Positions 1 through 64,000 are shown, numbered from the stretch's first letter. The stretch is 64,000 bases of DNA from Vicinamibacterales bacterium (GCA_965223015.1 CBDCVL010000004.1:129237-193236); one strand, 5' to 3'. A program made the numbers and translations. The notes: a model not told the origin generated them from the letters alone.

Positions 1-612
1 CACCTCACCGGCCACCTGCTGGCCCAAGTTCGTTCGTTGGTCAGCCATGGTCAAGAGTACGCCGGCAATGTCCAGTTCTCGGTTGAAGCTTCCTCTGACA
101 CGCTGCAGCGTCGCCATCAGCTCGGCCACGCCCTCGAGCGCGAAGTACTCGCATGTCAAGGGAATCAACACTTCGTCCGCCGCCACGAGAGCATTGAGTG
201 TCAGGAGACCCAACGACGGCGGTGTGTCGATGAAGACGTGGTCGAAATGCTCACGCGCCGGTTCCAGAAACGGCCGCAGGCGGGTCTCGCGGTTCGGTAG
301 ATTCACGAGCTCGACCTCAGCACCAACCAGGTTTCGATCGGCAGGAATCAAGGACAGACCGCTCATGGACGTCGGCAGCACATACGAGTGGAAGTCCTCT
401 GAGGCCTGGCCCGAGATGAGAGCCTCGTAGACCGTCCTCCCCTCGACAGACTGTCCCTTGAGACCGACACCGCTCGTGAGGTTGGCTTGCGGATCGAGAT
501 CCACGAGCAGCACCGACTGGTCCGCAAGTGCAAGAGACGCAGCAAGATTAATCGCCGTGGTGGTCTTGCCGACTCCACCTTTCTGGTTGGCGATTGCAAC
601 GATTCCTTGCAT
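1..612 (-). CDS. parA: ParA/Soj partitioning ATPase, N-terminal 204 codons (C-terminus runs off the left edge)
   Basis: Absent from the ORF track because no stop lies in the window. The reverse complement from ATG at 612 reads MQGIVAIANQKGGVGKTTTAINLAASLALADQSVLLVDLDPQANLTSGVGLKGQ, which contains the deviant Walker A motif KGGVGKTT. It sits next to rsmG/mnmG and a parS-like site. Confidence 0.9.
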   Translation of the reverse strand, partial: MQGIVAIANQKGGVGKTTTAINLAASLALADQSVLLVDLDPQANLTSGVGLKGQSVEGRTVYEALISGQASEDFHSYVLPTSMSGLSLIPADRNLVGAEVELVNLPNRETRLRPFLEPAREHFDHVFIDTPPSLGLLTLNALVAADEVLIPLTCEYFALEGVAELMATLQRVRGSFNRELDIAGVLLTMADQRTNLGQQVAGEV

Positions 613-682
613 CGAATCGACTCCGGTCGGCCATGCCCGAATGGCCCCAGTACGGCCAGTGAGCCAACGAGCCAGTGGAAAT

Positions 683-738
683 GACCTACGCGACCTACAT
701 CAGGTCAATCAACCTATCATATTATCCCGTTTGACCTA
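683..738. promoter_or_regulatory. Cluster of GACCTA/AGGTCA hexamers upstream of parA (candidate operator or iteron-like array)
   Basis: GACCTA occurs at 683-688, 692-697 and 733-738. The inverted form AGGTCA is at 702-707 and a degenerate AACCTA at 711-716. Spacing is 9-10 bp, and the cluster lies between the parS-like site and the parA start. Confidence 0.3.
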
Positions 739-792
739 ACTTGCTCTGCCTCGTGGCGTATTCTACATCTGGTTGTGACGTCCGGTCAAGAC

Positions 793-806
793 GTTCCACG
801 TGGAAC
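793..806. promoter_or_regulatory. parS-like centromere site, perfect 14-bp palindrome GTTCCACGTGGAAC
   Basis: The sequence is its own reverse complement. It differs from the canonical parS core GTTTCACGTGAAAC only by a symmetric T-to-C change, and it lies about 180 bp upstream of parA. Confidence 0.7.
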
Positions 807-1359
807 ATACGATACGTCCAGATTGCTTTCAAGCGACGAGGCTGCCTAGGGACAACGACCCGACCTCAAGAACAGAACCTCGTCTTCTCCGGCGGGCACG
901 ATCCACGGCTCGTGTGTCCCAAATTTCGCCGCGCCGAGGCAATCCCTCAACGTATAAGACTACTGGAGGATACACCCGTGCTCGGCTGGCTCCATTCGAT
1001 GTCGCGCTCGGGGTCCCCTCAACGACACCAGTCCGGTCCTCTCCACTGCCACCGGAGACAAGCGCAGCCATCCGAACTTGTGGTCTACTACTGCCCTTCC
1101 TGAGCAGAGGCGACCCATGGCATGGCCCCCGATGGAAAAAGTGTGCAGGGTGCAACAGGCAGGTGGGGCTACTCGTGTCGAGCTGCCACTGGTGCAGGTA
1201 GCTAAATGAGGGCCTTGTTCAAGCCCAACAAGCCCACCGGATCGTTGGAGATCAGCAAGAAACCCGGAGGACGATCCCAGCAACCCACGGGCACCCGAAG
1301 ACCAAGGCAGGAAATGAAGAGTGTGTCCAACTGCACGTTTATTCGTCTTTTCTTCGCCA

Positions 1360-2052
1360 TTACAGGCGCTTCTCCAGGACGACCAGCCGACTTCTTAGAG
1401 ACTCCACGAGCGGATACGTCGCCACCCAAAACAACGGCGGCTCCAACGACGCAGGCACGTCCGCCGCTCCTCCACCGCGGAACAGGAACATCACGCCGCC
1501 CGGCCTCAGAAAGGCTTGCAGCCCTCTCAGTACCCGACCCTCGATCCGAACCGCGCGCAACGTCAGAACATCATGTCCTTCGTGAAGTTCCGGCCGCGCC
1601 AGCAGCGTCTCATACCGCTCTGCTTCAACCGCGACGTCTTCCAGCTCGAGCTGACGGCCGACTTCTCTGAGAAACGCCGCCTTCCGCGTCTTCGCCTCGA
1701 CCATCACTAGAGGGGAAGCCGGAGTCGCGAGCTTCATCGGGATTGCCGGCGACCCGCCTCCCGAACCGATGTCGATCAGGTGACCGTCCTTAGCGGGCAG
1801 GTGTGAGGCGGCGACAAGCGGCTCGATCAACAGTCTGTCCAACCCCGCATCGTTCTCATCAAGAGAGGTCAGATTCATCCGTTCGTTCCAGCGGCGGAGC
1901 AGATCGAGGTAGTCGTGGAGCCGGTCGACGAGGCTGTCGGGCAGCTCCAGGCCCGCTCTCTTTGCACGTTTCCGGATGCGGTCCTTCACGACCGCGCCCC
2001 TGCGTCGCATCTCTCCTGGTTCACGAAGCCGACGCCGACCGCCTCGCGCCAC
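1360..2052 (-). CDS. rsmG: 16S rRNA (guanine527-N7)-methyltransferase RsmG/GidB
   Basis: 230-aa ORF with the motifs WNERMNLTS and [14 protein letters not shown] (SAM-binding). It follows mnmG as in the conserved gid operon. The start could instead be the internal Met at 2010. Confidence 0.9.
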
Positions 2053-3880
2053 GTGTCACATAGGCTCCGATGACGGCCACGGCGGCCGGTGTTACGCCAG
2101 GAACTCTGAGGGCTTGACCGAGCGTGCGGGGATGGATCTCCGTCAGCCGCTCTACGACTTCGTTGGAAAGACCTGGGATTCCAGCATAGGAGAACCCGGC
2201 AGGGATGGCTTTGTTCTCCTGCTGTCGCCCCCTTTGAACCGCCGCCCGCTGGCGCTCAAGGTATCCAGCGTACTTGAACTCCGTCTCCACCGAGACGAGG
2301 TCAAGCTCGTACTCCCCTGCCGTTGAATCAAGCGCTACCGAGCCATTCTCAGCCAGCGCGCCCAACCGTACCTCCGGGCGGCGAAGAGCATGGGCGGCAC
2401 CAACTCGCTTGCCGCCGTCGATGGTCACCATCGTCTTTTTCACCGTCTCGATATTGCGACCGAAACGGGCGCGCCTCTTACTGAAACGGTCCCAGCGTTC
2501 GTCTCCGACAAGACCGACCTTCCTCCCAACCTCGGTAAGACGCAGATCGGCATTGTCGATCCGAAGCAGTAGCCGATGTTCGGCCCTCGAGGTAAACATC
2601 CTGTAGGGCTCGAGACACCCCTTGGTGGTCAGGTCATCAGCGAGGACACCCACATAGGCCTGATCACGGCCCAGGACCACTGCGTCCCGGCGCTGTATAC
2701 CCAGCGTCGCGTTGATGCCGGCGAGGAGCCCCTGCGCGGCCGCCTCCTCGTATCCGGAGGTTCCGTTGATCTGTCCGGCCAAGAACAGTCCCCGCGTCCG
2801 CTTCGTCTCAAGTGTCGGATACAACTCCGTTGGCTGAACGAAATCGTATTCGACCGCGTACCCGGGCCGCAGCATGACGGCCGCCTCCAGACCTGGCAAC
2901 GCATGCACGATCTCCGCCTGCACGTCATGGGGAAGACTCATGGATATTCCGTTGACGTAGGTCTCATCGACATCAAGCCCCTCCGGTTCCAGAAAGATTT
3001 GGTGTCGCGCCTTGTCAGGGAAACGCATCACCTTGTCCTCGAGGGATGGACAGTATCGAGGGCCAATGCCCTTTATTTGTCCGTTGTAGAGCGGGGAGTC
3101 CTCGATGTGTGCGCGCACCAGCCGGTGCACACGGTCGGTGGTGTGCAGGAGATGACACATGATCTGCGACTGATCGATACGATCGGTCATGAACGAGAAC
3201 GGGGTCGGCACCTTGTCACCTGGCGCCTCGTCGAACCGGCGGAAATCGATGCTGCGTCGGTCAAGCCTGGGGGGGGTTCCGGTCTTGAGACGCCCCCACC
3301 GCAGACCCAGACTCTTAAGCGACGCGGAGAGGGCACGCGACGCAGGCTCGCCGTGACGCCCAGCAGACCGCGTGTCCGGCCCGACATGAATCAATCCATT
3401 CAGGAACGTCCCTGTCGTGACGACGAGCGCGCCACAACCAAAGACGTCCTCGGCACCGTCACCATCTTCGAGCGCGAGTCCGACCACTGCCTGCTTGCGG
3501 ACCAGCGCGGAGCCGGCTCGACCGATGATCCAGTCGATGCCCGCCTCGCGTTCGAGGGCCGCCTTCACCCACACGCCGTACCGCCGTTTGTCGGCCTGAG
3601 CTCGGGGTGACCAGACCGCTGGTCCTCGACTTCTGTTCAAGAGCTTGAACTGGATCCCGGTTGCGTCGATCGCGCGGCCCATCAGGCCACCCAGCGCGTC
3701 AATCTCTCGAACAAGGTGGCCCTTGGCCGTCCCGCCAACAGCCGGGTTGCAGGGCATGTGCGCGATGGTGTCGTTCGAAAGGGTGCAGAGCCCAACGTGC
3801 AGTCCCATTCGTGCGGCGGCGTGGGCAGCTTCGCAGCCTGCGTGGCCTGCGCCGATGACAATGACATCGTAGTACGTCAT
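2021..3880 (-). CDS. mnmG: tRNA uridine-5-carboxymethylaminomethyl synthesis enzyme MnmG/GidA
   Basis: 619-aa ORF with N-terminal [16 protein letters not shown] (FAD fold), plus [15 protein letters not shown] and conserved synteny. Confidence 0.95.
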
Positions 3881-3903
3881 AAAACTCAGCCGTCCGCCGA
3901 CAA

Positions 3904-5292
3904 TTACTTCCCGATGCAGAACTCCGCGAAAATCCGGCTGAGCACATCCTCAGGCGTGCGCTTTCCCGTCACCTCTTCCAGCGCGTGCCGGGCCTCGGTC
4001 AAGTCGGCGAGCACGAGCTCCTCCGGAGATTGGGCGGCGGCTGCCGCCGCCGCACGAGCAAAGGCGGCGCGAGTACGCTGCAGCAGCTCGATGTGGCGTA
4101 GGTTGGTAATAGCCGGCGTGTCGCGCAGTTCTTCGCCACTCAGCAGCGTGTGCCTGAGAGCGTGGCGCACCCCGGCCAGCGACCCGCCATCGTCCCCCAG
4201 GAGCGACAGCCGCACAACCTGCTCGCCCTCAGACACTCCCGGCGCGCAGTTGCTAAGATCGGCCTCGCTCCACACGGGAACGAGGTCAACCTTGTTGATC
4301 ACCACGACCCGATCAGCTGAGCATGTCTCGTCGAGAAGGGTCGTGTCGTCATCATCCAGCGGTCGCGACTGATCGAGCACCAGGACCACCAGGCGTGCAA
4401 CATCGCGAGCCGCGCGCGCGCGCGCGATCCCCTCAGATTCGATGACATCGCCACCCGACCGCACGCCTGCAGTGTCCACCAACGTGATCGCGATGCCGTC
4501 CAGTTCCAGCGTCTCGGTCAGCAGGTCACGCGTGGTACCGGCTACGTCGGTGACAATCGCCCGGGCCGCGCCGAGCAACCGGTTGAAGAGCGTTGACTTC
4601 CCAACGTTCGGCTTGCCGACAATAACGACTTGAGCTCCCTCACGAACCATTCGCCCGCGATGAGCATCGGTCAGAAGCAGGTCCGTTCGTTCCACTAACC
4701 GTCCTACTTCATGGCTCACAGCGTGATGATCGACAAAGTGATACCCCTCCTCCGGAAAATCGACGGAGGCCTCCAGACGAGTGACCAAGTCGAAGAGCTG
4801 TGCCTCGATCTCCGAGATCCGGGAGGACACGGTCCCTTCCAATTGGTCGAAAGCGGCGCGAGCTTGCAGCGGCGTCACGGCCTGAATCACGTCGCCCACC
4901 GCCTCGGCCTGGACGAGATCGATCCGGTCATTGAGAAATGCGCGGAGGGTGAATTCGCCCGGCTCCGCAAGCCGAGCACCGGCAGAAACAGCCTCCTGGA
5001 CGATCTGTTGAAGCGTGACCGGGCTGCCATGGCCGCTGATCTCGACCACGTCTTCCCCAGTGTAGGAGGCCGGTCCTGGGAAGAACGTGGCGACGACCTG
5101 ATCCACCGGCTGCCGGTTCGGAGACGAGACGACCGCCGTCACCGTGGCGCGCCGCGGCTCGAGCACTCCCGGAAGCCGGAGAATGGACCGCGACACAACA
5201 GTGGCCTGGGGCCCGCTAACGCGGATGACCCCGATGCCACCACGCCCCGAGGGCGTGGAAATCGCCACGATTGTGTCGGCCGGAGAGAACAC
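3904..5292 (-). CDS. mnmE: tRNA modification GTPase MnmE/TrmE
   Basis: 462-aa ORF with the G-domain motifs [12 protein letters not shown] and DTAG, and the C-terminal CIGK tetrapeptide. Confidence 0.95.
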
Positions 5293-5302
5293 GGCGTCGT
5301 CG

Positions 5303-5785
5303 TCACTCTTCCGCCGTGATGACCACCGTCTTCATGAAGGCATCACCGACACTCTCGGACGATGCCGTCGGATCCTCGGCGATCGTCAAATGGACGATCC
5401 GACGGGCGTACGGATTCAGAGGACCGATCTCCTGAGGGGCACCAGTCTCACGCGCCCGTTCGGCTAGCAGTTTCGCCGTCTCCCTGAGTTCGGCATCTTT
5501 CCCTTTTCGGTAGTCCAGGCAGTCGACAACGATATGCCGTCCGGGGTGCTCGCGTCGAAACGCTGCGTTGACGACGTGCCGCAGAGCGTCCAGGCCCGCA
5601 GCCTTGCATTTGATCAACGCCTGGCAGTCCCCACCGTTGATTGCAATCCGGGTTCCGTCTTCGATCGGTTCGATTTCGACCTTGGCATCGAGCCCCATGG
5701 CCGTCGTCACCGCCTGCATAAACTCGGTCATCCGACTCTCAAGATCATTGGCCACGTCGTTCTCACCTCGCATCTGACTCGTCAC
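5303..5785 (-). CDS. jag: Jag/KhpB-type KH + R3H RNA-binding protein
   Basis: 160-aa ORF located between yidC and mnmE. It carries the C-terminal R3H-like motif LNPYARRIVHL. Confidence 0.8.
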   Translation of the reverse strand: MTSQMRGENDVANDLESRMTEFMQAVTTAMGLDAKVEIEPIEDGTRIAINGGDCQALIKCKAAGLDALRHVVNAAFRREHPGRHIVVDCLDYRKGKDAELRETAKLLAERARETGAPQEIGPLNPYARRIVHLTIAEDPTASSESVGDAFMKTVVITAEE

Positions 5786-7583
5786 CCTCCGAGGCGCCCT
5801 TCTTTGCAGCTCCCTTTTTGGTCTTCACCCGCCGCTCAGCTGGGGGGCGAACCACGTGCACCTTCGGAGGTCCGATGATCCGGTTCGTCACCACTTGCTG
5901 CCCAATGCCGAGAAGGTTGCTCGTCAGCCAGTAGACCACGAGCCCAGCCGGAGCCCAGAGGAACATGAAGGTGAACACGATCGGCATGAACATCATGATC
6001 CGCTGCTGCATCGGGTCGGCCTGCGACGGAGTCAGCCGCTGCTGAACGAGCATGGAGACCCCCATGATGACCGGCGTCACATACATCGGATCGTGAACGG
6101 ACAGGTCGGTAATCCATAGGACGAAGGGCGCGCCACGCATCTCGATCGACATCGACAGGAGGCGATAGAACGCAAACAGAACGGGCATCGTGAGCAACAT
6201 CGGCAAGCATCCGCTGACCGGGTTGACACCGCGATCACGATAGAGCGCCATGACCTCCTGGTTCATCTTCTGCTTGTCCGGATCGGTCGCCTTCAGATTC
6301 GCGTAGCGTGCCTGAATCGCCTTCATCTCGGGCTGAATCTCCGACATCTTGCGCATCGAGGTGACGCTCTTGTGGCGCAAGGGGAAGATGACGATGTTGA
6401 TCAGAAGGGTGAGGACGATGATGGCAAACCCGTAGTTCCCGACCCAGCCGTAGACCCACTTGAGCGATCGATGCAGAGGGACGACGAGTACCGACAAAAA
6501 TCCGAAGTCGATCGACCGGACGAGTGGGGCTGACGCAACCTCCAGGATGTCAAAGTCCTTTGGGCCTAGGTAGAACCTCAGGTCGGTGACGCCGCCCGGA
6601 ACCGCAATATCGAAGGCCATCAGATCGCGAGGTTCGCCATCGGGAACTAGCGACGGCAGGGGCACAGCGCGGTAGTTGATCGTCGCCTCCCGTTGCTCTG
6701 GCAGGGCGGCCGCTATGAAGTAGTGGTTGTCGACACCCAGGAAGTCGAACTGCCCACCATAGGAGGGTTGGGTCGCGACGTCCGACCTCTCGAGCCGCTC
6801 CATCCCAGGATCGGAAAGCATCGCACCGTCAAACACGCGCCCGTAGACGACGCCCCGTGGACCCTGCCGAAAGGCCAAGCCCGAGCCCTGGCTTTCCACC
6901 CCACCAAGCGCCGGGCCCCATCGCACGGTGGGCTCGAGCTGGTCGAGGCCGAGCTTCGCCTCGATCGTCACACCGACGACATACGGACTCACAGCCGGAT
7001 CGAACGTAAACACCTTCCGAATAGCCAGACCGGTAGCATCTTCGTACTCGAGCACCAGCTTTGCGCTTCGGTCGTCCAACCTGAGATTCGTACTGCTCGC
7101 CTGGAAGAGCGCTTCATGCGCAAGATACGTCAGATCTTCGTCACCTAATGAGAGCGTGAACGGCCAGGGCTCTTCCGGGGGGAGTTCACGGGGGATGAGC
7201 TCGACCGGACGGCCCTCTTCTAGGTAGTCCTTAAGCTGCCAGCTCACGAGCTCCCCGCCACGGTTGGTGAAGACGGCCCGAAACGCGTCACTTTCAACGA
7301 CGATGTCCCGAGGCGCCGTGTCACCAACGACAGGGTCGGGCGTCGGGCGCTCGATAGCCGTCACTCGGCCGATGGGCTGCGCCGTTGTTGGCGAACTTGC
7401 AGAAGGCGCGGTGCCTGTGCCGGCCGACGGGATCTCGGAACGATCAGCGAGCGTTCGGCTCGTGTTAGCATCGGATGGGGCAGGTGCGCTCGTTCCGGGT
7501 GAGGGAGGCGGAACAAATAGCGTCTGATACCCATACAGGACCAGAAACGAAAGGAAGACGGCGACGAGGACCCTTCTCTCCAT
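5763..7583 (-). CDS. yidC: Membrane protein insertase YidC
   Basis: 606-aa ORF with an N-terminal TM segment, a large periplasmic domain and a C-terminal 5-TM core (GCLPMLLTMPVLFAFY, YWLTSNLLGIGQQ). Confidence 0.95.
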   Translation of the reverse strand: MERRVLVAVFLSFLVLYGYQTLFVPPPSPGTSAPAPSDANTSRTLADRSEIPSAGTGTAPSASSPTTAQPIGRVTAIERPTPDPVVGDTAPRDIVVESDAFRAVFTNRGGELVSWQLKDYLEEGRPVELIPRELPPEEPWPFTLSLGDEDLTYLAHEALFQASSTNLRLDDRSAKLVLEYEDATGLAIRKVFTFDPAVSPYVVGVTIEAKLGLDQLEPTVRWGPALGGVESQGSGLAFRQGPRGVVYGRVFDGAMLSDPGMERLERSDVATQPSYGGQFDFLGVDNHYFIAAALPEQREATINYRAVPLPSLVPDGEPRDLMAFDIAVPGGVTDLRFYLGPKDFDILEVASAPLVRSIDFGFLSVLVVPLHRSLKWVYGWVGNYGFAIIVLTLLINIVIFPLRHKSVTSMRKMSEIQPEMKAIQARYANLKATDPDKQKMNQEVMALYRDRGVNPVSGCLPMLLTMPVLFAFYRLLSMSIEMRGAPFVLWITDLSVHDPMYVTPVIMGVSMLVQQRLTPSQADPMQQRIMMFMPIVFTFMFLWAPAGLVVYWLTSNLLGIGQQVVTNRIIGPPKVHVVRPPAERRVKTKKGAAKKGASEGDESDAR

Positions 7584-7599
7584 GCGCTCGTGGCTGGCC

Positions 7600-7914
7600 C
7601 TAGTGGGACCCTCGCAGCTTCGTCAGCTGCCGACCAGGTCCCCAGGGATCTTCCCTGGGGACCTGGTCGAGCCCCCCCTCGCAGAACGGATGGCACCGCA
7701 AGAGACGCCAAAGAGCCAGCCAGCTTCCGCGGACTGCCCCGTGTCTCAACACAGCTTCCTCGGCGTACGACGAGCAGGACGGTACAAATCGACACGACCC
7801 TGTAAATAGTTGTGAAAAAAGGGTTTTATAGATTCTTATGAGCGCGACAAGCCCCTTGGAGGGGAGCCGGGTCAGAGGGCTGAAAACGCTGCTATTGGGT
7901 GCGGGTGCGTCCAT
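7600..7914 (-). CDS. yidD: Membrane protein insertion efficiency factor YidD
   Basis: Contains CRFVPSCSSYAEEAVLRHG...RLLRCHPF. It lies between rnpA and yidC. The true start is probably downstream of 7914. Confidence 0.85.
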   Translation of the reverse strand: MDAPAPNSSVFSPLTRLPSKGLVALIRIYKTLFSQLFTGSCRFVPSCSSYAEEAVLRHGAVRGSWLALWRLLRCHPFCEGGLDQVPREDPWGPGRQLTKLRGSH

Positions 7915-8248
7915 GGCGTTTCACGGCAGATAGATAGTCTGCTTCCAGCGTGTCGAACGGGGCTTCACTGAACCCCGGCCGAGGCATCACGACGATGTCA
8001 AGACCGAGTGCACTTGTTTTCGCCTTGTTGAGACGATAGATTTCCCGAACGAGGCGTTTCGACCGATTCCTGATGACCGCGCCCCCAAGACGCCGTGTCG
8101 CAACGACTCCCAACCGGGTTACATCCAGTTCGTTCGAGAGCACGAACAGCGTCAGGTAGCGCCCCCTGATCCGAGCGCCATTTCGTTGCACCCGCAGGAA
8201 CTCCGGCCGCCGCCGAATCCGTTCTCGGCGAGTCAGGGCTCGGTCCAC
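7892..8248 (-). CDS. rnpA: RNase P protein component
   Basis: 118-aa basic ORF directly downstream of rpmH, with RLGVVATRRLGGAVIRNRSKRLVRE. Confidence 0.9.
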   Translation of the reverse strand: MDRALTRRERIRRRPEFLRVQRNGARIRGRYLTLFVLSNELDVTRLGVVATRRLGGAVIRNRSKRLVREIYRLNKAKTSALGLDIVVMPRPGFSEAPFDTLEADYLSAVKRHGRTRTQ

Positions 8249-8276
8249 TCGGATTAACTTGTCTTCTTGTAATGAC

Positions 8277-8414
8277 TTAAGAAACCGCCAGCCGCTTTCG
8301 ACCCTTCGCTCGGCGGCTCTGTAGCACGCGTCTGCCGTTCTTGGTACTCATCCGCTTCCGAAATCCATGAGTTCGCTTTCGGCGGCGGTTGTTCGGCTGG
8401 TACGTGCGCTTCAT
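8277..8414 (-). CDS. rpmH: 50S ribosomal protein L34
   Basis: Too short for the ORF track. Manual translation gives [45 protein letters not shown]. Confidence 0.95.
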
Positions 8415-8644
8415 TGTGTCCGATCTCCTGGTACGCCGCTCGAACGGCTTGGGAACTTAGATTTAACGCGAACTTCTCATAGTATCGAAGCGGTCTCGAA
8501 GGTGTCAACGGCCGGCATGACTTCAACTCCTTTCCCGAGTTTGCGAGTGGCTTTCTGTGTCCCTCTTTTTCTGTCAATTGCCTGAGTGGGGCTGGAGGTG
8601 CTACATTCGCCGCCCTGCGCTTCCTTGGGGGCGCCTCCCAGTGG

Positions 8645-8676
8645 TTTTCCACAACTGTGGAAGAAATTGTGGAAGT
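8645..8676. promoter_or_regulatory. Three DnaA-box-like sites upstream of dnaA
   Basis: TTTTCCACA lies at 8645-8653. On the other strand, TCTTCCACA is at 8656-8664 and ACTTCCACA at 8668-8676. All three share the TTCCACA core, compared with the consensus TTATCCACA. Confidence 0.6.
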
Positions 8677-8840
8677 TTCAGGGTTTCGCCCCAAACTGGC
8701 CCGGAATCAGCAGTAAAACCGGTATTGTTCCCGGTGAAAGCGTGGCGAAAAGTCCAAAGATTTGTTCAATATCTGGGGCCGGTTCGGCGGCTCCGACGGG
8801 CTGCCACAGGCGAAGATCGTCAGGTTCCGGTAGGTAATTA

Positions 8841-10172
8841 ATGGCAACAAATGTGTGGTCTGACATCCTCACCCGTGTGGAAACGAAGGTTAATCGCCAC
8901 AGTTTCTACACCTGGTTCAAACCGACGACCTTTGTCGAAGATTCCGGCCAGTTGCTCACGATTCGTGTCCCCAACGTGCTGTTTCGCGATTGGCTCACGA
9001 AACACTACGCCGGGGTGATCGATGAGGCTATTGTTGAGCTTGGGAGGAAAGGCCTCGAGCTCTCGTTTGCGACTACCAATGAAGCCGGCACGATTCCGAA
9101 GCCCTCATCTTCGGCTCCCGCTCCAACCGAGCCCGCCAAGCCAGGGCCTCGTCCGCAGGGGTTGAACCCAAGGTATTCCTTTGACACTTTCGTTGTCGGG
9201 TCTTCCAACCAATTTGCACACGCTGCCTCACTGGCCGTCGCTGAGGCACCGTCACGGTCTTACAATCCACTTTTTCTGTACGGTGGGGTGGGACTCGGTA
9301 AGACGCACCTGATGCACGCCATCGGGCAATATTTACTCGATCACAATCCGACCCTCAAGCTCACCTACATCTCATCCGAGCGTTTCATGAATGAGATGAT
9401 CAACGCCGTCCGGTACGACAGGATTCTCGAGTTTCGTGAGCGATATCGAACCATCGACGTTTTGCTTGTGGACGATATTCAATTCCTCGCCGGCAAGGAA
9501 GGAACCCAGACCGAGTTCTTTCATACCTTTAACTCTCTCCACGATGCACAGAAGCAAATCGTTATCAGTAGCGACTGCCAACCAAACGAGATTCCTTCCC
9601 TCGAAGAACGGCTGAGATCACGGTTTAAGTGGGGTCTCATCGCCGACATCCAACCACCTGATCTTGAAACCAAGGTCGCTATCCTCAAGAAAAAGGCAGA
9701 AGCCGAAGGTGTGCCACTCGCCGATCCGGTCGCCCTGTACATTGCTGGCAGAATCCGCTCCAACGTCCGTGAACTCGAGGGATCTCTCATCCGGCTCATC
9801 GCGTATGCCTCTCTCACAGGAACCAAAATATCTCTTTCACTTGCGCAGGATTTACTCCGCGACCTCTTAGAACCGGGGGACCAAACTGTCACGATCGAGA
9901 TGGTGCAAAGATTCGTCGCAAACTACTACCAGCTACGAATCTCTGAGCTTAAGTCACGAAATAGCTCAAGAAATATTACTCTTCCTCGTCAGATCGCCAT
10001 GTTTCTTTCGAAGTCACTTACGAGTCACTCGCTTCCACAGATCGGGAAGAGCTTCGGAGGTAAACATCATTCCACGGTTATCCATTCGATAAAAAAGATC
10101 GAGAAACTCTGTAAGAGTGATCGAGATTTCCACACATTGATTAAGAACTTTCTACAGTCTTTTAACTCATAG
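8841..10172 (+). CDS. dnaA: Chromosomal replication initiator DnaA
   Basis: 443-aa ORF with the AAA+ Walker A motif GGVGLGKTHL, then LLVDDIQFLAGKE, and C-terminal HSTVIHS in the DNA-binding domain. Confidence 0.97.
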   Translation: MATNVWSDILTRVETKVNRHSFYTWFKPTTFVEDSGQLLTIRVPNVLFRDWLTKHYAGVIDEAIVELGRKGLELSFATTNEAGTIPKPSSSAPAPTEPAKPGPRPQGLNPRYSFDTFVVGSSNQFAHAASLAVAEAPSRSYNPLFLYGGVGLGKTHLMHAIGQYLLDHNPTLKLTYISSERFMNEMINAVRYDRILEFRERYRTIDVLLVDDIQFLAGKEGTQTEFFHTFNSLHDAQKQIVISSDCQPNEIPSLEERLRSRFKWGLIADIQPPDLETKVAILKKKAEAEGVPLADPVALYIAGRIRSNVRELEGSLIRLIAYASLTGTKISLSLAQDLLRDLLEPGDQTVTIEMVQRFVANYYQLRISELKSRNSSRNITLPRQIAMFLSKSLTSHSLPQIGKSFGGKHHSTVIHSIKKIEKLCKSDRDFHTLIKNFLQSFNS

Positions 10173-10443
10173 AAACACCGGTTGATCCACTCCAATCCAC
10201 AGCCTTCCTCTCAAACAGCCTGTATTGAGCTGTGTAATATTCCTCACTGAGGAGACTCACCATCCATGCGCAGAAATATCAACTAATTAGAAAAACGTTA
10301 ACTTATTGATAAATATAGTAATTATAATACGTTTTGGGCTTCCTAACAGACCTTCTCTTCTGTTATAAATTAATCAGTTTTATACGTACATGCATAACGC
10401 ATAATCGTTCCGTTCTGACCCCCTCAGTCGAGGTCATCACCAC
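10173..10443. other. dnaA-dnaN intergenic oriC candidate: DnaA boxes plus an AT-rich DNA-unwinding region
   Basis: TTGATCCAC lies at 10182-10190 and CAATCCACA at 10193-10201, with ATTTCCACA at 10126-10134 just inside the dnaA 3' end. About 10290-10400 is very AT-rich (for example ttattgataaatatagtaattataat) in an otherwise GC-rich genome. Confidence 0.6.
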
Positions 10444-11562
10444 ATGGAACTGACTGTTCGTAAGAGTGATCTACTGCCCGAGTTGCAACTGTTTCAAGGA
10501 ATCGTCGAGAGGAAAAACACGATTCCAATTCTGGCGAATGTCCTCATTGAAGCAAATGGTGATGGCACCATGCAACTCCTTGCCACTGATCTAGAGGTCG
10601 GGCTTCGAGGTCGATGTCCGGCGTCTGTTGTAAAGGGTGGAGCACTCACTATTCCGGCGAAGAAACTCTACGAGATTGTGCGGGCTCTTCCAGACACGGA
10701 GATTCACATTAAAGAGGGTGCGAAGGGGTCGGTGAAGGTGTCGGCCGACCGTTTCGACTCGCGGATGCAAACCTTACCTCGTGAGGATTTTCCAACACTT
10801 CCTGAACCAACAAAGGAACTTCCGGCGGTCACACTTCCGCGGTCAGGGTTCAAGGAGATGGTCGGTAAGACACAGTTTGCCATTACCGGTGAAGACACAC
10901 GATATTTCTTGAACGGTGCGCTATTTGTTCTTGAACCAGACAAGATGAATCTGGTAGCGACCGATGGGCATCGCTTGGCATTAGTGTCGACGGTTCGCAA
11001 GAAGGCAAAGGGTGAGCCAGACGAGCTTCAAGCGATCTTGCCAAAGAAGACGCTGTGGGAACTGGCGCGGCTTCTGGTTGATGGTGAGGACGACCTACGG
11101 TATACGGTCGGTGAGAATCACCTTTTTTTTGACGTCGATGGGCGGCAGTTGATATCCCGGGTTATTGATGCCCAATTTCCGGCGTACGAACGCGTGATTC
11201 CAAAATCGAACAACAGAAAGATTGAATTCGAGCGCGACCGTCTCACGAGTGCGATCAAGAGGGTTGCACTGTTGTCGAGTGACCGATCGCGCGCAGTGAA
11301 ATTTAGTATTGGAAAGGAAAAGATCGACATCACGTCAAGTAGTCCTGAGGTTGGCGAGGCGACGGAGACGCTACCTATCCAGTCAGACGGCGACGAGGTT
11401 GAGATCTGTTTCAACGCGCAGTATGTTCTCGACTTTCTCGGTGTTGCTGACTCTGAGAATGTGGAACTAGACCTCAAGGATGACGTGAGCCAGGCGATCA
11501 TGAGACCTGTTGGTGCCGAGGGTTGTGAATACACCTACGTCATCATGCCGATGAGAGTGTGA
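10444..11562 (+). CDS. dnaN: DNA polymerase III beta sliding clamp
   Basis: 372-aa ORF following dnaA. It has a typical N-terminus (LQLFQGIVERKNTIPILANVLIEA) and a C-terminal MPMRV. Confidence 0.97.
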   Translation: MELTVRKSDLLPELQLFQGIVERKNTIPILANVLIEANGDGTMQLLATDLEVGLRGRCPASVVKGGALTIPAKKLYEIVRALPDTEIHIKEGAKGSVKVSADRFDSRMQTLPREDFPTLPEPTKELPAVTLPRSGFKEMVGKTQFAITGEDTRYFLNGALFVLEPDKMNLVATDGHRLALVSTVRKKAKGEPDELQAILPKKTLWELARLLVDGEDDLRYTVGENHLFFDVDGRQLISRVIDAQFPAYERVIPKSNNRKIEFERDRLTSAIKRVALLSSDRSRAVKFSIGKEKIDITSSSPEVGEATETLPIQSDGDEVEICFNAQYVLDFLGVADSENVELDLKDDVSQAIMRPVGAEGCEYTYVIMPMRV

Positions 11563-11593
11563 CCCGCGCCGGGATGGTGAAGAACAAGGCTAG

Positions 11594-14221
<2,628 letters not shown>

Positions 14222-14266
14222 GGCGCAGCCCGGGCGTCTCTGATTCCTGGTTCCTCTTACCACACC

Positions 14267-16801
14267 ATGTCAGATATCCAACCTTCCGCAACAATACCAG
14301 TCAACATCGAAGACGAGATGCGGCGCTCGTACATGGATTACGCGATGAGCGTAATCATCGGGCGGGCGCTACCTGACGTCCGGGATGGTCTCAAACCGGC
14401 CCATCGGCGCGTGATCTATGGCATGCGGCAAATGGGTCTTGGGTCCAACCGGTCCTATCGCAAGTGCGCAAAGATCGTCGGTGAAGTGATGGGCAACTAC
14501 CATCCTCACGGCGACGCGTCGATCTACGACACATTGGTGCGCATGGCCCAACCCTTCAACATGCGCTACCCGCTTGTCGATGGTCAGGGCAACTTCGGGT
14601 CGGTCGACGGCGACCCACCTGCGGCGATGCGGTATACGGAGGCCAAGCTGAAGGCATTGTCCGGCGACCTCATGGCCGACCTGGACAAGGAAACGGTCGA
14701 CTTCGTTCCGAATTACGACGAGACCACAGAGGAACCAACTGTCCTTCCAGCCCCGTACCCGAATCTGCTTGTCAACGGGTCGGCCGGCATCGCCGTGGGG
14801 ATGGCGACCAATATCCCGCCCCACAATTTGCGTGAGGTCATCGACGGGATTGTGTGGGTCGCCGAGAACCATGCCTCGCCCCGAGAGGAAAAACAACGGG
14901 CTGTGCTCGGCCTGATTTCTGGTCCCGATTTCCCGACGGGGGGCTTCATCGTCGGTCGTGCCGGTATCGCGCAGGCCTATCGCACTGGCCGAGGAAGCGT
15001 GCTGATGCGGGCGCGGACCTCGATTGAGGAGGCGAAGAAGAAGGGCGGCAAGCAGTCGATCATCGTCACCGAGATTCCGTATCAAGTGAACAAGGCTCGG
15101 CTGTTGGAGAAGATCGCCGAACTGGCTCGGGAGAAGGTGATCGAAGGCATCTCCGATCTCAGGGACGAGTCGGATCGGCGGGGCATGCGAATCGTCATCG
15201 AGTTGCGCCGTGGGGAAGTGCCGGAGGTCGTCCTTAACAACCTCTTCAAGCACACGGCGCTACAGAGCTCGTTCGGGATCATCATGCTGGCGATTGTGGC
15301 AGGGCGTCCCCGTGTGCTCACCCTGCTTGACGTCATCGAGCACTTCGTCGAGTTCCGGCGCGACGTCGTGCGGCGCCGGACCGAATTCGAGCTCAAGAAA
15401 GCGGAGGCGAGGGCACATATTCTTGAAGGTCTCAAGATTGCCCTCGACCACCTCGATGCGGTTATCAAGCTGATTCGAGGCGCCAAGACACCCGCAGAGG
15501 CCCGCGGCGGTCTGATGGAGGAGTTCTCACTGACGCAGCTCCAGGCTCAAGCGATCCTGGATATGCAGCTCCAGCGACTCACTGGCCTGGAGCGTCAGAA
15601 GATCGTCGACGAGCTGACGGAGTTGCTGACGGCCATTGAGCGCCTGCGGGCAATTCTGGAGAATGAGCAACTGCTGATGGAGATCGTCATCACTGAGCTC
15701 CGTGCGATTCAGGAGACCTACGGTGACGACCGGCGCGCCGAGATCGTCGAGGCAGCTGGTGATTTCAGCATCGAGGATTTGATCGCCGAAGAAGACATGG
15801 CGATCACCGTCAGCAACACTGGGTACGTGAAGCGGACGGCGATCACGGAATACCGAAATCAGCGGCGCGGAGGCAAGGGCCGTATCGGAATGCGGACGCG
15901 CCAAGAGGATTTCCTCACTCAACTGTTTGTTGCGTCTACCCACGCCTACATCTTGATCTTCTCGGACCGGGGACGGGTGTATTGGTTGAAGGTGCACGAG
16001 ATTCCGGATGTGGGGCCTGCTGGTCGCGGGAAGGCCATTGCGAACCTCGTCCGCATGGCGGACGGCGAGCGGGTCGCGGCTCTGCTGGCTGTCAGGGAGT
16101 TTCCGGAGACCGACAAGGAGCGGTTCGTGGTCATGGGCACGCGCCGTGGCGTCGTGAAGAAGACCGACCTTCGGGCGTACCGGCACCCCCGGGCGGACGG
16201 AATCATCGCGATCGGCGTTGAGGCCGATGACAGCGTCATGGGTGCGGAGTTGCTCGAGGGCGATGACGAGATTTTCATCGGGACACGGGCCGGTATGGCG
16301 ATTCGCTTCAAGGGGTCTGGCGTGCGCGCCATGGGTCGAACGGCACGGGGCGTTCGCGGGATTGCCCTTCGGACCGATGACGAGGTCGTTGCGATGACAG
16401 TTGTGCGACCGGAGGGGACGCTTCTCACAGTTACCGAGCGCGGCTATGGAAAGCGGACTGCGGTTGATGCGTACCGGCTGCAGGCGCGCGGCGGTCTCGG
16501 CCTGATCAACATTCAGACTAGCGAGAGAAACGGCCGCGTGACCGGTGTCGAGTATGTCGAACAGGGTGACGAGCTGATGCTCATCACGCAGGACGGCAAG
16601 ATCTTGCGGATGGTTGCGAAGGGCATCCGACCGATCGGGCGCCCGACGCAGGGGGTCAGGTTGATCGAGATCGACGGGGATGACCGTGTCGTGTCCCTGG
16701 CGCGCCTGGCAGACCAAGAGCTCACCGAGCAGGCCACAGATGATGAGGTGGAGACCTCCGACATTGAGGATGAGGACGGCGGCGGCCCGGTAGAAGGCTG
16801 A
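14267..16801 (+). CDS. gyrA: DNA gyrase subunit A
   Basis: 844-aa ORF with YHPHGDASIYDTLVRMAQ (QRDR region), the active-site AAMRYTEAKL and an acidic C-terminal tail. Confidence 0.97.
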   Translation: MSDIQPSATIPVNIEDEMRRSYMDYAMSVIIGRALPDVRDGLKPAHRRVIYGMRQMGLGSNRSYRKCAKIVGEVMGNYHPHGDASIYDTLVRMAQPFNMRYPLVDGQGNFGSVDGDPPAAMRYTEAKLKALSGDLMADLDKETVDFVPNYDETTEEPTVLPAPYPNLLVNGSAGIAVGMATNIPPHNLREVIDGIVWVAENHASPREEKQRAVLGLISGPDFPTGGFIVGRAGIAQAYRTGRGSVLMRARTSIEEAKKKGGKQSIIVTEIPYQVNKARLLEKIAELAREKVIEGISDLRDESDRRGMRIVIELRRGEVPEVVLNNLFKHTALQSSFGIIMLAIVAGRPRVLTLLDVIEHFVEFRRDVVRRRTEFELKKAEARAHILEGLKIALDHLDAVIKLIRGAKTPAEARGGLMEEFSLTQLQAQAILDMQLQRLTGLERQKIVDELTELLTAIERLRAILENEQLLMEIVITELRAIQETYGDDRRAEIVEAAGDFSIEDLIAEEDMAITVSNTGYVKRTAITEYRNQRRGGKGRIGMRTRQEDFLTQLFVASTHAYILIFSDRGRVYWLKVHEIPDVGPAGRGKAIANLVRMADGERVAALLAVREFPETDKERFVVMGTRRGVVKKTDLRAYRHPRADGIIAIGVEADDSVMGAELLEGDDEIFIGTRAGMAIRFKGSGVRAMGRTARGVRGIALRTDDEVVAMTVVRPEGTLLTVTERGYGKRTAVDAYRLQARGGLGLINIQTSERNGRVTGVEYVEQGDELMLITQDGKILRMVAKGIRPIGRPTQGVRLIEIDGDDRVVSLARLADQELTEQATDDEVETSDIEDEDGGGPVEG

Positions 16802-16836
16802 GAGAGCGAGACGAAGCGGGCGGTGTGCCGCGGACC

Positions 16837-18333
16837 CTAGATTCCGCCGAGTACCGTATCCAGCAGGTCCATGACCAGCCTCGGATACATCCCGAGCACT
16901 ATCGATGTAACGGCAATCAGTACAAGCGGAACCGTCATTGTCCATCGAGGGTCGGACAGATCCTTGGCCTCGAGGGCTGGGTTCAGGGGCCCGAAGAAGA
17001 TGCGGCGCGCCGCACCGAACGTATAGGCCACGGTGAGCGTGATTGCAACAAGGCCTCCGAGGGCCACGGTGATTCCCAGCGGTCCACTCAGCACGCCCCG
17101 CTCGAAGATTCCCGTAAACATGATCCACTCGGCGGTGAAGCTGCTGAACGGTGGAAATCCAGAGAGCATCATGCATCCCGCGATCCAAAGACCCGCGGTG
17201 ATCGGCATCTTCCGCGCCAGTCCGCCCATATCGCGCATGTCACGGACTCCGGTTGCGTAGACGACAATGCCGGCCGTCGAAAAGAAGACCGTCTTTCCCA
17301 TGATGTGGCTGAGGAAGAAGAACATGCTCCCCTGGACGCTGGCGTTCGTCAGGGCACCAAGACCGAGGACCGAGTACGCGATCTGACTGATGGTCGAGCA
17401 GGCGGCCAGGCGCTTGATGTCGGTCTGCGCCAAGGTCAGGAACGATCCGTAGACCATGGTGACGAGGGCCAGCACCATGAGCGGTGGCCCGAACATCTCG
17501 AAGTCATCGCCAAGGGGCAGCACGGCGACCCGGATCAGGATGTAGACGGCGAGATTGGCGTAGACGGCGAGCAGCCCCGCAATACAGGTGGGGTGCTCAG
17601 CATGGACCGACGGCATCCAGACGTGGAATGGGACAACCGCCAGCTTCATCATCAGACCAGCAAGAAACAACGCGAGAGCACCCGTTGTCAGAGGCCCACC
17701 CGCCATCCGGCCGAGCTCCGAGATCGCAAGGCTGCCAGTCTGGCTATAGACCATGAGTGACGCGGCAAGGAAGAGCAACGCTCCGATGATTCCCCACGAA
17801 AGGCTGACAAACGCGACGCGTACCCGTTCCCGGTAGCCGAAGTAGGCCATCAGGAAGAACAACGTGATCGTCAGCATCTCCATGAAGAAGTACAACGACA
17901 CGAGGTTGGTGCTCAGAACGGTGCCGATGAACCCAGCGGGGAAGAACGGGAGTAGATAGAAAAATCTCGCGTAGTGTTGGTCCCGGGTGGCTTTGCTCTG
18001 GTCGTGGTACAGGACATCGATTCGATGTTCGATGTAACGGATCGAGTAGAGGGCCAGAGCAGTGCACAAGAGCATGATCACGCCGAGTGTCGGAACGCTC
18101 AGACCATCGGCCATCAGACCCAGTCTGATTCCAGGAGCGATGAGGAGATACTCCTCGACAAGCACGTCGCCGCGTGTCACCGCTACGGCCGCACCGAGGA
18201 CAAGCACCGTCGTGTACAGCAGCGTCCCGGCGGTCAGCCATCCGGCGAGGTGCCCAATTCGGCGTCGCGTCAGGAAAACCACGACTGCGGCAAGAAGCGG
18301 TGCGACCAGAGTCTGCAAGAGAAGGGCAGGCAT
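16837..18333 (-). CDS. Mrp/NuoM-NuoN-like antiporter subunit (MrpD family), last gene of the cluster
   Basis: 498-aa polytopic ORF of the proton-conducting membrane transporter family (VPFHVWMPSVHAEHPT). Confidence 0.85.
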   Translation of the reverse strand: MPALLLQTLVAPLLAAVVVFLTRRRIGHLAGWLTAGTLLYTTVLVLGAAVAVTRGDVLVEEYLLIAPGIRLGLMADGLSVPTLGVIMLLCTALALYSIRYIEHRIDVLYHDQSKATRDQHYARFFYLLPFFPAGFIGTVLSTNLVSLYFFMEMLTITLFFLMAYFGYRERVRVAFVSLSWGIIGALLFLAASLMVYSQTGSLAISELGRMAGGPLTTGALALFLAGLMMKLAVVPFHVWMPSVHAEHPTCIAGLLAVYANLAVYILIRVAVLPLGDDFEMFGPPLMVLALVTMVYGSFLTLAQTDIKRLAACSTISQIAYSVLGLGALTNASVQGSMFFFLSHIMGKTVFFSTAGIVVYATGVRDMRDMGGLARKMPITAGLWIAGCMMLSGFPPFSSFTAEWIMFTGIFERGVLSGPLGITVALGGLVAITLTVAYTFGAARRIFFGPLNPALEAKDLSDPRWTMTVPLVLIAVTSIVLGMYPRLVMDLLDTVLGGI

Positions 18334-18336
18334 CGA

Positions 18337-20376
18337 CTAGCTTCCGCCCGTTCCCACGAACAGATAGACCAACAGCATGACGAACAAGACGAGAACGTAC
18401 GAAACGTTGTACAGCAGTTCCTCTGTGTCTACGCGCAGGCGATGAACGAGTTGCTCGGCCTTTCCCGTGATCAGCCACGGGAGTCGACGGTGAACGCTAC
18501 GGTCGAACGGTGCCTCGAGCTCCTCGGCGACGAATCTCGCCACGCGCGCCGCCCCCGTGACGAACAGGCGGTTGTAGAGTGCGTCGATGAACCACCGGTT
18601 CCAGAAGAACGTGTACAGCGACCGAATACCTCGATGCCGGTCGAGCAGACCCTGAGGCGTGGCCTTCCTCGCAAGATAGAGATACGCGGCTGGGGCTGCG
18701 CCTGCCACGAGGAAGAGAACTGAGAGGATGGGCACGAAAACGTGCTCCGCTGATTCTTGAACGGACGGCTCTGCCCCCCCGCCGGCGAGTACCGTCCCTT
18801 GACCGAGGCTTGCGTCGAAGCCGTGGTGGAGCACTTCTTCGGCGAACGGACCTCCCAGGCCGGCGATGATAATGGTCCCCGCTAACAATCCCGACGCGAG
18901 CCGCATCGAGATCGCGCCGTCGTTCATGTGCCCGCCGGATCGGGCTGCCTGAGTGAGATGAGGGCTTTCCGGTCCATGGAACACCATCCCGAAGAAGCGG
19001 ACGGTGTAAAACGCGGTGATCGCCACCGTGACGAGCGCGAGTGCGAACAATGGAGTGTTTGCTTCAGCCGCGACGAGGAGCACAGCATCCTTGCTCCAGA
19101 ATCCCGGGAACGGTGGAAGCCCCACGAGCGACAGCGCGGCGATGAGCGTGAACAACCACGTCAGCGGCAGGTGCCGGCGCATGCTCCCCATGTCGTGGAT
19201 GTAGATCGAGTGCACCGCATGGATCACGGTCCCCGCACAGAGAAAGAGACACGCCTTGAAGAGAGCATGACTTACGAGATGAAAGATGCCGGAGGTATAC
19301 CCATCGAGAAGGAGCCCGGGCGACAGGCCAGCAGCGCCAAGGCCAAGCAGCATGTATCCGATTTGACTCACCGTCGAATAAGCCAAGACCTTCTTAAGCT
19401 CCACGGCCACCATGCCCTGAGTTGCCGCAAGGAACGCCGTAAAGGCTCCAACCCAGGCCGTGACGTGGAAGAACCAGGCGGCTTCGCCAATTCCGGCCAC
19501 CCAGTACCCGTAGCAAAACAGTGGGACAAGCCGAGCGACGAGGTAGACACCGCTCTTCACCATTGTTGCGGCGTGAATGAGAGCCGACACTGGTCCCGGC
19601 CCGGCCATGGCTTCCGGAAGCCACTCGTGGAACGGGAATTGAGCGGACTTGCCGATGGGACCTGCCAGGAAGAGCAGACTCACCAGGGTGATCATGCCGG
19701 GAGTCTGGCCCATGTCCTCCAGCCACACCGGAGCCGTTTCGTATAGCTCGAGAATATTGAGCGTGCCCGCGAAGTAGTACGTGACCAGGATCCCGCCCAG
19801 CATGAGCATGTCGCCAACACCGGTCACGATGAGCGCCTTGATCGAAGCCTGCGACGGCGTGACAAACGGAGACGGGGCCGGACCGCCGATCCAATACTTT
19901 CGTTGGTCCTCGTGGTAGAAGCCAATGAGTCCGTAGCTGCAGACGCCCACCAGCTTCCATCCGACAAACATGAACAAGAGATTGCTGGAGAGTACGAGCA
20001 GCAACATGCTGCCGATGAACCCGTTCATCCACATCCAGAAGCGGGTCTGGGCAGGGTCTCCCTTCATATACCCAAGGCAGTAGATCATGATGACGGCACT
20101 GATCACAGCCACGACATTGGCGAGTACGATGCTCAAGGGGTCGACCAGAACGCCGAATCCGATCCGCAGGGGATGCTCCAGCCACGCGACCTCCTGCTCG
20201 AGCGGCAACCCGTCCGGATGGAAGACCCAGGGGAGGAGGCTGAGCGCGGCCCCTGCGGCGACGATTGCAAAGAAGACCGCCCCAAGATCCCGAGCTGTAC
20301 GATGAACGCGAGCCAGCAGTGGCGTGACGGCCGCTCCGACCAGCGGTGAGAAGATGCAGATCCACGCAGCCGTCAC
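18337..20376 (-). CDS. NuoL/MrpA-N-like antiporter subunit with a long C-terminal extension
   Basis: 679-aa ORF with SAQFPFHEWLPEAMAGPGPVSALIHAATMV. A C-terminal extension of about 150 aa ends in a TM segment, consistent with the lateral helix of NuoL-type subunits. Confidence 0.85.
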   Translation of the reverse strand: MTAAWICIFSPLVGAAVTPLLARVHRTARDLGAVFFAIVAAGAALSLLPWVFHPDGLPLEQEVAWLEHPLRIGFGVLVDPLSIVLANVVAVISAVIMIYCLGYMKGDPAQTRFWMWMNGFIGSMLLLVLSSNLLFMFVGWKLVGVCSYGLIGFYHEDQRKYWIGGPAPSPFVTPSQASIKALIVTGVGDMLMLGGILVTYYFAGTLNILELYETAPVWLEDMGQTPGMITLVSLLFLAGPIGKSAQFPFHEWLPEAMAGPGPVSALIHAATMVKSGVYLVARLVPLFCYGYWVAGIGEAAWFFHVTAWVGAFTAFLAATQGMVAVELKKVLAYSTVSQIGYMLLGLGAAGLSPGLLLDGYTSGIFHLVSHALFKACLFLCAGTVIHAVHSIYIHDMGSMRRHLPLTWLFTLIAALSLVGLPPFPGFWSKDAVLLVAAEANTPLFALALVTVAITAFYTVRFFGMVFHGPESPHLTQAARSGGHMNDGAISMRLASGLLAGTIIIAGLGGPFAEEVLHHGFDASLGQGTVLAGGGAEPSVQESAEHVFVPILSVLFLVAGAAPAAYLYLARKATPQGLLDRHRGIRSLYTFFWNRWFIDALYNRLFVTGAARVARFVAEELEAPFDRSVHRRLPWLITGKAEQLVHRLRVDTEELLYNVSYVLVLFVMLLVYLFVGTGGS

Positions 20377-20380
20377 CGTC

Positions 20381-21916
20381 TCACCTCAGTAGTCGGGCCG
20401 GAATCGCGGGCTCGATGAATCGAGACACGACCTCGCCATTGAAGAGGCCAAGGAGAATGGTGCCTAGCGCCAGAATCATCATTGGGACGAGCATCGTCAT
20501 CGGCACGTCATCGCTCCTGATGCCTTCCTGACGGGACACGATTACGGCATCAGTGTCACGGTTCAAGACGCTCGCCTCGTTCTCCGCCGGCGGGAGGTAC
20601 ATGTACCGAATCACGTTGGAAAGGTAGGTCAGGGCGAGCACGCTGCTTGTCAGGATCACCCCGACGAACACCCAGTGCTCTCGCTCAATTGCACCCAGAA
20701 GCAGATAGAGCTTGCTGAAGAACCCACCGGTTGGAGGGATTCCAATCATGGCAAGGGTACACACAGCGAAAGTCGCAGCGGTCCATGGCATGCGGGAAGA
20801 AAGATTCCGCAAGGAGCGGATTTCTCGAATCCCCGTCCGATAGCTGATTGCTCCAGCCACAAGAAAAAGGCCGCCCTTCATGAACGCATGGTTGACGAGG
20901 TGGAGCACGCCGCTAGTGAAGCCTGCTGCGTTGGCTAGGCCAATACCAAGCACGATGTAGCCGATCTGCGCGACCGACGAGTACGCCAACATCCGCTTGA
21001 GGTCCGCCTGGGCTATCGCCATGACGGAACCCAGAATCATCGCGATGGCTCCCATCCAGCTCAACAGGGTTGTGACCGGAATCGTGTCGATCGAGAACCG
21101 CGGTTCAAAAACGTAGAACATTCCCCGAATGAGCACATACACAGCGACCTTCGTCGTCGTGGCGGCAACCAGGGCGCTGACCGCGGACGGGGCGTAGGTG
21201 TAGGCACCTGGGAGCCACGAGTGCATCGGGAACAGCGCCATCTTGATCGAGATTCCGATCACGAAGAACGCGAACCCTACGAGGACAACGTTCGAATCGT
21301 AGAGGTCGGGAAGAATGAGCGCGAGGTCGGCCATATTGAGCGTGCCGGTCACGCTGTAGAGATACCCGACAGACAGAAGATAGAATGCTGCCCCGACGGT
21401 TCCAAGAATGACGTAGCGAAAGGCTGAGACGGCGGCCCGGCCGCCGCCAATCGACACGAGCGCATAGCTCGTCAAAGAAGAGATCTCGAGGAATACGTAG
21501 AGGTTGAACATGTCGGCGGTCGACACGAGGCCCGTGAGCCCGCTGACCAGGAGGAGGTACACGCTGTAGAAGGGCACCTCCTTTTCCGGTAGTTCCTTGA
21601 GGACGCTTTTCTTCGAATAGATACCAACCAGGAGCGTGATGAAAGTCAGCAGGAGCAGCATGAGGGCGGCGAGGTGATCGATGCGGAACGCAATGCCCCA
21701 CGGTGGCGCCCACCCGCCCATGTAGTACTCGAGCGGACCACGTGTGAGGACCTCTCGTGCGGCGACGATCGAGGTCCCAAACGAGAAGCTGAGCGCGGCC
21801 AGGGTTAGCGGGAACACGGCGCGCCGGGACCACAACCCCAACAACGGAAGAATGAGCGACGTGACAAGTGGGGCGGCAACGATGAGAACCGGAACCGCGG
21901 ACTGATGAACGTTCAT
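20381..21916 (-). CDS. mrpD: MrpD/NuoN-like antiporter subunit
   Basis: 511-aa polytopic ORF with FPMHSWLPGAYTYAPSAVSALV. Confidence 0.85.
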   Translation of the reverse strand: MNVHQSAVPVLIVAAPLVTSLILPLLGLWSRRAVFPLTLAALSFSFGTSIVAAREVLTRGPLEYYMGGWAPPWGIAFRIDHLAALMLLLLTFITLLVGIYSKKSVLKELPEKEVPFYSVYLLLVSGLTGLVSTADMFNLYVFLEISSLTSYALVSIGGGRAAVSAFRYVILGTVGAAFYLLSVGYLYSVTGTLNMADLALILPDLYDSNVVLVGFAFFVIGISIKMALFPMHSWLPGAYTYAPSAVSALVAATTTKVAVYVLIRGMFYVFEPRFSIDTIPVTTLLSWMGAIAMILGSVMAIAQADLKRMLAYSSVAQIGYIVLGIGLANAAGFTSGVLHLVNHAFMKGGLFLVAGAISYRTGIREIRSLRNLSSRMPWTAATFAVCTLAMIGIPPTGGFFSKLYLLLGAIEREHWVFVGVILTSSVLALTYLSNVIRYMYLPPAENEASVLNRDTDAVIVSRQEGIRSDDVPMTMLVPMMILALGTILLGLFNGEVVSRFIEPAIPARLLR

Positions 21917-22305
21917 CCCGAGGACTGGATTCTCTCGAGCAACTCGTCCTCCTCGAGCGTCCCGTAGCTCTTGTGGATCTGAAGGAGGAGTGCCAGCGCA
22001 ACGCCCGTGGTCGCAACGCCCACAACGATCGCCGTCAGCATCAACACGTGCGGGAGGGGGTTCACATACTGTGCGGCCTCAATAATCGGTGTCGCATCGT
22101 GGTCGTGGCTTCCCACAACGATCGGGATCGTCCCGCCGCGCTTGGCCGAGAGCGACACGACGAACAAGATGATCGACCACTGAAAGATGTTCATGCCCAC
22201 AAGCTTCTTGATCAGGTTCCTCTTGCCGGTCATGGCGTAGAAGCCAATCATCATCAGGGTGATGTAGGTGACGTTGTGGAAGTTTCCGATGAGAAAGTCG
22301 AGCAT
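21913..22305 (-). CDS. mrpC: MrpC/MnhC (NuoK-like) subunit
   Basis: 130-aa, 3-TM ORF whose start overlaps the preceding gene in the operon. Confidence 0.8.
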   Translation of the reverse strand: MLDFLIGNFHNVTYITLMMIGFYAMTGKRNLIKKLVGMNIFQWSIILFVVSLSAKRGGTIPIVVGSHDHDATPIIEAAQYVNPLPHVLMLTAIVVGVATTGVALALLLQIHKSYGTLEEDELLERIQSSG

Positions 22306-22312
22306 GTCCCAG

Positions 22313-22747
22313 TTACTCGAAGCTCAAGAGATCGTGGAAGATCGAAACCATCGCGGCTGTGACGGTCACTCCGACTCCGATCTCGATCCCGAGCATGCCC
22401 ACGCTGCGTGGCTCTGACACGGGGAGGACGCTGTAGTCGAGAAAATTGGCTCCGAGGGCAAGGCAGGCCAGGCCGATACCGGCATAGAGCAAGACGCCAC
22501 CGCTGGTCATCACAGTAATGGCTTGCAGGGGGAACCGTCGCCTGACTTCCTCGATGCCGTCGCCAAACGCCAGAAGGATAAAACTCGATGCGAGGATCAC
22601 TCCGCCCTGAAAGCCGCCGCCCGGGCTGCTGTGCCCGTGCATGATGACGTAGAGGCCAAAAATTTGCGCAAAGGGTGCCACGAGCCTACAGATGACGCGG
22701 ACGATGCTGCTCGCCTGGTCGCGAGTCTGGGGCGGCGGGTTCGTCAC
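22313..22747 (-). CDS. mrpB: MrpB/MnhB domain subunit
   Basis: 144 aa with HGHSSPGGGFQGGVILAS, the MnhB signature. Confidence 0.8.
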   Translation of the reverse strand: MTNPPPQTRDQASSIVRVICRLVAPFAQIFGLYVIMHGHSSPGGGFQGGVILASSFILLAFGDGIEEVRRRFPLQAITVMTSGGVLLYAGIGLACLALGANFLDYSVLPVSEPRSVGMLGIEIGVGVTVTAAMVSIFHDLLSFE

Positions 22748-23028
22748 CTCCGATCCTCCTCGCGTCCCGGCCGGAGGATCAGGAGTACGGCCAGTGCTCC
22801 CGTAAAGATCACCGTGACTTCTCCCAACGTGTCAAAGCTACGATAGTCTGCGAGAACCGAGGTCACCATATTGGGGACCGCAGTCTCTTCGAAACTTTGT
22901 TCGATGTACCGGGGTGAGACATGAAGAGCCGGCGGCGACTGTGGGTCACCGGTGGCAGGCATATCGAGTGAACCAAGGACAAGCAGCAGTCCCGTCACCA
23001 CAGTCGCGACAAGGTGGAGATAGTTCAA
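22744..23028 (-). CDS. MbhE-like small subunit (equivalent to part of the MrpA C-terminal region)
   Basis: 94 aa with NMVTSVLADYRSFDTLGEVTVIF. Confidence 0.7.
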   Translation of the reverse strand: MNYLHLVATVVTGLLLVLGSLDMPATGDPQSPPALHVSPRYIEQSFEETAVPNMVTSVLADYRSFDTLGEVTVIFTGALAVLLILRPGREEDRR

Positions 23029-23270
23029 TCCCGACTCACTCTCACCGTCTTGAATACGGTCACGACGAAGAACACCGTTGTCACTCCGGCCCCGACCGCC
23101 GCTTCCGTGAACGCGACGTCAACGGCCCCCATCTCGATCCATAGCAGGCACATGAACAAGCTAAACGCGCTCAGCAAGACGACTGAAACGAGTAAGTCAC
23201 GCACCGTTACGGCTGCAACAGCGCAGACGACCGTGAGAGCCAACAACGCGATGTCGAGTTGCCAGATCAC
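23025..23270 (-). CDS. DUF4040/MbhD-like small subunit (equivalent to part of the MrpA C-terminal region)
   Basis: 81-aa, 3-TM ORF located between mrpG and the MbhE-like gene. Its start and stop overlap the neighbouring genes. Confidence 0.65.
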   Translation of the reverse strand: MIWQLDIALLALTVVCAVAAVTVRDLLVSVVLLSAFSLFMCLLWIEMGAVDVAFTEAAVGAGVTTVFFVVTVFKTVRVSRD

Positions 23271-23569
23271 CGGCTGTCCCCGTCGGTCCAGAATGGCACG
23301 TGGTTCTTGTGGGCAGCTCTGGCGATCGCGTGTGTCGCCGTCGGGCTGGTGACGAAGATGAAAAGGGCAATGACCAGCAGTTTGAGGCTCGCGAGGTGGA
23401 GCCCCTCAGCACACGCCAGGCCGGTCAGCACCAGGAGGCTTCCAAGCGTTTCGCACTTTCCTGCAGCGTGCATTCTCGTGTAGAAGTCCGGAAACCGGAT
23501 CAGTCCCACGCCACCCATGAACAGGAAGAAGACCCCCGAGCAGATGAGGACAACGGCGACAACTGTCAT
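23267..23569 (-). CDS. mrpG: MrpG/MnhG subunit
   Basis: 100 aa with GLIRFPDFYTRMHAAGKCETLG. Confidence 0.85.
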   Translation of the reverse strand: MTVVAVVLICSGVFFLFMGGVGLIRFPDFYTRMHAAGKCETLGSLLVLTGLACAEGLHLASLKLLVIALFIFVTSPTATHAIARAAHKNHVPFWTDGDSR

Positions 23570-23853
23570 CGCAGCGACCCAGAATGCTCCACGCCTTTTT
23601 GTTCGAAATACCGTGACAAGGCGAGCGCCCCGATGAAGTTGATGAGCGCATAGAGAAACGCGATATCGATAAAGAACTCAACTCGTTCGAACAGGTACCC
23701 GGTTAACACGATGACCGCAATCGTCTTGGTTCCGATGACGTTGACGCCAACAATGCGGTCGAGGATGGTAGGCCCCGCTACAACCCGGTAGAGTGACAGC
23801 AGCACTGTGAAGAGAATGGCAAGAGAGACGGTCAGAAAGAAGCTGTACGTCAC
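23566..23853 (-). CDS. mrpF: MrpF/MnhF subunit
   Basis: 95 aa with RVVAGPTILDRIVGVNVIGTK. Confidence 0.85.
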   Translation of the reverse strand: MTYSFFLTVSLAILFTVLLSLYRVVAGPTILDRIVGVNVIGTKTIAVIVLTGYLFERVEFFIDIAFLYALINFIGALALSRYFEQKGVEHSGSLR

Positions 23854-24417
23854 TTAGCGCTCTTGGTCCGGGAGCGGTGGGGCCTGGTTGTCGGATTCGA
23901 GAAACATGTGGCGGACACGCCGCTCCATAGCCCCCTCAATCAGCGAGGCGGCAGCCTTGTCGCTGACTGCGTGGACGAAAAACTCGTCGTCGTCGATGTC
24001 CATCGTGATCGTTCCAGGCGTCAAAGTGATTGAGTTCCCGAGCGTGACTTTTGCAAGGTCGCTCTTCAGGCCCGTCTTGAACTGCACGATCTGGGGGCGG
24101 AGCTTTCCGGGTCGAAGCACGAGGTAGACGACGTGAAAATTGGCCAGCACCACCTCGTACAGGAGCCAAGGAACATATGCGAGAAACCGCCGGGCCTTGG
24201 TCAAGGCGCTCGCAGACAAGGGGTCCGGGAGTATGAGATCGTACGACAGTGTGGCCACGATGGCGGAACAGGCGAGACCGAGACCGAGATGCAGGATGTC
24301 GAAGTGACCCGAGAACACCATCCAAAAAGCGAACAGAATCACGAAGACGCCGAAACGCCTGACCTGATTGGAACGTCCACCCGGCGTCATCGGGGCCGAT
24401 TGTACCTGATGGTTCAA
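23854..24417 (-). CDS. mrpE: MrpE/MnhE subunit
   Basis: 187 aa with ITLTPGTITMDID. The annotated TTG start overlaps the pcrA stop (TTGA). An alternative ATG lies at 24390. Confidence 0.8.
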   Translation of the reverse strand: MNHQVQSAPMTPGGRSNQVRRFGVFVILFAFWMVFSGHFDILHLGLGLACSAIVATLSYDLILPDPLSASALTKARRFLAYVPWLLYEVVLANFHVVYLVLRPGKLRPQIVQFKTGLKSDLAKVTLGNSITLTPGTITMDIDDDEFFVHAVSDKAAASLIEGAMERRVRHMFLESDNQAPPLPDQER

Positions 24418-26681
24418 GCCCGCTCCAACTTCGCGTAACGTCCCAGGAGCTTCTTGGGTCCGGCTGTCGCGAATCTAACAATCATCTTGATGTCATCCTG
24501 GAGCGGCTCTATCGATTCAACCGTGCCGACGCCGAACGTCGCGTGACGAACACGCATACCTGGTCGGACGTGCAGTGCTGATTGGTCTTCGTCGGCCTCG
24601 TCGTACGGCATCGGCTGCTCGTCGAGGTTGTCCGAATGATCTCGCCGCCGGCGTTGCCACTCCCCGGTCTGACGCCGGCCGGAGCGAGCGACGTAGGCAG
24701 GAGCGGTTGTCGGCTCCACGACTTCGAGGAGATCGCTCGGTACCTCATCGAGGAACCGAGAAGGCTCGGTCGATTGATACTCCCCGAAAACGCGGCGCCT
24801 GGCGGCGCTCGTCAGCACGAGCTGTGACTGAGCGCGTGTCATGCCGACGTAACACAGGCGCCGCTCCTCTTCGAGTTCCGCCTCATCATCGACTGACCGG
24901 GCGTGCGGAAACAGCCCTTCCTCCATGCCGGCCATTACGACAAGCGGAAACTCGAGCCCCTTGGCGGCGTGAAGGGTCATCAACCAAATGCGAGCATCGC
25001 GAGCCCCCTTGTGTTCATCTGCCTCTGAAAGTAGCGACAGTCGGTCAACGAATCCGGGCAGGCTGGCTTCTGCCTTACGGACCTCGTAGTCACGGGCGGC
25101 CGAGACGAGCTCTTGGAGGTTCGCGAGCCTCCCTTCGGCCTCTTCGGTGGCGGCTTCCCGCAAGGCCGTGATATACCCCGTCTGGTCAAGAGTCTTGGCG
25201 AGGGAGACCGACGCTGGTTCGTCCCTGGCGATTGCCGCAAGGTTCACGAGAAGCTCCCTGAACCGGCCCAGGGCCGTGAGCGCGCGGGCCGGAACCAACT
25301 TCTCGTCGACGGCCCGCTCAACACGAGCCCAGAGTGAACGAGCCGTTGGCTCGGCCTCCTGCGTGGTGCTCGCGAAGAGCGGCGCATCGGATGGCGCCGG
25401 TTCCGGATCGATCCGCTCGAGTGCCTCCATCACCCCCTTGCCGATGCCGCGGGGCGGGACGTTGATCACGCGCCGGAGGCTGACGTCGTCATCAGGGTTG
25501 AGCATGAGTCTCAGATACGAGAGCGCGTCCTTGACTTCCTTGCGCTCGTAGAACCGGACGCTGCCCACGATGCGATACGGAAGTCCCTCTCGAGTCAGTG
25601 CCTCTTCGAGCGAGCGCGACTGGGCGTTGGTCCGATAGAGCACTCCGACCGTATCGTCCGGTTCGGCGAGCGTTTTCCGAAGCGTCGATACAATAAAATC
25701 TGCCTCCTCGATCTCATCGTGTGCACGGTGGCAGATGACGGGCTGCCCCCCTGCCCGCTCGGTCCACAGGTGCTTGTCCTGCCGGCCTCGGTTCCGACTG
25801 ATGACACCCGACGCAGCGTCCAGAATCACTTGGGTCGAGCGGTAGTTTTGCTCGAGCCGGACGATCAAGGCATTGGGAAAATCTTCCTCGAAGGCCAGGA
25901 TGTTCCCAACGTCAGCGCCACGCCACTTGTAGATCGATTGGTCCGGATCCCCGACTACGCACAAGTTTTGGTGGGCGGCCAGGTGGCGAATCAGCAGGTA
26001 CTGTGGACGGTTCGTGTCCTGATACTCGTCCACCATGACGTACCGGAACTGCTTCGTGTAGCGAGCGCGCGCCGCCGCCGAGCCTTCGAAGAGCGCCACT
26101 GCCTTGAGAAGGAGGTCGTCGAAGTCGAGCGCATTCGATTCCGTGAGCGCGCGAGTGTAGGCATCGTAGACCTTGGCAATCTGCTCGTCGCGGAAGTGAC
26201 GGCCGGCGTCACGAAGTGCCTCAACATCCTGCATCTGGTTCTTCGCGTGGCTGATTCGGCTTAGCATGGCCCGCGGCGACGTAATCCGATCGTCAACGTC
26301 GAGCGCGCGCATCGCCCGCTTCACCACGGTCAACTGGTCGGAAGAGTCGTAGATGACGAAATCACGTGACAGGCCTACCAGAGGGGCTTCGCGACGGAGC
26401 AGGCGTGCACAGAACGAGTGGAATGTTGAGAGCCAGAGACCCGGGTATGCCGACCCGAGGAGGCGCTCGACTCGGGAGCGCATCTCGTCGGCTGCTTTGT
26501 TGGTGAAGGTGACGGCGAGGATCTGTTCAGGTTTGGCGTGGCCGTCCCCGATCAAGTAGGCCGTACGGTAGGAGATGACGCGCGTCTTCCCGGAGCCCGC
26601 TCCGGCAAGGATCAGGAGCGGCCCTTCGCGGTGGAGGGCGGCACGTCGTTGCTCAGGATTGAGGGCGTTCAGGAACTGCAC
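24414..26681 (-). CDS. pcrA: ATP-dependent DNA helicase PcrA/UvrD (SF1)
   Basis: 755-aa ORF with LNPEQRRAALHREGPLLILAGAGSGKTRV, VDEYQDTN and YRSTQVILDAA. Confidence 0.95.
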   Translation of the reverse strand: MQFLNALNPEQRRAALHREGPLLILAGAGSGKTRVISYRTAYLIGDGHAKPEQILAVTFTNKAADEMRSRVERLLGSAYPGLWLSTFHSFCARLLRREAPLVGLSRDFVIYDSSDQLTVVKRAMRALDVDDRITSPRAMLSRISHAKNQMQDVEALRDAGRHFRDEQIAKVYDAYTRALTESNALDFDDLLLKAVALFEGSAAARARYTKQFRYVMVDEYQDTNRPQYLLIRHLAAHQNLCVVGDPDQSIYKWRGADVGNILAFEEDFPNALIVRLEQNYRSTQVILDAASGVISRNRGRQDKHLWTERAGGQPVICHRAHDEIEEADFIVSTLRKTLAEPDDTVGVLYRTNAQSRSLEEALTREGLPYRIVGSVRFYERKEVKDALSYLRLMLNPDDDVSLRRVINVPPRGIGKGVMEALERIDPEPAPSDAPLFASTTQEAEPTARSLWARVERAVDEKLVPARALTALGRFRELLVNLAAIARDEPASVSLAKTLDQTGYITALREAATEEAEGRLANLQELVSAARDYEVRKAEASLPGFVDRLSLLSEADEHKGARDARIWLMTLHAAKGLEFPLVVMAGMEEGLFPHARSVDDEAELEEERRLCYVGMTRAQSQLVLTSAARRRVFGEYQSTEPSRFLDEVPSDLLEVVEPTTAPAYVARSGRRQTGEWQRRRRDHSDNLDEQPMPYDEADEDQSALHVRPGMRVRHATFGVGTVESIEPLQDDIKMIVRFATAGPKKLLGRYAKLERA

Positions 26682-26767
26682 GGTCGGGTTGTCTGCCGGG
26701 ACGAGCGCATTTCATCAAATCGGGCGAGTCACTCCGGCACGGCCTTCACGCTCCGGATGGCTAGAGA

Positions 26768-28612
26768 TTACTCGACCGTGACGCTCTTGGCGAGATTTCG
26801 TGGCTGGTCGACGTCGCACCCTCGGAGTACGGCGATGTGGTAGGCGAGCAACTGGAGCGGGGCCACCATGAGGATCGGCGTCAGCAGCGGGTGCGTGGGC
26901 GGGATCGGGATCACCCAGTCTTGCGTGGGGTCGAGGATGTCGCGGAACGCCTCCGGATCTGTATCGGTCACTGCAATGATCGACGCGCCACGGCTCTTGG
27001 CTTCCTGAACGTTGGCGATCATCTTGTCGAAGAGCGGCCCGCCGGGGACTAGGGCAACGACCGGCATGTTCTCGTCGATGAGCGCGATCGGGCCATGCTT
27101 CATTTCACCCGCCGGATATCCCTCGGCGTGGATGTACGAGATTTCTTTAAGCTTCAGGGCGCCTTCGAGCGCAATCGGATAATTGACTCCACGTCCGAGG
27201 TACAAGAAGTTCGCGCGCCGGTAGAACTGCTTCGCGATCGCGGCTACGACCTCGTCGCACTGGAGCGCGTGTTGGAGCAACCCCGGCAGCTGCGTCAGGC
27301 TTTCGATCTGTTTCTGGATTTCAGCAGTGGGCACCGTCCCCCGAACCTGCGCGAGGTAGAGAGCAAGCAGGTTCAATGCGACAAGTTGCGACGTAAACGC
27401 TTTGGTCGACGCGACGCCGATCTCAGGTCCGGCATGGGTATAGACCGTGCCGTCTGCTTCTCGCGTCGCCATGCTGCCGACGACGTTGCAGATCGCGACG
27501 CTGCGCGCTTCCTTGTCCCTGGCCTCCCGGAGTGCGGCCAGTGTGTCGGCTGTCTCACCCGACTGGGTAATCACGACAGCAAGGGTCTGTTTGCCCGCTA
27601 TCGGGTCGCGGTATCGGTATTCCGAGCCGTAGTCGACATCGACTCGAACCCTCGCAAGCTGCTCGATGAGGAACTTCCCAACCAGGCCCGCATGCCAGGA
27701 CGTGCCGCAGGCGAGGACCACAACCTGTTCAATGTTCCGCAATTCATCCGCGTGTATGTTGAGCTCACCGAGGATGACCGTTCCGTGTTCTTCGGAAAAT
27801 CGGCCGAGCACCGTTTCCTGGATGGCCCACGGCTGCTCGAAGATCTCCTTCAACATGAAGTGTTTGTACCCGGCCTTCTCGGCCATGACCGGGTCCCATT
27901 GAATCCGCTCCGTCGCCTTCGAGACTGCCTTCCCTGAAAAGTTGGTGAACTCGACGGCTGACCGCGTGATGACAACCATTTCCTCGTCGCCGAGGAACAC
28001 GACGTCGCGTGTGTGGCTGAGGACGGCAGGAATGTCGGACGCGATCAGATATTCCCCATCGCCCATGCCCAGAACGAGAGGAGGGCCGTTGCGGGCCGCC
28101 ACGATCTTGTCCGGGTCTGCGGCCGAGATGAACACCAACCCAAAGAGCCCACGCAGCTGGTGGAGTGCCCGGCGCACAGCGTTCTCGAGACCGTCGTCGA
28201 GCATCTCGCGCTCAACGAGGTGAGCAACGACTTCGGTGTCGGTCTCGGTCTCGAATGTGTGACCCTCAGCTTCGAGCTCGTGTTTGAGGTCGAGATAATT
28301 TTCGATGATACCGTTGTGCACGACCACAATCTGACCGGTGCAGTCTCGGTGCGGATGGGCGTTCTCCTCAGTCGGACGTCCGTGCGTGGCCCACCGTGTG
28401 TGGCCCACACCGTAGTTGCCGTCAATGGGCTGCGACCGAATGACACCCTCCAGTCGAGAGAGCTTTCCGGCGCTTCGGCGGACCTCGACCTGTCCCTTCT
28501 CTACGAGAGCGATGCCAGCCGAATCGTAGCCTCGATACTCAAGGCGTCGCAGGCCATCGACGAGCACCGGCACGACGTCCTTGGATCCGATGTAACCAAT
28601 AATGCCGCACAT
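26768..28612 (-). CDS. glmS: Glutamine--fructose-6-phosphate aminotransferase
   Basis: 614-aa ORF with N-terminal MCGIIGYIG, two SIS domains and the C-terminal AKSVTVE. Confidence 0.97.
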   Translation of the reverse strand: MCGIIGYIGSKDVVPVLVDGLRRLEYRGYDSAGIALVEKGQVEVRRSAGKLSRLEGVIRSQPIDGNYGVGHTRWATHGRPTEENAHPHRDCTGQIVVVHNGIIENYLDLKHELEAEGHTFETETDTEVVAHLVEREMLDDGLENAVRRALHQLRGLFGLVFISAADPDKIVAARNGPPLVLGMGDGEYLIASDIPAVLSHTRDVVFLGDEEMVVITRSAVEFTNFSGKAVSKATERIQWDPVMAEKAGYKHFMLKEIFEQPWAIQETVLGRFSEEHGTVILGELNIHADELRNIEQVVVLACGTSWHAGLVGKFLIEQLARVRVDVDYGSEYRYRDPIAGKQTLAVVITQSGETADTLAALREARDKEARSVAICNVVGSMATREADGTVYTHAGPEIGVASTKAFTSQLVALNLLALYLAQVRGTVPTAEIQKQIESLTQLPGLLQHALQCDEVVAAIAKQFYRRANFLYLGRGVNYPIALEGALKLKEISYIHAEGYPAGEMKHGPIALIDENMPVVALVPGGPLFDKMIANVQEAKSRGASIIAVTDTDPEAFRDILDPTQDWVIPIPPTHPLLTPILMVAPLQLLAYHIAVLRGCDVDQPRNLAKSVTVE

Positions 28613-28715
28613 AGGCTGAAAACTGGGCAGAAGAGTCCGCGATCCCTGTCCTCCTGTTTCAGGATCGCGGATTTATCAGGCTGGCGCAATCATGGATCAG
28701 CGGATGTCAGAACAT

Positions 28716-30101
28716 CTACTCAATCTTGCGCTTCTTTTCCACCCAGCCCTCCTTGTTTTCCTGTCGGGCCCGCGCCACTCCAAGCGCACCGGGCGGCACG
28801 TCGCTGGTCACGCATGAGCCCGCCGCGACGTAGCTGTCCTTGCCGAGGGTAAGAGGCGCGACGAGCTGGGTTCCGCTACCGATGAAGACCCCGTCCTCGA
28901 TCGTTGTGCGGTGTTTCGCAGTGCCGTCGTAGTTGCACGTGATCGTGCCCGCCCCGACGTTCACGTTGGATCCGACCGTGGAGTCACCAATGTAACTCAG
29001 ATGGTTCGCCTTCGAACCGGCACCGAGTGCAGTCTGCTTCAGCTCGACGAAATTGCCCACACGGGCATTCTTCTGAAGTACCGAACCGGGGCGGAGATGT
29101 GCGAACGGTCCCACCGAGGTGCCCGACTCCAACTGGGATTCGCTGATGACGCAGCAGTTGCGCACAGTCACGTCGTCTGCGATTGTCGAGTCGACGACAC
29201 GGACCCAGGACTGCAGCTCGCATCGCGCGCCGACCGTCGTCCGGCCCTCGAGCCTGACACCGGGATAGATGACCGTATCGGCCCCGACGGTTACGTCGTC
29301 GTCGATGTAGGTTGTGGACGGGTCCTCGAGGGTGACCCCCGCTGCCATCAGCTCTTCGTTCTTGCTCTGTCTCACGATCGCACTCACTTCCGCCAGCTCG
29401 GTCTGGCTGTTGATACCTCGGATTTCGTTCGGGTTGTCGGCCGTCACAGTTCCCACGGTCAGCCGTCGTCTTCGGTACATTGGAACAAGCGCCGGAAGGT
29501 ATCGCTCGCGCTTCGGACCAGCCTCGGGAATCTGGTTGAGTGCCTCGAATAGCGGCTCGATATCGAAGGCATATACTCCGCCGTTAATCTCCCGGATGGT
29601 GCGTTGCTCGGGTGTCGCGTCGGCTTCCTCCACGATGCCAACCAGCTCACCGTTCGAGCGGATCACTCGTCCATATCCGAAGGGCCGCTCGAGCCTTGCC
29701 GTAAGGACCGTGGCGGCTGCGTCGTCTGCCTCGTGCTTTCTGAGCAGCGCCGTGAGTGTGGGTGGACTGAGGCGCGGCACGTCCCCAGAAAGAACAACGA
29801 GAGTTCCGCGAACACCAGCAAGGACCGGCTCGGCTTGCAGCAAGGCATGAGCCGTCCCCAGCTGAGGCTCCTGCCGCACGAAGCGAAGGTCTGTCTGGCT
29901 GCCAAGTGCTGCTTGAACCAGGGCGGCCTGATGTCCCACGACGACCGTCGTTGTCGCCGGCCCGATGGTTCGGGCTGCGCGGATCACCCGTTCAATGAGA
30001 GAGTGTCCCGCCAGCCGGTGGAGGACCTTCGGCCGCTCCGACCGCATCCTTGTGCCCTTGCCTGCTGCAAGCACGATGACGTGTCGGTCACGGGTCTTCA
30101 T
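28716..30101 (-). CDS. glmU: Bifunctional UDP-N-acetylglucosamine pyrophosphorylase / GlcN-1-P acetyltransferase
   Basis: 461-aa ORF with LAAGKGTRMRS and C-terminal left-handed beta-helix hexapeptide repeats. Confidence 0.95.
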   Translation of the reverse strand: MKTRDRHVIVLAAGKGTRMRSERPKVLHRLAGHSLIERVIRAARTIGPATTTVVVGHQAALVQAALGSQTDLRFVRQEPQLGTAHALLQAEPVLAGVRGTLVVLSGDVPRLSPPTLTALLRKHEADDAAATVLTARLERPFGYGRVIRSNGELVGIVEEADATPEQRTIREINGGVYAFDIEPLFEALNQIPEAGPKRERYLPALVPMYRRRRLTVGTVTADNPNEIRGINSQTELAEVSAIVRQSKNEELMAAGVTLEDPSTTYIDDDVTVGADTVIYPGVRLEGRTTVGARCELQSWVRVVDSTIADDVTVRNCCVISESQLESGTSVGPFAHLRPGSVLQKNARVGNFVELKQTALGAGSKANHLSYIGDSTVGSNVNVGAGTITCNYDGTAKHRTTIEDGVFIGSGTQLVAPLTLGKDSYVAAGSCVTSDVPPGALGVARARQENKEGWVEKKRKIE

Positions 30102-30182
30102 CGAGCACAGTGTAGTAGCTCGACCGCGAGTCGGAACAGGTGGATCGGCCGTCGGATCGGCCTCTGTGTGCGGGGGAGAGAG

Positions 30183-31220
30183 CTATTGAGCGGACCGGTC
30201 CTCGGGCCCACCATCGTCAGGGGTCGCAACCATCTGCCGAAACGCCTTATCCTCCTCCAGCTCTTCGAAGCTCGGTTCGTGCCGCGCCAAGAAGCGGTTG
30301 TCCGGGTTGAGCTCGATCGCGCGATGGAGATGAGTGACCGCCGTTGGCTTGTCGCCAGAAGCGGCACGGGCGACGGCCAGCATGTAATGCACCTGCTCGC
30401 TGTCAGGATCGCGCGTCACAGCGGCCTCGAGGTGTGTGAGCGCGTCCTCGGCGGCACCGTTGTTGAGGGCCAAGGTTGCCGCGTAGATCTGCTCCTCCAG
30501 GGTCTTGGGTGTTGGGGCAGGGGCCGCCTGGCGTTCGCAGATTTCCAGGTAGCGGCGACTGCGTTCGTGGAGCTCTCGCTCGTCCGGAAACCTGTCGATC
30601 AGCTTCCGAAACAGGGTCGCCGCCGGCCTCAGCTTCCGCAGCTGAAGTGTATGGAGAGCCTTCTCATAGATGGCGACGGCCTTGAGGGACTCGCGGCGAC
30701 GTGCCGCCGCCGCGCGATTCGCTTGGGCCCTCGATACGGCCTCCGCGCGCGCCGCTAGCTTGCGCTCGGCAGCGATCTTCTTTCGTCTTGCAGCCTTTTC
30801 GGCCTTCGGGCTTAGGGGCTTCGCGACCTTGGCGGTCCTGGCAGCCTTGGCGGTCTTCGTCCCTACCGCCTTCGCGGCCTTGGCGGTCCTCGTGGCCCCT
30901 GCTGTCTTGGTGCCCCTGGCGGTCTTCGTCCCTACCGCCTTTGCAGGCTTCGCGGCCTTGGCGGTCCTCGTGGCCCCTGCTGTCTTGGTGCCCCTGGCGG
31001 TCTTCGTCCCTACCGCTTTTGCAGGCTTGGTGGCCTTGGCGGTCCTCGTGGCCCTGGCTGCCTTGGTGGGCTTGGCGGTCTGCGTCCCCACCGCCTTTGC
31101 AGGCTTGGTGGCCTTGGCGGTCCTGGTGGCCCTGGCTACCTTTGTGGCCTTGGCTGTCTTCGCCTTTGTGGTCTTCTTGCTAGCAGGCGCCTTCTTCTTG
31201 GGCTGACTTTTCTTCGCCAT
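30183..31220 (-). CDS. Histone-H1-like Lys/Ala/Thr-rich repeat domain fused to a C-terminal TPR domain
   Basis: 345-aa ORF. Residues 1-160 are KAxK/TAK repeats (ATRTAKATKPAKAVGTKTARGTKTAG). The C-terminal half has TPR-like helices (IYAATLALNNGAAEDALTHLEAAV, HYMLAVARAASGDKPTAVTHLHRAIELNP). Confidence 0.75.
   Translation of the reverse strand: MAKKSQPKKKAPASKKTTKAKTAKATKVARATRTAKATKPAKAVGTQTAKPTKAARATRTAKATKPAKAVGTKTARGTKTAGATRTAKAAKPAKAVGTKTARGTKTAGATRTAKAAKAVGTKTAKAARTAKVAKPLSPKAEKAARRKKIAAERKLAARAEAVSRAQANRAAAARRRESLKAVAIYEKALHTLQLRKLRPAATLFRKLIDRFPDERELHERSRRYLEICERQAAPAPTPKTLEEQIYAATLALNNGAAEDALTHLEAAVTRDPDSEQVHYMLAVARAASGDKPTAVTHLHRAIELNPDNRFLARHEPSFEELEEDKAFRQMVATPDDGGPEDRSAQ
30819..31130. 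repeat. Tandem 78-bp (26-codon) coding repeat, about 4 units
   Basis: The string ggcggtcttcgtccctaccgcc recurs at 30849, 30918 and 30996 (spacing 69 and 78 bp). In the protein, ATRTAK recurs at residues 31, 57, 83 and 109. Confidence 0.8.
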
Positions 31221-31312
31221 GTAACAGGGGTCCGCACATTAGCAGAACGAGGGCACGTGATCAAGTTTCGGCCGAGACCGGTCCAACGACCGACGGTATT
31301 AGGTCATTAGAA

Positions 31313-32191
31313 CTATTCACGCTTTCCCTCCTCAAGTATCTGGTAGACCGAGCGTGCACTCAGGCCATACTTCCGGGCAATCTGGGTGACAGCCGCACGC
31401 CTTGTAGGAGTTAAATTGGTTAAACGACCAAATTCGTTCAACACGTCCTGTTTCGAAGGGGCTTCCTTCTTCTCTGTGGTTGGGTAAATGACGATCGTAA
31501 ACTCCCCACGGGGCTGGACGAAGTGGGATAAGGCGACCGAAATAGGTCCTATGACCAATTCTTCGTGGATCTTTGTCAACTCCCTGCACACTGCCACCTC
31601 ACGATCTCCGAGAGTTTCCAGCATATCGGTCAATAAACCTAATATCCTGTGGGGGGCCTCGAAGACGACAAGGGGTCCTTGCTCCAAATGGAGTGCCTGG
31701 AGCCACTTCTTTCTGGCCAACGACCTATTAGGTGGGAATCCGACGAACGTGAATCGGTTTCCGGTCAGACCCGATGCAACGAGAGCGGCGAGAACCGCGC
31801 TCGCTCCTGGAACTGGTGTTACCTGGATACCAAGGCCGAGGGCCGCCTTGACCAATGCTCCTCCGGGATCTGACAGAAGCGGTGTTCCAGCATCAGAGAC
31901 CAGGGCGATCGATTGGCCCTGTTCGAGCATGGTGAGCAATCTGGGGGCCTTTTGGTGCTCGTTGTGTTCGTGAAAGCTGAGCGTTGGAGTTTGAATGCCG
32001 TAGTGCTTCAGGAGCCTCGCTGTGCGCCGGGTATCCTCTGCGGCGACGATCGTAACTTCTCCCAGAATGCGGACTGCACGAAACGTCAGATCTTCGAGGT
32101 TGCCGATCGGCGTCGCGACAACGTACAGAACACCCCCTGGCTTCGCTGGACGGGAAGGCGACGGACGTTGGGTGGGGCGGCGTTCGGCCAC
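31313..32191 (-). CDS. rsmI: 16S rRNA (cytidine1402-2'-O)-methyltransferase RsmI
   Basis: 292-aa ORF with LYVVATPIGNLEDLTFRAVRIL and AEDTRRT. Confidence 0.9.
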   Translation of the reverse strand: MAERRPTQRPSPSRPAKPGGVLYVVATPIGNLEDLTFRAVRILGEVTIVAAEDTRRTARLLKHYGIQTPTLSFHEHNEHQKAPRLLTMLEQGQSIALVSDAGTPLLSDPGGALVKAALGLGIQVTPVPGASAVLAALVASGLTGNRFTFVGFPPNRSLARKKWLQALHLEQGPLVVFEAPHRILGLLTDMLETLGDREVAVCRELTKIHEELVIGPISVALSHFVQPRGEFTIVIYPTTEKKEAPSKQDVLNEFGRLTNLTPTRRAAVTQIARKYGLSARSVYQILEEGKRE

Positions 32192-32273
32192 AGGGTCAGA
32201 AAAGACTCATCATTGTAACATTCAGGGCGGCCCGCCTAGGAAGACCTCGCCGGTCCGTCTGGAAGACGCGCGT

Positions 32274-33935
32274 ATGAAGCGATCTCGATCCGGCCGCTCG
32301 GCCGAACCGCTGTCACACTTCGTCGACGAGTATTTGGCCTACTTGCAGGAAACCAATCCCACGGAGGCTGCGTTCGACGGGTGTCACCTGCACGATGACC
32401 TGTTGGACGACTTCTCACGAGAGTCGATCGATTCCCAGGCGCGCGACCTCGGCGGGTGGGTGCGGCGTCTGGAAGGTATCCACGTCGGTTCGTTGATGCC
32501 GGAGGAACGGATTGAGCATCGGGTGCTCGCAGACAGCATCCGCGCTCGACTGTTCAAGCTGGAAGAGCTACGGCCGTGGCAGCGCAGCCCGCTGCATTAT
32601 GCCGAGACACTCGCGAGCAGTGTTGCGGTCCAAGTGCTGTTTGCGCATGCGCCTGTTGCGGAACGCGCCCGGCGCATTGTGTCGAAACTGCGGCAGGCGC
32701 CTCGACTCTTGGAGGCAGCGGAGAAGAACGTCACCGATCCTCCTGGACTCTTCGCCAAGGTCGGGATCGAGGCACTGGAGGGCGTCCTGCAGTTCATCGA
32801 GCAAGATCTCCCGCGTGCGTTTAGAGACCTCGACGACATGCACTTACTCGGTGATCTCGCCGATGCGTCGACCGTCGCGGTCGATTCCCTCCGCGGCTAT
32901 ATCACCCACCTCCGTGAGTCAGTCGCGCCGCGAAGCCGGGCGTCGTTTCGCTTGGGAGCCGACAAATTCTCCCAGATGCTCAGCCTCACCGAGGGAATCG
33001 ACACTCCGGTCGATCGACTGCTTGAGAGCACGCGCCAGGAGCTGAAGGCGACGCAGGAGGAGTTCAAGCGTGTAGCCAGCACGCTCGGGAGCGACTCCCG
33101 GCAGGTGTGGGAAGAGATCAAGACCCGTCACCCAAGCGCTGAGGAATTGCTGGGTGTCGTCAACGCGCAGCTTCAAGATCTCCTGACGTTCGTCCAGCGG
33201 AATCGCATCGTGACCGTTCCGGACCATCAGCCGGTCCGCGTTGCGCCAACTCCAGAGTTCTACCGCTGGACGTTCGCCAGCATGTGGCCTCCGGGCGTTT
33301 TCGAGACGAAGCCCCTTCCCGCGTACTACTACATCACGAATGTCGACCCGTCATGGCCGAATGAACGCCAGGAAGAACATCTTCGCGACTTCAACCACGC
33401 GACGCTCCCATCGATCTCGATTCACGAAGTCTTTCCAGGTCATTTTCTGCACTTCGAACATTTGCGCCGTTTGGAGAAGCCCCTTCGGAAGTCATCGTTC
33501 TTCATGCCGATCTCGCTGGTTGAGGGATGGGCCCACTATTCGGAGCAATTGATGTTCGACCAGGGTTTCGAGAAGGGAAATGCCGAGTTCAGGCTGGGGC
33601 AGCTGGCGGAGGCGCTGATTCGGCTGGCTCGCACGGTCGTCGGGATCAGGCTGCACACTGAAGACCTTTCGGTGGAGCAGGGCGTGCGGATTTTTCGGGA
33701 CGAAGCGTTCCTCGAGGAGAGCAACGCCCGGCGGGAGGCAGAGCGCGGGACGTTCGATCCCCAGTACGTGCTCTACTCGATCGGGAAGCAGATGCTTCTG
33801 CGGTTGCGGTCCGACTGCGAAGCCAAGTTGGGAGCTAGCTTCTCGATGTCTCAGTTCCACGATCAACTGCTCGGGCAGGGCGTCCTGCCATTCTGGGCGC
33901 ATCGCGAGCTCATGCTCGGCGAGCCCCGGGCATGA
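32274..33935 (+). CDS. DUF885 family protein (metallopeptidase-like)
   Basis: Contains SIHEVFPGHFLHFEH and EGWAHYSEQLM. I place the start at ATG 32274 (MKRSRSG) because the track start at 32022 overlaps rsmI on the other strand. Confidence 0.8.
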   Translation: MKRSRSGRSAEPLSHFVDEYLAYLQETNPTEAAFDGCHLHDDLLDDFSRESIDSQARDLGGWVRRLEGIHVGSLMPEERIEHRVLADSIRARLFKLEELRPWQRSPLHYAETLASSVAVQVLFAHAPVAERARRIVSKLRQAPRLLEAAEKNVTDPPGLFAKVGIEALEGVLQFIEQDLPRAFRDLDDMHLLGDLADASTVAVDSLRGYITHLRESVAPRSRASFRLGADKFSQMLSLTEGIDTPVDRLLESTRQELKATQEEFKRVASTLGSDSRQVWEEIKTRHPSAEELLGVVNAQLQDLLTFVQRNRIVTVPDHQPVRVAPTPEFYRWTFASMWPPGVFETKPLPAYYYITNVDPSWPNERQEEHLRDFNHATLPSISIHEVFPGHFLHFEHLRRLEKPLRKSSFFMPISLVEGWAHYSEQLMFDQGFEKGNAEFRLGQLAEALIRLARTVVGIRLHTEDLSVEQGVRIFRDEAFLEESNARREAERGTFDPQYVLYSIGKQMLLRLRSDCEAKLGASFSMSQFHDQLLGQGVLPFWAHRELMLGEPRA

Positions 33936-33984
33936 TTGATTGAGGATGTTGTTCGGCCAGTGCACTAAGATTGACGTTGAATTC

Positions 33985-34344
33985 ATGCCCCTGTATGAGT
34001 ACAAGTGTGACGCGTGCGGCCATCAGTTCGAACTGATCCAGAAGTTCTCCGATCCCCTTGCCTCGACCTGCCCCGAGTGCGGCGCCGCCGTACGCAAGCT
34101 GGTGTCGTCGCCGGCCTTTCAGCTCAAGGGCACCGGTTGGTACGCCACCGACTTCGCTGGCAAGCCAGGCGCTGACAAGAAGGACTCGTCGATAGAGGAG
34201 TCCGCATCGACGAAGAAGGACTCGTCGGACGCGTCGGACACCTCAAAGAAGAAGGACTCAGGCGACAAGAAAACTGGCGACTCGAAGTCGACGCAGACCC
34301 CTTCCTCGACGAAGTCGTCACCCACCGCGGCACCGAAGAAATAG
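33985..34344 (+). CDS. FmdB-family zinc-ribbon protein with a Ser/Lys/Asp-rich tail
   Basis: MPLYEYKCDACGHQFELIQKFSDPLASTCPECGAAVRKL carries the CxxC...CxxC ribbon typical of the family. Confidence 0.8.
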   Translation: MPLYEYKCDACGHQFELIQKFSDPLASTCPECGAAVRKLVSSPAFQLKGTGWYATDFAGKPGADKKDSSIEESASTKKDSSDASDTSKKKDSGDKKTGDSKSTQTPSSTKSSPTAAPKK

Positions 34345-34355
34345 CGGCGTTCGCT

Positions 34356-35225
34356 CTACTCCAACGACGCGAGATACTCACGCAGCGATGGTGCCAGGTC
34401 GGGGCGAGAGAGCCCAAAGTAGGTTAGGGCTTTCAGGTACCCCAGCGTCGTCCCGACGTCGTGGCGCACTCCGGATAGCTCGCAGGCATACAGCTGGCGG
34501 TGCTGGAGCAGTCGCCGTAGGCCGTCGGTGAGCTGAATCTCTCCGCCCGCGTCTGAGCCGGTGTCTTCGAGCGCCCCGAAGAGATCTGGGGTGAGCACAT
34601 ACCGCCCGACCACGCCGAGGTCGGATGGAGCCTTGTCAGGCGCTGGCTTTTCGACGAGGTCGCGGACCTCATAGACGCCGTGACGGATCGGTATTGGGTC
34701 GATGATGCCGTAGCGGCTGACCGCGTCTCGGGGCACTCGCTCGACCAGCACCACCGGCCCGTTGAGCTCAGCGAAGACGTCGCATAGCTGTCGTAGTGCC
34801 GGAGGGTCAGCATCGATCACGTCGTCGGGTAACGCAACGGCGAACGGCGCGTCACCCACCGCGTCCTTGGACATGAGGACGGCATGTCCGAGACCGAGAG
34901 GAGCCGATTGATGGACTGTCGTGACATTAGCCATGGCCGTCACGGCGCGGATGGCCTCCAGCGCCTCGACCTTGCCACGTTCCTCCAGGAGTGCCTCGAG
35001 CTTCGGGTTGGGCGCGAAGTGAGCGGCTGTCATCGTGTTGTCGGGGCTCGTCACGAGAACGACCTCGCGAATCCCGGATCTCACCGCCTCTTCGACGCCA
35101 TACTGGATGACCGGGCGGTCGACCAGTGGAAGCAGCTCCTTTGGAAACGCTTTCGTCGCAGGCAGAATACGTGTTCCGAGGCCCGCTGCCGGGAACACGA
35201 CGGTCCTGGGGGTAGTCGTTCCCAT
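34356..35225 (-). CDS. galU: UTP--glucose-1-phosphate uridylyltransferase
   Basis: From ATG 35225 the sequence reads MGTTTPRTVVFPAAGLGTRILPATKAFPKELLPLVDRPVIQY. The 109 upstream codons of the track ORF have no family similarity. Confidence 0.9.
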   Translation of the reverse strand: MGTTTPRTVVFPAAGLGTRILPATKAFPKELLPLVDRPVIQYGVEEAVRSGIREVVLVTSPDNTMTAAHFAPNPKLEALLEERGKVEALEAIRAVTAMANVTTVHQSAPLGLGHAVLMSKDAVGDAPFAVALPDDVIDADPPALRQLCDVFAELNGPVVLVERVPRDAVSRYGIIDPIPIRHGVYEVRDLVEKPAPDKAPSDLGVVGRYVLTPDLFGALEDTGSDAGGEIQLTDGLRRLLQHRQLYACELSGVRHDVGTTLGYLKALTYFGLSRPDLAPSLREYLASLE

Positions 35226-35240
35226 GTCGGCTGATCGTAC

Positions 35241-35408
35241 CTTAGTACTGCGTTTCACAATTGCGGCAACGCATTGACCAGCGATGCATCCGGCCTCGCG
35301 GCGTTGCTCGTTGGTCGAATACTCCCGGTATTCTCCCTCCTCGCGCCTGGCGAGCCGGGCGCCTCGCCGGCCGAATACGTCACCATAATTGTGAAACGCA
35401 GTACTTAG
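35241..35408. repeat. 168-bp multi-hairpin element bounded by a 22-bp inverted repeat
   Basis: CTTAGTACTGCGTTTCACAATT (35241-35262) pairs with AATTGTGAAACGCAGTACTTAG (35387-35408) at 21 of 22 positions. Inner stems are GCAACGC/GCGTTGC (35266-72 / 35301-07), GAATAC/GTATTC (35317-22 / 35328-33) and GGCGAG/CTCGCC (35349-54 / 35363-68). Confidence 0.8.
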
Positions 35409-35481
35409 TCGAACCATCGCCGCACGAGCGCGAGAGGTCCGTCTACAATTGTGCGGACCGAACGGAAGGAATTGCGACACG

Positions 35482-36774
35482 ATGCTCGATCCTGTCCTGC
35501 TCCGGGAGCAACCAGATGATGTTCGTGCCCGACTCGAACAGCGCGGCGTCAATCTTCGCGATCAGCTCAATTTTCTGACGCGCCTCGACGCAGAGCGCCG
35601 GGAGATCTTGCCGCTGCTCGAGAACGCCCGGCATGCTCGCAAGGAGGTCGGCAGCAAGATCGCCCAGGCGAAGAAGGCGGGAGGCTCGCCCGACGAGCTA
35701 CTGAAGGCGGGCCAACTGTACAGCGAGCAAATCAGAGAGCAGGAAACGAAGCTCGAGAAGGTCGAACGCGAACGGTTTGAGCTGTCGCTGACGCTTCCCA
35801 ACCTTCCGCACGTGAGCGTTCCGGTTGGCAGGACTGAGGCCGAGAATCATGAGGTCCGTCGTTTTGAGGAGCCTCCGACGTTCAGCTTCGAGCCACGGCC
35901 CCACTGGGATCTAGGGCCGGAACTCGGGATCATGGATTTCGAGCGCGGCGCCAAGATAGCTCGCTCGCGCTTCACGGTGCTCCTTGGGGCCGGTGCACGG
36001 CTCGAGCGAGCCCTGATCAACTTCATGCTTGACCTGCACACAGCCGAGCACGGCTACACGGAGGTCGAACCTCCGTTTCTTGCGAATGCGGACGCGCTGA
36101 CCGGGACCGGAAATCTTCCCAAGTTCGAGGACGACCTATTCAAGGTTCGTGGCGATTGGGGGCTCTACCTGATTCCGACTGCCGAGGTTCCGCTGTGCAA
36201 CCTGCACCGCGACGAGATACTTGACGGCTCTGCGCTCCCGATCCGCTATGTGGCGTACACACCGTGCTTTCGAAGCGAAGCCGGATCGTACGGCAAGGAC
36301 GTGCGGGGTCTGATTCGTCAGCATCAGTTCGACAAGGTGGAGTTGGTCGCATACGCGACGCCCGAGAAGTCGTACGAGGTCCACGAGGAATTGACAGGCC
36401 ACGCAGAGGAGGTGCTTCGGCGCCTCGGTCTTCCCTTCCGGACGGTCGTGCTGTGCACCGGCGACATGGGGTTTGCTGCGGCGAAGACATATGACCTGGA
36501 GGTTTGGCTCCCAGGTCAGAACGCGTATCGAGAGATCTCTTCGTGCAGCAATACAGAGGCCTTCCAGGCTCGGCGCGCGAATATCAGGTTCCGGAAGGAG
36601 GGAACGAAGGGAAAGCCGGCACTCGTCCACACGCTCAATGGTTCTGGCGTTGCCGTTGGCCGCGCGCTGATCGCGGTCGTGGAGAACTATCAGCAGGCAG
36701 ACGGATCCGTCGCGATCCCCGAGGTATTGCGTCCGTACATGCGGGGCCAGGAGGTAATCGAGCCCGTGAGGTAG
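35482..36774 (+). CDS. serS: Seryl-tRNA synthetase
   Basis: From ATG 35482 the sequence reads [22 protein letters not shown]. Class II motifs are present ([38 protein letters not shown]). Confidence 0.95.
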
Positions 36775-36804
36775 AGCGGCAAGTCTACTAGGGCAGAACT
36801 CAAA

Positions 36805-36894
36805 GGAGGGATGGCCGAGCGGTTGAAGGCGGCGGTCTTGAAAACCGTTGAACGTGAAAGCGTTCCCTGGGTTCGAATCCCAGTCCCTCCGCCA
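36805..36894 (+). tRNA. tRNA-Ser (anticodon UGA), with encoded CCA
   Basis: Hand-folded cloverleaf: acceptor GGAGGGA/TCCCTCC, anticodon arm GCGGT-CTTGAAA-ACCGT, a long variable arm, T arm CTGGG-TTCGAAT-CCCAG, and a GCCA end. Confidence 0.95.
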
Positions 36895-37194
36895 CTACAC
36901 ACGAGTTAAATGACTTAAAATAAGATAGTTAGCATATGGAATCGCTATAGATCCCACCTTTTACCCCACAATTGCTGCTGGCTTCTTCGGGCTCTTACTG
37001 GACTTTGATGGACACGCGAGGCGTTGTGCCAGCCGTCGCGAGCTGGCTCTGCTCAGAGAGATCGGACAGCGCGTCGGTAACGTCCCCACCATCAAGTTGA
37101 TCATGCGTACCGGAATCGTCGGCGCGTCAGTAGCACGGCAGCAGAAGATGAGGACGCTGGCTCGTCTTCGGAAGGATCTCGACGCCGGTCCGTA

Positions 37195-37812
37195 TCAGCG
37201 ACCGCCGATGCCGTCCACGATCCGCTCAGCTTCAGCCCGTGTGAAATCACCGTTGATCTTCGCCGATGCGCCGATGATGGCTCTGACAACCGGGGCCATG
37301 ACCACCACCCCGTCAATCAGGATCGCGACCGGCTTCCCGATGTGGCTCGCCGTGGCCTGCCGTATCTTCTGCGTGCCTGCCGCATCGAACTCCACGGCGA
37401 CGCTGAAACGTGACGCCCCGTCGCCCGGAACGACGCGGCTCTGCGCGATATCATCATTCGTGACGATGATCTCGTCGTGCAGATAAATCACACGGTCCGA
37501 CCCGTCTGCCCGTACCCCCCGCAGACCTGGGGCTGGCTGATCCTCTGCGAGCCGCACTTCAAATCTAATCTGCGCTTGCAGCGTCGCGCCTTCTTGTGGC
37601 CAGAGCTGCGAACCAAGGGACATAATGCCGACCACGATCAATGCGACGGTCACCACCAGGGCGATGGGTGAAGGAGCCCATCGGGAAGACGGAGTGATGA
37701 CGCCAGATGCGCCAACGACTGCCTGACGAAGTCGATCACGCTCCTGCTCGAGCCGGTCAGGTTCGTGGCGAAGTGGGTCGGCCTCTCGCAAGGTGTCTCT
37801 AACGGTCTTCAT
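37195..37812 (-). CDS. Putative anti-sigma factor: short cytoplasmic N-terminus, one TM, periplasmic SecD-P1-head-like domain
   Basis: 205-aa ORF overlapping the sigma gene stop by 14 nt. The TM segment is IALVVTVALIVVGIMSL. The C-terminal KPVAILIDGVVVMAPVVRAIIGASAKINGDFTRAEAERIV resembles the SecD/SecF periplasmic head motif. Confidence 0.6.
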   Translation of the reverse strand: MKTVRDTLREADPLRHEPDRLEQERDRLRQAVVGASGVITPSSRWAPSPIALVVTVALIVVGIMSLGSQLWPQEGATLQAQIRFEVRLAEDQPAPGLRGVRADGSDRVIYLHDEIIVTNDDIAQSRVVPGDGASRFSVAVEFDAAGTQKIRQATASHIGKPVAILIDGVVVMAPVVRAIIGASAKINGDFTRAEAERIVDGIGGR

Positions 37813-38359
37813 TGGTGTCTCCCATCTGAGGGTTTACGACGCGAGCCAGCGCGCGGCGACCGACGGACAGATGCCAGCGAACGGTGACATCGCTGATCCC
37901 GAGCAACGATGCAATCATTGAAGTCGTTCGCCCCTCGAGCTCGTGCATGACAACGACGGCGCGACGACGTGGCGGCAACGTGGCAAGGGCGCGCCACACG
38001 GTCTCTCGTGCGATGAAGGCCGCTTCCTGGTTGGCCTCCACTCGCGCGGGGTCGTTTATGTCTCGGTCATGCCGCTGACGACCTCCTATCTTGCGCCACT
38101 GATCGCGTTGGATATTGACGAGCACACGGACGAGCCAGGCCTCCTCACTCGCCATGCCAAGGGGCACAGCCGCGCGGGAGCGAGCGACCTTGAGGAAGGT
38201 GTCCTGTACCAGGTCCAGTGCGTCGTCCGCGTTCGTTGTGAGACGCCGGGCGAGGCGATACAGTCGCTCGTAATGCGCATCGAAGAGGGCAGCCAGCCGA
38301 TCAGCCCGAGGGTCTGGCAAGGCGACCGGAAGGTCTCGGTCCAGTGGCAGCCCGTTCAT
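37799..38359 (-). CDS. ECF (sigma-70 family group 4) RNA polymerase sigma factor
   Basis: 186 aa. Region 2 is LYRLARRLTTNADDALDLVQDTFLKV. Region 4 is LPPRRRAVVVMHELEGRTTSMIASLLGISDVTVRWHLSVGRRAL. Confidence 0.9.
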   Translation of the reverse strand: MNGLPLDRDLPVALPDPRADRLAALFDAHYERLYRLARRLTTNADDALDLVQDTFLKVARSRAAVPLGMASEEAWLVRVLVNIQRDQWRKIGGRQRHDRDINDPARVEANQEAAFIARETVWRALATLPPRRRAVVVMHELEGRTTSMIASLLGISDVTVRWHLSVGRRALARVVNPQMGDTNEDR

Positions 38360-38368
38360 ACCTGTCTA

Positions 38369-38392
38369 GACGACTGACGCCCGGGTTTTGTT
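38369..38392 (-). promoter_or_regulatory. Candidate ECF-type promoter (AAC-N17-CGTC) for the sigma gene
   Basis: The minus strand reads cAACaaaacccgggcgtcagtCGTCtagacaggtATG. The -10-like CGTC ends 9 nt before the start codon, implying a very short or absent leader. Confidence 0.3.
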
Positions 38393-38549
38393 GGTGAGCT
38401 GCCGGCGCTGCGATCGGCCGTCTGGGACGGCGGGACACCGTGGTCACGAAGAGCCGCGCGTTGGGTCCGGACGAGAATCGTGATCGCCTGCTGCGGTGAT
38501 GCCCCTCGGTCGATAGACAGGCCAGACCATGCTATCAGGAGGGACCGCT

Positions 38550-38918
38550 ATGAAACGCCTACTTCTATCCGTCGTGGTCGCCAGTCTTCTGAGCGTTGCC
38601 GTCGCGGCCCAGGAGGCCATCGCCTTTGAGCTGGAGCTGTATCAGAACGCGACCCTGATTGCGTCTCCAACCGTCAAAGTCAGAGACGGCGAAACGGGAT
38701 CGGTTCGTCTTCTCGATCTGTTCAACCTCGCGTTCACGCCCAACCAACTCGACAACGAGATGATCGCCGTCAGCTTCGAGATCCAGAACGGGACCAGGAC
38801 GCTCACGCCGCAGATGGTCCTCGATCGTGCACAGACAGGGACCCTCAACTGGATCACCGCCAATAATGATGGCGACCGGGAGCAGCTCGAAGTAAGGATC
38901 ACTGCCGTGGGCTCCTGA
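38550..38918 (+). CDS. Small secreted protein of unknown function, divergent from the ECF operon
   Basis: Signal peptide MKRLLLSVVVASLLSVAVAAQEA. The mature part of about 100 aa has an alternating beta-strand-like pattern and no family I can name. Confidence 0.55.
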   Translation: MKRLLLSVVVASLLSVAVAAQEAIAFELELYQNATLIASPTVKVRDGETGSVRLLDLFNLAFTPNQLDNEMIAVSFEIQNGTRTLTPQMVLDRAQTGTLNWITANNDGDREQLEVRITAVGS

Positions 38919-39036
38919 CTCCATCGGTCGGAGTGACTCGATTCGCGTTGCGCATGCAGTTCACGGATCTACCTTCAAGAGGCGCTGGAGAATCACGGTC
39001 GTGGCCGGCCGCTATGGACAGTAGAATGGTCTCGTC

Positions 39037-39258
39037 GTGTTGGCACAACTGATCGACCTCTACACGCTCATCGTGTTCGGTGCCGTCATTATTTCCTGGG
39101 CCCAGCTCCCGCCGACGCGCACCGTGGCGATCGTCCTGCACACGCTGACTGAGCCGGTACTCAATCCCGTTCGCCGCGTGCTGCCACCAATGGACGGTCC
39201 TCGACTTCTCGCCCTTCGTGCTGCTGGTCGACCGCAGTTCGTTAGACGACTGCTCTAA
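39037..39258 (+). pseudogene. yggT: YggT-family membrane protein with an apparent internal frame disruption
   Basis: The N-terminal part LIDLYTLIVFGAVIISW...LTEPVLNPVRRVLPPM fits YggT. The conserved following motif LDFSPFVLLV is encoded in the +1 frame (39197 onward), while the annotated frame reads GPRLLALRAAG. Confidence 0.55.
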
Positions 39259-39389
39259 CGTTACACGGTGCCGGAAGGGCACCATCCGCTAATGACCCCC
39301 GGGCGCGATCCAGAGAATCCGAGAGTCTACACTCGTCCGAGAGGCTGGACCTGATAGGGAGCGCTCGCCCTTGGCCTGTTCGCGTGGAC

Positions 39390-39433
39390 TACGAGGTCTT
39401 TCGTATTGACATCTACGAAGATCGTCGTAGAAT
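39390..39433 (+). promoter_or_regulatory. Near-consensus sigma-70 promoter with two tandem TACGA-N6-TCGTA dyads (candidate BlaI operators)
   Basis: The -35 TTGACA is at 39406-39411, followed by a 16-nt spacer and the -10 TAGAAT at 39428-39433. Dyad 1 spans 39390-39405 and dyad 2 spans 39414-39429, with centres 24 bp apart. The -10 ends 7 nt before ATG 39441, consistent with a leaderless mRNA. Confidence 0.55.
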
Positions 39434-39440
39434 GGGTGTC

Positions 39441-39821
39441 ATGATGGCACGTCGCAAGAGACCGACGGATGCGGAGCTCAGGATCCTCCGGGTCTTGTGG
39501 GCACGGGGACGCAGCACCGTCCGAGAGGTGGCGGAGGATATGGGGCGCAGCGATGCGTATACGACGGTGCTGAAACTCCTTCAGATCATGACGGGAAAGC
39601 GACTCGTTCGCCGGGACGAGTCATCGCGCACCCATGTGTACGACGCCATGCATTCCGAGCATGACACCCAGCGCTTGCTCATCCGCGATTTGATCGACCG
39701 GGCGTTCGACGGGTCGGCTGGGAAGCTGGTGGTCCAGGCGCTCGCGTCGAGCAAGGCATCCCCAGAGGAGCTCGCGGAGATTAAGAAGCTGATCGGCACG
39801 CGGCGGAGAGGCACACGGTGA
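39441..39821 (+). CDS. BlaI/MecI/CopY-family winged-helix repressor
   Basis: MMARRKRPTDAELRILRVLWARGRSTVREVAEDM... and a C-terminal dimerisation helix. Its stop overlaps the start of the BlaR1-like gene (GTGA). Confidence 0.85.
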   Translation: MMARRKRPTDAELRILRVLWARGRSTVREVAEDMGRSDAYTTVLKLLQIMTGKRLVRRDESSRTHVYDAMHSEHDTQRLLIRDLIDRAFDGSAGKLVVQALASSKASPEELAEIKKLIGTRRRGTR

Positions 39822-41797
39822 ACCACATGATCGATGTCGCTGGTTGGACGCTCCTTCACTTCGTCTGGCAAGGCGCTGCACTCGCGATGGTGACAGCAGC
39901 GGCGTTGAGATGCTGCCGACGCAGCACTCCAGACGCGCGCTATGCCATTGCCTGTGTCGGCTTCGTGTCCATGCTCGGTGCGCCCGTCGTCACCGCAGGG
40001 GTTCTGTGGTCGCCGACAGTGGACTTCACGTTCGGTGTAGGCGGGTCTCCAGCCGTTGTCACACAGGAGACCGTGCCAGTGGGGGTAAGCAATTGGGTCG
40101 ACATCACCTTCTCGATGTTGACCGTCCGCGCTGGCGTCGACGCCGTACTCCCGCTGGTGGTTGTGACGTGGCTCTGCGGCGTCACGCTGCTGCTCGTCAG
40201 GATGGCGGGCGGGCTCTGGCGCGTGCGTCAACTGCAGATGCTGTCCCTCGCGACGACCGCATCACGCTGGCAAGGTGCAAGCGCGCGATTGGCCTCGCGT
40301 CTCGGCGTGCGTGTACCGGTCCACGTGGTGGACACGACACGGGTCGAGACTCCGACCGCGGTCGGCTGGCTGCGTCCCGCGATCCTGCTGCCCATTGCCG
40401 CCCTCGCGAATCTGACACCGTCCCAGGTCGAAGCCATTCTTGCGCACGAGCTTGTCCATATCCGGCGCCATGACTACGTCGTGAACGTGCTACAGACGTT
40501 GGCCGAGACCCTGTTGTTCTATCACCCGGCTGTGTGGTGGGTGTCGAGCCGTATCCGCGTCGAACGTGAGCACTGTTGTGACGACGCGACGGTGGAGCTG
40601 TGCGGTGATGCCGTCAACTACGCGACGGCCCTCACGGAGCTGGAAGCCTTCCGGTCTGGAGACACGGGCCTAGCCGTGGCGGCCACGAGCGGGTCCCTGC
40701 GCCACCGGGTGCACCGTATCCTGGGAACCCCGCCCGAACGTGACCCGCGCTCACTGAGCTGGGAAGTGACCTTTGTATTGACGCTGGTCTTGGTTGGCGG
40801 GGCTGCAGCCATCGGACTTCCATCGCGTGGGCTGATGAGCCGAGGAGAGGCAGCCGAAGTCACGCAGGGCATCCAGCCAACGGCCTCGCCTGATGGGCAG
40901 GAGTGGGAGGTCCGTGCCACTGAGCACTTCGACATCCTCTACTACCCGTCGCTCACCGACGATCTCCCGCGAATCGAAGCACTCGCACAGCGAGCCTATG
41001 ATCGCGTGAGCGCTGAGATGGCGTATGACCTCGGGTTCAGGGTGCCGCTGATGCTATACAAGACCCGTGACGACTTCGAGCAGCAGACCGTGGCTCCAGG
41101 CGCAATGCTCACGGGAGTTCGTTCCTTCACGGAACCGCAGCGGAACACGATCGTCCTGCTCGTCGATGAGATGCGTGAGGAGCTTCCCACTCGGATCACT
41201 CACGAGCTGACCCATGTCTTCATGTTCGTCATGATCCCCCGCTCCCCGATCCGGTCGACCGTTCCGCTCTGGCTCGATGAAGGCCTGGCCGACTACATCA
41301 CGGGCGTGTGGCCGCCAAACGACGTCGAGCTGCTCCGGTGGGTCGTCGCCTCGGACCGCGTGCCATCGATGAACGAGTATGGGGACTACGGCCAGTTCGA
41401 GAATCCGCGGACGACTTATGCGTTGGGGCATGCGGTCTTCGATTTCGTTGAGGAACAATGGGGCAAAGAGGCTATCCGCCAGTACCTCGTTGGTTTTGGG
41501 CCGAGTTCCTTCGGCACAAGTGGGAGCGTGTATCAACAAGCGTTCGGTGTGACACCGGATGAGTTCGATGAATCATTCGAACGATACCTCCGCACGCGAT
41601 TCACACCACAGTCGCTGCCTCCGGTGGGATCTCCCGCGTTGGCCCGGAGCATCGAGTTCAGCTTTCCGACGCAAGACGGACAACCGCGGGGGAACGTAGG
41701 GTCTTATGTTGCGCAACTCGAAATCCCACAGCGCGTCAGCCGACCCTCACAGGACGTGTGGGTGCCCTACGAGGGAGTCAAGCCCATTCTTAGTTGA
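39818..41797 (+). CDS. BlaR1/MecR1-like M56 membrane metalloprotease fused to a second MA-clan metalloprotease-like domain; 3' end cut by IS256
   Basis: The M56 motif is ILAHELVHIRRHDY after 4 TM segments. The extracytoplasmic part carries a second HExxH (RITHELTHVF) plus WLDEGLADYITG. The stop codon at 41795 lies inside the IS256 terminal repeat. Confidence 0.8.
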   Translation: MNHMIDVAGWTLLHFVWQGAALAMVTAAALRCCRRSTPDARYAIACVGFVSMLGAPVVTAGVLWSPTVDFTFGVGGSPAVVTQETVPVGVSNWVDITFSMLTVRAGVDAVLPLVVVTWLCGVTLLLVRMAGGLWRVRQLQMLSLATTASRWQGASARLASRLGVRVPVHVVDTTRVETPTAVGWLRPAILLPIAALANLTPSQVEAILAHELVHIRRHDYVVNVLQTLAETLLFYHPAVWWVSSRIRVEREHCCDDATVELCGDAVNYATALTELEAFRSGDTGLAVAATSGSLRHRVHRILGTPPERDPRSLSWEVTFVLTLVLVGGAAAIGLPSRGLMSRGEAAEVTQGIQPTASPDGQEWEVRATEHFDILYYPSLTDDLPRIEALAQRAYDRVSAEMAYDLGFRVPLMLYKTRDDFEQQTVAPGAMLTGVRSFTEPQRNTIVLLVDEMREELPTRITHELTHVFMFVMIPRSPIRSTVPLWLDEGLADYITGVWPPNDVELLRWVVASDRVPSMNEYGDYGQFENPRTTYALGHAVFDFVEEQWGKEAIRQYLVGFGPSSFGTSGSVYQQAFGVTPDEFDESFERYLRTRFTPQSLPPVGSPALARSIEFSFPTQDGQPRGNVGSYVAQLEIPQRVSRPSQDVWVPYEGVKPILS

Positions 41798-43189
41798 AAC
41801 TCTCCACGGCTCCTGATCATTACGCTGCCTTCGTGTTCGGGGTCTTCCTTTCGATCTTCAGTTCCCGCTGCAATGCTTCGCGAAGCTTCGGAAGGTGGCG
41901 GTAGCCCACCACCTTGCGGAGGCGCGGTTCGATGTCGACGAGCGCCGTCGCCAGCCACCGCTGGCGCTGGCTCGAGTTCGTCCACTGGTCGACTTTGGCG
42001 CAGCGTTCCTCGACCAGCGCATTGACGGACTCGAGACAGTTGGTTGTCTTGAACGAGCGTCCCAGCACGGCAGAGACGCCGAGTCGGTGCAAGGTCAGGG
42101 TCTCGTCCAGGCCCTCCGCCAGACTGCCGGCGGCCGACTGGTTCCGGTCGTCCAACTCGCCGTGGAGCTGCTCGAGGGCCGCCAGGGCCTCGGGGTACGT
42201 CGGGCGGTTGTAGGCTCGCTGGAGGCGCCGGCGCCAGTCCCCCTGCTCGCTCTTGGGTAGGTAGCTCACCACGTTCTCGCGCTTGTGCCACTGGCAACGG
42301 TGCACCAACGCCGTGTCGCGGAACACCTTCTTGACCGCAGATCGCAGGCCCTTGCCACCGTCGAGAATCACGAGCAGACCTTGCGACGCATCAAGACCGC
42401 GGTCGACCAGCGAACGAAGGAAGGGCGCCAGGATCTGCGCGGTCTCCGTGTCCGTCTCCACGAAGCCAAGGAAGCGTTTCTCCCCTGAAATCGTGATGCC
42501 GAGAGCGATGACCATCGTCGAATCGGCGAAGGCCTTGCCGTCCAGGAACAGGGCCACGACGTCCTCACCGGACAGGTCCCGCTCCTGAAACTCCCGCAGC
42601 GTCGCCGCACTGGCTTGGATGAAATTCCGAGACACCGTGGAGCTCGACAATCCGATCGCCCCGGGGACCGACTCAGCCGCCGCCGCGTAGTTGCGGCAGG
42701 AGATGCCGTAGAGCACCCGCTTCAGCAGGACGTCATTTACCTGGCTGTCCTCCCGCGCCGCCTCGTAGGAACGCAGGGGAATCTCGCCGCCCGCAACGCT
42801 GCGCACGCGCGGCACTCGCAGCGGTACGCGTTGGCCAGCGAGGCGCACCGTCCCGGGGTTGCTTCCGTGACGTCGTCCCCGCACCAACGACTCTTTGCGC
42901 GCATGACGAGCACCGGCCAACTCCGTGACCTCGTCATCGAGCAGCTCCTGGACGTGCATCAGGCCCAGCGGCACCAAGGCTCGAATCATTTCCACCTTGG
43001 CGTCCACATCGAACCCGGCGTACTCCTCGCGCCTGATGATGTCCACCTTCCCCAGACGACGGGACTTCTTGCGTTTCCTGACTGATCGTAGGACACTGCG
43101 CATCTCGGCTCCTTTCTCTTGCGGGTTGATGAGCTCTTCGCAACGTCATCACACCACAGGGCTTGGAGCCGTTTCAATTTTCAACTAAG
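41789..43189 (-). mobile_element. IS256-family insertion sequence (1401 bp by my boundaries)
   Basis: The imperfect terminal inverted repeats are CTTAGTTGAAACTCTCCACGGCTCC (41789-) and GGAGCCGTTTCAATTTTCAACTAAG (-43189). There is a single mutator-type transposase gene and no obvious target duplication. Confidence 0.8.
41820..43103 (-). CDS. IS256-family (mutator-type) transposase
   Basis: 427-aa ORF with VVALFLDGKAFADSTMVIALGITISGEKRFLGF and CQWHKRENV. Confidence 0.9.
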   Translation of the reverse strand: MRSVLRSVRKRKKSRRLGKVDIIRREEYAGFDVDAKVEMIRALVPLGLMHVQELLDDEVTELAGARHARKESLVRGRRHGSNPGTVRLAGQRVPLRVPRVRSVAGGEIPLRSYEAAREDSQVNDVLLKRVLYGISCRNYAAAAESVPGAIGLSSSTVSRNFIQASAATLREFQERDLSGEDVVALFLDGKAFADSTMVIALGITISGEKRFLGFVETDTETAQILAPFLRSLVDRGLDASQGLLVILDGGKGLRSAVKKVFRDTALVHRCQWHKRENVVSYLPKSEQGDWRRRLQRAYNRPTYPEALAALEQLHGELDDRNQSAAGSLAEGLDETLTLHRLGVSAVLGRSFKTTNCLESVNALVEERCAKVDQWTNSSQRQRWLATALVDIEPRLRKVVGYRHLPKLREALQRELKIERKTPNTKAA

Positions 43190-43441
43190 TTTGGCACACC
43201 CTCCTACGAGGCAGCGGAAGCGGTTGTTCGACCGGATGCCGAGCGCCTCTGGAACACGGGAATCTTTGAGAGCCTGTGGGTCGACGTGAGGGATGAGCCC
43301 TACCCGAACGGCGTCATGGGAAAGCGGATCGTCTTTAGTCTGGTCGAGCGAGAGGGTGAGCCGGTTGTTCCGACCGGGCCGCCGATACTCCCGGCGGGCT
43401 TCGAGGATCCTGCAGCTGACCACGAGAGGCTCTATCCGTGA
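43190..43441 (+). pseudogene. Displaced 3' fragment of the BlaR1-like gene with a POTRA-like segment
   Basis: The fragment reads FGTPSYEAAEAVVRPDAERLWNTGIFESLWVDVRDEPYPNGVMGKRIVFSLVERE. It is in the same frame as 39818..41788 once 41789..43189 is removed. The IS30 copy starts 40 bp after its stop. Confidence 0.5.
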
Positions 43442-43480
43442 GCTCAACGCTTACTTCAGCTCTCAGGGCGGTCCTTTGTT

Positions 43481-44689
43481 CTCGCATTCAACCGGTCGAT
43501 GCAACGGATTCCGCGAGTATATCTGCCGGCGTCCGATAGCCGAGTGTCTTGCGTGGCCGCGTATTGAGCTCGCGCGCGATCCGATTCAGTTGAGTCTGCG
43601 TGTAGCGGGCGAGGTCGGTCCCCTTCGGCAGATACTGGCGCAGCAAGCCATTCGTGTTCTCGTTGGTCCCGCGCTGCCACGGACTGTACGGGTCGCAGAA
43701 ATAGACTTGCACGCCGGTGGCGATCGAGAACGTGCGATGGGCTGCCAGTTCCAGGCCGCGATCCCAGGTCAACGTGGCCATGAGGCCGGCGGGCAACCGC
43801 CGCACGTGCTCGGTGAGCGCTCGCACGACCGTGCGCGTCGTGCGCCCGGTCAGCCGGACGAGACAGACGTAGCGCGAGTGCCGCTCGACTAGCGTCGCCA
43901 CGTAGGACTGGCGCGCGCCGGCGATCAGGTCGCCCTCCCAATGTCCCGGCACGGCGCGGTCCTCCACCGTCGCGGGGCGCTCGCGAATCGAGACGGCCCC
44001 GACGATGTAACCGCCCGTCTTCGGCGCCGTGGCACGCGGACGTCGCATCGTGCGTCGTTGGCGCAACTGCGCCTGCAGTGCCTTTTTGAGCACGCCGCGG
44101 CTCTGCACGAACAGGCTCAGGTAGATCGTTTCGTGCGACACGTGCATCGTCGGATCATCAGGATACGCCTGACGGAGCCAGCCGGCGATCTGTTGAGGCG
44201 ACCACTTCTGCGCGAGCTTCGTGGCCACCGCGTCACGGAGGGGGGGGTGGGTCACCAAGCGACACCGCTTGGGCCGCCGGCCGCGCGCCCACGCCGCCGC
44301 GTCGGCTCTGGCCGCCCGATACCACCGCCGCCCTCCGTGTCGACGCACCTCCCGACTCACGGTCGAAGGGGCGCGCCGCAGCTGGCGGCTGATCTGTCGC
44401 ACCGACGTCCCGCGGGCCAGGCCGCGGGAGATGGCCTCCCGCTCCGGCAGCGTCAGCGCGAGACGGGAACGTTGGCGCGCCGGCGGGGGGATGCCGCCCG
44501 TCCGGGCCACCTCATAGCGCACCATCTTGGGAATCCGGCCTAGGGCACGGCCGATGGCATTGAGCGATTCCCCGTGTCGCCACCGGCGCCACACTTCCGC
44601 CTTCTGCGCCGCCGTCAAGCGCGGACCACGTCGTCGCACCATGAAACCTCCTTATCAGGTTCATGTTGCATCGACCCATTGAACGCACC
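43481..44689 (-). mobile_element. IS30-family insertion sequence, copy 1 (intact)
   Basis: The ends are defined by comparison with copy 2: CTCGCATTCAACCGGTCGATGCAAC (43481-) and the reverse complement of GGTGCGTTCAATGGGTCGATGCAAC (-44689). Confidence 0.9.
43488..44642 (-). CDS. IS30-family DDE transposase
   Basis: 384-aa ORF with HWEGDLIAG, TLTWDRGLE and YFCDPYSPWQRGTNENTNGLLRQYLPKGTDL. Confidence 0.9.
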   Translation of the reverse strand: MVRRRGPRLTAAQKAEVWRRWRHGESLNAIGRALGRIPKMVRYEVARTGGIPPPARQRSRLALTLPEREAISRGLARGTSVRQISRQLRRAPSTVSREVRRHGGRRWYRAARADAAAWARGRRPKRCRLVTHPPLRDAVATKLAQKWSPQQIAGWLRQAYPDDPTMHVSHETIYLSLFVQSRGVLKKALQAQLRQRRTMRRPRATAPKTGGYIVGAVSIRERPATVEDRAVPGHWEGDLIAGARQSYVATLVERHSRYVCLVRLTGRTTRTVVRALTEHVRRLPAGLMATLTWDRGLELAAHRTFSIATGVQVYFCDPYSPWQRGTNENTNGLLRQYLPKGTDLARYTQTQLNRIARELNTRPRKTLGYRTPADILAESVASTG

Positions 44690-44867
44690 CGCCTAGCGTT
44701 TACTAATCCGGCCCAAGGGTGTCGGACTCAGCATCGGTCTACACAACGGCGTTAGGCAAGAGTAGTCCAAGCTCTCCGGTGTCAGGCTACGAGGCAAGCG
44801 ACACGACGAGCTGACTCAGCTCGCAGCAAGTCGACACACGCTGCTTCAAGAAGAGTCCGCCGCAGGC

Positions 44868-45440
44868 TCAGTCCGACAGCGCCCGTACCAGGAGCGGCAG
44901 GCTGACGTCATAGCGGTAGGCAAGGGACATGTGGCCGTCATCGAACTCCTCGTAGAACGGGGAAAGCCCGCGGTCTCGCATTCTTGCGACGAGGGCGCGC
45001 GCACCCCAATGGAGTGAAAACTCATCTTGGTTGCCGCAGTCCACGTAGATGAGCCGCAGCTTCCGCAGGTTGTCCGCGTAGCGTTCGACCAGCCGCACCG
45101 GGTCCCATTCCATCCAGCGCTGCCACACATCCCAGCGAAATTCCCCGCTTGCGAGCTCGAAGGGCAGGTCAATGCCCAGGTGTGGGGGATCCGGGTTCGG
45201 CGAATAGTGAGCGGACATCGCGAGAAAGTTCAGCGCCTTCTGCCACTTCTTGCGACGACGATTGTCGTCAGTCCCAAAAGTGTCGAGCCAGGCCTTTGGC
45301 CCACCGGCCTCGCGAAATTGGTCCAACGCCTCGGAGGCATCCGGAATGTAGCAAAGCTCGAAGTTGGCGTCCCCTGAATGGTCTGCCAGCGCCTTGAACA
45401 CGTGAGAACGGCGGAGTAACACTAGACCACAGAGCGGCGG
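44868..45440 (-). pseudogene. Esterase-family (alpha/beta hydrolase) gene, C-terminal fragment only
   Basis: HVFKALADHSGDANFELCYIPD...IYVDCGNQDEFSLHWGARALVARM...DDGHM. The upstream half of the 300-aa track ORF is merely antisense to the IS21 remnant. The 5' limit is approximate. Confidence 0.55.
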
Positions 45441-45527
45441 TGTGACGCGGCCTGAGGGCGGTGGAAAACCAGACCGCTCACGTGGTCCACCGAGCATTCC
45501 AAGGGTGTTTTGTGGAACACAGGAGGG

Positions 45528-45976
45528 ATGTATCGAGTGGAACTCTATGCGGCGGTGCGGCGCAGCGTGTATGTGGAGGGATTGAGCGAGCGCACGGCGG
45601 CGCGCCGCTTCGGGTTGGCCCGCGAGACGGTGCGCAAGATGCTGCGCTACCGCCGGCCGCCCGGGTATCGCCGGGCGCAACCGGTCCGGCGTCCGAAGCT
45701 GGACGCCTTCACGGGGATCATTGATCAGATCCTCCGCGAGGATCAGTCCCGGCCGAAGAAGCAACGGCACACGGCCAAGCGCATCGGCGAGCGCTTACGC
45801 GCGGAGTACGGGTTCACGGGCGGCGACACGATCGTGAAAGCCTACGTGCGCGCGCAGCGGCTGGGCGGGCAGGAGATGTTCGTGCCGCTGGCCCATCCGC
45901 CAGGCGACGCCCAAGCCGACTTCGGCGAAGCGCTGGTCGTGATCGCTGGCGTCGAATGCAAGGCGCACTCCCTGGT
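45528..45976 (+). mobile_element. IS21-family remnant: istA N-terminal about 150 codons, truncated by an IS3 element
   Basis: MYRVELYAAVRRSVYVEGLSERTAARRFGLARETVRKML...FVPLAHPPGDAQADFGEALVVIAGVECKAH. A few codons after the IS3 element (47238-47266, ..YFVLSRT*) may be its continuation. The rest of istA and all of istB are absent. Confidence 0.7.
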
Positions 45977-46017
45977 TGGACTTGCCCCGGTTTCGTGGAC
46001 GGGTACGGACTTGGGTT

Positions 46018-46872
46018 TCAAGCACTCTGCGGCAGCTGTCTCCTCTCGTAGTTGATGGGTGAACGATAGCCGAGGGCCGAGTGGCGACGGTGCGGATTGT
46101 ACCAGCCCTCCAGCCACTGGAAGATCGCCATCCGCGCTTCGGCCTGGCTGCGGAACCGTCGCCGGTTGAGCACTTCGCGCTCGAGCGTGGCGAAAAAGCT
46201 CTCGGCCATGGCATTGTCATACGCATCGCCGATGGAGCCCATGGAGGGCATCACGCCGGCGTCGCGGCATCGTTTGCCGAAGGCGTAGCTGGTGTACTGG
46301 CACCCGCGATCCGAGTGATGCACGACCGCCTCGGGCCGGCGTTGCGTCAACGCCATGTCGAGTGCGGCGAGCACGAGTTCAGTCCGGAGATGCGTCTCCA
46401 TGGCCCAGCCAACGATGCGTCGCGACCAGACGTCGAGCACGATGGCGAGATAGAGGAAGCCGGCCCACGTCGGGACGTACGTGATGTCGGCCACCCAGAG
46501 ACGATCCGGGCCCGCTGCAGTGAACTCCCGATCCACTTGATCCAGCGCCCGGTCAGCGGTGGGATCGCCGATCGTCGTGGTCACGAAGCGCCGCGGCCGC
46601 AGGCCCTGCAGGCGCGCTGCGCGCATCAGGCGGGCCACACGTTTCTTCCCGACCCGACGGTGGTGATCGTCGGCCAGCTCCGCGTGGATACTCGGCGCCC
46701 CGTACGCGCCGTCCGACCGCCGGTGGATCGCATGGATCAGGGCCGTGAGCCCGATGTCCTCCACGGCCCGTGCCGACGGCGGCCGCCCAGCCCACGCGTA
46801 GAAGCCGCTGGCGGAGACGCCCAGCAGCCGGCCCATGACCCGGACCGGATAGGTGGCCTGATTCGCTTTCAT
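46018..46872 (-). CDS. IS3-family transposase OrfB (rve integrase core)
   Basis: 284 aa with WVADITYVPTWAGFLYLAIVLDVWSRRIVGW, HSDRGCQYTS and GDAYDNAMAESFF. Confidence 0.9.
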   Translation of the reverse strand: MKANQATYPVRVMGRLLGVSASGFYAWAGRPPSARAVEDIGLTALIHAIHRRSDGAYGAPSIHAELADDHHRRVGKKRVARLMRAARLQGLRPRRFVTTTIGDPTADRALDQVDREFTAAGPDRLWVADITYVPTWAGFLYLAIVLDVWSRRIVGWAMETHLRTELVLAALDMALTQRRPEAVVHHSDRGCQYTSYAFGKRCRDAGVMPSMGSIGDAYDNAMAESFFATLEREVLNRRRFRSQAEARMAIFQWLEGWYNPHRRHSALGYRSPINYERRQLPQSA

Positions 46873-47183
46873 GAACCCGAAGATCGCTTCGTGTTCGGCG
46901 CGGTCTCCTGTGCGAACCAGGCCGCGGCTTTTGACAAGATCTCTCGCTCGAGCTTCAGCTGGCGATTCTCGCGGCGGAGCTGCGTCAGCTCGGCACGCTC
47001 GGTCGTCGTGAGGCCGTCGGTCCGCCGACCGGTATCGCGATCGGCTTGAGCCACCCAGTTGCTGATCGACTGGGCGGTCGGTTCAAACTCGTGAGCGAGA
47101 TCTTCGGGAGTACGCCCGGCCCGGACCAACGCGACCATCTGTTCGCGAAACTCCGGCGGGTAGGGTTTCCTGGTGTTCGGCAT
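46869..47183 (-). CDS. IS3-family transposase OrfA (HTH)
   Basis: 104 aa with YPPEFREQMVALVRAGRTPEDLAHEFEPTAQSISNWV and a leucine-zipper-like LRRENRQLKLEREIL. Confidence 0.9.
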   Translation of the reverse strand: MPNTRKPYPPEFREQMVALVRAGRTPEDLAHEFEPTAQSISNWVAQADRDTGRRTDGLTTTERAELTQLRRENRQLKLEREILSKAAAWFAQETAPNTKRSSGS

Positions 47184-47935
47184 CGTGGACTCCTTCTACC
47201 ACAAGGGTTAGGTGTCCACGGAAGCGGGTCAGGCCCAGGCAGCTACTTCGTCCTATCACGCACGTGAATCGTCGACGTTATGATTAGCTCCTTTGCAGAT
47301 GAGCCCCGTTCTTCAGGAAGCAGCCACCGATCAAGGAGATGCTGAACATGAAGTGTCATGAAGTCCACTACGAGATTCTTGGTGACGACATGCAGATGGT
47401 GGAGGTCGAACTCGATCCCGGCGAGACGGTCATCGCCGAAGCCGGGGCCATGAATTACATGGACGACGGGATCGACTTTGAAGCGAAGATGGGTGACGGG
47501 TCGGAACCTGACAAGGGGCTGTTCGGCAAGCTGCTCGATGCCGGCACACGCAAGCTCACGGTCAGTCGCTGTTCATGACCCACTTCACGAATCATGGCTC
47601 CGGCAAGAAGCGGGCAGCGTTTGCCGCTCCCTATCCCGGGCGGATCGTCCCGCTGGACATGGCCAAGGTCGGTGGAGAGATTCTCTGCCAAAAGGACGCC
47701 TTCCACTGCGCCGCGTTAGGCACGAACGTCGGCATCGCGTTCAACAAGCGCCTGGGGGCTGGCTTCTTCGGGGGCGAGGGCTTCATTCTCCAGCGACTGC
47801 GGGGCGATGGAATGGCATTCATGCACGCGGGCGGGACGGTCGTCGAACGTCAACGGAGGTGGACCCCATTCCTCGGACCAAGAACGGGCGTTGCTAAGGT
47901 GGAGCCTGCTGGGTCTGTTCTCGTCGTAGTCGTGT

Positions 47936-47996
47936 CCTGCAACCAGGGTTGCAGGCCTGGGCCTGCAACCAGGGTTGCAGGCCTGGGCCTGCAACC
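47936..47996. repeat. 2.3 tandem copies of a 26-nt palindromic unit (REP-like hairpins) inside IS3-B
   Basis: CCTGCAACCAGGGTTGCAGGCCTGGG lies at 47936-47961 and 47962-47987, with a partial copy at 47988-47996. In each unit CCTGCAACC pairs with GGTTGCAGG. Confidence 0.85.
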
Positions 47997-48132
47997 CGTA
48001 ACTGCCTTACGCCGGTGCGCGGAGACGGGGGCCAGGTCGCCGCAGGCGCCCCGCGCAGCGGGGTCGGAGCGGAGCGGAGAACCTGGAGGCGGTCGAGCAC
48101 ACCGGCACCCGACGCCCGGTCGGCTAGAACGC

Positions 48133-48975
48133 TCATGCTGCCTCGGGCCTCGGCATCGAATCGTAGAACGCGGCTGGCGTCTGATAGCCCAACTTCGCAT
48201 GCGGCCGCGCGTCATTGTAGAAGCGGAAGTAGCGCCCGATCCCCTCGCGCGCCTCGGTCAGCGAATCATAGGGGTGCAGGTAGATCTCCTCATACTTCAG
48301 CGACCGCCAGAGCCGCTCCACGAAGATGTTGTCGAGGTAGCGGCCCTTGCCGTCCATGCTGATCTTGATCCCCCGGTCGCGCAGAACGCGGGTGAAGTCC
48401 CCCGCCGTGAACTGCGAGCCCTGGTCGGTGTTGAAGATGGTCGGCCGGCCGAAGTGTGCGAGGGCGTCCCTCAACGCCTCGATGCAGAAGCCCGTGTCCA
48501 GCGTGTTGGACAGCCGCCACGCCAGGACCCGGCGGGAGTACCAGTCGATGATCGCCACCAGGTAGGCGAAGCCGCGCGCCATCGGGATGTAGGTGATATC
48601 CGTGGCCCAGACCTGGTTCGGCCGTGCGATCGTGAGCCCCCGCAGCAGATACGGGTAGACGGGGTGGTCCGGCGCCGGCGTGCTCGTTGTGGGTTGTGGC
48701 GCCGTGCTCTCCAGCCCCATCAACCGCATCAGGCGTTGGACGCGCTTCCGATTGATCACGGGGCCCTCGGCCTTCAACGTCTGCGTGATCATCCGGCTGC
48801 CGAAGAAGGGATGCTGCAGATGCAGCTCGTCGATCCGGCGCATCAACGCCAGCTCCTCCGCGTCCGGGACCACCGGCTCGTAGTACACGCTCGACCGGGT
48901 CACGGCCAGCAGCGCGCATTGCCGCCGCATCGACAGCGTGCCGTTCGGTGCCATCAGGACTCGTCGCTGCGTCAT
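48133..48975 (-). CDS. IS3-family transposase OrfB
   Basis: [41 protein letters not shown] and [24 protein letters not shown]. The 418-aa track ORF is this frame left open upstream across orfA. Confidence 0.9.
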
Positions 48976-49256
48976 CGGGAGCGCCCGAGCCCGTTGGATA
49001 AAAAATCCCGCTCCACCGTCAGCTCGCCGATCTTCTTGAGTAGGACATCTTCCCGCTCCGACGCCCCGCCATCGCCATGGTCCGTCTCGAACGACTGCGC
49101 CGCGTTGTCGAGCAGCTGCCGTTTCCACTTGTAGACTACGTTGGCGTGGACCTTGTAGCGGCGCGCAATCTCGGCCACCGACTCCTGGTCTCGCAGTGCC
49201 GCCAACGCCACCTTCGCCTTGAACGCCGGGTTGTGCTTCGTACGGGTCTTCTTCAT
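48972..49256 (-). CDS. IS3-family transposase OrfA
   Basis: 94 aa: [48 protein letters not shown]. Confidence 0.9.
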
Positions 49257-49881
49257 GGTATCGGCTCCTCCCTCTTCTGTTGGGAGCAGGCTCGAATACC
49301 ACCTTAGCTGCTGGTCCGAAAATCGGGGTCCACTTCAAACTGAGCGGTGAGACCTTGCGTGTGGATACGGGGTGCCTCGTGGGGTTCACGCCGGACGTGC
49401 ACTACGACATCCAGCGTGCAGGGAATCTGAAGTCCATGTTCTTCGGGGGCGAGGGCATCTTCCTGGCGACACTGACGGGCTCAGGGACCGTGTGGCTCCA
49501 GAGTCTGCCGTTCTCCCGCCTGGCGGATCGCATTATTGCGAGTGCGCCGCGTCAGGGTGGAAAGTCCAAGGGCGAAGGCTCTCTGCTGGGTGGACTCGGA
49601 CGCATGTTGGATGGAGACAACTAGCGGGCTGCTTGGCCCCGGAACGAACGATTCGCAGACTGTCCAAAGCATTGGGGTTTTGCGCCCTCGAAAGGCGTGT
49701 CAGGGGGTTACCCCTCAGAACGTGAAAATGGCCTTCAAAACACCCTGTATTTGTTGGCATAAATGGGCCTGTTTCTTGAAGTCCCGCCGTATAATCCAGC
49801 CAACCGATGCCGTCCGGTCGCCATCCGCTGCCGCCGATCACGACAACCCCAACAGTGCTCTGGGAGCTTCGGAGGAGTGGC

Positions 49882-50058
49882 ATGCGGTTGACCTGTTCAG
49901 CGCACCAGACACCCGAGGGCCTGCGGCTTGAGGAATCGATCAACGAGGGAGACCCGTTCGTCCGGAAGACGGTCAAAACCATCGAAGAGCTTCAGGCGTT
50001 GGCCGAGACATTTCGCCAGCAGGACATCGAGGACGGCTGGAGTGACACCGGTGACTAG
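49882..50058 (+). CDS. Small hypothetical protein (58 aa)
   Basis: GGAGGAG lies 4 nt upstream of ATG 49882. The product is MRLTCSAHQTPEGLRLEESINEGDPFVRKTVKTIEELQALAETFRQQDIEDGWSD. I cannot name a family. Confidence 0.4.
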   Translation: MRLTCSAHQTPEGLRLEESINEGDPFVRKTVKTIEELQALAETFRQQDIEDGWSDTGD

Positions 50059-50257
50059 CCTTCTGATGTAGCAGCACACCTTCGAGCCTAAGGGGGCCAT
50101 GGCTCGCCCGTTCCGCCTCCCGCTGTCAGGCCCTCCTCCAGCGCATGAACTTCCCCACACAGGGGTAGTAGCTGTCATGCGCCTACGGCCGTGTGACAAC
50201 CATGCGGCCTACTCCGATCGCCGATTTGCGTTGACCGCGTAGTGCCAGAGGAGTAGC

Positions 50258-50485
50258 GTGGCTGGCGTTCCCTGTTTTTGGTCGCCCATTCAAGAACTTG
50301 CCATGCTGGTGTCCCTTTGGCACAGTGCCCGCCTCGTTGCGCAGAAACTGCTGGGGATGTTCTTCGCCCACGATCGTAGCGATGACGACCTGAAGCGTTG
50401 CAGCTACTGCACGGACTGGGTGCCGTCGAAGGCGCGTGTCTGCCGTCACTGCCACGCTATTCTGGTTGACCAGTACGGTCTGTAA
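50258..50485 (+). CDS. Small hypothetical protein with a CxxC...CxxC zinc-ribbon-like motif
   Basis: Contains CSYCTDWVPSKARVCRHC. The start is uncertain. Confidence 0.3.
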   Translation: MAGVPCFWSPIQELAMLVSLWHSARLVAQKLLGMFFAHDRSDDDLKRCSYCTDWVPSKARVCRHCHAILVDQYGL

Positions 50486-50665
50486 ATCCCCGACACAGGT
50501 GGCTGTGGTGTGTGGCCGGGCCGGCCAGCGAACCACCTCCGCCACTTTCTGAGCTGTCTCGGCAGAAAGCGTACGAACGGCTGCTACGGGCCGATCGCCA
50601 GCCCGCTCCGACCCCCGCTTCCAAGCCCCTCCTCCGCAAGATGAACTTCCCGCCGGCTATTCCTC

Positions 50666-50932
50666 CTAGCCAATAACGGTCTGCACCTCCTCGTCCGTCA
50701 GGATGGGCGTCACGTCGAAGGTGAGCATATCCGTCCACTCCTGCATCCATTTGCCGATGGCCACCGGGTCTGCCGACTCTGCGATGACGAACCCGCCATG
50801 CCCTTGCGCGTAATGCCAGCGGCTCAGCATCTTCACCCCGTCGTCAGGCGGCAGTCCGCCCCCAGCCTTGAATCGAGCTTGGGCTTCGTTGCGCATGTCG
50901 GGAGCGAATTCATAATTGATAACGAAATGCAT
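50666..50932 (-). CDS. DUF3303 family protein
   Basis: 88 aa: MHFVINYEF...RFKAGGGLPPDDGVKMLSRWHYAQGHGGFVIAESADPVAIGKWMQEWTDMLTFDVTPILTDEE. This matches my recollection of the DUF3303 pattern. Confidence 0.7.
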   Translation of the reverse strand: MHFVINYEFAPDMRNEAQARFKAGGGLPPDDGVKMLSRWHYAQGHGGFVIAESADPVAIGKWMQEWTDMLTFDVTPILTDEEVQTVIG

Positions 50933-51184
50933 ACATATCCCTCCTTGGCTGAGTTGTTGGGAGTGGGATGATACTGCACCGCCGGCTCATCGGTAAGCGA
51001 ATCCGGGTGGAGGCAAATGCCCGTTTGGCTTAGACTGACTGTATTAACCCAGCCACAGCCTATGGCCCTCAACGTCGGCCCCCGACTCGGCCACTACTGT
51101 GACTGCGATCCGGCAGGCCAAGACAGACACCCTGGTTTGAGGCCAGGGGCCGTGAGCCGACGATTCCAACGAAGGTAAACGCTC

Positions 51185-51550
51185 TTGGAGATTTTTCAGG
51201 AAATGACGAACTCAGTGGCACCTCGGCCCGTCGTCCTACTCATGTTGGTCCTGGCGTGCGGTATCTTGGCTGGATGTGCAGACGTGGTCACTATCACGAC
51301 CCCTGTGCTGCCAGACGGCAAGGTCGGTGAGCCGTATGACTTTCAAATTGAGGCCGACGCCGGCGACAGATGGTCTGTGGTTACGGGCACACTACCACCA
51401 GGAATCTCGCTGTCTGCTGAGGGAAGGTTGTCCGGTGTTCCCTTGCAGGCGGGAGACTTTGCTTTCACAGTTAGAATCCAAGACGAGGGTTTCTTGTTCA
51501 CGCCGAGTAAGGACACAGACGTCGGCCTGCTCCTAACGATTCAGCCTTAA
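51185..51550 (+). CDS. Lipoprotein with a putative Ig-like (He_PIG-type) domain
   Basis: The lipobox is ILAGC. It is followed by LPDGKVGEPYDFQ...GTLPPGISLSAEGRLSGVPLQAGDFAFTV. The start may be Met at 51203. Confidence 0.6.
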   Translation: MEIFQEMTNSVAPRPVVLLMLVLACGILAGCADVVTITTPVLPDGKVGEPYDFQIEADAGDRWSVVTGTLPPGISLSAEGRLSGVPLQAGDFAFTVRIQDEGFLFTPSKDTDVGLLLTIQP

Positions 51551-51852
51551 CTTCAACGCCCGTTTCGGGCTTCCCCCTGTCCCAGGTGATAGCGAGACCC
51601 GCCTCGGGGAGCCAGCCATAGAATGCGTGCATCTAGCCCGCTATCACTATGGCCCTCACTGTCGGTGCTCGACTCGGCCACTACGCCTTCACCGCCCTCA
51701 TCGGCGAAGGGGAGGAGACACGTGTGGGAGGCGTTCGGGCTCGACCGTGTGCCTGAAAACCAGGCAATCGTTTCTCGAACGTTTCTCGCGTATCGAAAGG
51801 GGGGTAACGATCGCTGGCTCAGCGTCGGTCGCCCAGATGGCACGGACCTCAC

Positions 51853-52164
51853 GTGTATTCCAGGGATTTGTGCGAGTTCCCCCGTGGTCTACCCCCTGCT
51901 ACCATCTCAGCTGGAGGAGCGTTGCTCAGAAACCGGATTCTGAATCACTGGCAGACGTATCGCCCGACGCTGCTCCGTGACTTGGAACGCAGTGGCGAAC
52001 TTGAAGCCGTCATTGCCAGTCTCGAACTAACGATTCGAGAAAGGCAGGGGAGATTGCTCGCGCAGGGGATGAGCCTTGAGCAGGCGGATGAAGTGCTCAG
52101 GCCGATGTGGATGGTCTTCGAGCACGAGTCTGATCGGGTTGCATTCCAAGACAGCAACAAGTAG
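51853..52164 (+). CDS. Hypothetical protein (helical); the true start is possibly TTG 51922 after GGAGGA
   Basis: LLRNRILNHWQTYRPTLLRDLERSGELEAVIASLELTIRERQGRLLAQGMSLEQADEVLRPMWMV. Only the ORF and the RBS support this call. Confidence 0.35.
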   Translation: MYSRDLCEFPRGLPPATISAGGALLRNRILNHWQTYRPTLLRDLERSGELEAVIASLELTIRERQGRLLAQGMSLEQADEVLRPMWMVFEHESDRVAFQDSNK

Positions 52165-52247
52165 CTGATGTCCCTCGTTCAAGCTGTTTGTAGCCCGACA
52201 AGCCGGTAGACGCTCGGACGCCACTGTTCTTGACCGGCTTCCCTTGG

Positions 52248-52353
52248 GCCCATGTTCCTATTGCTCCTCTGTCTGTCTACCTAAAGTCAATTCGAGTGGG
52301 ATGTAGATAGGAGATAGAAAAGCAGTGTGAGCCCTTGGGCTCATTAGGAACAT
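52248..52353. repeat. Hairpin repeat element, copy 1 (MITE- or terminator-like)
   Basis: GCCCATGTTCCTATTGCTCC..GTCTGTCTAC...GTAGATAGGAGATAGAAAAGCAG...TTAGGAACAT. It shares a 20-nt identical 5' block and the internal GTCTGTCTAC with copy 2, and lies 84 nt after the stop at 52164. Confidence 0.75.
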
Positions 52354-52580
52354 CTGTCCTAACGCAGGACCCGCTTGGAGAATCGTCGCCTAGCGGTAGA
52401 GCTTACCCAACGATCACTTCCGTCTCTCCACAACCAGACTTGTGAGCCCCTCTCGGTCCGCTTGCCGTCCAAAAGGCGCCATCTCGTCCGGAATCCATCT
52501 TGCACTTCAGTGACTGTTCGTTTCCCCCTAGACCTTGAACCTGGAGTTATGGGCTTGATCCAGTTTCGTAGACGGTTTAG

Positions 52581-53447
52581 TTACGCTGCTGACGTTCTCA
52601 TCCTTCGTTCAAACTCGGCCGGACTGATCTGGCCGAGCGTCGAGTGTCGTCGCCGGTGGTTGTAGAACACCTCGATGTAGTCGAACAGCGCCATCTTGGC
52701 GTCTCCGCAGCTGTCGAAGTGTTCGCCGAGCTCGCGCTTCACCGTGGAGAACCAACTCTCCATCACGGCGTTGTCATAGCAGTTGCCGCGACGGCTCATG
52801 CTGCCCGTGATTCGACAGGTCGTAATGAGCCGCTGGTAATCCTCGCTCGCATAGGGGCTGCCCTGATCGGAGTGATGCAGGAGACCCGCGCCGGGCTGGC
52901 GCCGCTTCACAGCCATCTGGAGTGCCTTGATAACCAGATGGCGATCGTTGATGGCACTGACGGCCCAGCCGACCACGAAGCGCGAGTAGAGGTCGAGAAT
53001 CGCGGCGAGGTAGAGCTTGCCGCTGCTGCCGATGACAAACTCCGTCGTGTCGCCAACCCAGCGTTGGTTCGGCGCCTCCGCCACAAAGTTCTGGCCGAGC
53101 ACATTCGCCGCAACGGGCTGATCGTGTTCGCTCATCGTCGTACATCTGAACCGTTTCCGCACGCGCGCCTTGAGCCCCTCCGCCTGCATCAGCCGCACCA
53201 CCCGTTTGCGGCTGATGGGCACGCCCTGGTCGATCAAGTCCTCGTGCACCCGCGGGCTCCCATACCGACAGCGACTGGCCTCATGCGACGCGCGGATCAA
53301 TACGCGGAGCTGCCGATCTCGCTGGGCGTGCGCCGACTCGGGCCGCCGACACCACGCGTAGAACCCACTCGGCGACACCTCGAGTGCCCGACAGAGGGCC
53401 TGCACCGGGAAGTGAGCCTTCTCCGTCTGGATGAACGCAAACCTCAC
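52581..53447 (-). CDS. IS3-family transposase OrfB
   Basis: 288 aa with WVGDTTEFVIGSSGKLYLAAILDLYSRFVVGW, HSDQGSPYAS and SMSRRGNCYDNAVMESWF. Confidence 0.9.
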   Translation of the reverse strand: MRFAFIQTEKAHFPVQALCRALEVSPSGFYAWCRRPESAHAQRDRQLRVLIRASHEASRCRYGSPRVHEDLIDQGVPISRKRVVRLMQAEGLKARVRKRFRCTTMSEHDQPVAANVLGQNFVAEAPNQRWVGDTTEFVIGSSGKLYLAAILDLYSRFVVGWAVSAINDRHLVIKALQMAVKRRQPGAGLLHHSDQGSPYASEDYQRLITTCRITGSMSRRGNCYDNAVMESWFSTVKRELGEHFDSCGDAKMALFDYIEVFYNHRRRHSTLGQISPAEFERRMRTSAA

Positions 53448-53788
53448 GCGTTCTCCTTCACGAAGAAGGCGGCCGCGTTTTTTAGGATCTCCCGCTCCGT
53501 GCGGAGCACGCGAATCTCCTTCCGCAACCGGCGCAACTCCTCGCGTTCCTCCGTCGTGAGCCCTGTCCGCCCGTTCGTCCGGTCGGCGCGGGCCCGGTCC
53601 ACCCAGTTCCGCAAGGCCGACTCGGTCAGGTCGAGCTCCCGCGCGACCCTGCCGACCGTCCGTCCCTCATCGAGCACCAGCCGCACGGCGCCCGCCCTGA
53701 ACTCTTCGCTGAACCGACGGCGCGGCCGTCTCGACTTCGCTGTGTTTGCCATCGTGGACATCGTATCCGCCTTTCGGAAAGTGTCCAC
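53444..53788 (-). CDS. IS3-family transposase OrfA
   Basis: RRRFSEEFRAGAVRLVLDEGRTVGRVARELDLTESALRNWV...LRKEIRVLRTEREILKNAAAFF. Confidence 0.9.
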   Translation of the reverse strand: MDTFRKADTMSTMANTAKSRRPRRRFSEEFRAGAVRLVLDEGRTVGRVARELDLTESALRNWVDRARADRTNGRTGLTTEEREELRRLRKEIRVLRTEREILKNAAAFFVKENA

Positions 53789-53812
53789 AAAACCGGATCA
53801 AGCCCATTATGG

Positions 53813-54934
53813 ATGCACAAGATGGCAAGTGTTGGACTTGGTCTGCTGGTGGCCAGTGGGTTCGTTGCATGTTCCGGTAACAGTAGCTCTCCTGTGGCCC
53901 CGTCGACGTTTCCGTCTGGCGGCGGAGCAACCACCATTACCGGAACGGCCCACACGGCTGGCACGTCTGCGGCCCTCTCGTTCGGTCAGCTTTCCCATGA
54001 GGGGAATGACGGTCCACTGGAGGTCTGCGTCGTCGGCACCGAGGTGTGTGCCCCCGCCGATGCCTCCGGCCACTTCGAGCTTGTCGGCGATTTCGTTGGT
54101 GATGTGCAGCTTCAGTTTTCAGGTTCTGGTCATGAGGTCGTGGTGACGGTTCACGATGTTCAGCCCGGACAGACGATCACGGTGACTGTCACGCTCAACG
54201 GTCACACGGGCACGCTCGATGTCGATTCTCGACAAGGCGGAGATGAACGGGTCGCCCTTTGTCATGTCGAAGGTAATGGCAACTATCACCGGATCGAAGT
54301 AAGCCCCAGCGCCGTGGACGCTCACGAGGCGCACGGAGATGGCTATCCTCCGGGTGGAGATGGCGATCCTCCCGGTGAGGTCCCTGGAACCGATCCGCCC
54401 CTGTTCTTCGACGACGACTGCGACATCCTCGGGCCGGAGATCGACATCGAGAAAGCGACGAATGGCGAGGATGCCGACCAGGGGTCAGGACCGAAGATTC
54501 CGGTTGGCGATCCCGTGACGTGGACCTACGTTGTGACGAACACAGGCACCGTCGCGTTGAGCGGCATCGCGGTCACAGATTCCGTGGAAGGTGCGGTTGC
54601 ATGTCCTGAGACTGAATTGGAACCCGGCGACAAGATGACCTGCACGCTCGGCGGCACGGCTAGTGACGGGCGATACAGCAATGTGGGCACCGTCACGGCG
54701 ACGGATGAGGTGGTGATCGTGACCGATGCCGACACCAGTCACTACGTTGGGCAAGATGAAGAAGAGGACGATGGGGACGAGTCGGGCGCCAAGGTGGCCC
54801 TCTGCCACCGCACCGGCAATGGTAGCTACCACCTGATCGAGGTGAGCGTCGATGCGGAGCCTGCCCACATGGCCCACGGAGACGTTGTCCCGGACCCGGA
54901 GGACGGGATGTGTCCTGTCTCCGGCTCAGAGTGA
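53813..54934 (+). CDS. Lipoprotein with a CarboxypepD_reg-like domain, a DUF11-like repeat domain and a duplicated Cys/His-rich motif
   Basis: The lipobox is LVASGFVAC. GHFELVGDFVGDVQLQF indicates the CarboxypepD_reg-like domain, and IDIEKATNGEDADQGSGPKIPVGDPVTWTYVVTNTGTVALSGIAVTDS the DUF11-like domain. The Cys/His motif occurs twice: VALCHVEGNGNYHRIEVSPSAVDAHEAHGD and VALCHRTGNGSYHLIEVSVDAEPAHMAHGD. Confidence 0.7.
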   Translation: MHKMASVGLGLLVASGFVACSGNSSSPVAPSTFPSGGGATTITGTAHTAGTSAALSFGQLSHEGNDGPLEVCVVGTEVCAPADASGHFELVGDFVGDVQLQFSGSGHEVVVTVHDVQPGQTITVTVTLNGHTGTLDVDSRQGGDERVALCHVEGNGNYHRIEVSPSAVDAHEAHGDGYPPGGDGDPPGEVPGTDPPLFFDDDCDILGPEIDIEKATNGEDADQGSGPKIPVGDPVTWTYVVTNTGTVALSGIAVTDSVEGAVACPETELEPGDKMTCTLGGTASDGRYSNVGTVTATDEVVIVTDADTSHYVGQDEEEDDGDESGAKVALCHRTGNGSYHLIEVSVDAEPAHMAHGDVVPDPEDGMCPVSGSE

Positions 54935-54997
54935 ACCCGCACGGAGACTGCCTGATCGACGGAGACTTCTCGGGGTTCGCCTCACGGACTCGTCCGT

Positions 54998-55097
54998 GCC
55001 CATGTTCCTATTGCTCCCAAGTCTGTCTACTTCTTTCTACTTTCACATCGGAGAGTGTGTAGACAGATAGAAAAGAAGTCCCCACTGATAGGAACAT
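54998..55097. repeat. Hairpin repeat element, copy 2
   Basis: The outer stem pairs ATGTTCCTAT (55002-11) with ATAGGAACAT (55088-97). The inner stem pairs GTCTGTCTAC (55021-30) with GTAGACAGAT (55059-68). The element lies 64 nt after the lipoprotein stop. Confidence 0.8.
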
Positions 55098-55234
55098 AGG
55101 AACACCCTGCTCCAGCCGCCAGGGAGGGTCGAGCGGGCGGAGCGCCCGTGATGGTCGCCACGGACGCCCTCCCTGAGATCAACGCACCCGCTCAGGAAGG
55201 TCTTCCATCTTCCGCGGTTGACAATTCGTAAGTA

Positions 55235-55564
55235 ATGACTTACGCCGAGGTCCTCACGGCACTGGCAGACCCAACCCGACGCAACATTTTTGAAGCGTTG
55301 AGCAAGCATCCAATGACGGTTCGCGAACTGGCTGACGGCCAGCCAGTGAGCAGACCGGCTGTCTCGCAGCACCTCAAGATTCTCGAGACCGCACGGCTCG
55401 TACGCGCAGTGCCAGAGGGTGCCCGCCGCGTCTACTCTCTCGAGCACGAAGGATTGGAGGACCTGCGTCAATACGTGGAAAGTTTCTGGTCGGATGTCTT
55501 AGCCGCCTACGGTGTCGCAATTGCGAAGCGCACAGCCAGCAAAAGGAAAAGAGCCCGTGACTGA
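55235..55564 (+). CDS. ArsR/SmtB-family transcriptional regulator
   Basis: LADPTRRNIFEALSKHPMTVRELADGQPVSRPAVSQHLKILETARLV. Confidence 0.85.
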   Translation: MTYAEVLTALADPTRRNIFEALSKHPMTVRELADGQPVSRPAVSQHLKILETARLVRAVPEGARRVYSLEHEGLEDLRQYVESFWSDVLAAYGVAIAKRTASKRKRARD

Positions 55565-56021
55565 CCCGATTGTTAGGTCCATAGAAGTCCCCTGTAGTCA
55601 GGCGCAGGCCTTTCATGTTTTCGTCAATGAGATGCACACGTGGTGGCCGCTAGGGGAATTCACTGTGTCGGCTATGGGCGGTTCACCTGCCAAATCGATT
55701 CGGGTCGATGCCAAACGAGGCGGTGAAATCGTCGAAATCGGTCCCGACGACACCGAACATCTGTGGGGCACCATCACATCCTACGACCCACATGGCTATC
55801 TGAGCATGAGTTTCCACATACCTCGACCGGGTGAAGTCGTGGAGGACCGCAGTCTTGTTGAAGTTCGATTCACGTCGCTGGGAACCGCCAAGACGCGTGT
55901 CGAACTCACCCAGAGCAACTGGGAAGTTTTTGGCGAACGTGCTCGTGACCTATGGGGTGGTTACGGCGGGGGCTGGACGCTAATTTTCGAGCAAGCCTAC
56001 AAGATGGCGTGCGGCGGCTGA
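55557..56021 (+). CDS. SRPBCC/AHSA1-like domain protein (common ArsR partner)
   Basis: The GTG start overlaps the ArsR stop. VRSIEVPCSQAQAFHVFVNEMHTWWP...RVELTQSNWE. Confidence 0.75.
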   Translation: MTDPIVRSIEVPCSQAQAFHVFVNEMHTWWPLGEFTVSAMGGSPAKSIRVDAKRGGEIVEIGPDDTEHLWGTITSYDPHGYLSMSFHIPRPGEVVEDRSLVEVRFTSLGTAKTRVELTQSNWEVFGERARDLWGGYGGGWTLIFEQAYKMACGG

Positions 56022-56094
56022 GAGTAGGGCATCTAAACGGGGGTGAGACCATGGCATCGACACGACAGACAAGCAGCGACCTTGGAGGGTTTCT

Positions 56095-56446
56095 ATGAGC
56101 ACCCGGAATCCCACTCTGGACGACGATTTTCGCGGGTGTCCTGTTCCTGGTAGGCTGCGCTATCGGCATCCCGGCCATACTTGGTCAAGGCGCGGACATT
56201 GAGCCGCTGGTGAACGCGTCTATCGGTGGCCGAAGTTTGGGAATCGGGGTTGCGGCGGGTCTGGCTGTCTTCCTGAGAAGCCCCAGTGCCTATCTGGTGG
56301 TCTTCGTCGGGAGTGTCGTGAGAGATATTGGCGACTTAGTGACCGAACTCTCCAGAACCGATCCAAGCACGGGTATTCTCGGCGGAATTTCGGTGTTTAC
56401 GATTGTTGGTATTCTGGGCGCTGTCGCCGCGAACAAGGCACGCTAG
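56095..56446 (+). pseudogene. Small polytopic membrane protein with an apparent early frameshift
   Basis: GGAGGG lies 5 nt before ATG 56095, but that frame stops after 35 codons. The hydrophobic frame (GIPLWTTIFAGVLFLVGCAIGIPAIL...ISVFTIVGILGAVAANKAR) is open from 56099 and lacks its own canonical start until 56210. Confidence 0.35.
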
Positions 56447-56509
56447 TTAGGGTCTTCCTCTCCTGATCGGACCAGTCGATCGATGCATCCGATTACTCCT
56501 GACTGACGC

Positions 56510-57717
56510 GGTGCGTTCAATGGGTCGATGCAACATGAACCTGATAAGGAGGTTTCATGGTGCGACGACGTGGTCCGCGCTTGACGGCGGCGCAGAAGGC
56601 GGAAGTGTGGCGCCGGTGGCGACACGGGGAATCGCTCAATGCCATCGGCCGTGCCCTAGGCCGGATTCCCAAGATGGTGCGCTATGAGGTGGCCCGGACG
56701 GGCGGCATCCCCCCGCCGGCGCGCCAACGTTCCCGTCTCGCGCTGACGCTGCCGGAGCGGGAGGCCATCTCCCGCGGCCTGGCCCGCGGGATGTCGGTGC
56801 GACAGATCAGCCGCCAGCTGCGGCGCGCCCCTTCGACCGTGAGTCGGGAGGTGCGTCGACACGGAGGGCGGCGGTGGTATCGGGCGGCCAGAGCCGACGC
56901 GGCGGCGTGGGCGCGCGGCCGGCGGCCCAAGCGGTGTCGCTTGGTGACCCACCCCCCCTCCGTGACGCGGTGGCCACGAAGCTCGCGCAGAAGTGGTCGC
57001 CTCAACAGATCGCCGGCTGGCTCCGTCAGGCGTATCCTGATGATCCGACGATGCACGTGTCGCACGAAACGATCTACCTGAGCCTGTTCGTGCAGAGCCG
57101 CGGCGTGCTCAAAAAGGCACTGCAGGCGCAGTTGCGCCAACGACGCACGATGCGACGTCCGCGTGCCACGGCGCCGAAGACGGGCGGTTACATCGTCGGG
57201 GCCGTCTCGATTCGCGAGCGCCCCGCGACGGTGGAGGACCGCGCCGTGCCGGGACATTGGGAGGGCGACCTGATCGCCGGCGCGCGCCAGTCCTACGTGG
57301 CGACGCTAGTCGAGCGGCACTCGCGCTACGTCTGTCTCGTCCGGCTGACCGGGCGCACGACGCGCACGGTCGTGCGAGCGCTCACCGAGCACGTGCGGCG
57401 GTTGCCCGCCGGCCTCATGGCCACGTTGACCTGGGATCGCGGCCTGGAACTGGCAGCCCATCGCACGTTCTCGATCGCCACCGGCGTGCAAGTCTATTTC
57501 TGCGACCCGTACAGTCCGTGGCAGCGCGGGACCAACGAGAACACGAATGGCTTGCTGCGCCAGTATCTGCCGAAGGGGACCGACCTCGCCCGCTACACGC
57601 AGACTCAACTGAATCGGATCGCGCGCGAGCTCAATACGCGGCCACGCAAGACACTCGGCTATCGGACGCCGGCAGATATACTCGCGGAATCCGTTGCATC
57701 GACCGGTTGAATGCGAG
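56510..57717 (+). mobile_element. IS30-family insertion sequence, copy 2 (inverted relative to copy 1)
   Basis: It has the same terminal sequences as copy 1 and is 1208 bp versus 1209 bp. The differences I saw are C7 (56952-56958) versus the 8-nt run in copy 1 (44240-44247), and one SNP (56792, Thr to Met). Confidence 0.9.
56557..57710 (+). pseudogene. IS30 transposase gene broken by a 1-nt deletion in a poly-C tract
   Basis: The gene splits into track ORFs 56557..57081 and 56874..57710. Both halves are otherwise identical in translation to the 384-aa copy 1 protein, apart from T-to-M. Confidence 0.85.
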
Positions 57718-57856
57718 GCCGCAGGATAGACCTTCCTTCCTTCATGTACGCTGCGAGGGTCCCGATGCCGCACGACGCTCCCGGGCTCGTCATTCCCCCA
57801 TCCCCCACAGCCGGCCGCCGCCTGAAGCGAGGAAAACGCTAACGCATTGAAAAAAA

Positions 57857-57934
57857 TGGCTCCTCACGTAAGACTCGAACTTACAACCCTCCGGTTAACA
57901 GCAGGCCCCGCCTGCTTCTACAGAGAGTGACGGA
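57857..57934 (-). tRNA. tRNA-Asn(GUU)-derived pseudo-tRNA: intact 3' half, degenerate 5' half
   Basis: The minus strand 57901..57857 reads CTGTTAA-CCGGA-GGGTT-GTAAG-TTCGAGT-CTTAC-GTGAGGA-G-CCA (anticodon loop with GTT, T arm, acceptor 3' strand, CCA). The upstream 33 nt cannot form a D arm or the anticodon stem; TCCGTCAC only imperfectly matches the acceptor. Confidence 0.5.
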
Positions 57935-58068
57935 GAGCGATCAAGTGCTACACCTTCCAGCGCTTCTCCACCAGACCAACAACTGCATAGCACTCGGTCT
58001 ACCAGAGGTGGACCCCATCCTTTGGACAGCTCAGCGGCCAAGTTAAGGTGGATTCCAGGTTCATGTTT

Positions 58069-58956
58069 CTAAGCCGCTTCCGACTGCGCTGACGAGGAGC
58101 GCAGCGACGAGGTCGGCGCACCTCCCAAATCCGAGTACGCCTCATCAGGCGTGCGATCATCGAGCGACGAGTGCGGTCGCTCGGCATTGTAGAAGTCGAT
58201 CCACCGGCCGATGCTGGCCCGCGCCTCGGAGCCAACCTCGAAGTCGTGCAGGTAGACGCACTCGTACTTGAGCGAGCGCCACAGCCGCTCGATGAAGACG
58301 TTGTCCATCCAGCGGCCCTTGCCGTCCATCGAGATCTGCACGCCTGCGTCTTTGAGCGTCTGAGTGAACTCCAGGCTGGTGAACTGGCTGCCGTGGTCGG
58401 TGTTGAAGATCGCTGGCGGTCCGTACTGCGCGAGGGCTTCCGCGAGGGCCTCCACACAGAACGAGGCATCCATCGTGTTGGACAAGCGCCACGACAGCAC
58501 CTTCCGGCTGGCCCAATCCTGGATCGCGACCAGGTACAGGAAGCCGCGGTGCAGCGGAATGTACGTCACGTCGGCGCACCAGGCCTCGTTCGCACGGTCG
58601 ACCGCTCGGTCGCGCAGCAAATAGGGGTAGACCCGGTGCTCCGGGTGCGGAACCGACGTGCTCGGGCGCTGGTACAGCGCCTGGAGGCCCATCTTTCGCA
58701 TCAGACGACGCACCCGCTTCCGACTGACGGCGAAGCCCTCCCGGCGCAGCCAACGCGCCATCTGCCGCGATCCGTAGAACGGGGTTTCCAGAAATTGCTC
58801 GTCGATCCGGCGCATGAGCTCGAGAGTCAACTCACTCTCCCCGAGACCATCGTCGTAGAACGTCGAGCGCGAGATCGACACCAAGCCACACTGTCGCGAG
58901 ATGCTCAGTTCGGAGTGGTTCGAGTCGATCAGCATTCGCCTTCGACCGTGACTCAA
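58069..58956 (-). CDS. IS3-family transposase OrfB
   Basis: 295 aa with [41 protein letters not shown] and [23 protein letters not shown]. Confidence 0.9.
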
Positions 58957-59234
58957 CGGCCGAAGGCCTTGGACAAAAAATCCTTCTCGATGACGAGCTC
59001 GCCGACCTTCGCTCGCAGCTCCTGAATCTCCGCATCGCGAGACGCCTCTCGGCGCTGCTGGTGGTCCGAGAAGACGTCCACAAGCGCCTCCTGGGCTTTC
59101 TTCTTCCAGTTCGCGATCAGGTTCGGGTGGATCTTGTAGCGCGACGACAGCTCCGCCATCGTCTGCTCGCCGCGAAGCGCCTGCAGTGCCACGCGGGCCT
59201 TCAGCTCAGCGGGGTATTTTTTCCGTTTCTGCAT
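58953..59234 (-). CDS. IS3-family transposase OrfA
   Basis: 93 aa: [46 protein letters not shown]. Confidence 0.9.
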
Positions 59235-60650
59235 GATTCCGATCTCTCCATTCTGAGGTCGGAATCCACCTTAGCAACCTGTCCGAATTTCGGGGTCCAC
59301 CTCTACCTGGGTGAATCAGGGTATCCCTGGGGGGGGTACGTCACAATCGCGTCACAGTCAGCAAGCCATCGAATTGGGACCGTAGGGTTGGCCGACAGAC
59401 CGATCCTGGTCGTGGAGATATAGCGGAGTGGGCAGGAGAGACTGCAGACCGAACTTCCGCTTCTGTTGTTCGAGTTGACTTCGACGCCAGCGTCGCGCCG
59501 ATTCTTTCGCGCGACTTTTTTCCCGGTCAAGGATCTTCTCTGACGCAACCCGGAAGCCATGGGCTGGAATCCTCCCGGTCATCCTGCGGTCATCCAGACC
59601 GATCTCGGATACGGGTGGCCTACGCGCCACGGCAGCAGCTCGCCCAGCTTTCCTCGGTATTCGTCAGAGAGCAGAGTGTCGTCGCCTGGTCGGCTCGACC
59701 GCTGCACCTATCCTTGACTTCGTGATTGAAGTATCTCGCGTTGGCGGGCCATGACGTAATCGGTGACGCGGTCCTAGAGCGTTTTTCGAAAAGCTCTAGT
59801 ACTCGATAGGCGGTTCATGGTACTCCTACGTGCAACGTCCTGTAGGAGGATCAATGCGCGCCTATTCGATGGATCTTCGCGAACGAGTGCTCCACGAGAG
59901 CGACGCGGGCATGCCGGCGGCCGCGGTCGCGAGCAAATACCGCGTCAGTGCCTCCTGGGTCCGGCGGCTCACACACCGGCGGCGGGAAACCGGCGAAGTC
60001 GCCCCGCGCCAGCAGCGTTACGGGCGGCATCCGGTGCTCGCGTCCCAGCTGCACACGCTCGCGGCCTTGATCCGCGAGCAACCGGACCGCACCCTCGCCG
60101 ACCTACAGGTCGCCCTGGGTACGTCCGCCAGTCTGGCGACGATTTGGCGGGCCGTGAAACAGCTGGGCTTTACCGTAAAAAAAAACGGTACGCGCGTCCG
60201 AACACGATCGCCCCGACGTCGCGGCCGCCCGCGCGCAGTGGGCGACGACTGCCCCGACGCTCGACCCGACTCGCCTCGTCTTTCTGGATGAAAGCGGGGT
60301 CGCCACCAATCTCCTGCGGCGCTATGGGCGCAGCCTTCGCGGCCAGCGGGTCGCCGATCACGCGCCCCAGGGTCGGTGGGAGAGCAGTCCCTTCATCGCC
60401 GCGCTGCGGGTGACGGGGCTCACCGCGCCGGGGGTCCTCGATGGCCCGATGGACGGGGCCAGCTTCCTCGCCTACGTCGAACAGATCCTCGTACCGACGT
60501 TGCAGCCCGGTGACATGGTGATTGCCGACAACCTCGCCGCGCACAAAGTCGACGGCGTGCGCCACGCTATTGAAGCGGCCGGCGCGACGCTGCGCTTCCT
60601 GCCGCCCTACAGTCCCGATCCTGCGCCCTAGGGTTTTCTTGGACACTTGA

Positions 60651-61064
60651 TTGCGAGAGAGTACTCGCAGGAGGCGTGTCGAGATGGGGAAACCAGATCA
60701 AGAATCGGCGGCGGCGGAGGAAGCCCGAAGGGCGACCGGAGACGCCGCCGGGCGCGGCCGTGGGGGACGGTTGTCAGCCCGGCGCAAGCGCGAGACGGTG
60801 CTGCGTCTGCTGCGCGGAGAGGATCTCGAGTCCGTGTCGCGGGAGCTGGGGATCACGGCGGCGCGGGCCGCGCAGTGGCGGGATCAGTTTCTGGCCGCGG
60901 GCCAGGCCAGCCTGAAGAGCCGGGCGCCGGACGCCTGGGACGAGGCGAATCGTCGGCTGCAAGCCAAGATCGGTGAACTACTGATGGAGAACGAACTGCT
61001 CTACGCGAAGGTGGACCAGTTGGAGGTGGGCGGCCCTTTGGCCCGACGGAGGTCGAGGCGATGA
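60651..61064 (+). CDS. Transposase OrfA (HTH plus coiled coil)
   Basis: RKRETVLRLLRGEDLESVSRELGITAARAAQWRDQF...IGELLMENELL. The start may be Met at 60684. Its stop overlaps the orfB start (ATGA). Confidence 0.75.
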   Translation: MRESTRRRRVEMGKPDQESAAAEEARRATGDAAGRGRGGRLSARRKRETVLRLLRGEDLESVSRELGITAARAAQWRDQFLAAGQASLKSRAPDAWDEANRRLQAKIGELLMENELLYAKVDQLEVGGPLARRRSRR

Positions 61065-61954
61065 AGGACGCCCACTCGATCTCCACGCGGCGGGCGTCTG
61101 GCGTGCAGCGGGTCTGCCGCGTGTGGCACCGCGCCCGCTCTAGCGTGTATGCGCGGCGGCAGGCGACAACGTCCCGGGCGCCGTGTCGGCGGCGTGGGCC
61201 GGTGGGCGCCGCCCCGGACGACGTGCTGGCCGGCCACATCCGCCGACTGCTCGAAGCCTCGCCCTTTCACGGCGAAGGGTACCGGAAAGCCTGGGCGAAG
61301 CTCCGGGTCGCGGGGATCCGCACCTCGCTGGAACGGGTGCGTCGGTTGATGCGGGAGCACGACCTCCAGGCCCCGCACCGCGTGGGCCACGCGCACGGCC
61401 CGAAGGCGCACGACGGCACGATCACCACCGCGGCCCCCGATGTGATGTGGGGCACGGACATGACGGCCACAGTGACCGTGGGCGAGGGCGCGGCCTTCGT
61501 CTTCGTGGCCGTCGATCACTGCACGACCGAGTGCATCGGCCTGCATGCGGCCAAGCGCGGGACCCGATTTGAGGCCCTGGAGCCGATCCGCCAGGGCGTC
61601 CGCGCCCGCTTCGGCACGATTGGCGAGGGCGTCGCCCGCGGGCTGCGTCTTCGGCACGACCACGGGTCGAACTATCTGGCTGACGACTTTCAACAGGAGG
61701 TGGCGTTCTTCGGCATCGAGAGCTCGCCGAGTTTCGTGCGGGAGCCCGAAGGCAACGGCGTCGCGGAACGCTTCATCCGCACGCTGAAGGAGAATTTGTT
61801 GTGGGTGCGGAGTTTCGACACCATCGAGGAGCTCCGCCTGGCCTTACTCGAGTTTAAGCGGACGTACAACGAGCAGTGGATGCTAGAGAAGTACCACTAT
61901 CAAAGCCCCGCTCAGGTGCGACGTGACTTCGTCGGGCTGGACGCGGCAGCATAG
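61061..61954 (+). CDS. Transposase OrfB (rve integrase-core DDE)
   Basis: 297 aa with WGTDMT, RHDHGSNY and EGNGVAERFIRTLKE. Confidence 0.85.
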   Translation: MKDAHSISTRRASGVQRVCRVWHRARSSVYARRQATTSRAPCRRRGPVGAAPDDVLAGHIRRLLEASPFHGEGYRKAWAKLRVAGIRTSLERVRRLMREHDLQAPHRVGHAHGPKAHDGTITTAAPDVMWGTDMTATVTVGEGAAFVFVAVDHCTTECIGLHAAKRGTRFEALEPIRQGVRARFGTIGEGVARGLRLRHDHGSNYLADDFQQEVAFFGIESSPSFVREPEGNGVAERFIRTLKENLLWVRSFDTIEELRLALLEFKRTYNEQWMLEKYHYQSPAQVRRDFVGLDAAA

Positions 61955-62190
61955 ATGCGAATACCGTCAAACCACTGTCCAAGAACCCTGGGGCGCTACA
62001 CCGACTTCAACCCCATCGAGCTGAGCTTCGCCAAACTCAAAGCTATCGTCCGCCAAGCCCGCTGCCGCTCGCTCGACACGCTCTGGCCGCTCCTCGGTGC
62101 GTGTCTGTCGCGCTTCACCCCCACCGAATGCCGCAACTACGTCCATCATTGCGGCTACACGGCCGCCAAAGCGTCATGAAAAACGCTCTA

Positions 62191-62595
62191 GGGCGCAAGA
62201 ATGGCCACGTAAGCTTCCCCGTCAAGTCACTACTACCACCCGCCACCCCCTATCTATCGATGGCTCGCCGAGCAACCCCGGTGAAATTTGCGGTGGTCAA
62301 GCTCCCCTCCGACAGGGATCTCAACACGTTCTACCTCGTCTACTCGACCTATCACTGGAAGCCGCTGGTAAACGGGTTCGACGGAAGCTTCATCACGGCC
62401 TACCACCACAGGCTGCTCTTCGACGTGCTGTCCGAGTTTCCCGAACCACGCGCCGTGCGAGAGCTGTCTCAGATCCAAGGGCTGCGCTATGTCGTCGTCC
62501 ACACCGATCCCGCCGGCCGGCACTTCAGGCTCCGGGGTCACGAGCGGACTCGACGGCGGCTGGCATCGGCGCTGGATCACCTACGCCCACCTTGA
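62191..62595 (+). pseudogene. C-terminal fragment resembling the periplasmic tail of membrane glycosyltransferase-like proteins
   Basis: FYLVYSTYHWKPLVNGFDGSFITAYHHRLL...LRYVVVH. No matching N-terminal part lies upstream on either side of the IS630 element. Confidence 0.35.
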
Positions 62596-62696
62596 GGCCG
62601 GTCTGGAGCGAGGGCGGCTCTACGGTGCTGGAACTCGTCGATCCCCCGGGTGGCTGGGTCGGCTCCACCCTTCACCGTTTCGCCCCAGGAAGCCAT

Positions 62697-63037
62697 ATGA
62701 AAGGGCGACTGCTGCGATTCGAGGCCCGCGCCGTTGGGCCAAGAGTCCGGCAGGCAGGGGGCCAAGCCCGGGTGCCCTTCGTCGCACACTTCACGGTGGA
62801 CGGGGGCACGGTGACTGGCACGCTGGATGGCATCGGCGGCGAAACCGATCCCATCATCGAGAACGGCAGGCTCGATGGCAATACGGTGCCTTCTCCGCCG
62901 TCCGCCAGATCCAGGACGAGCCGGTGACCTTCCACTACACGGGTGAACTGGAGGGCGACACGCTGACTGTCACGATGCTCCGCGAAGGCACCGACGACTC
63001 GCCCCTCATGAGTGTGACGACGAGGGCCGAGGAATAG
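62697..63037 (+). pseudogene. Small hypothetical beta-rich protein, frameshifted near 62895-62905
   Basis: ...HFTVDGGTVTGTLDGIGGETDPIIENGRLDGNTV (track ORF 62097..62927) continues in another frame as SFSAVRQIQDEPVTFHYTGELEGDTLTVTMLREG (track ORF 62489..63037). Confidence 0.35.
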
Positions 63038-63052
63038 GCGGAGACGTCGCGT

Positions 63053-63749
63053 TCAGCGCACCGGAAAGTTGAAGTAGGTCTCGGGATACGGCTCATCTGC
63101 AAGCGTGAAGTGCCACCACTCGGGCATGTAGGGCACGAAACCGTGGGCGTGCATGGCCCTCGGCCAAGAACCGGCGGTTGGCGCCCTGGGCGTCAGTGAG
63201 GCCCGTGTAGTCCACGGCCGATTCCACGCCGAAGAAATCGAACGGTGTCCCCATGTCCACCTCGGCGCCGTCCGGCAGCCGGACAAGGGTCACGTCCACC
63301 GTGCTGCCCCGCGAGTGGCCGGACGCCTCCGCGATGTAGCCGCGCACGAAAAGCTCGGATTTCGGCACGTCCGGGTAGTACTCCGCCTTGGTGCGGTCGT
63401 CCGATAGCTCGGCGGCCCAGCGGACGAAGTGATCGACGGCGGCCTGCGGGCGGTAGGCGTCGAAGACCTTCAGGCCAAACCCGCGCGCGTGCAACCAGGC
63501 CTGGACCTGTTGCAGCGCGGTGGCGGCCGGTCGCGTCAGGATCGCCGCCGGCGCCTCGTACCCGTCTACCGGCGCGCCGACGAAGTTGTCCGCGCCGTAG
63601 TAGCGGATGTCGAGGACGATGCCCGGGACCGCGTCGCCGAGGCGAACGAAGTCAGCGGGCCGCGCCTCGTCATCCTGCGGCCAGACCGGGGTGGCTACGG
63701 TGACGACGATGGCGAGTACCTGCGTGTACGTCGTCAGACTCGATGGCAT
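63053..63749 (-). pseudogene. VanX/DdpX-type D-Ala-D-Ala dipeptidase (M15D), frameshifted near 63156-63160
   Basis: LDIRYYGADNFVG, FDAYRPQAAVDHF, SGHSRGSTVDV and DMGTPFDFF lie in one frame. AMHAHGFVPYMPEWWHFTL lies in the other frame (track ORF 63053..63286). The N-terminal signal-anchor starts at Met 63749. Confidence 0.75.
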
Positions 63750-63756
63750 AGTTGGG

Positions 63757-64000
63757 TGAGGTGGACCCCATTCTCTGGACAGGTGTTCGTCACAGCTAAG
63801 GTGGAATCCGGGGTCATGATTCAAGCTACTTTGGGCTGACAGGAGACGGGGCGTAGTCCCGGGCTCCTGTCAGCCCCGTCCTCAGTGTACGCCTCGTCCG
63901 GCGTCCGGTCGTTGAGCGACGAGTGGGGCCGGCGCCGGTCATAGAAGTCCATCCACCAGCCGATTCCGGTACGGGCCTGGGAGCCGGGGGTCATGAGTCA
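63757..64000 (-). mobile_element. IS3-family insertion sequence E, left end only (runs off the window)
   Basis: TGAGGTGGACCCCATTCTCTGGACAG...CTAAGGTGGAATCC is collinear with the left end of IS3-D (58004-). The minus-strand frame encodes an OrfB C-terminus-like sequence. Confidence 0.75.

Follow-up and report, generated by a model that had tools for sequence, protein, structure and literature searches.

A BlaI/BlaR1-type gene pair with a predicted gluzincin domain at the sensor position, interrupted by an IS256-family element, in a Vicinamibacterales bacterium

A BlaR1-like protein in which the place of the penicillin-binding sensor appears to be taken by a second metalloprotease raises the question of what role that domain plays in the signalling module, and, in the present case, of whether the module still works after the arrival of an insertion sequence. 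The locus (39390-43441) belongs to a 64,000-nt stretch of DNA from a Vicinamibacterales bacterium (GCA_965223015.1 CBDCVL010000004.1:129237-193236), referred to below as the window, and its signalling genes and control elements are read on the plus strand. The first gene (39441-39821) encodes a winged-helix repressor of the BlaI family (Pfam Penicillinase_R, PF03965, 84.3 bits, cut-off 22.6, E 1e-23); in-frame alternative starts exist at 39432 and 39444, and the N-terminal alignment of homologs favours 39441 or 39444. It shares a GTGA overlap (39818-39821) with a BlaR1-like gene, which now reads as an open reading frame of 659 codons (39818-41797) and whose codons 1-652 (39818-41774) precede the inserted element. 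The segment at 39818-40813 encodes a four-helix membrane scaffold with an M56 zinc protease (Peptidase_M56, PF05569, 93.6 bits, cut-off 31, E 1.6e-26), whose HELVH motif lies at nt 40445-40459 and whose HExxH is kept in all 111 homologs. Hydropathy and the positive-inside pattern place the N-terminus outside and, beyond four transmembrane (TM) helices, the M56 domain in the cytoplasm, and the model of the N-terminal half resembles the cryo-EM structures of Staphylococcus aureus BlaR1 (8exs/8exq, Foldseek E 1e-5). Profile, fold and topology agree on the BlaR1-type N-terminus proposed in the initial annotation, and the gene pair is a BlaI/BlaR1-type module.

Two exact copies of the dyad TACGA-N6-TCGTA precede the repressor gene, as had been noted earlier: O1, TACGAGGTCTTTCGTA, at 39390-39405, abuts the -35 hexamer, and O2, TACGAAGATCGTCGTA, at 39414-39429, lies within the promoter spacer and overlaps the -10. 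The sigma-70-type promoter itself (39406-39433) consists of TTGACA (39406-39411), a 16-nt spacer and TAGAAT (39428-39433), with 11 of 12 consensus matches. Its -10 ends 7 nt before the ATG at 39441, and the blaI transcript is probably leaderless, because the promoter lies too near the start codon to leave room for a leader; many related loci likewise place the start codon about 13 nt past the dyad, which makes the earlier proposal of a leaderless start plausible. A BlaI dimer would bind both dyads, at the -35 flank and over the -10. No third copy was found in the 64-kb window with up to one mismatch allowed, the two promoter copies being the sole matches, and no dyads outside blaI promoters were found across about 0.9 Mb of related flanks. 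Orthologous and paralogous blaI genes are likewise preceded by the dyads: of 82 M56 loci drawn from several phyla, 63 have the strict form at the equivalent place in the promoter. Among these 63, a second dyad lies 20-26 bp upstream of the proximal one in 57, and 54 have TTGAC or TTGAT directly before the proximal dyad. On this comparison, BlaI/M56 loci of Acidobacteriota, Planctomycetota and other groups generally share the tandem operators and the leaderless layout, and nothing about these features is special here.

The likeness to BlaI/BlaR1 and MecI/MecR1 of S. aureus and Bacillus licheniformis extends from the winged-helix repressor, the four-TM M56 HExxH protein and the fold of its N-terminal half, shared with the BlaR1 cryo-EM structures, to the adjacent, translationally coupled genes and the two TAC...GTA-type palindromes over the promoter, their binding being predicted here. 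The systems differ in gene order, which is blaI followed by blaR in the present locus, in the half-site (TACGA here, TACA there), in that the present pair is linked to neither a beta-lactamase nor a PBP2a gene, and above all in the sensor, which is a penicillin-binding domain there and a gluzincin here. The residues that, aligned by eye with the S. aureus sequence, presumably correspond to the BlaI N101-F102 cleavage site are Q-A in the present repressor.

The extracytoplasmic domain (40880-41617) follows TM4 and contains a second HExxH, HELTH at nt 41201-41215, followed by WLDEG with E488 at nt 41279-41281, so that the motif takes the gluzincin form HELTH-x21-E. Residues 360-600 are modelled by AF2 at pLDDT >90, and the predicted fold matches the catalytic domains of collagenases G/H (M9), lugdulysin (M30) and M1 aminopeptidases (Foldseek E 1e-4 to 1e-2, probability 1.00). 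The Pfam match to Peptidase_MA_2 reaches 29.7 bits (E 6.7e-7), under the gathering score of 32.4, and a sequence search against solved structures gave no significant match, identity to the fold relatives being about 10%. H462, E463, H466 and E488 are all kept in 107 of the 111 homologs, and Y493 and H538 are nearly invariant. The weak MA_2 match, the Foldseek matches and this conservation together support a second metalloprotease fold of the MA clan, with catalytic residues that look intact, in place of a penicillin-binding domain, as the initial annotation had surmised. An ordinary PBP or transpeptidase sensor was considered and rejected: the Pfam search for it gave no PF00905 match, NCBIfam blaR1_generic scored 79.5 bits, short of its cut-off of 400, and spanned only residues 91-282, and the predicted fold is that of a gluzincin. 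With M9, M30 and M1 enzymes and Peptidase_MA_2 the domain shares HExxH and a downstream Glu, its activity being predicted, and it differs from them in its fusion to a signalling chassis. Its closest non-M56 relative, at 35-49% identity (E 1e-70 to 1e-26), is the N-terminal domain of proteins of 940-1050 aa (e.g., P0140), in which a signal peptide and an MA_2-like domain are followed by a TolB/PD40 propeller and an Omp85/ShlB-like barrel; these proteins have neither M56 nor the TM chassis, are predicted to reside in the outer membrane and are all annotated as ‘hypothetical’.

Clustered at 90% identity, proteins that combine M56 and gluzincin domains, called ‘M56 family metallopeptidase’ in databases, make up at least 120 clusters, mostly from Vicinamibacterales, and by this count they form a common, automatically annotated family of Acidobacteria and not a rare one. 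The double-metalloprotease architecture described earlier is borne out, and BlaR proteins without a penicillin-binding domain are the majority: according to a 2026 paper, only about 6% of BlaR-like/M56 proteins carry such a domain, and about 96% of M56 proteins are encoded no more than five genes from a blaI gene (PMC13492132). The pairing with blaI recurs in four related loci (L001, L002, L083 and L123), among which the neighbouring genes are not conserved. CenIR of Clostridioides difficile and the mycobacterial BlaI/BlaR, which likewise pair an M56 protein lacking a transpeptidase domain with a BlaI homolog encoded upstream, fall within the same majority of about 94%, and the published list includes M56+M23 (PMC13492132). 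CenR, whose inducer is not yet known (PMC13492132), has a short disordered C-terminal region, in contrast to the well-folded 240-residue gluzincin and tail of the present protein. M56+MA_2 is absent from that paper's list of architectures with at least 100 entries (PMC13492132), probably because the MA_2 match usually falls below the Pfam threshold.

The reading favoured here, to which a probability of about 0.6 may be given, is a self-repressed two-gene proteolytic relay of the BlaI/BlaR type with the periplasmic gluzincin as its sensor. If it works as BlaR1 does, the gluzincin cleft would engage or cleave a peptide or protein, and this event would be passed through TM4 to switch on the M56 protease, which would inactivate BlaI and de-repress the operon. 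Because no related locus showed a further target at a distance of up to 5 kb, the main local output would be more of the sensor-protease itself, although the regulon may extend to distant genes. No BlaR-like protein is yet known to relay a signal to M56 from a domain other than a PBP. A conceptual likeness may be drawn to the DegS/RseA/sigma-E pathway, where a periplasmic protease-type domain is also coupled to destruction of a cytoplasmic inhibitor of transcription; the proteins are unrelated, that pathway employing a serine protease with a PDZ domain, an anti-sigma factor and the site-2 protease RseP.

The same layout might be read in the opposite direction, the gluzincin being an output, that is, an inducible membrane-tethered periplasmic protease whose abundance BlaI controls, with some other membrane or cytoplasmic cue being sensed by the M56/TM part. 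Such an input resembles the one proposed for the sensor-less mycobacterial BlaR, the operon appears to control only itself locally, and the catalytic residues are conserved as those of a working enzyme would be. The domain also occurs as a stand-alone secreted protein of about 270 aa or at the N-terminus of Omp85-type proteins, and so is no BlaR sensor there, and fusions of M56 to effector-like domains such as M23, amidase and TonB_C are common (PMC13492132). However, the domain occupies the exact place of the BlaR1 sensor, right after TM4, no evidence points to an alternative input, and sensor and effector roles can coexist, so that an output role in place of sensing seems possible yet rather unlikely. 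Of the initial proposal that the protease is the ligand sensor, the position of a protease-type domain at the sensor place is borne out, but sensing itself is an inference, and the domain might equally well be an output.

Whether the particular copy in the window is functional depends on the interruption of the BlaR1-like gene, the stop codon of which (41795-41797) falls within an IS256-family element, as had been recognized. Alignment with three IS-free contigs (L001, L123 and L124), 99.8-99.9% identical, sets the insert at 41775-43202 (1428 bp, minus strand), flanked by a 9-bp target-site duplication, CCTACGAGG, at 41766-41774, where the BLAST segments overlap at the empty sites, and at 43203-43211 by the same comparison. 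The transposase gene (41820-43103, minus strand) encodes 427 aa of the Mutator/IS256 type (PF00872, E 1e-37), and 39 further copies in metagenome contigs all start at GAGTC (41775 in the window) with differing flanks. The DDE transposase, the length of about 1.4 kb, the imperfect inverted repeats and the duplication within the 8-9 bp range are those of the IS256 family, from which the element departs in its poorly matched outermost 13-14 nt (about 5/13). The boundaries first assigned, 41789-43189, were wrong because the best-matching core of the repeats (41789-41813 and 43165-43189) begins 14 nt inside the end of the element; the fusion ...GVKPI-FGTPSYE deduced from them consists of IS-derived sequence, and the reconstruction held 12 spurious residues. 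The true junction reads ...DVWVPYE/AAEAVVRPD..., and the native protein is, as had been predicted, longer: 728 aa (P0001) in the IS-free relatives, whose genes, 99.9% identical in the 5' part, run past the insertion site and do not end at 41797. The displaced 3' end, residues 653-728 and stop (43212-43441, plus strand), is identical to the P0001 C-terminus. An IS30 copy follows 40 bp downstream of the locus and then IS21 and IS3 elements, and the public annotation divides the gene into products of 659 and 92 aa.

It would be tempting to dismiss such a truncated gene, split in annotation and set among IS30, IS21 and IS3 elements, as a dead remnant without function. This is improbable: the insertion is recent, because intact alleles match its flanks at 99.8-99.9% identity, and neither blaI and its promoter nor the two protease-type domains, M56 and gluzincin, are affected. 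It cuts after codon 652 and removes the last 76 residues, comprising most of the tail module, and the truncated protein may still be functional, because most family members, about 605 aa long, have no tail altogether. Least probable, and indeed very unlikely, is a pseudo-protease role for the second HExxH domain, in which it would serve only for binding or as a scaffold. In favour of this, enzyme-derived sensor domains often lose turnover, the BlaR1 sensor being an acylated, non-turnover relative of PBPs and beta-lactamases, and a motif residue is lost in 4 of the 111 homologs, but the near-complete retention of the H, E, H and distal E, together with Y493 and H538, is typical of active gluzincins.

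In the native tail, the gluzincin is followed by a disordered linker and then by a small module with a predicted beta-alpha-alpha-beta-beta topology; the linker, first strand and helix remain upstream of the element (41615-41774, from alignment and AF2 models). It had been described as POTRA-like, a claim that rests on predicted topology and on Foldseek hits of the P0124 model to BamA and Toc75 POTRA domains (E 0.04 to 1), one of five AF2 models being confident (pLDDT 74.9, the others <50), but Pfam gave no match at E <=10, POTRA included, and neither a PDB profile search nor hhalign against P0140 gave a match, so that the tail is at best weakly POTRA-like. It is nevertheless an independent module, which also occurs as small stand-alone secreted proteins (P0122-P0124).

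This locus, disrupted by an IS, belongs to a variant of the BlaI/BlaR family that is widespread yet uncharacterised. Its first gene (ATG 39441 to 39821, plus strand, with in-frame alternative starts at 39432 and 39444) encodes a blaI-type repressor with the Penicillinase_R winged helix (PF03965, 84.3 bits, E 1e-23), and the stop codon of this gene shares a GTGA overlap with the start of a 659-codon BlaR1-like ORF on the same strand (39818..41797 as interrupted). Peptidase_M56 matches residues 109-299 of the latter at 93.6 bits (cut-off 31), and a weaker match to Peptidase_MA_2, slightly under its cut-off of 32.4, covers residues 396-561 (29.7 bits, E 6.7e-7). HELVH (nt 40445-40459), HELTH (nt 41201-41215) and WLDEG (nt 41270-41284) are the motifs of this gene. 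These ORFs and Pfam matches agree with the initial annotation, which had described the repressor, the GTGA overlap, the 659-codon ORF and the HExxH motifs. No other BlaI/M56 module was found elsewhere in the 64-kb window.

An AlphaFold2 model of the BlaR1-like protein was built with 111 homologs (mean pLDDT 77.8). Residues 1-332 form helices matched by Foldseek to cryo-EM structures of S. aureus BlaR1 (8exs, 8exq and 8exr; E 1e-5 to 1e-2). Judged from hydropathy and charge distribution, the loops 33-41, 128-160 and 295-313 are cytoplasmic, while the 65-100 loop and all residues beyond TM4 (312-338) lie outside, and this predicted topology is that of BlaR1. Residues 360-600, mostly with pLDDT above 90, resemble the catalytic domains of collagenase G/H (4ar1, 7zbv) and lugdulysin (7bb8), with further gluzincin matches to ERAP, IRAP, PepN and LTA4 hydrolase; a sequence search of this periplasmic domain against the PDB returned only noise. 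All 111 aligned sequences keep the M56 HExxH, 107 of them keep the complete periplasmic H462-E463-x-x-H466...E488, and W485, G489, Y493 and H538 are nearly invariant too; judging by this conservation, the second domain looks catalytically competent. The label “double metalloprotease” is correct. The defining sensor feature of true BlaR1/MecR1 is absent from the module, which therefore should not be called a beta-lactam sensor.

Two exact dyads precede the repressor gene, O1 at 39390-39405 (TACGAGGTCTTTCGTA) and O2 at 39414-39429 (TACGAAGATCGTCGTA), and they sit where initially reported, on a TTGACA-16-TAGAAT promoter (TTGACA 39406-39411, 16-nt spacer, TAGAAT 39428-39433) that agrees with 11 of 12 consensus positions in a promoter scan. 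No further dyad was found in the 64-kb window beyond these two, even at one mismatch. The comparison covered 82 M56-encoding loci of Acidobacteriota, Planctomycetota, Verrucomicrobiota, Bacteroidota and others, with flanks of 5-8 kb on each side. The strict TACGA-N6-TCGTA dyad lies directly upstream of blaI in 63 of them and is essentially absent elsewhere in the approximately 11 kb per locus, with about 0.01 dyad per locus expected by chance. A second, often imperfect dyad is located 20-26 bp upstream (mode 21 bp) in 57 of these 63 loci, and TTGAC or TTGAT separates both dyads in 54 of the 63. The consensus arrangement reads TACGAAnnnnTTCG-TTGACA-nn-TACGAAnnnnTTCGTA, and a TAnnnT-type -10 begins within the final two bases of the proximal dyad. 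This BlaI promoter design, two dyads around TTGACA, is shared by several phyla (L003-L082) and lies about 400-500 nt upstream of the M56 genes. Gluzincin-type orthologs carry two or three perfect dyads spaced 23-26 bp, which bears out the proposed check that the dyads be conserved upstream of orthologous blaI genes.

Start codons in these loci fall into two classes, one about 13 nt after the dyad, with no room for a Shine-Dalgarno sequence, and the other 39-48 nt after it, with GGAGG before the start. Such bimodal spacing supports the view that short-class mRNAs may be leaderless or near-leaderless; the blaI start in the window, 11 or 14 nt after the dyad, belongs to this class. The half-site is similar to the TACA/TGTA boxes of BlaI and MecI and to the CopY box. 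The CopY box is TACAnnTGTA (PMC7253601). The tandem operator TACGAA-N4-TTCGTA on a TTGACA promoter is sharply defined and usable for regulon prediction in Acidobacteriota, Planctomycetota and others.

The BlaR1-like gene is interrupted by an IS256-family element of 1428 bp (41775..43202), with the 9-bp duplication CCTACGAGG on both flanks and a Mutator/IS256-type transposase ORF on the minus strand (41820..43103; PF00872, E 1e-37). These bounds and the duplication follow from empty-site alignments. Contig L001, which encodes P0001, an intact protein of 728 aa and 99% identity recovered by protein search, aligns with window positions 37066..41774 and 43203..43481 at 99.3-99.9% identity in segments sharing a 9-bp overlap, and in two further IS256-free genomes (L123, L124) the aligned stretches are 31811..41774 and 43203..45403, again overlapping by 9 bp. 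The element proposed initially is real, as PF00872 and the empty sites attest, but its boundaries of 41789..43189 are ruled out by these alignments and by 39 other copies; they track the best-matching part of the inverted repeats, where there is no target duplication. The outermost 13-14 nt of the element are poorly symmetrical (about 5/13). The native junction reads ...DVWVPYE/AAEAVVRPD..., and the earlier “GVKPI-FGTPSYE” consists of IS sequence and the duplication. In the interrupted allele, residues 1-652 are retained and followed by GVKPILS, and a public annotation of apparently the same genome lists products of 659 aa and 92 aa on one contig.

At least 39 metagenome copies of the left end of the element (L084-L122; marine, sediment and other), all conserved from GAGTC at position 41775, occur in differing flanks, and for this reason the element looks currently active. 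Target duplications were not evident around other full-length copies in the metagenome contigs, likely owing to chimeric assembly across repeats, and this result was accordingly set aside; no further IS256 copy was found within the 64-kb window.

Most homologs of the BlaR1-like protein are about 605 aa long and end just past the gluzincin domain; longer ones bear variable extensions (TonB_C, DUF3738, DUF6152 (weak), PD40, or SurA_N with ExbD). For the tail of the native protein (residues about 600-728), a search of 5.8 billion sequences gave only four clusters of homologs. Three of these (P0122, P0123 and P0124) are complete proteins of 153-172 aa with signal or lipoprotein signal peptides, which makes the tail a secreted module in its own right; the stand-alone proteins share with it a terminal H(E/Q)R(L/V)YP motif. 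In a 55% identical ortholog (contig L002, 7940-7971), a one-base indel moves the tail into a +1-shifted, separate overlapping ORF of 83 aa, which reflects an error in assembly or, alternatively, a second and independent tail loss. The AlphaFold2 model of P0124 has a beta-alpha-alpha-beta-beta arrangement (one of five models confident, pLDDT 74.9), and its best Foldseek matches are almost all BamA or Toc75 POTRA domains, albeit at E 0.04 to 1. The suggestion that the tail is POTRA-like finds weak structural matches, but neither Pfam (up to E 10) nor a PDB profile search nor hhalign against P0140, an Omp85-type protein, gave any match; on the model, “POTRA-like” is a reasonable guess, short of an established assignment.

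M56-gluzincin proteins form a common family of an already recognised general class, and soil and sediment phyla contain very large numbers of BlaR-like M56 proteins. A study of C. difficile CenIR (2026) reported a transpeptidase domain in about 6% of some 15,000 M56 proteins, 254 M56 architectures, including M56+M23 and M56+amidase, and a blaI gene near 96% of M56 proteins (PMC13492132). A literature search on the M56-gluzincin (M56+MA_2) family, Acidobacteria BlaR and a TACGAA BlaI box found nothing specific. The full-length search gave more than 6,000 significant matches, mostly via the M56 domain. Query coverage among the top 120 clusters is 71-100% and takes in the periplasmic domain in at least 108; these clusters are mostly from Vicinamibacterales, with names, where given, of “M56 family metallopeptidase” or [quoted passage not shown].

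Searched on its own, the periplasmic domain recovers 1,945 clusters (50% identity, E up to 1e-3) in three contexts, namely fusion to M56, secreted proteins some 270 aa long, and a large family whose members have 940-1050 aa. The last (P0127, P0131, P0140, P0146, P0159 and others), widespread and unnamed, combines a signal peptide, a gluzincin that opens with the conserved motif FIPYYGKNK, a propeller of TolB/PD40 type and a barrel resembling Omp85/ShlB (in P0140, PF01103 scores 35.3 bits and TIGR03303 gives E 1e-6). The N-terminal domain of this family is, outside the M56 proteins, the nearest relative of the periplasmic domain. Extra domains in the periplasm occur in other M56-gluzincin proteins: P0187 has SurA_N before the gluzincin and ExbD/TolR after it, P0157 has DUF3738 and P0134 PD40 repeats.

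The analysis establishes the parts of the module and their order, its predicted folds and topology, the conservation of its catalytic motifs and operator, and a lack of conserved neighbours, which were looked for as a regulon clue, at loci L001, L002, L083 and L123. By analogy, the module most probably works like BlaR1/MecR1: an event in the periplasmic domain would activate M56, which would inactivate BlaI and de-repress the operon held through O1 and O2. There is no other dyad nearby, so the immediate output would be more of the sensor-protease. The initial annotation was largely correct as observation, but its interpretation is supported only in part. It is tempting to see in the module an envelope or outer-membrane-protein quality sensor on a BlaR chassis, an acidobacterial functional counterpart of DegS/RseA-sigma-E, although we consider this improbable. 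In that case, unassembled beta-barrel proteins, or peptides from them, would be recognised or clipped by the gluzincin together with the POTRA-like tail, and BlaI destruction would report to the cytoplasm. A speculative link to outer-membrane-protein handling is hinted at because the gluzincin heads a widespread Omp85-type outer-membrane family with a TolB-like propeller, because other M56-gluzincin fusions bear SurA_N, PD40, ExbD or TonB_C, and because the best structural matches of the tail are BamA POTRA domains.

The gluzincin may serve as input, as output or in both roles. Were the protease domain the input, the module would exemplify protease-to-protease transmembrane signalling; were it the output, a compact self-inducing periplasmic protease. 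Either outcome would aid the interpretation of thousands of genes named only “M56 family metallopeptidase”. The family offers as handles a sensor-position domain that is clearly folded and enzymatically competent-looking in the model, and natural intact and IS-disrupted alleles in near-identical genomes, and, because the operator is conserved, its regulons can be predicted and experiments done in a straightforward way.

Upstream, the minus strand carries an overlapping gene pair (37195-38359): an ECF sigma factor gene and, downstream of it, one that encodes 205 aa with a SecDF_P1_head-like domain, possibly the anti-sigma partner. This pair is kept only in near-identical relatives and was treated as unrelated to the module because it is unlinked in more distant orthologs. 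Downstream of the module lies an IS hotspot. Two 99.8% identical IS30-family elements lie at 43481-44689 and 56510-57717, the first, with a minus-strand transposase (43488..44642; HTH_38 and rve), 40 bp past the BlaR-like gene stop and shared with the IS256-free L123 and L124. That first copy is followed directly, at 45510-46872 and beyond, by an IS21-like element (Mu-transposase_C and IstB in L123) and IS3-like elements. L001 differs downstream, having instead a TonB_C/CarboxypepD_reg gene and a second BlaI/M56 pair.
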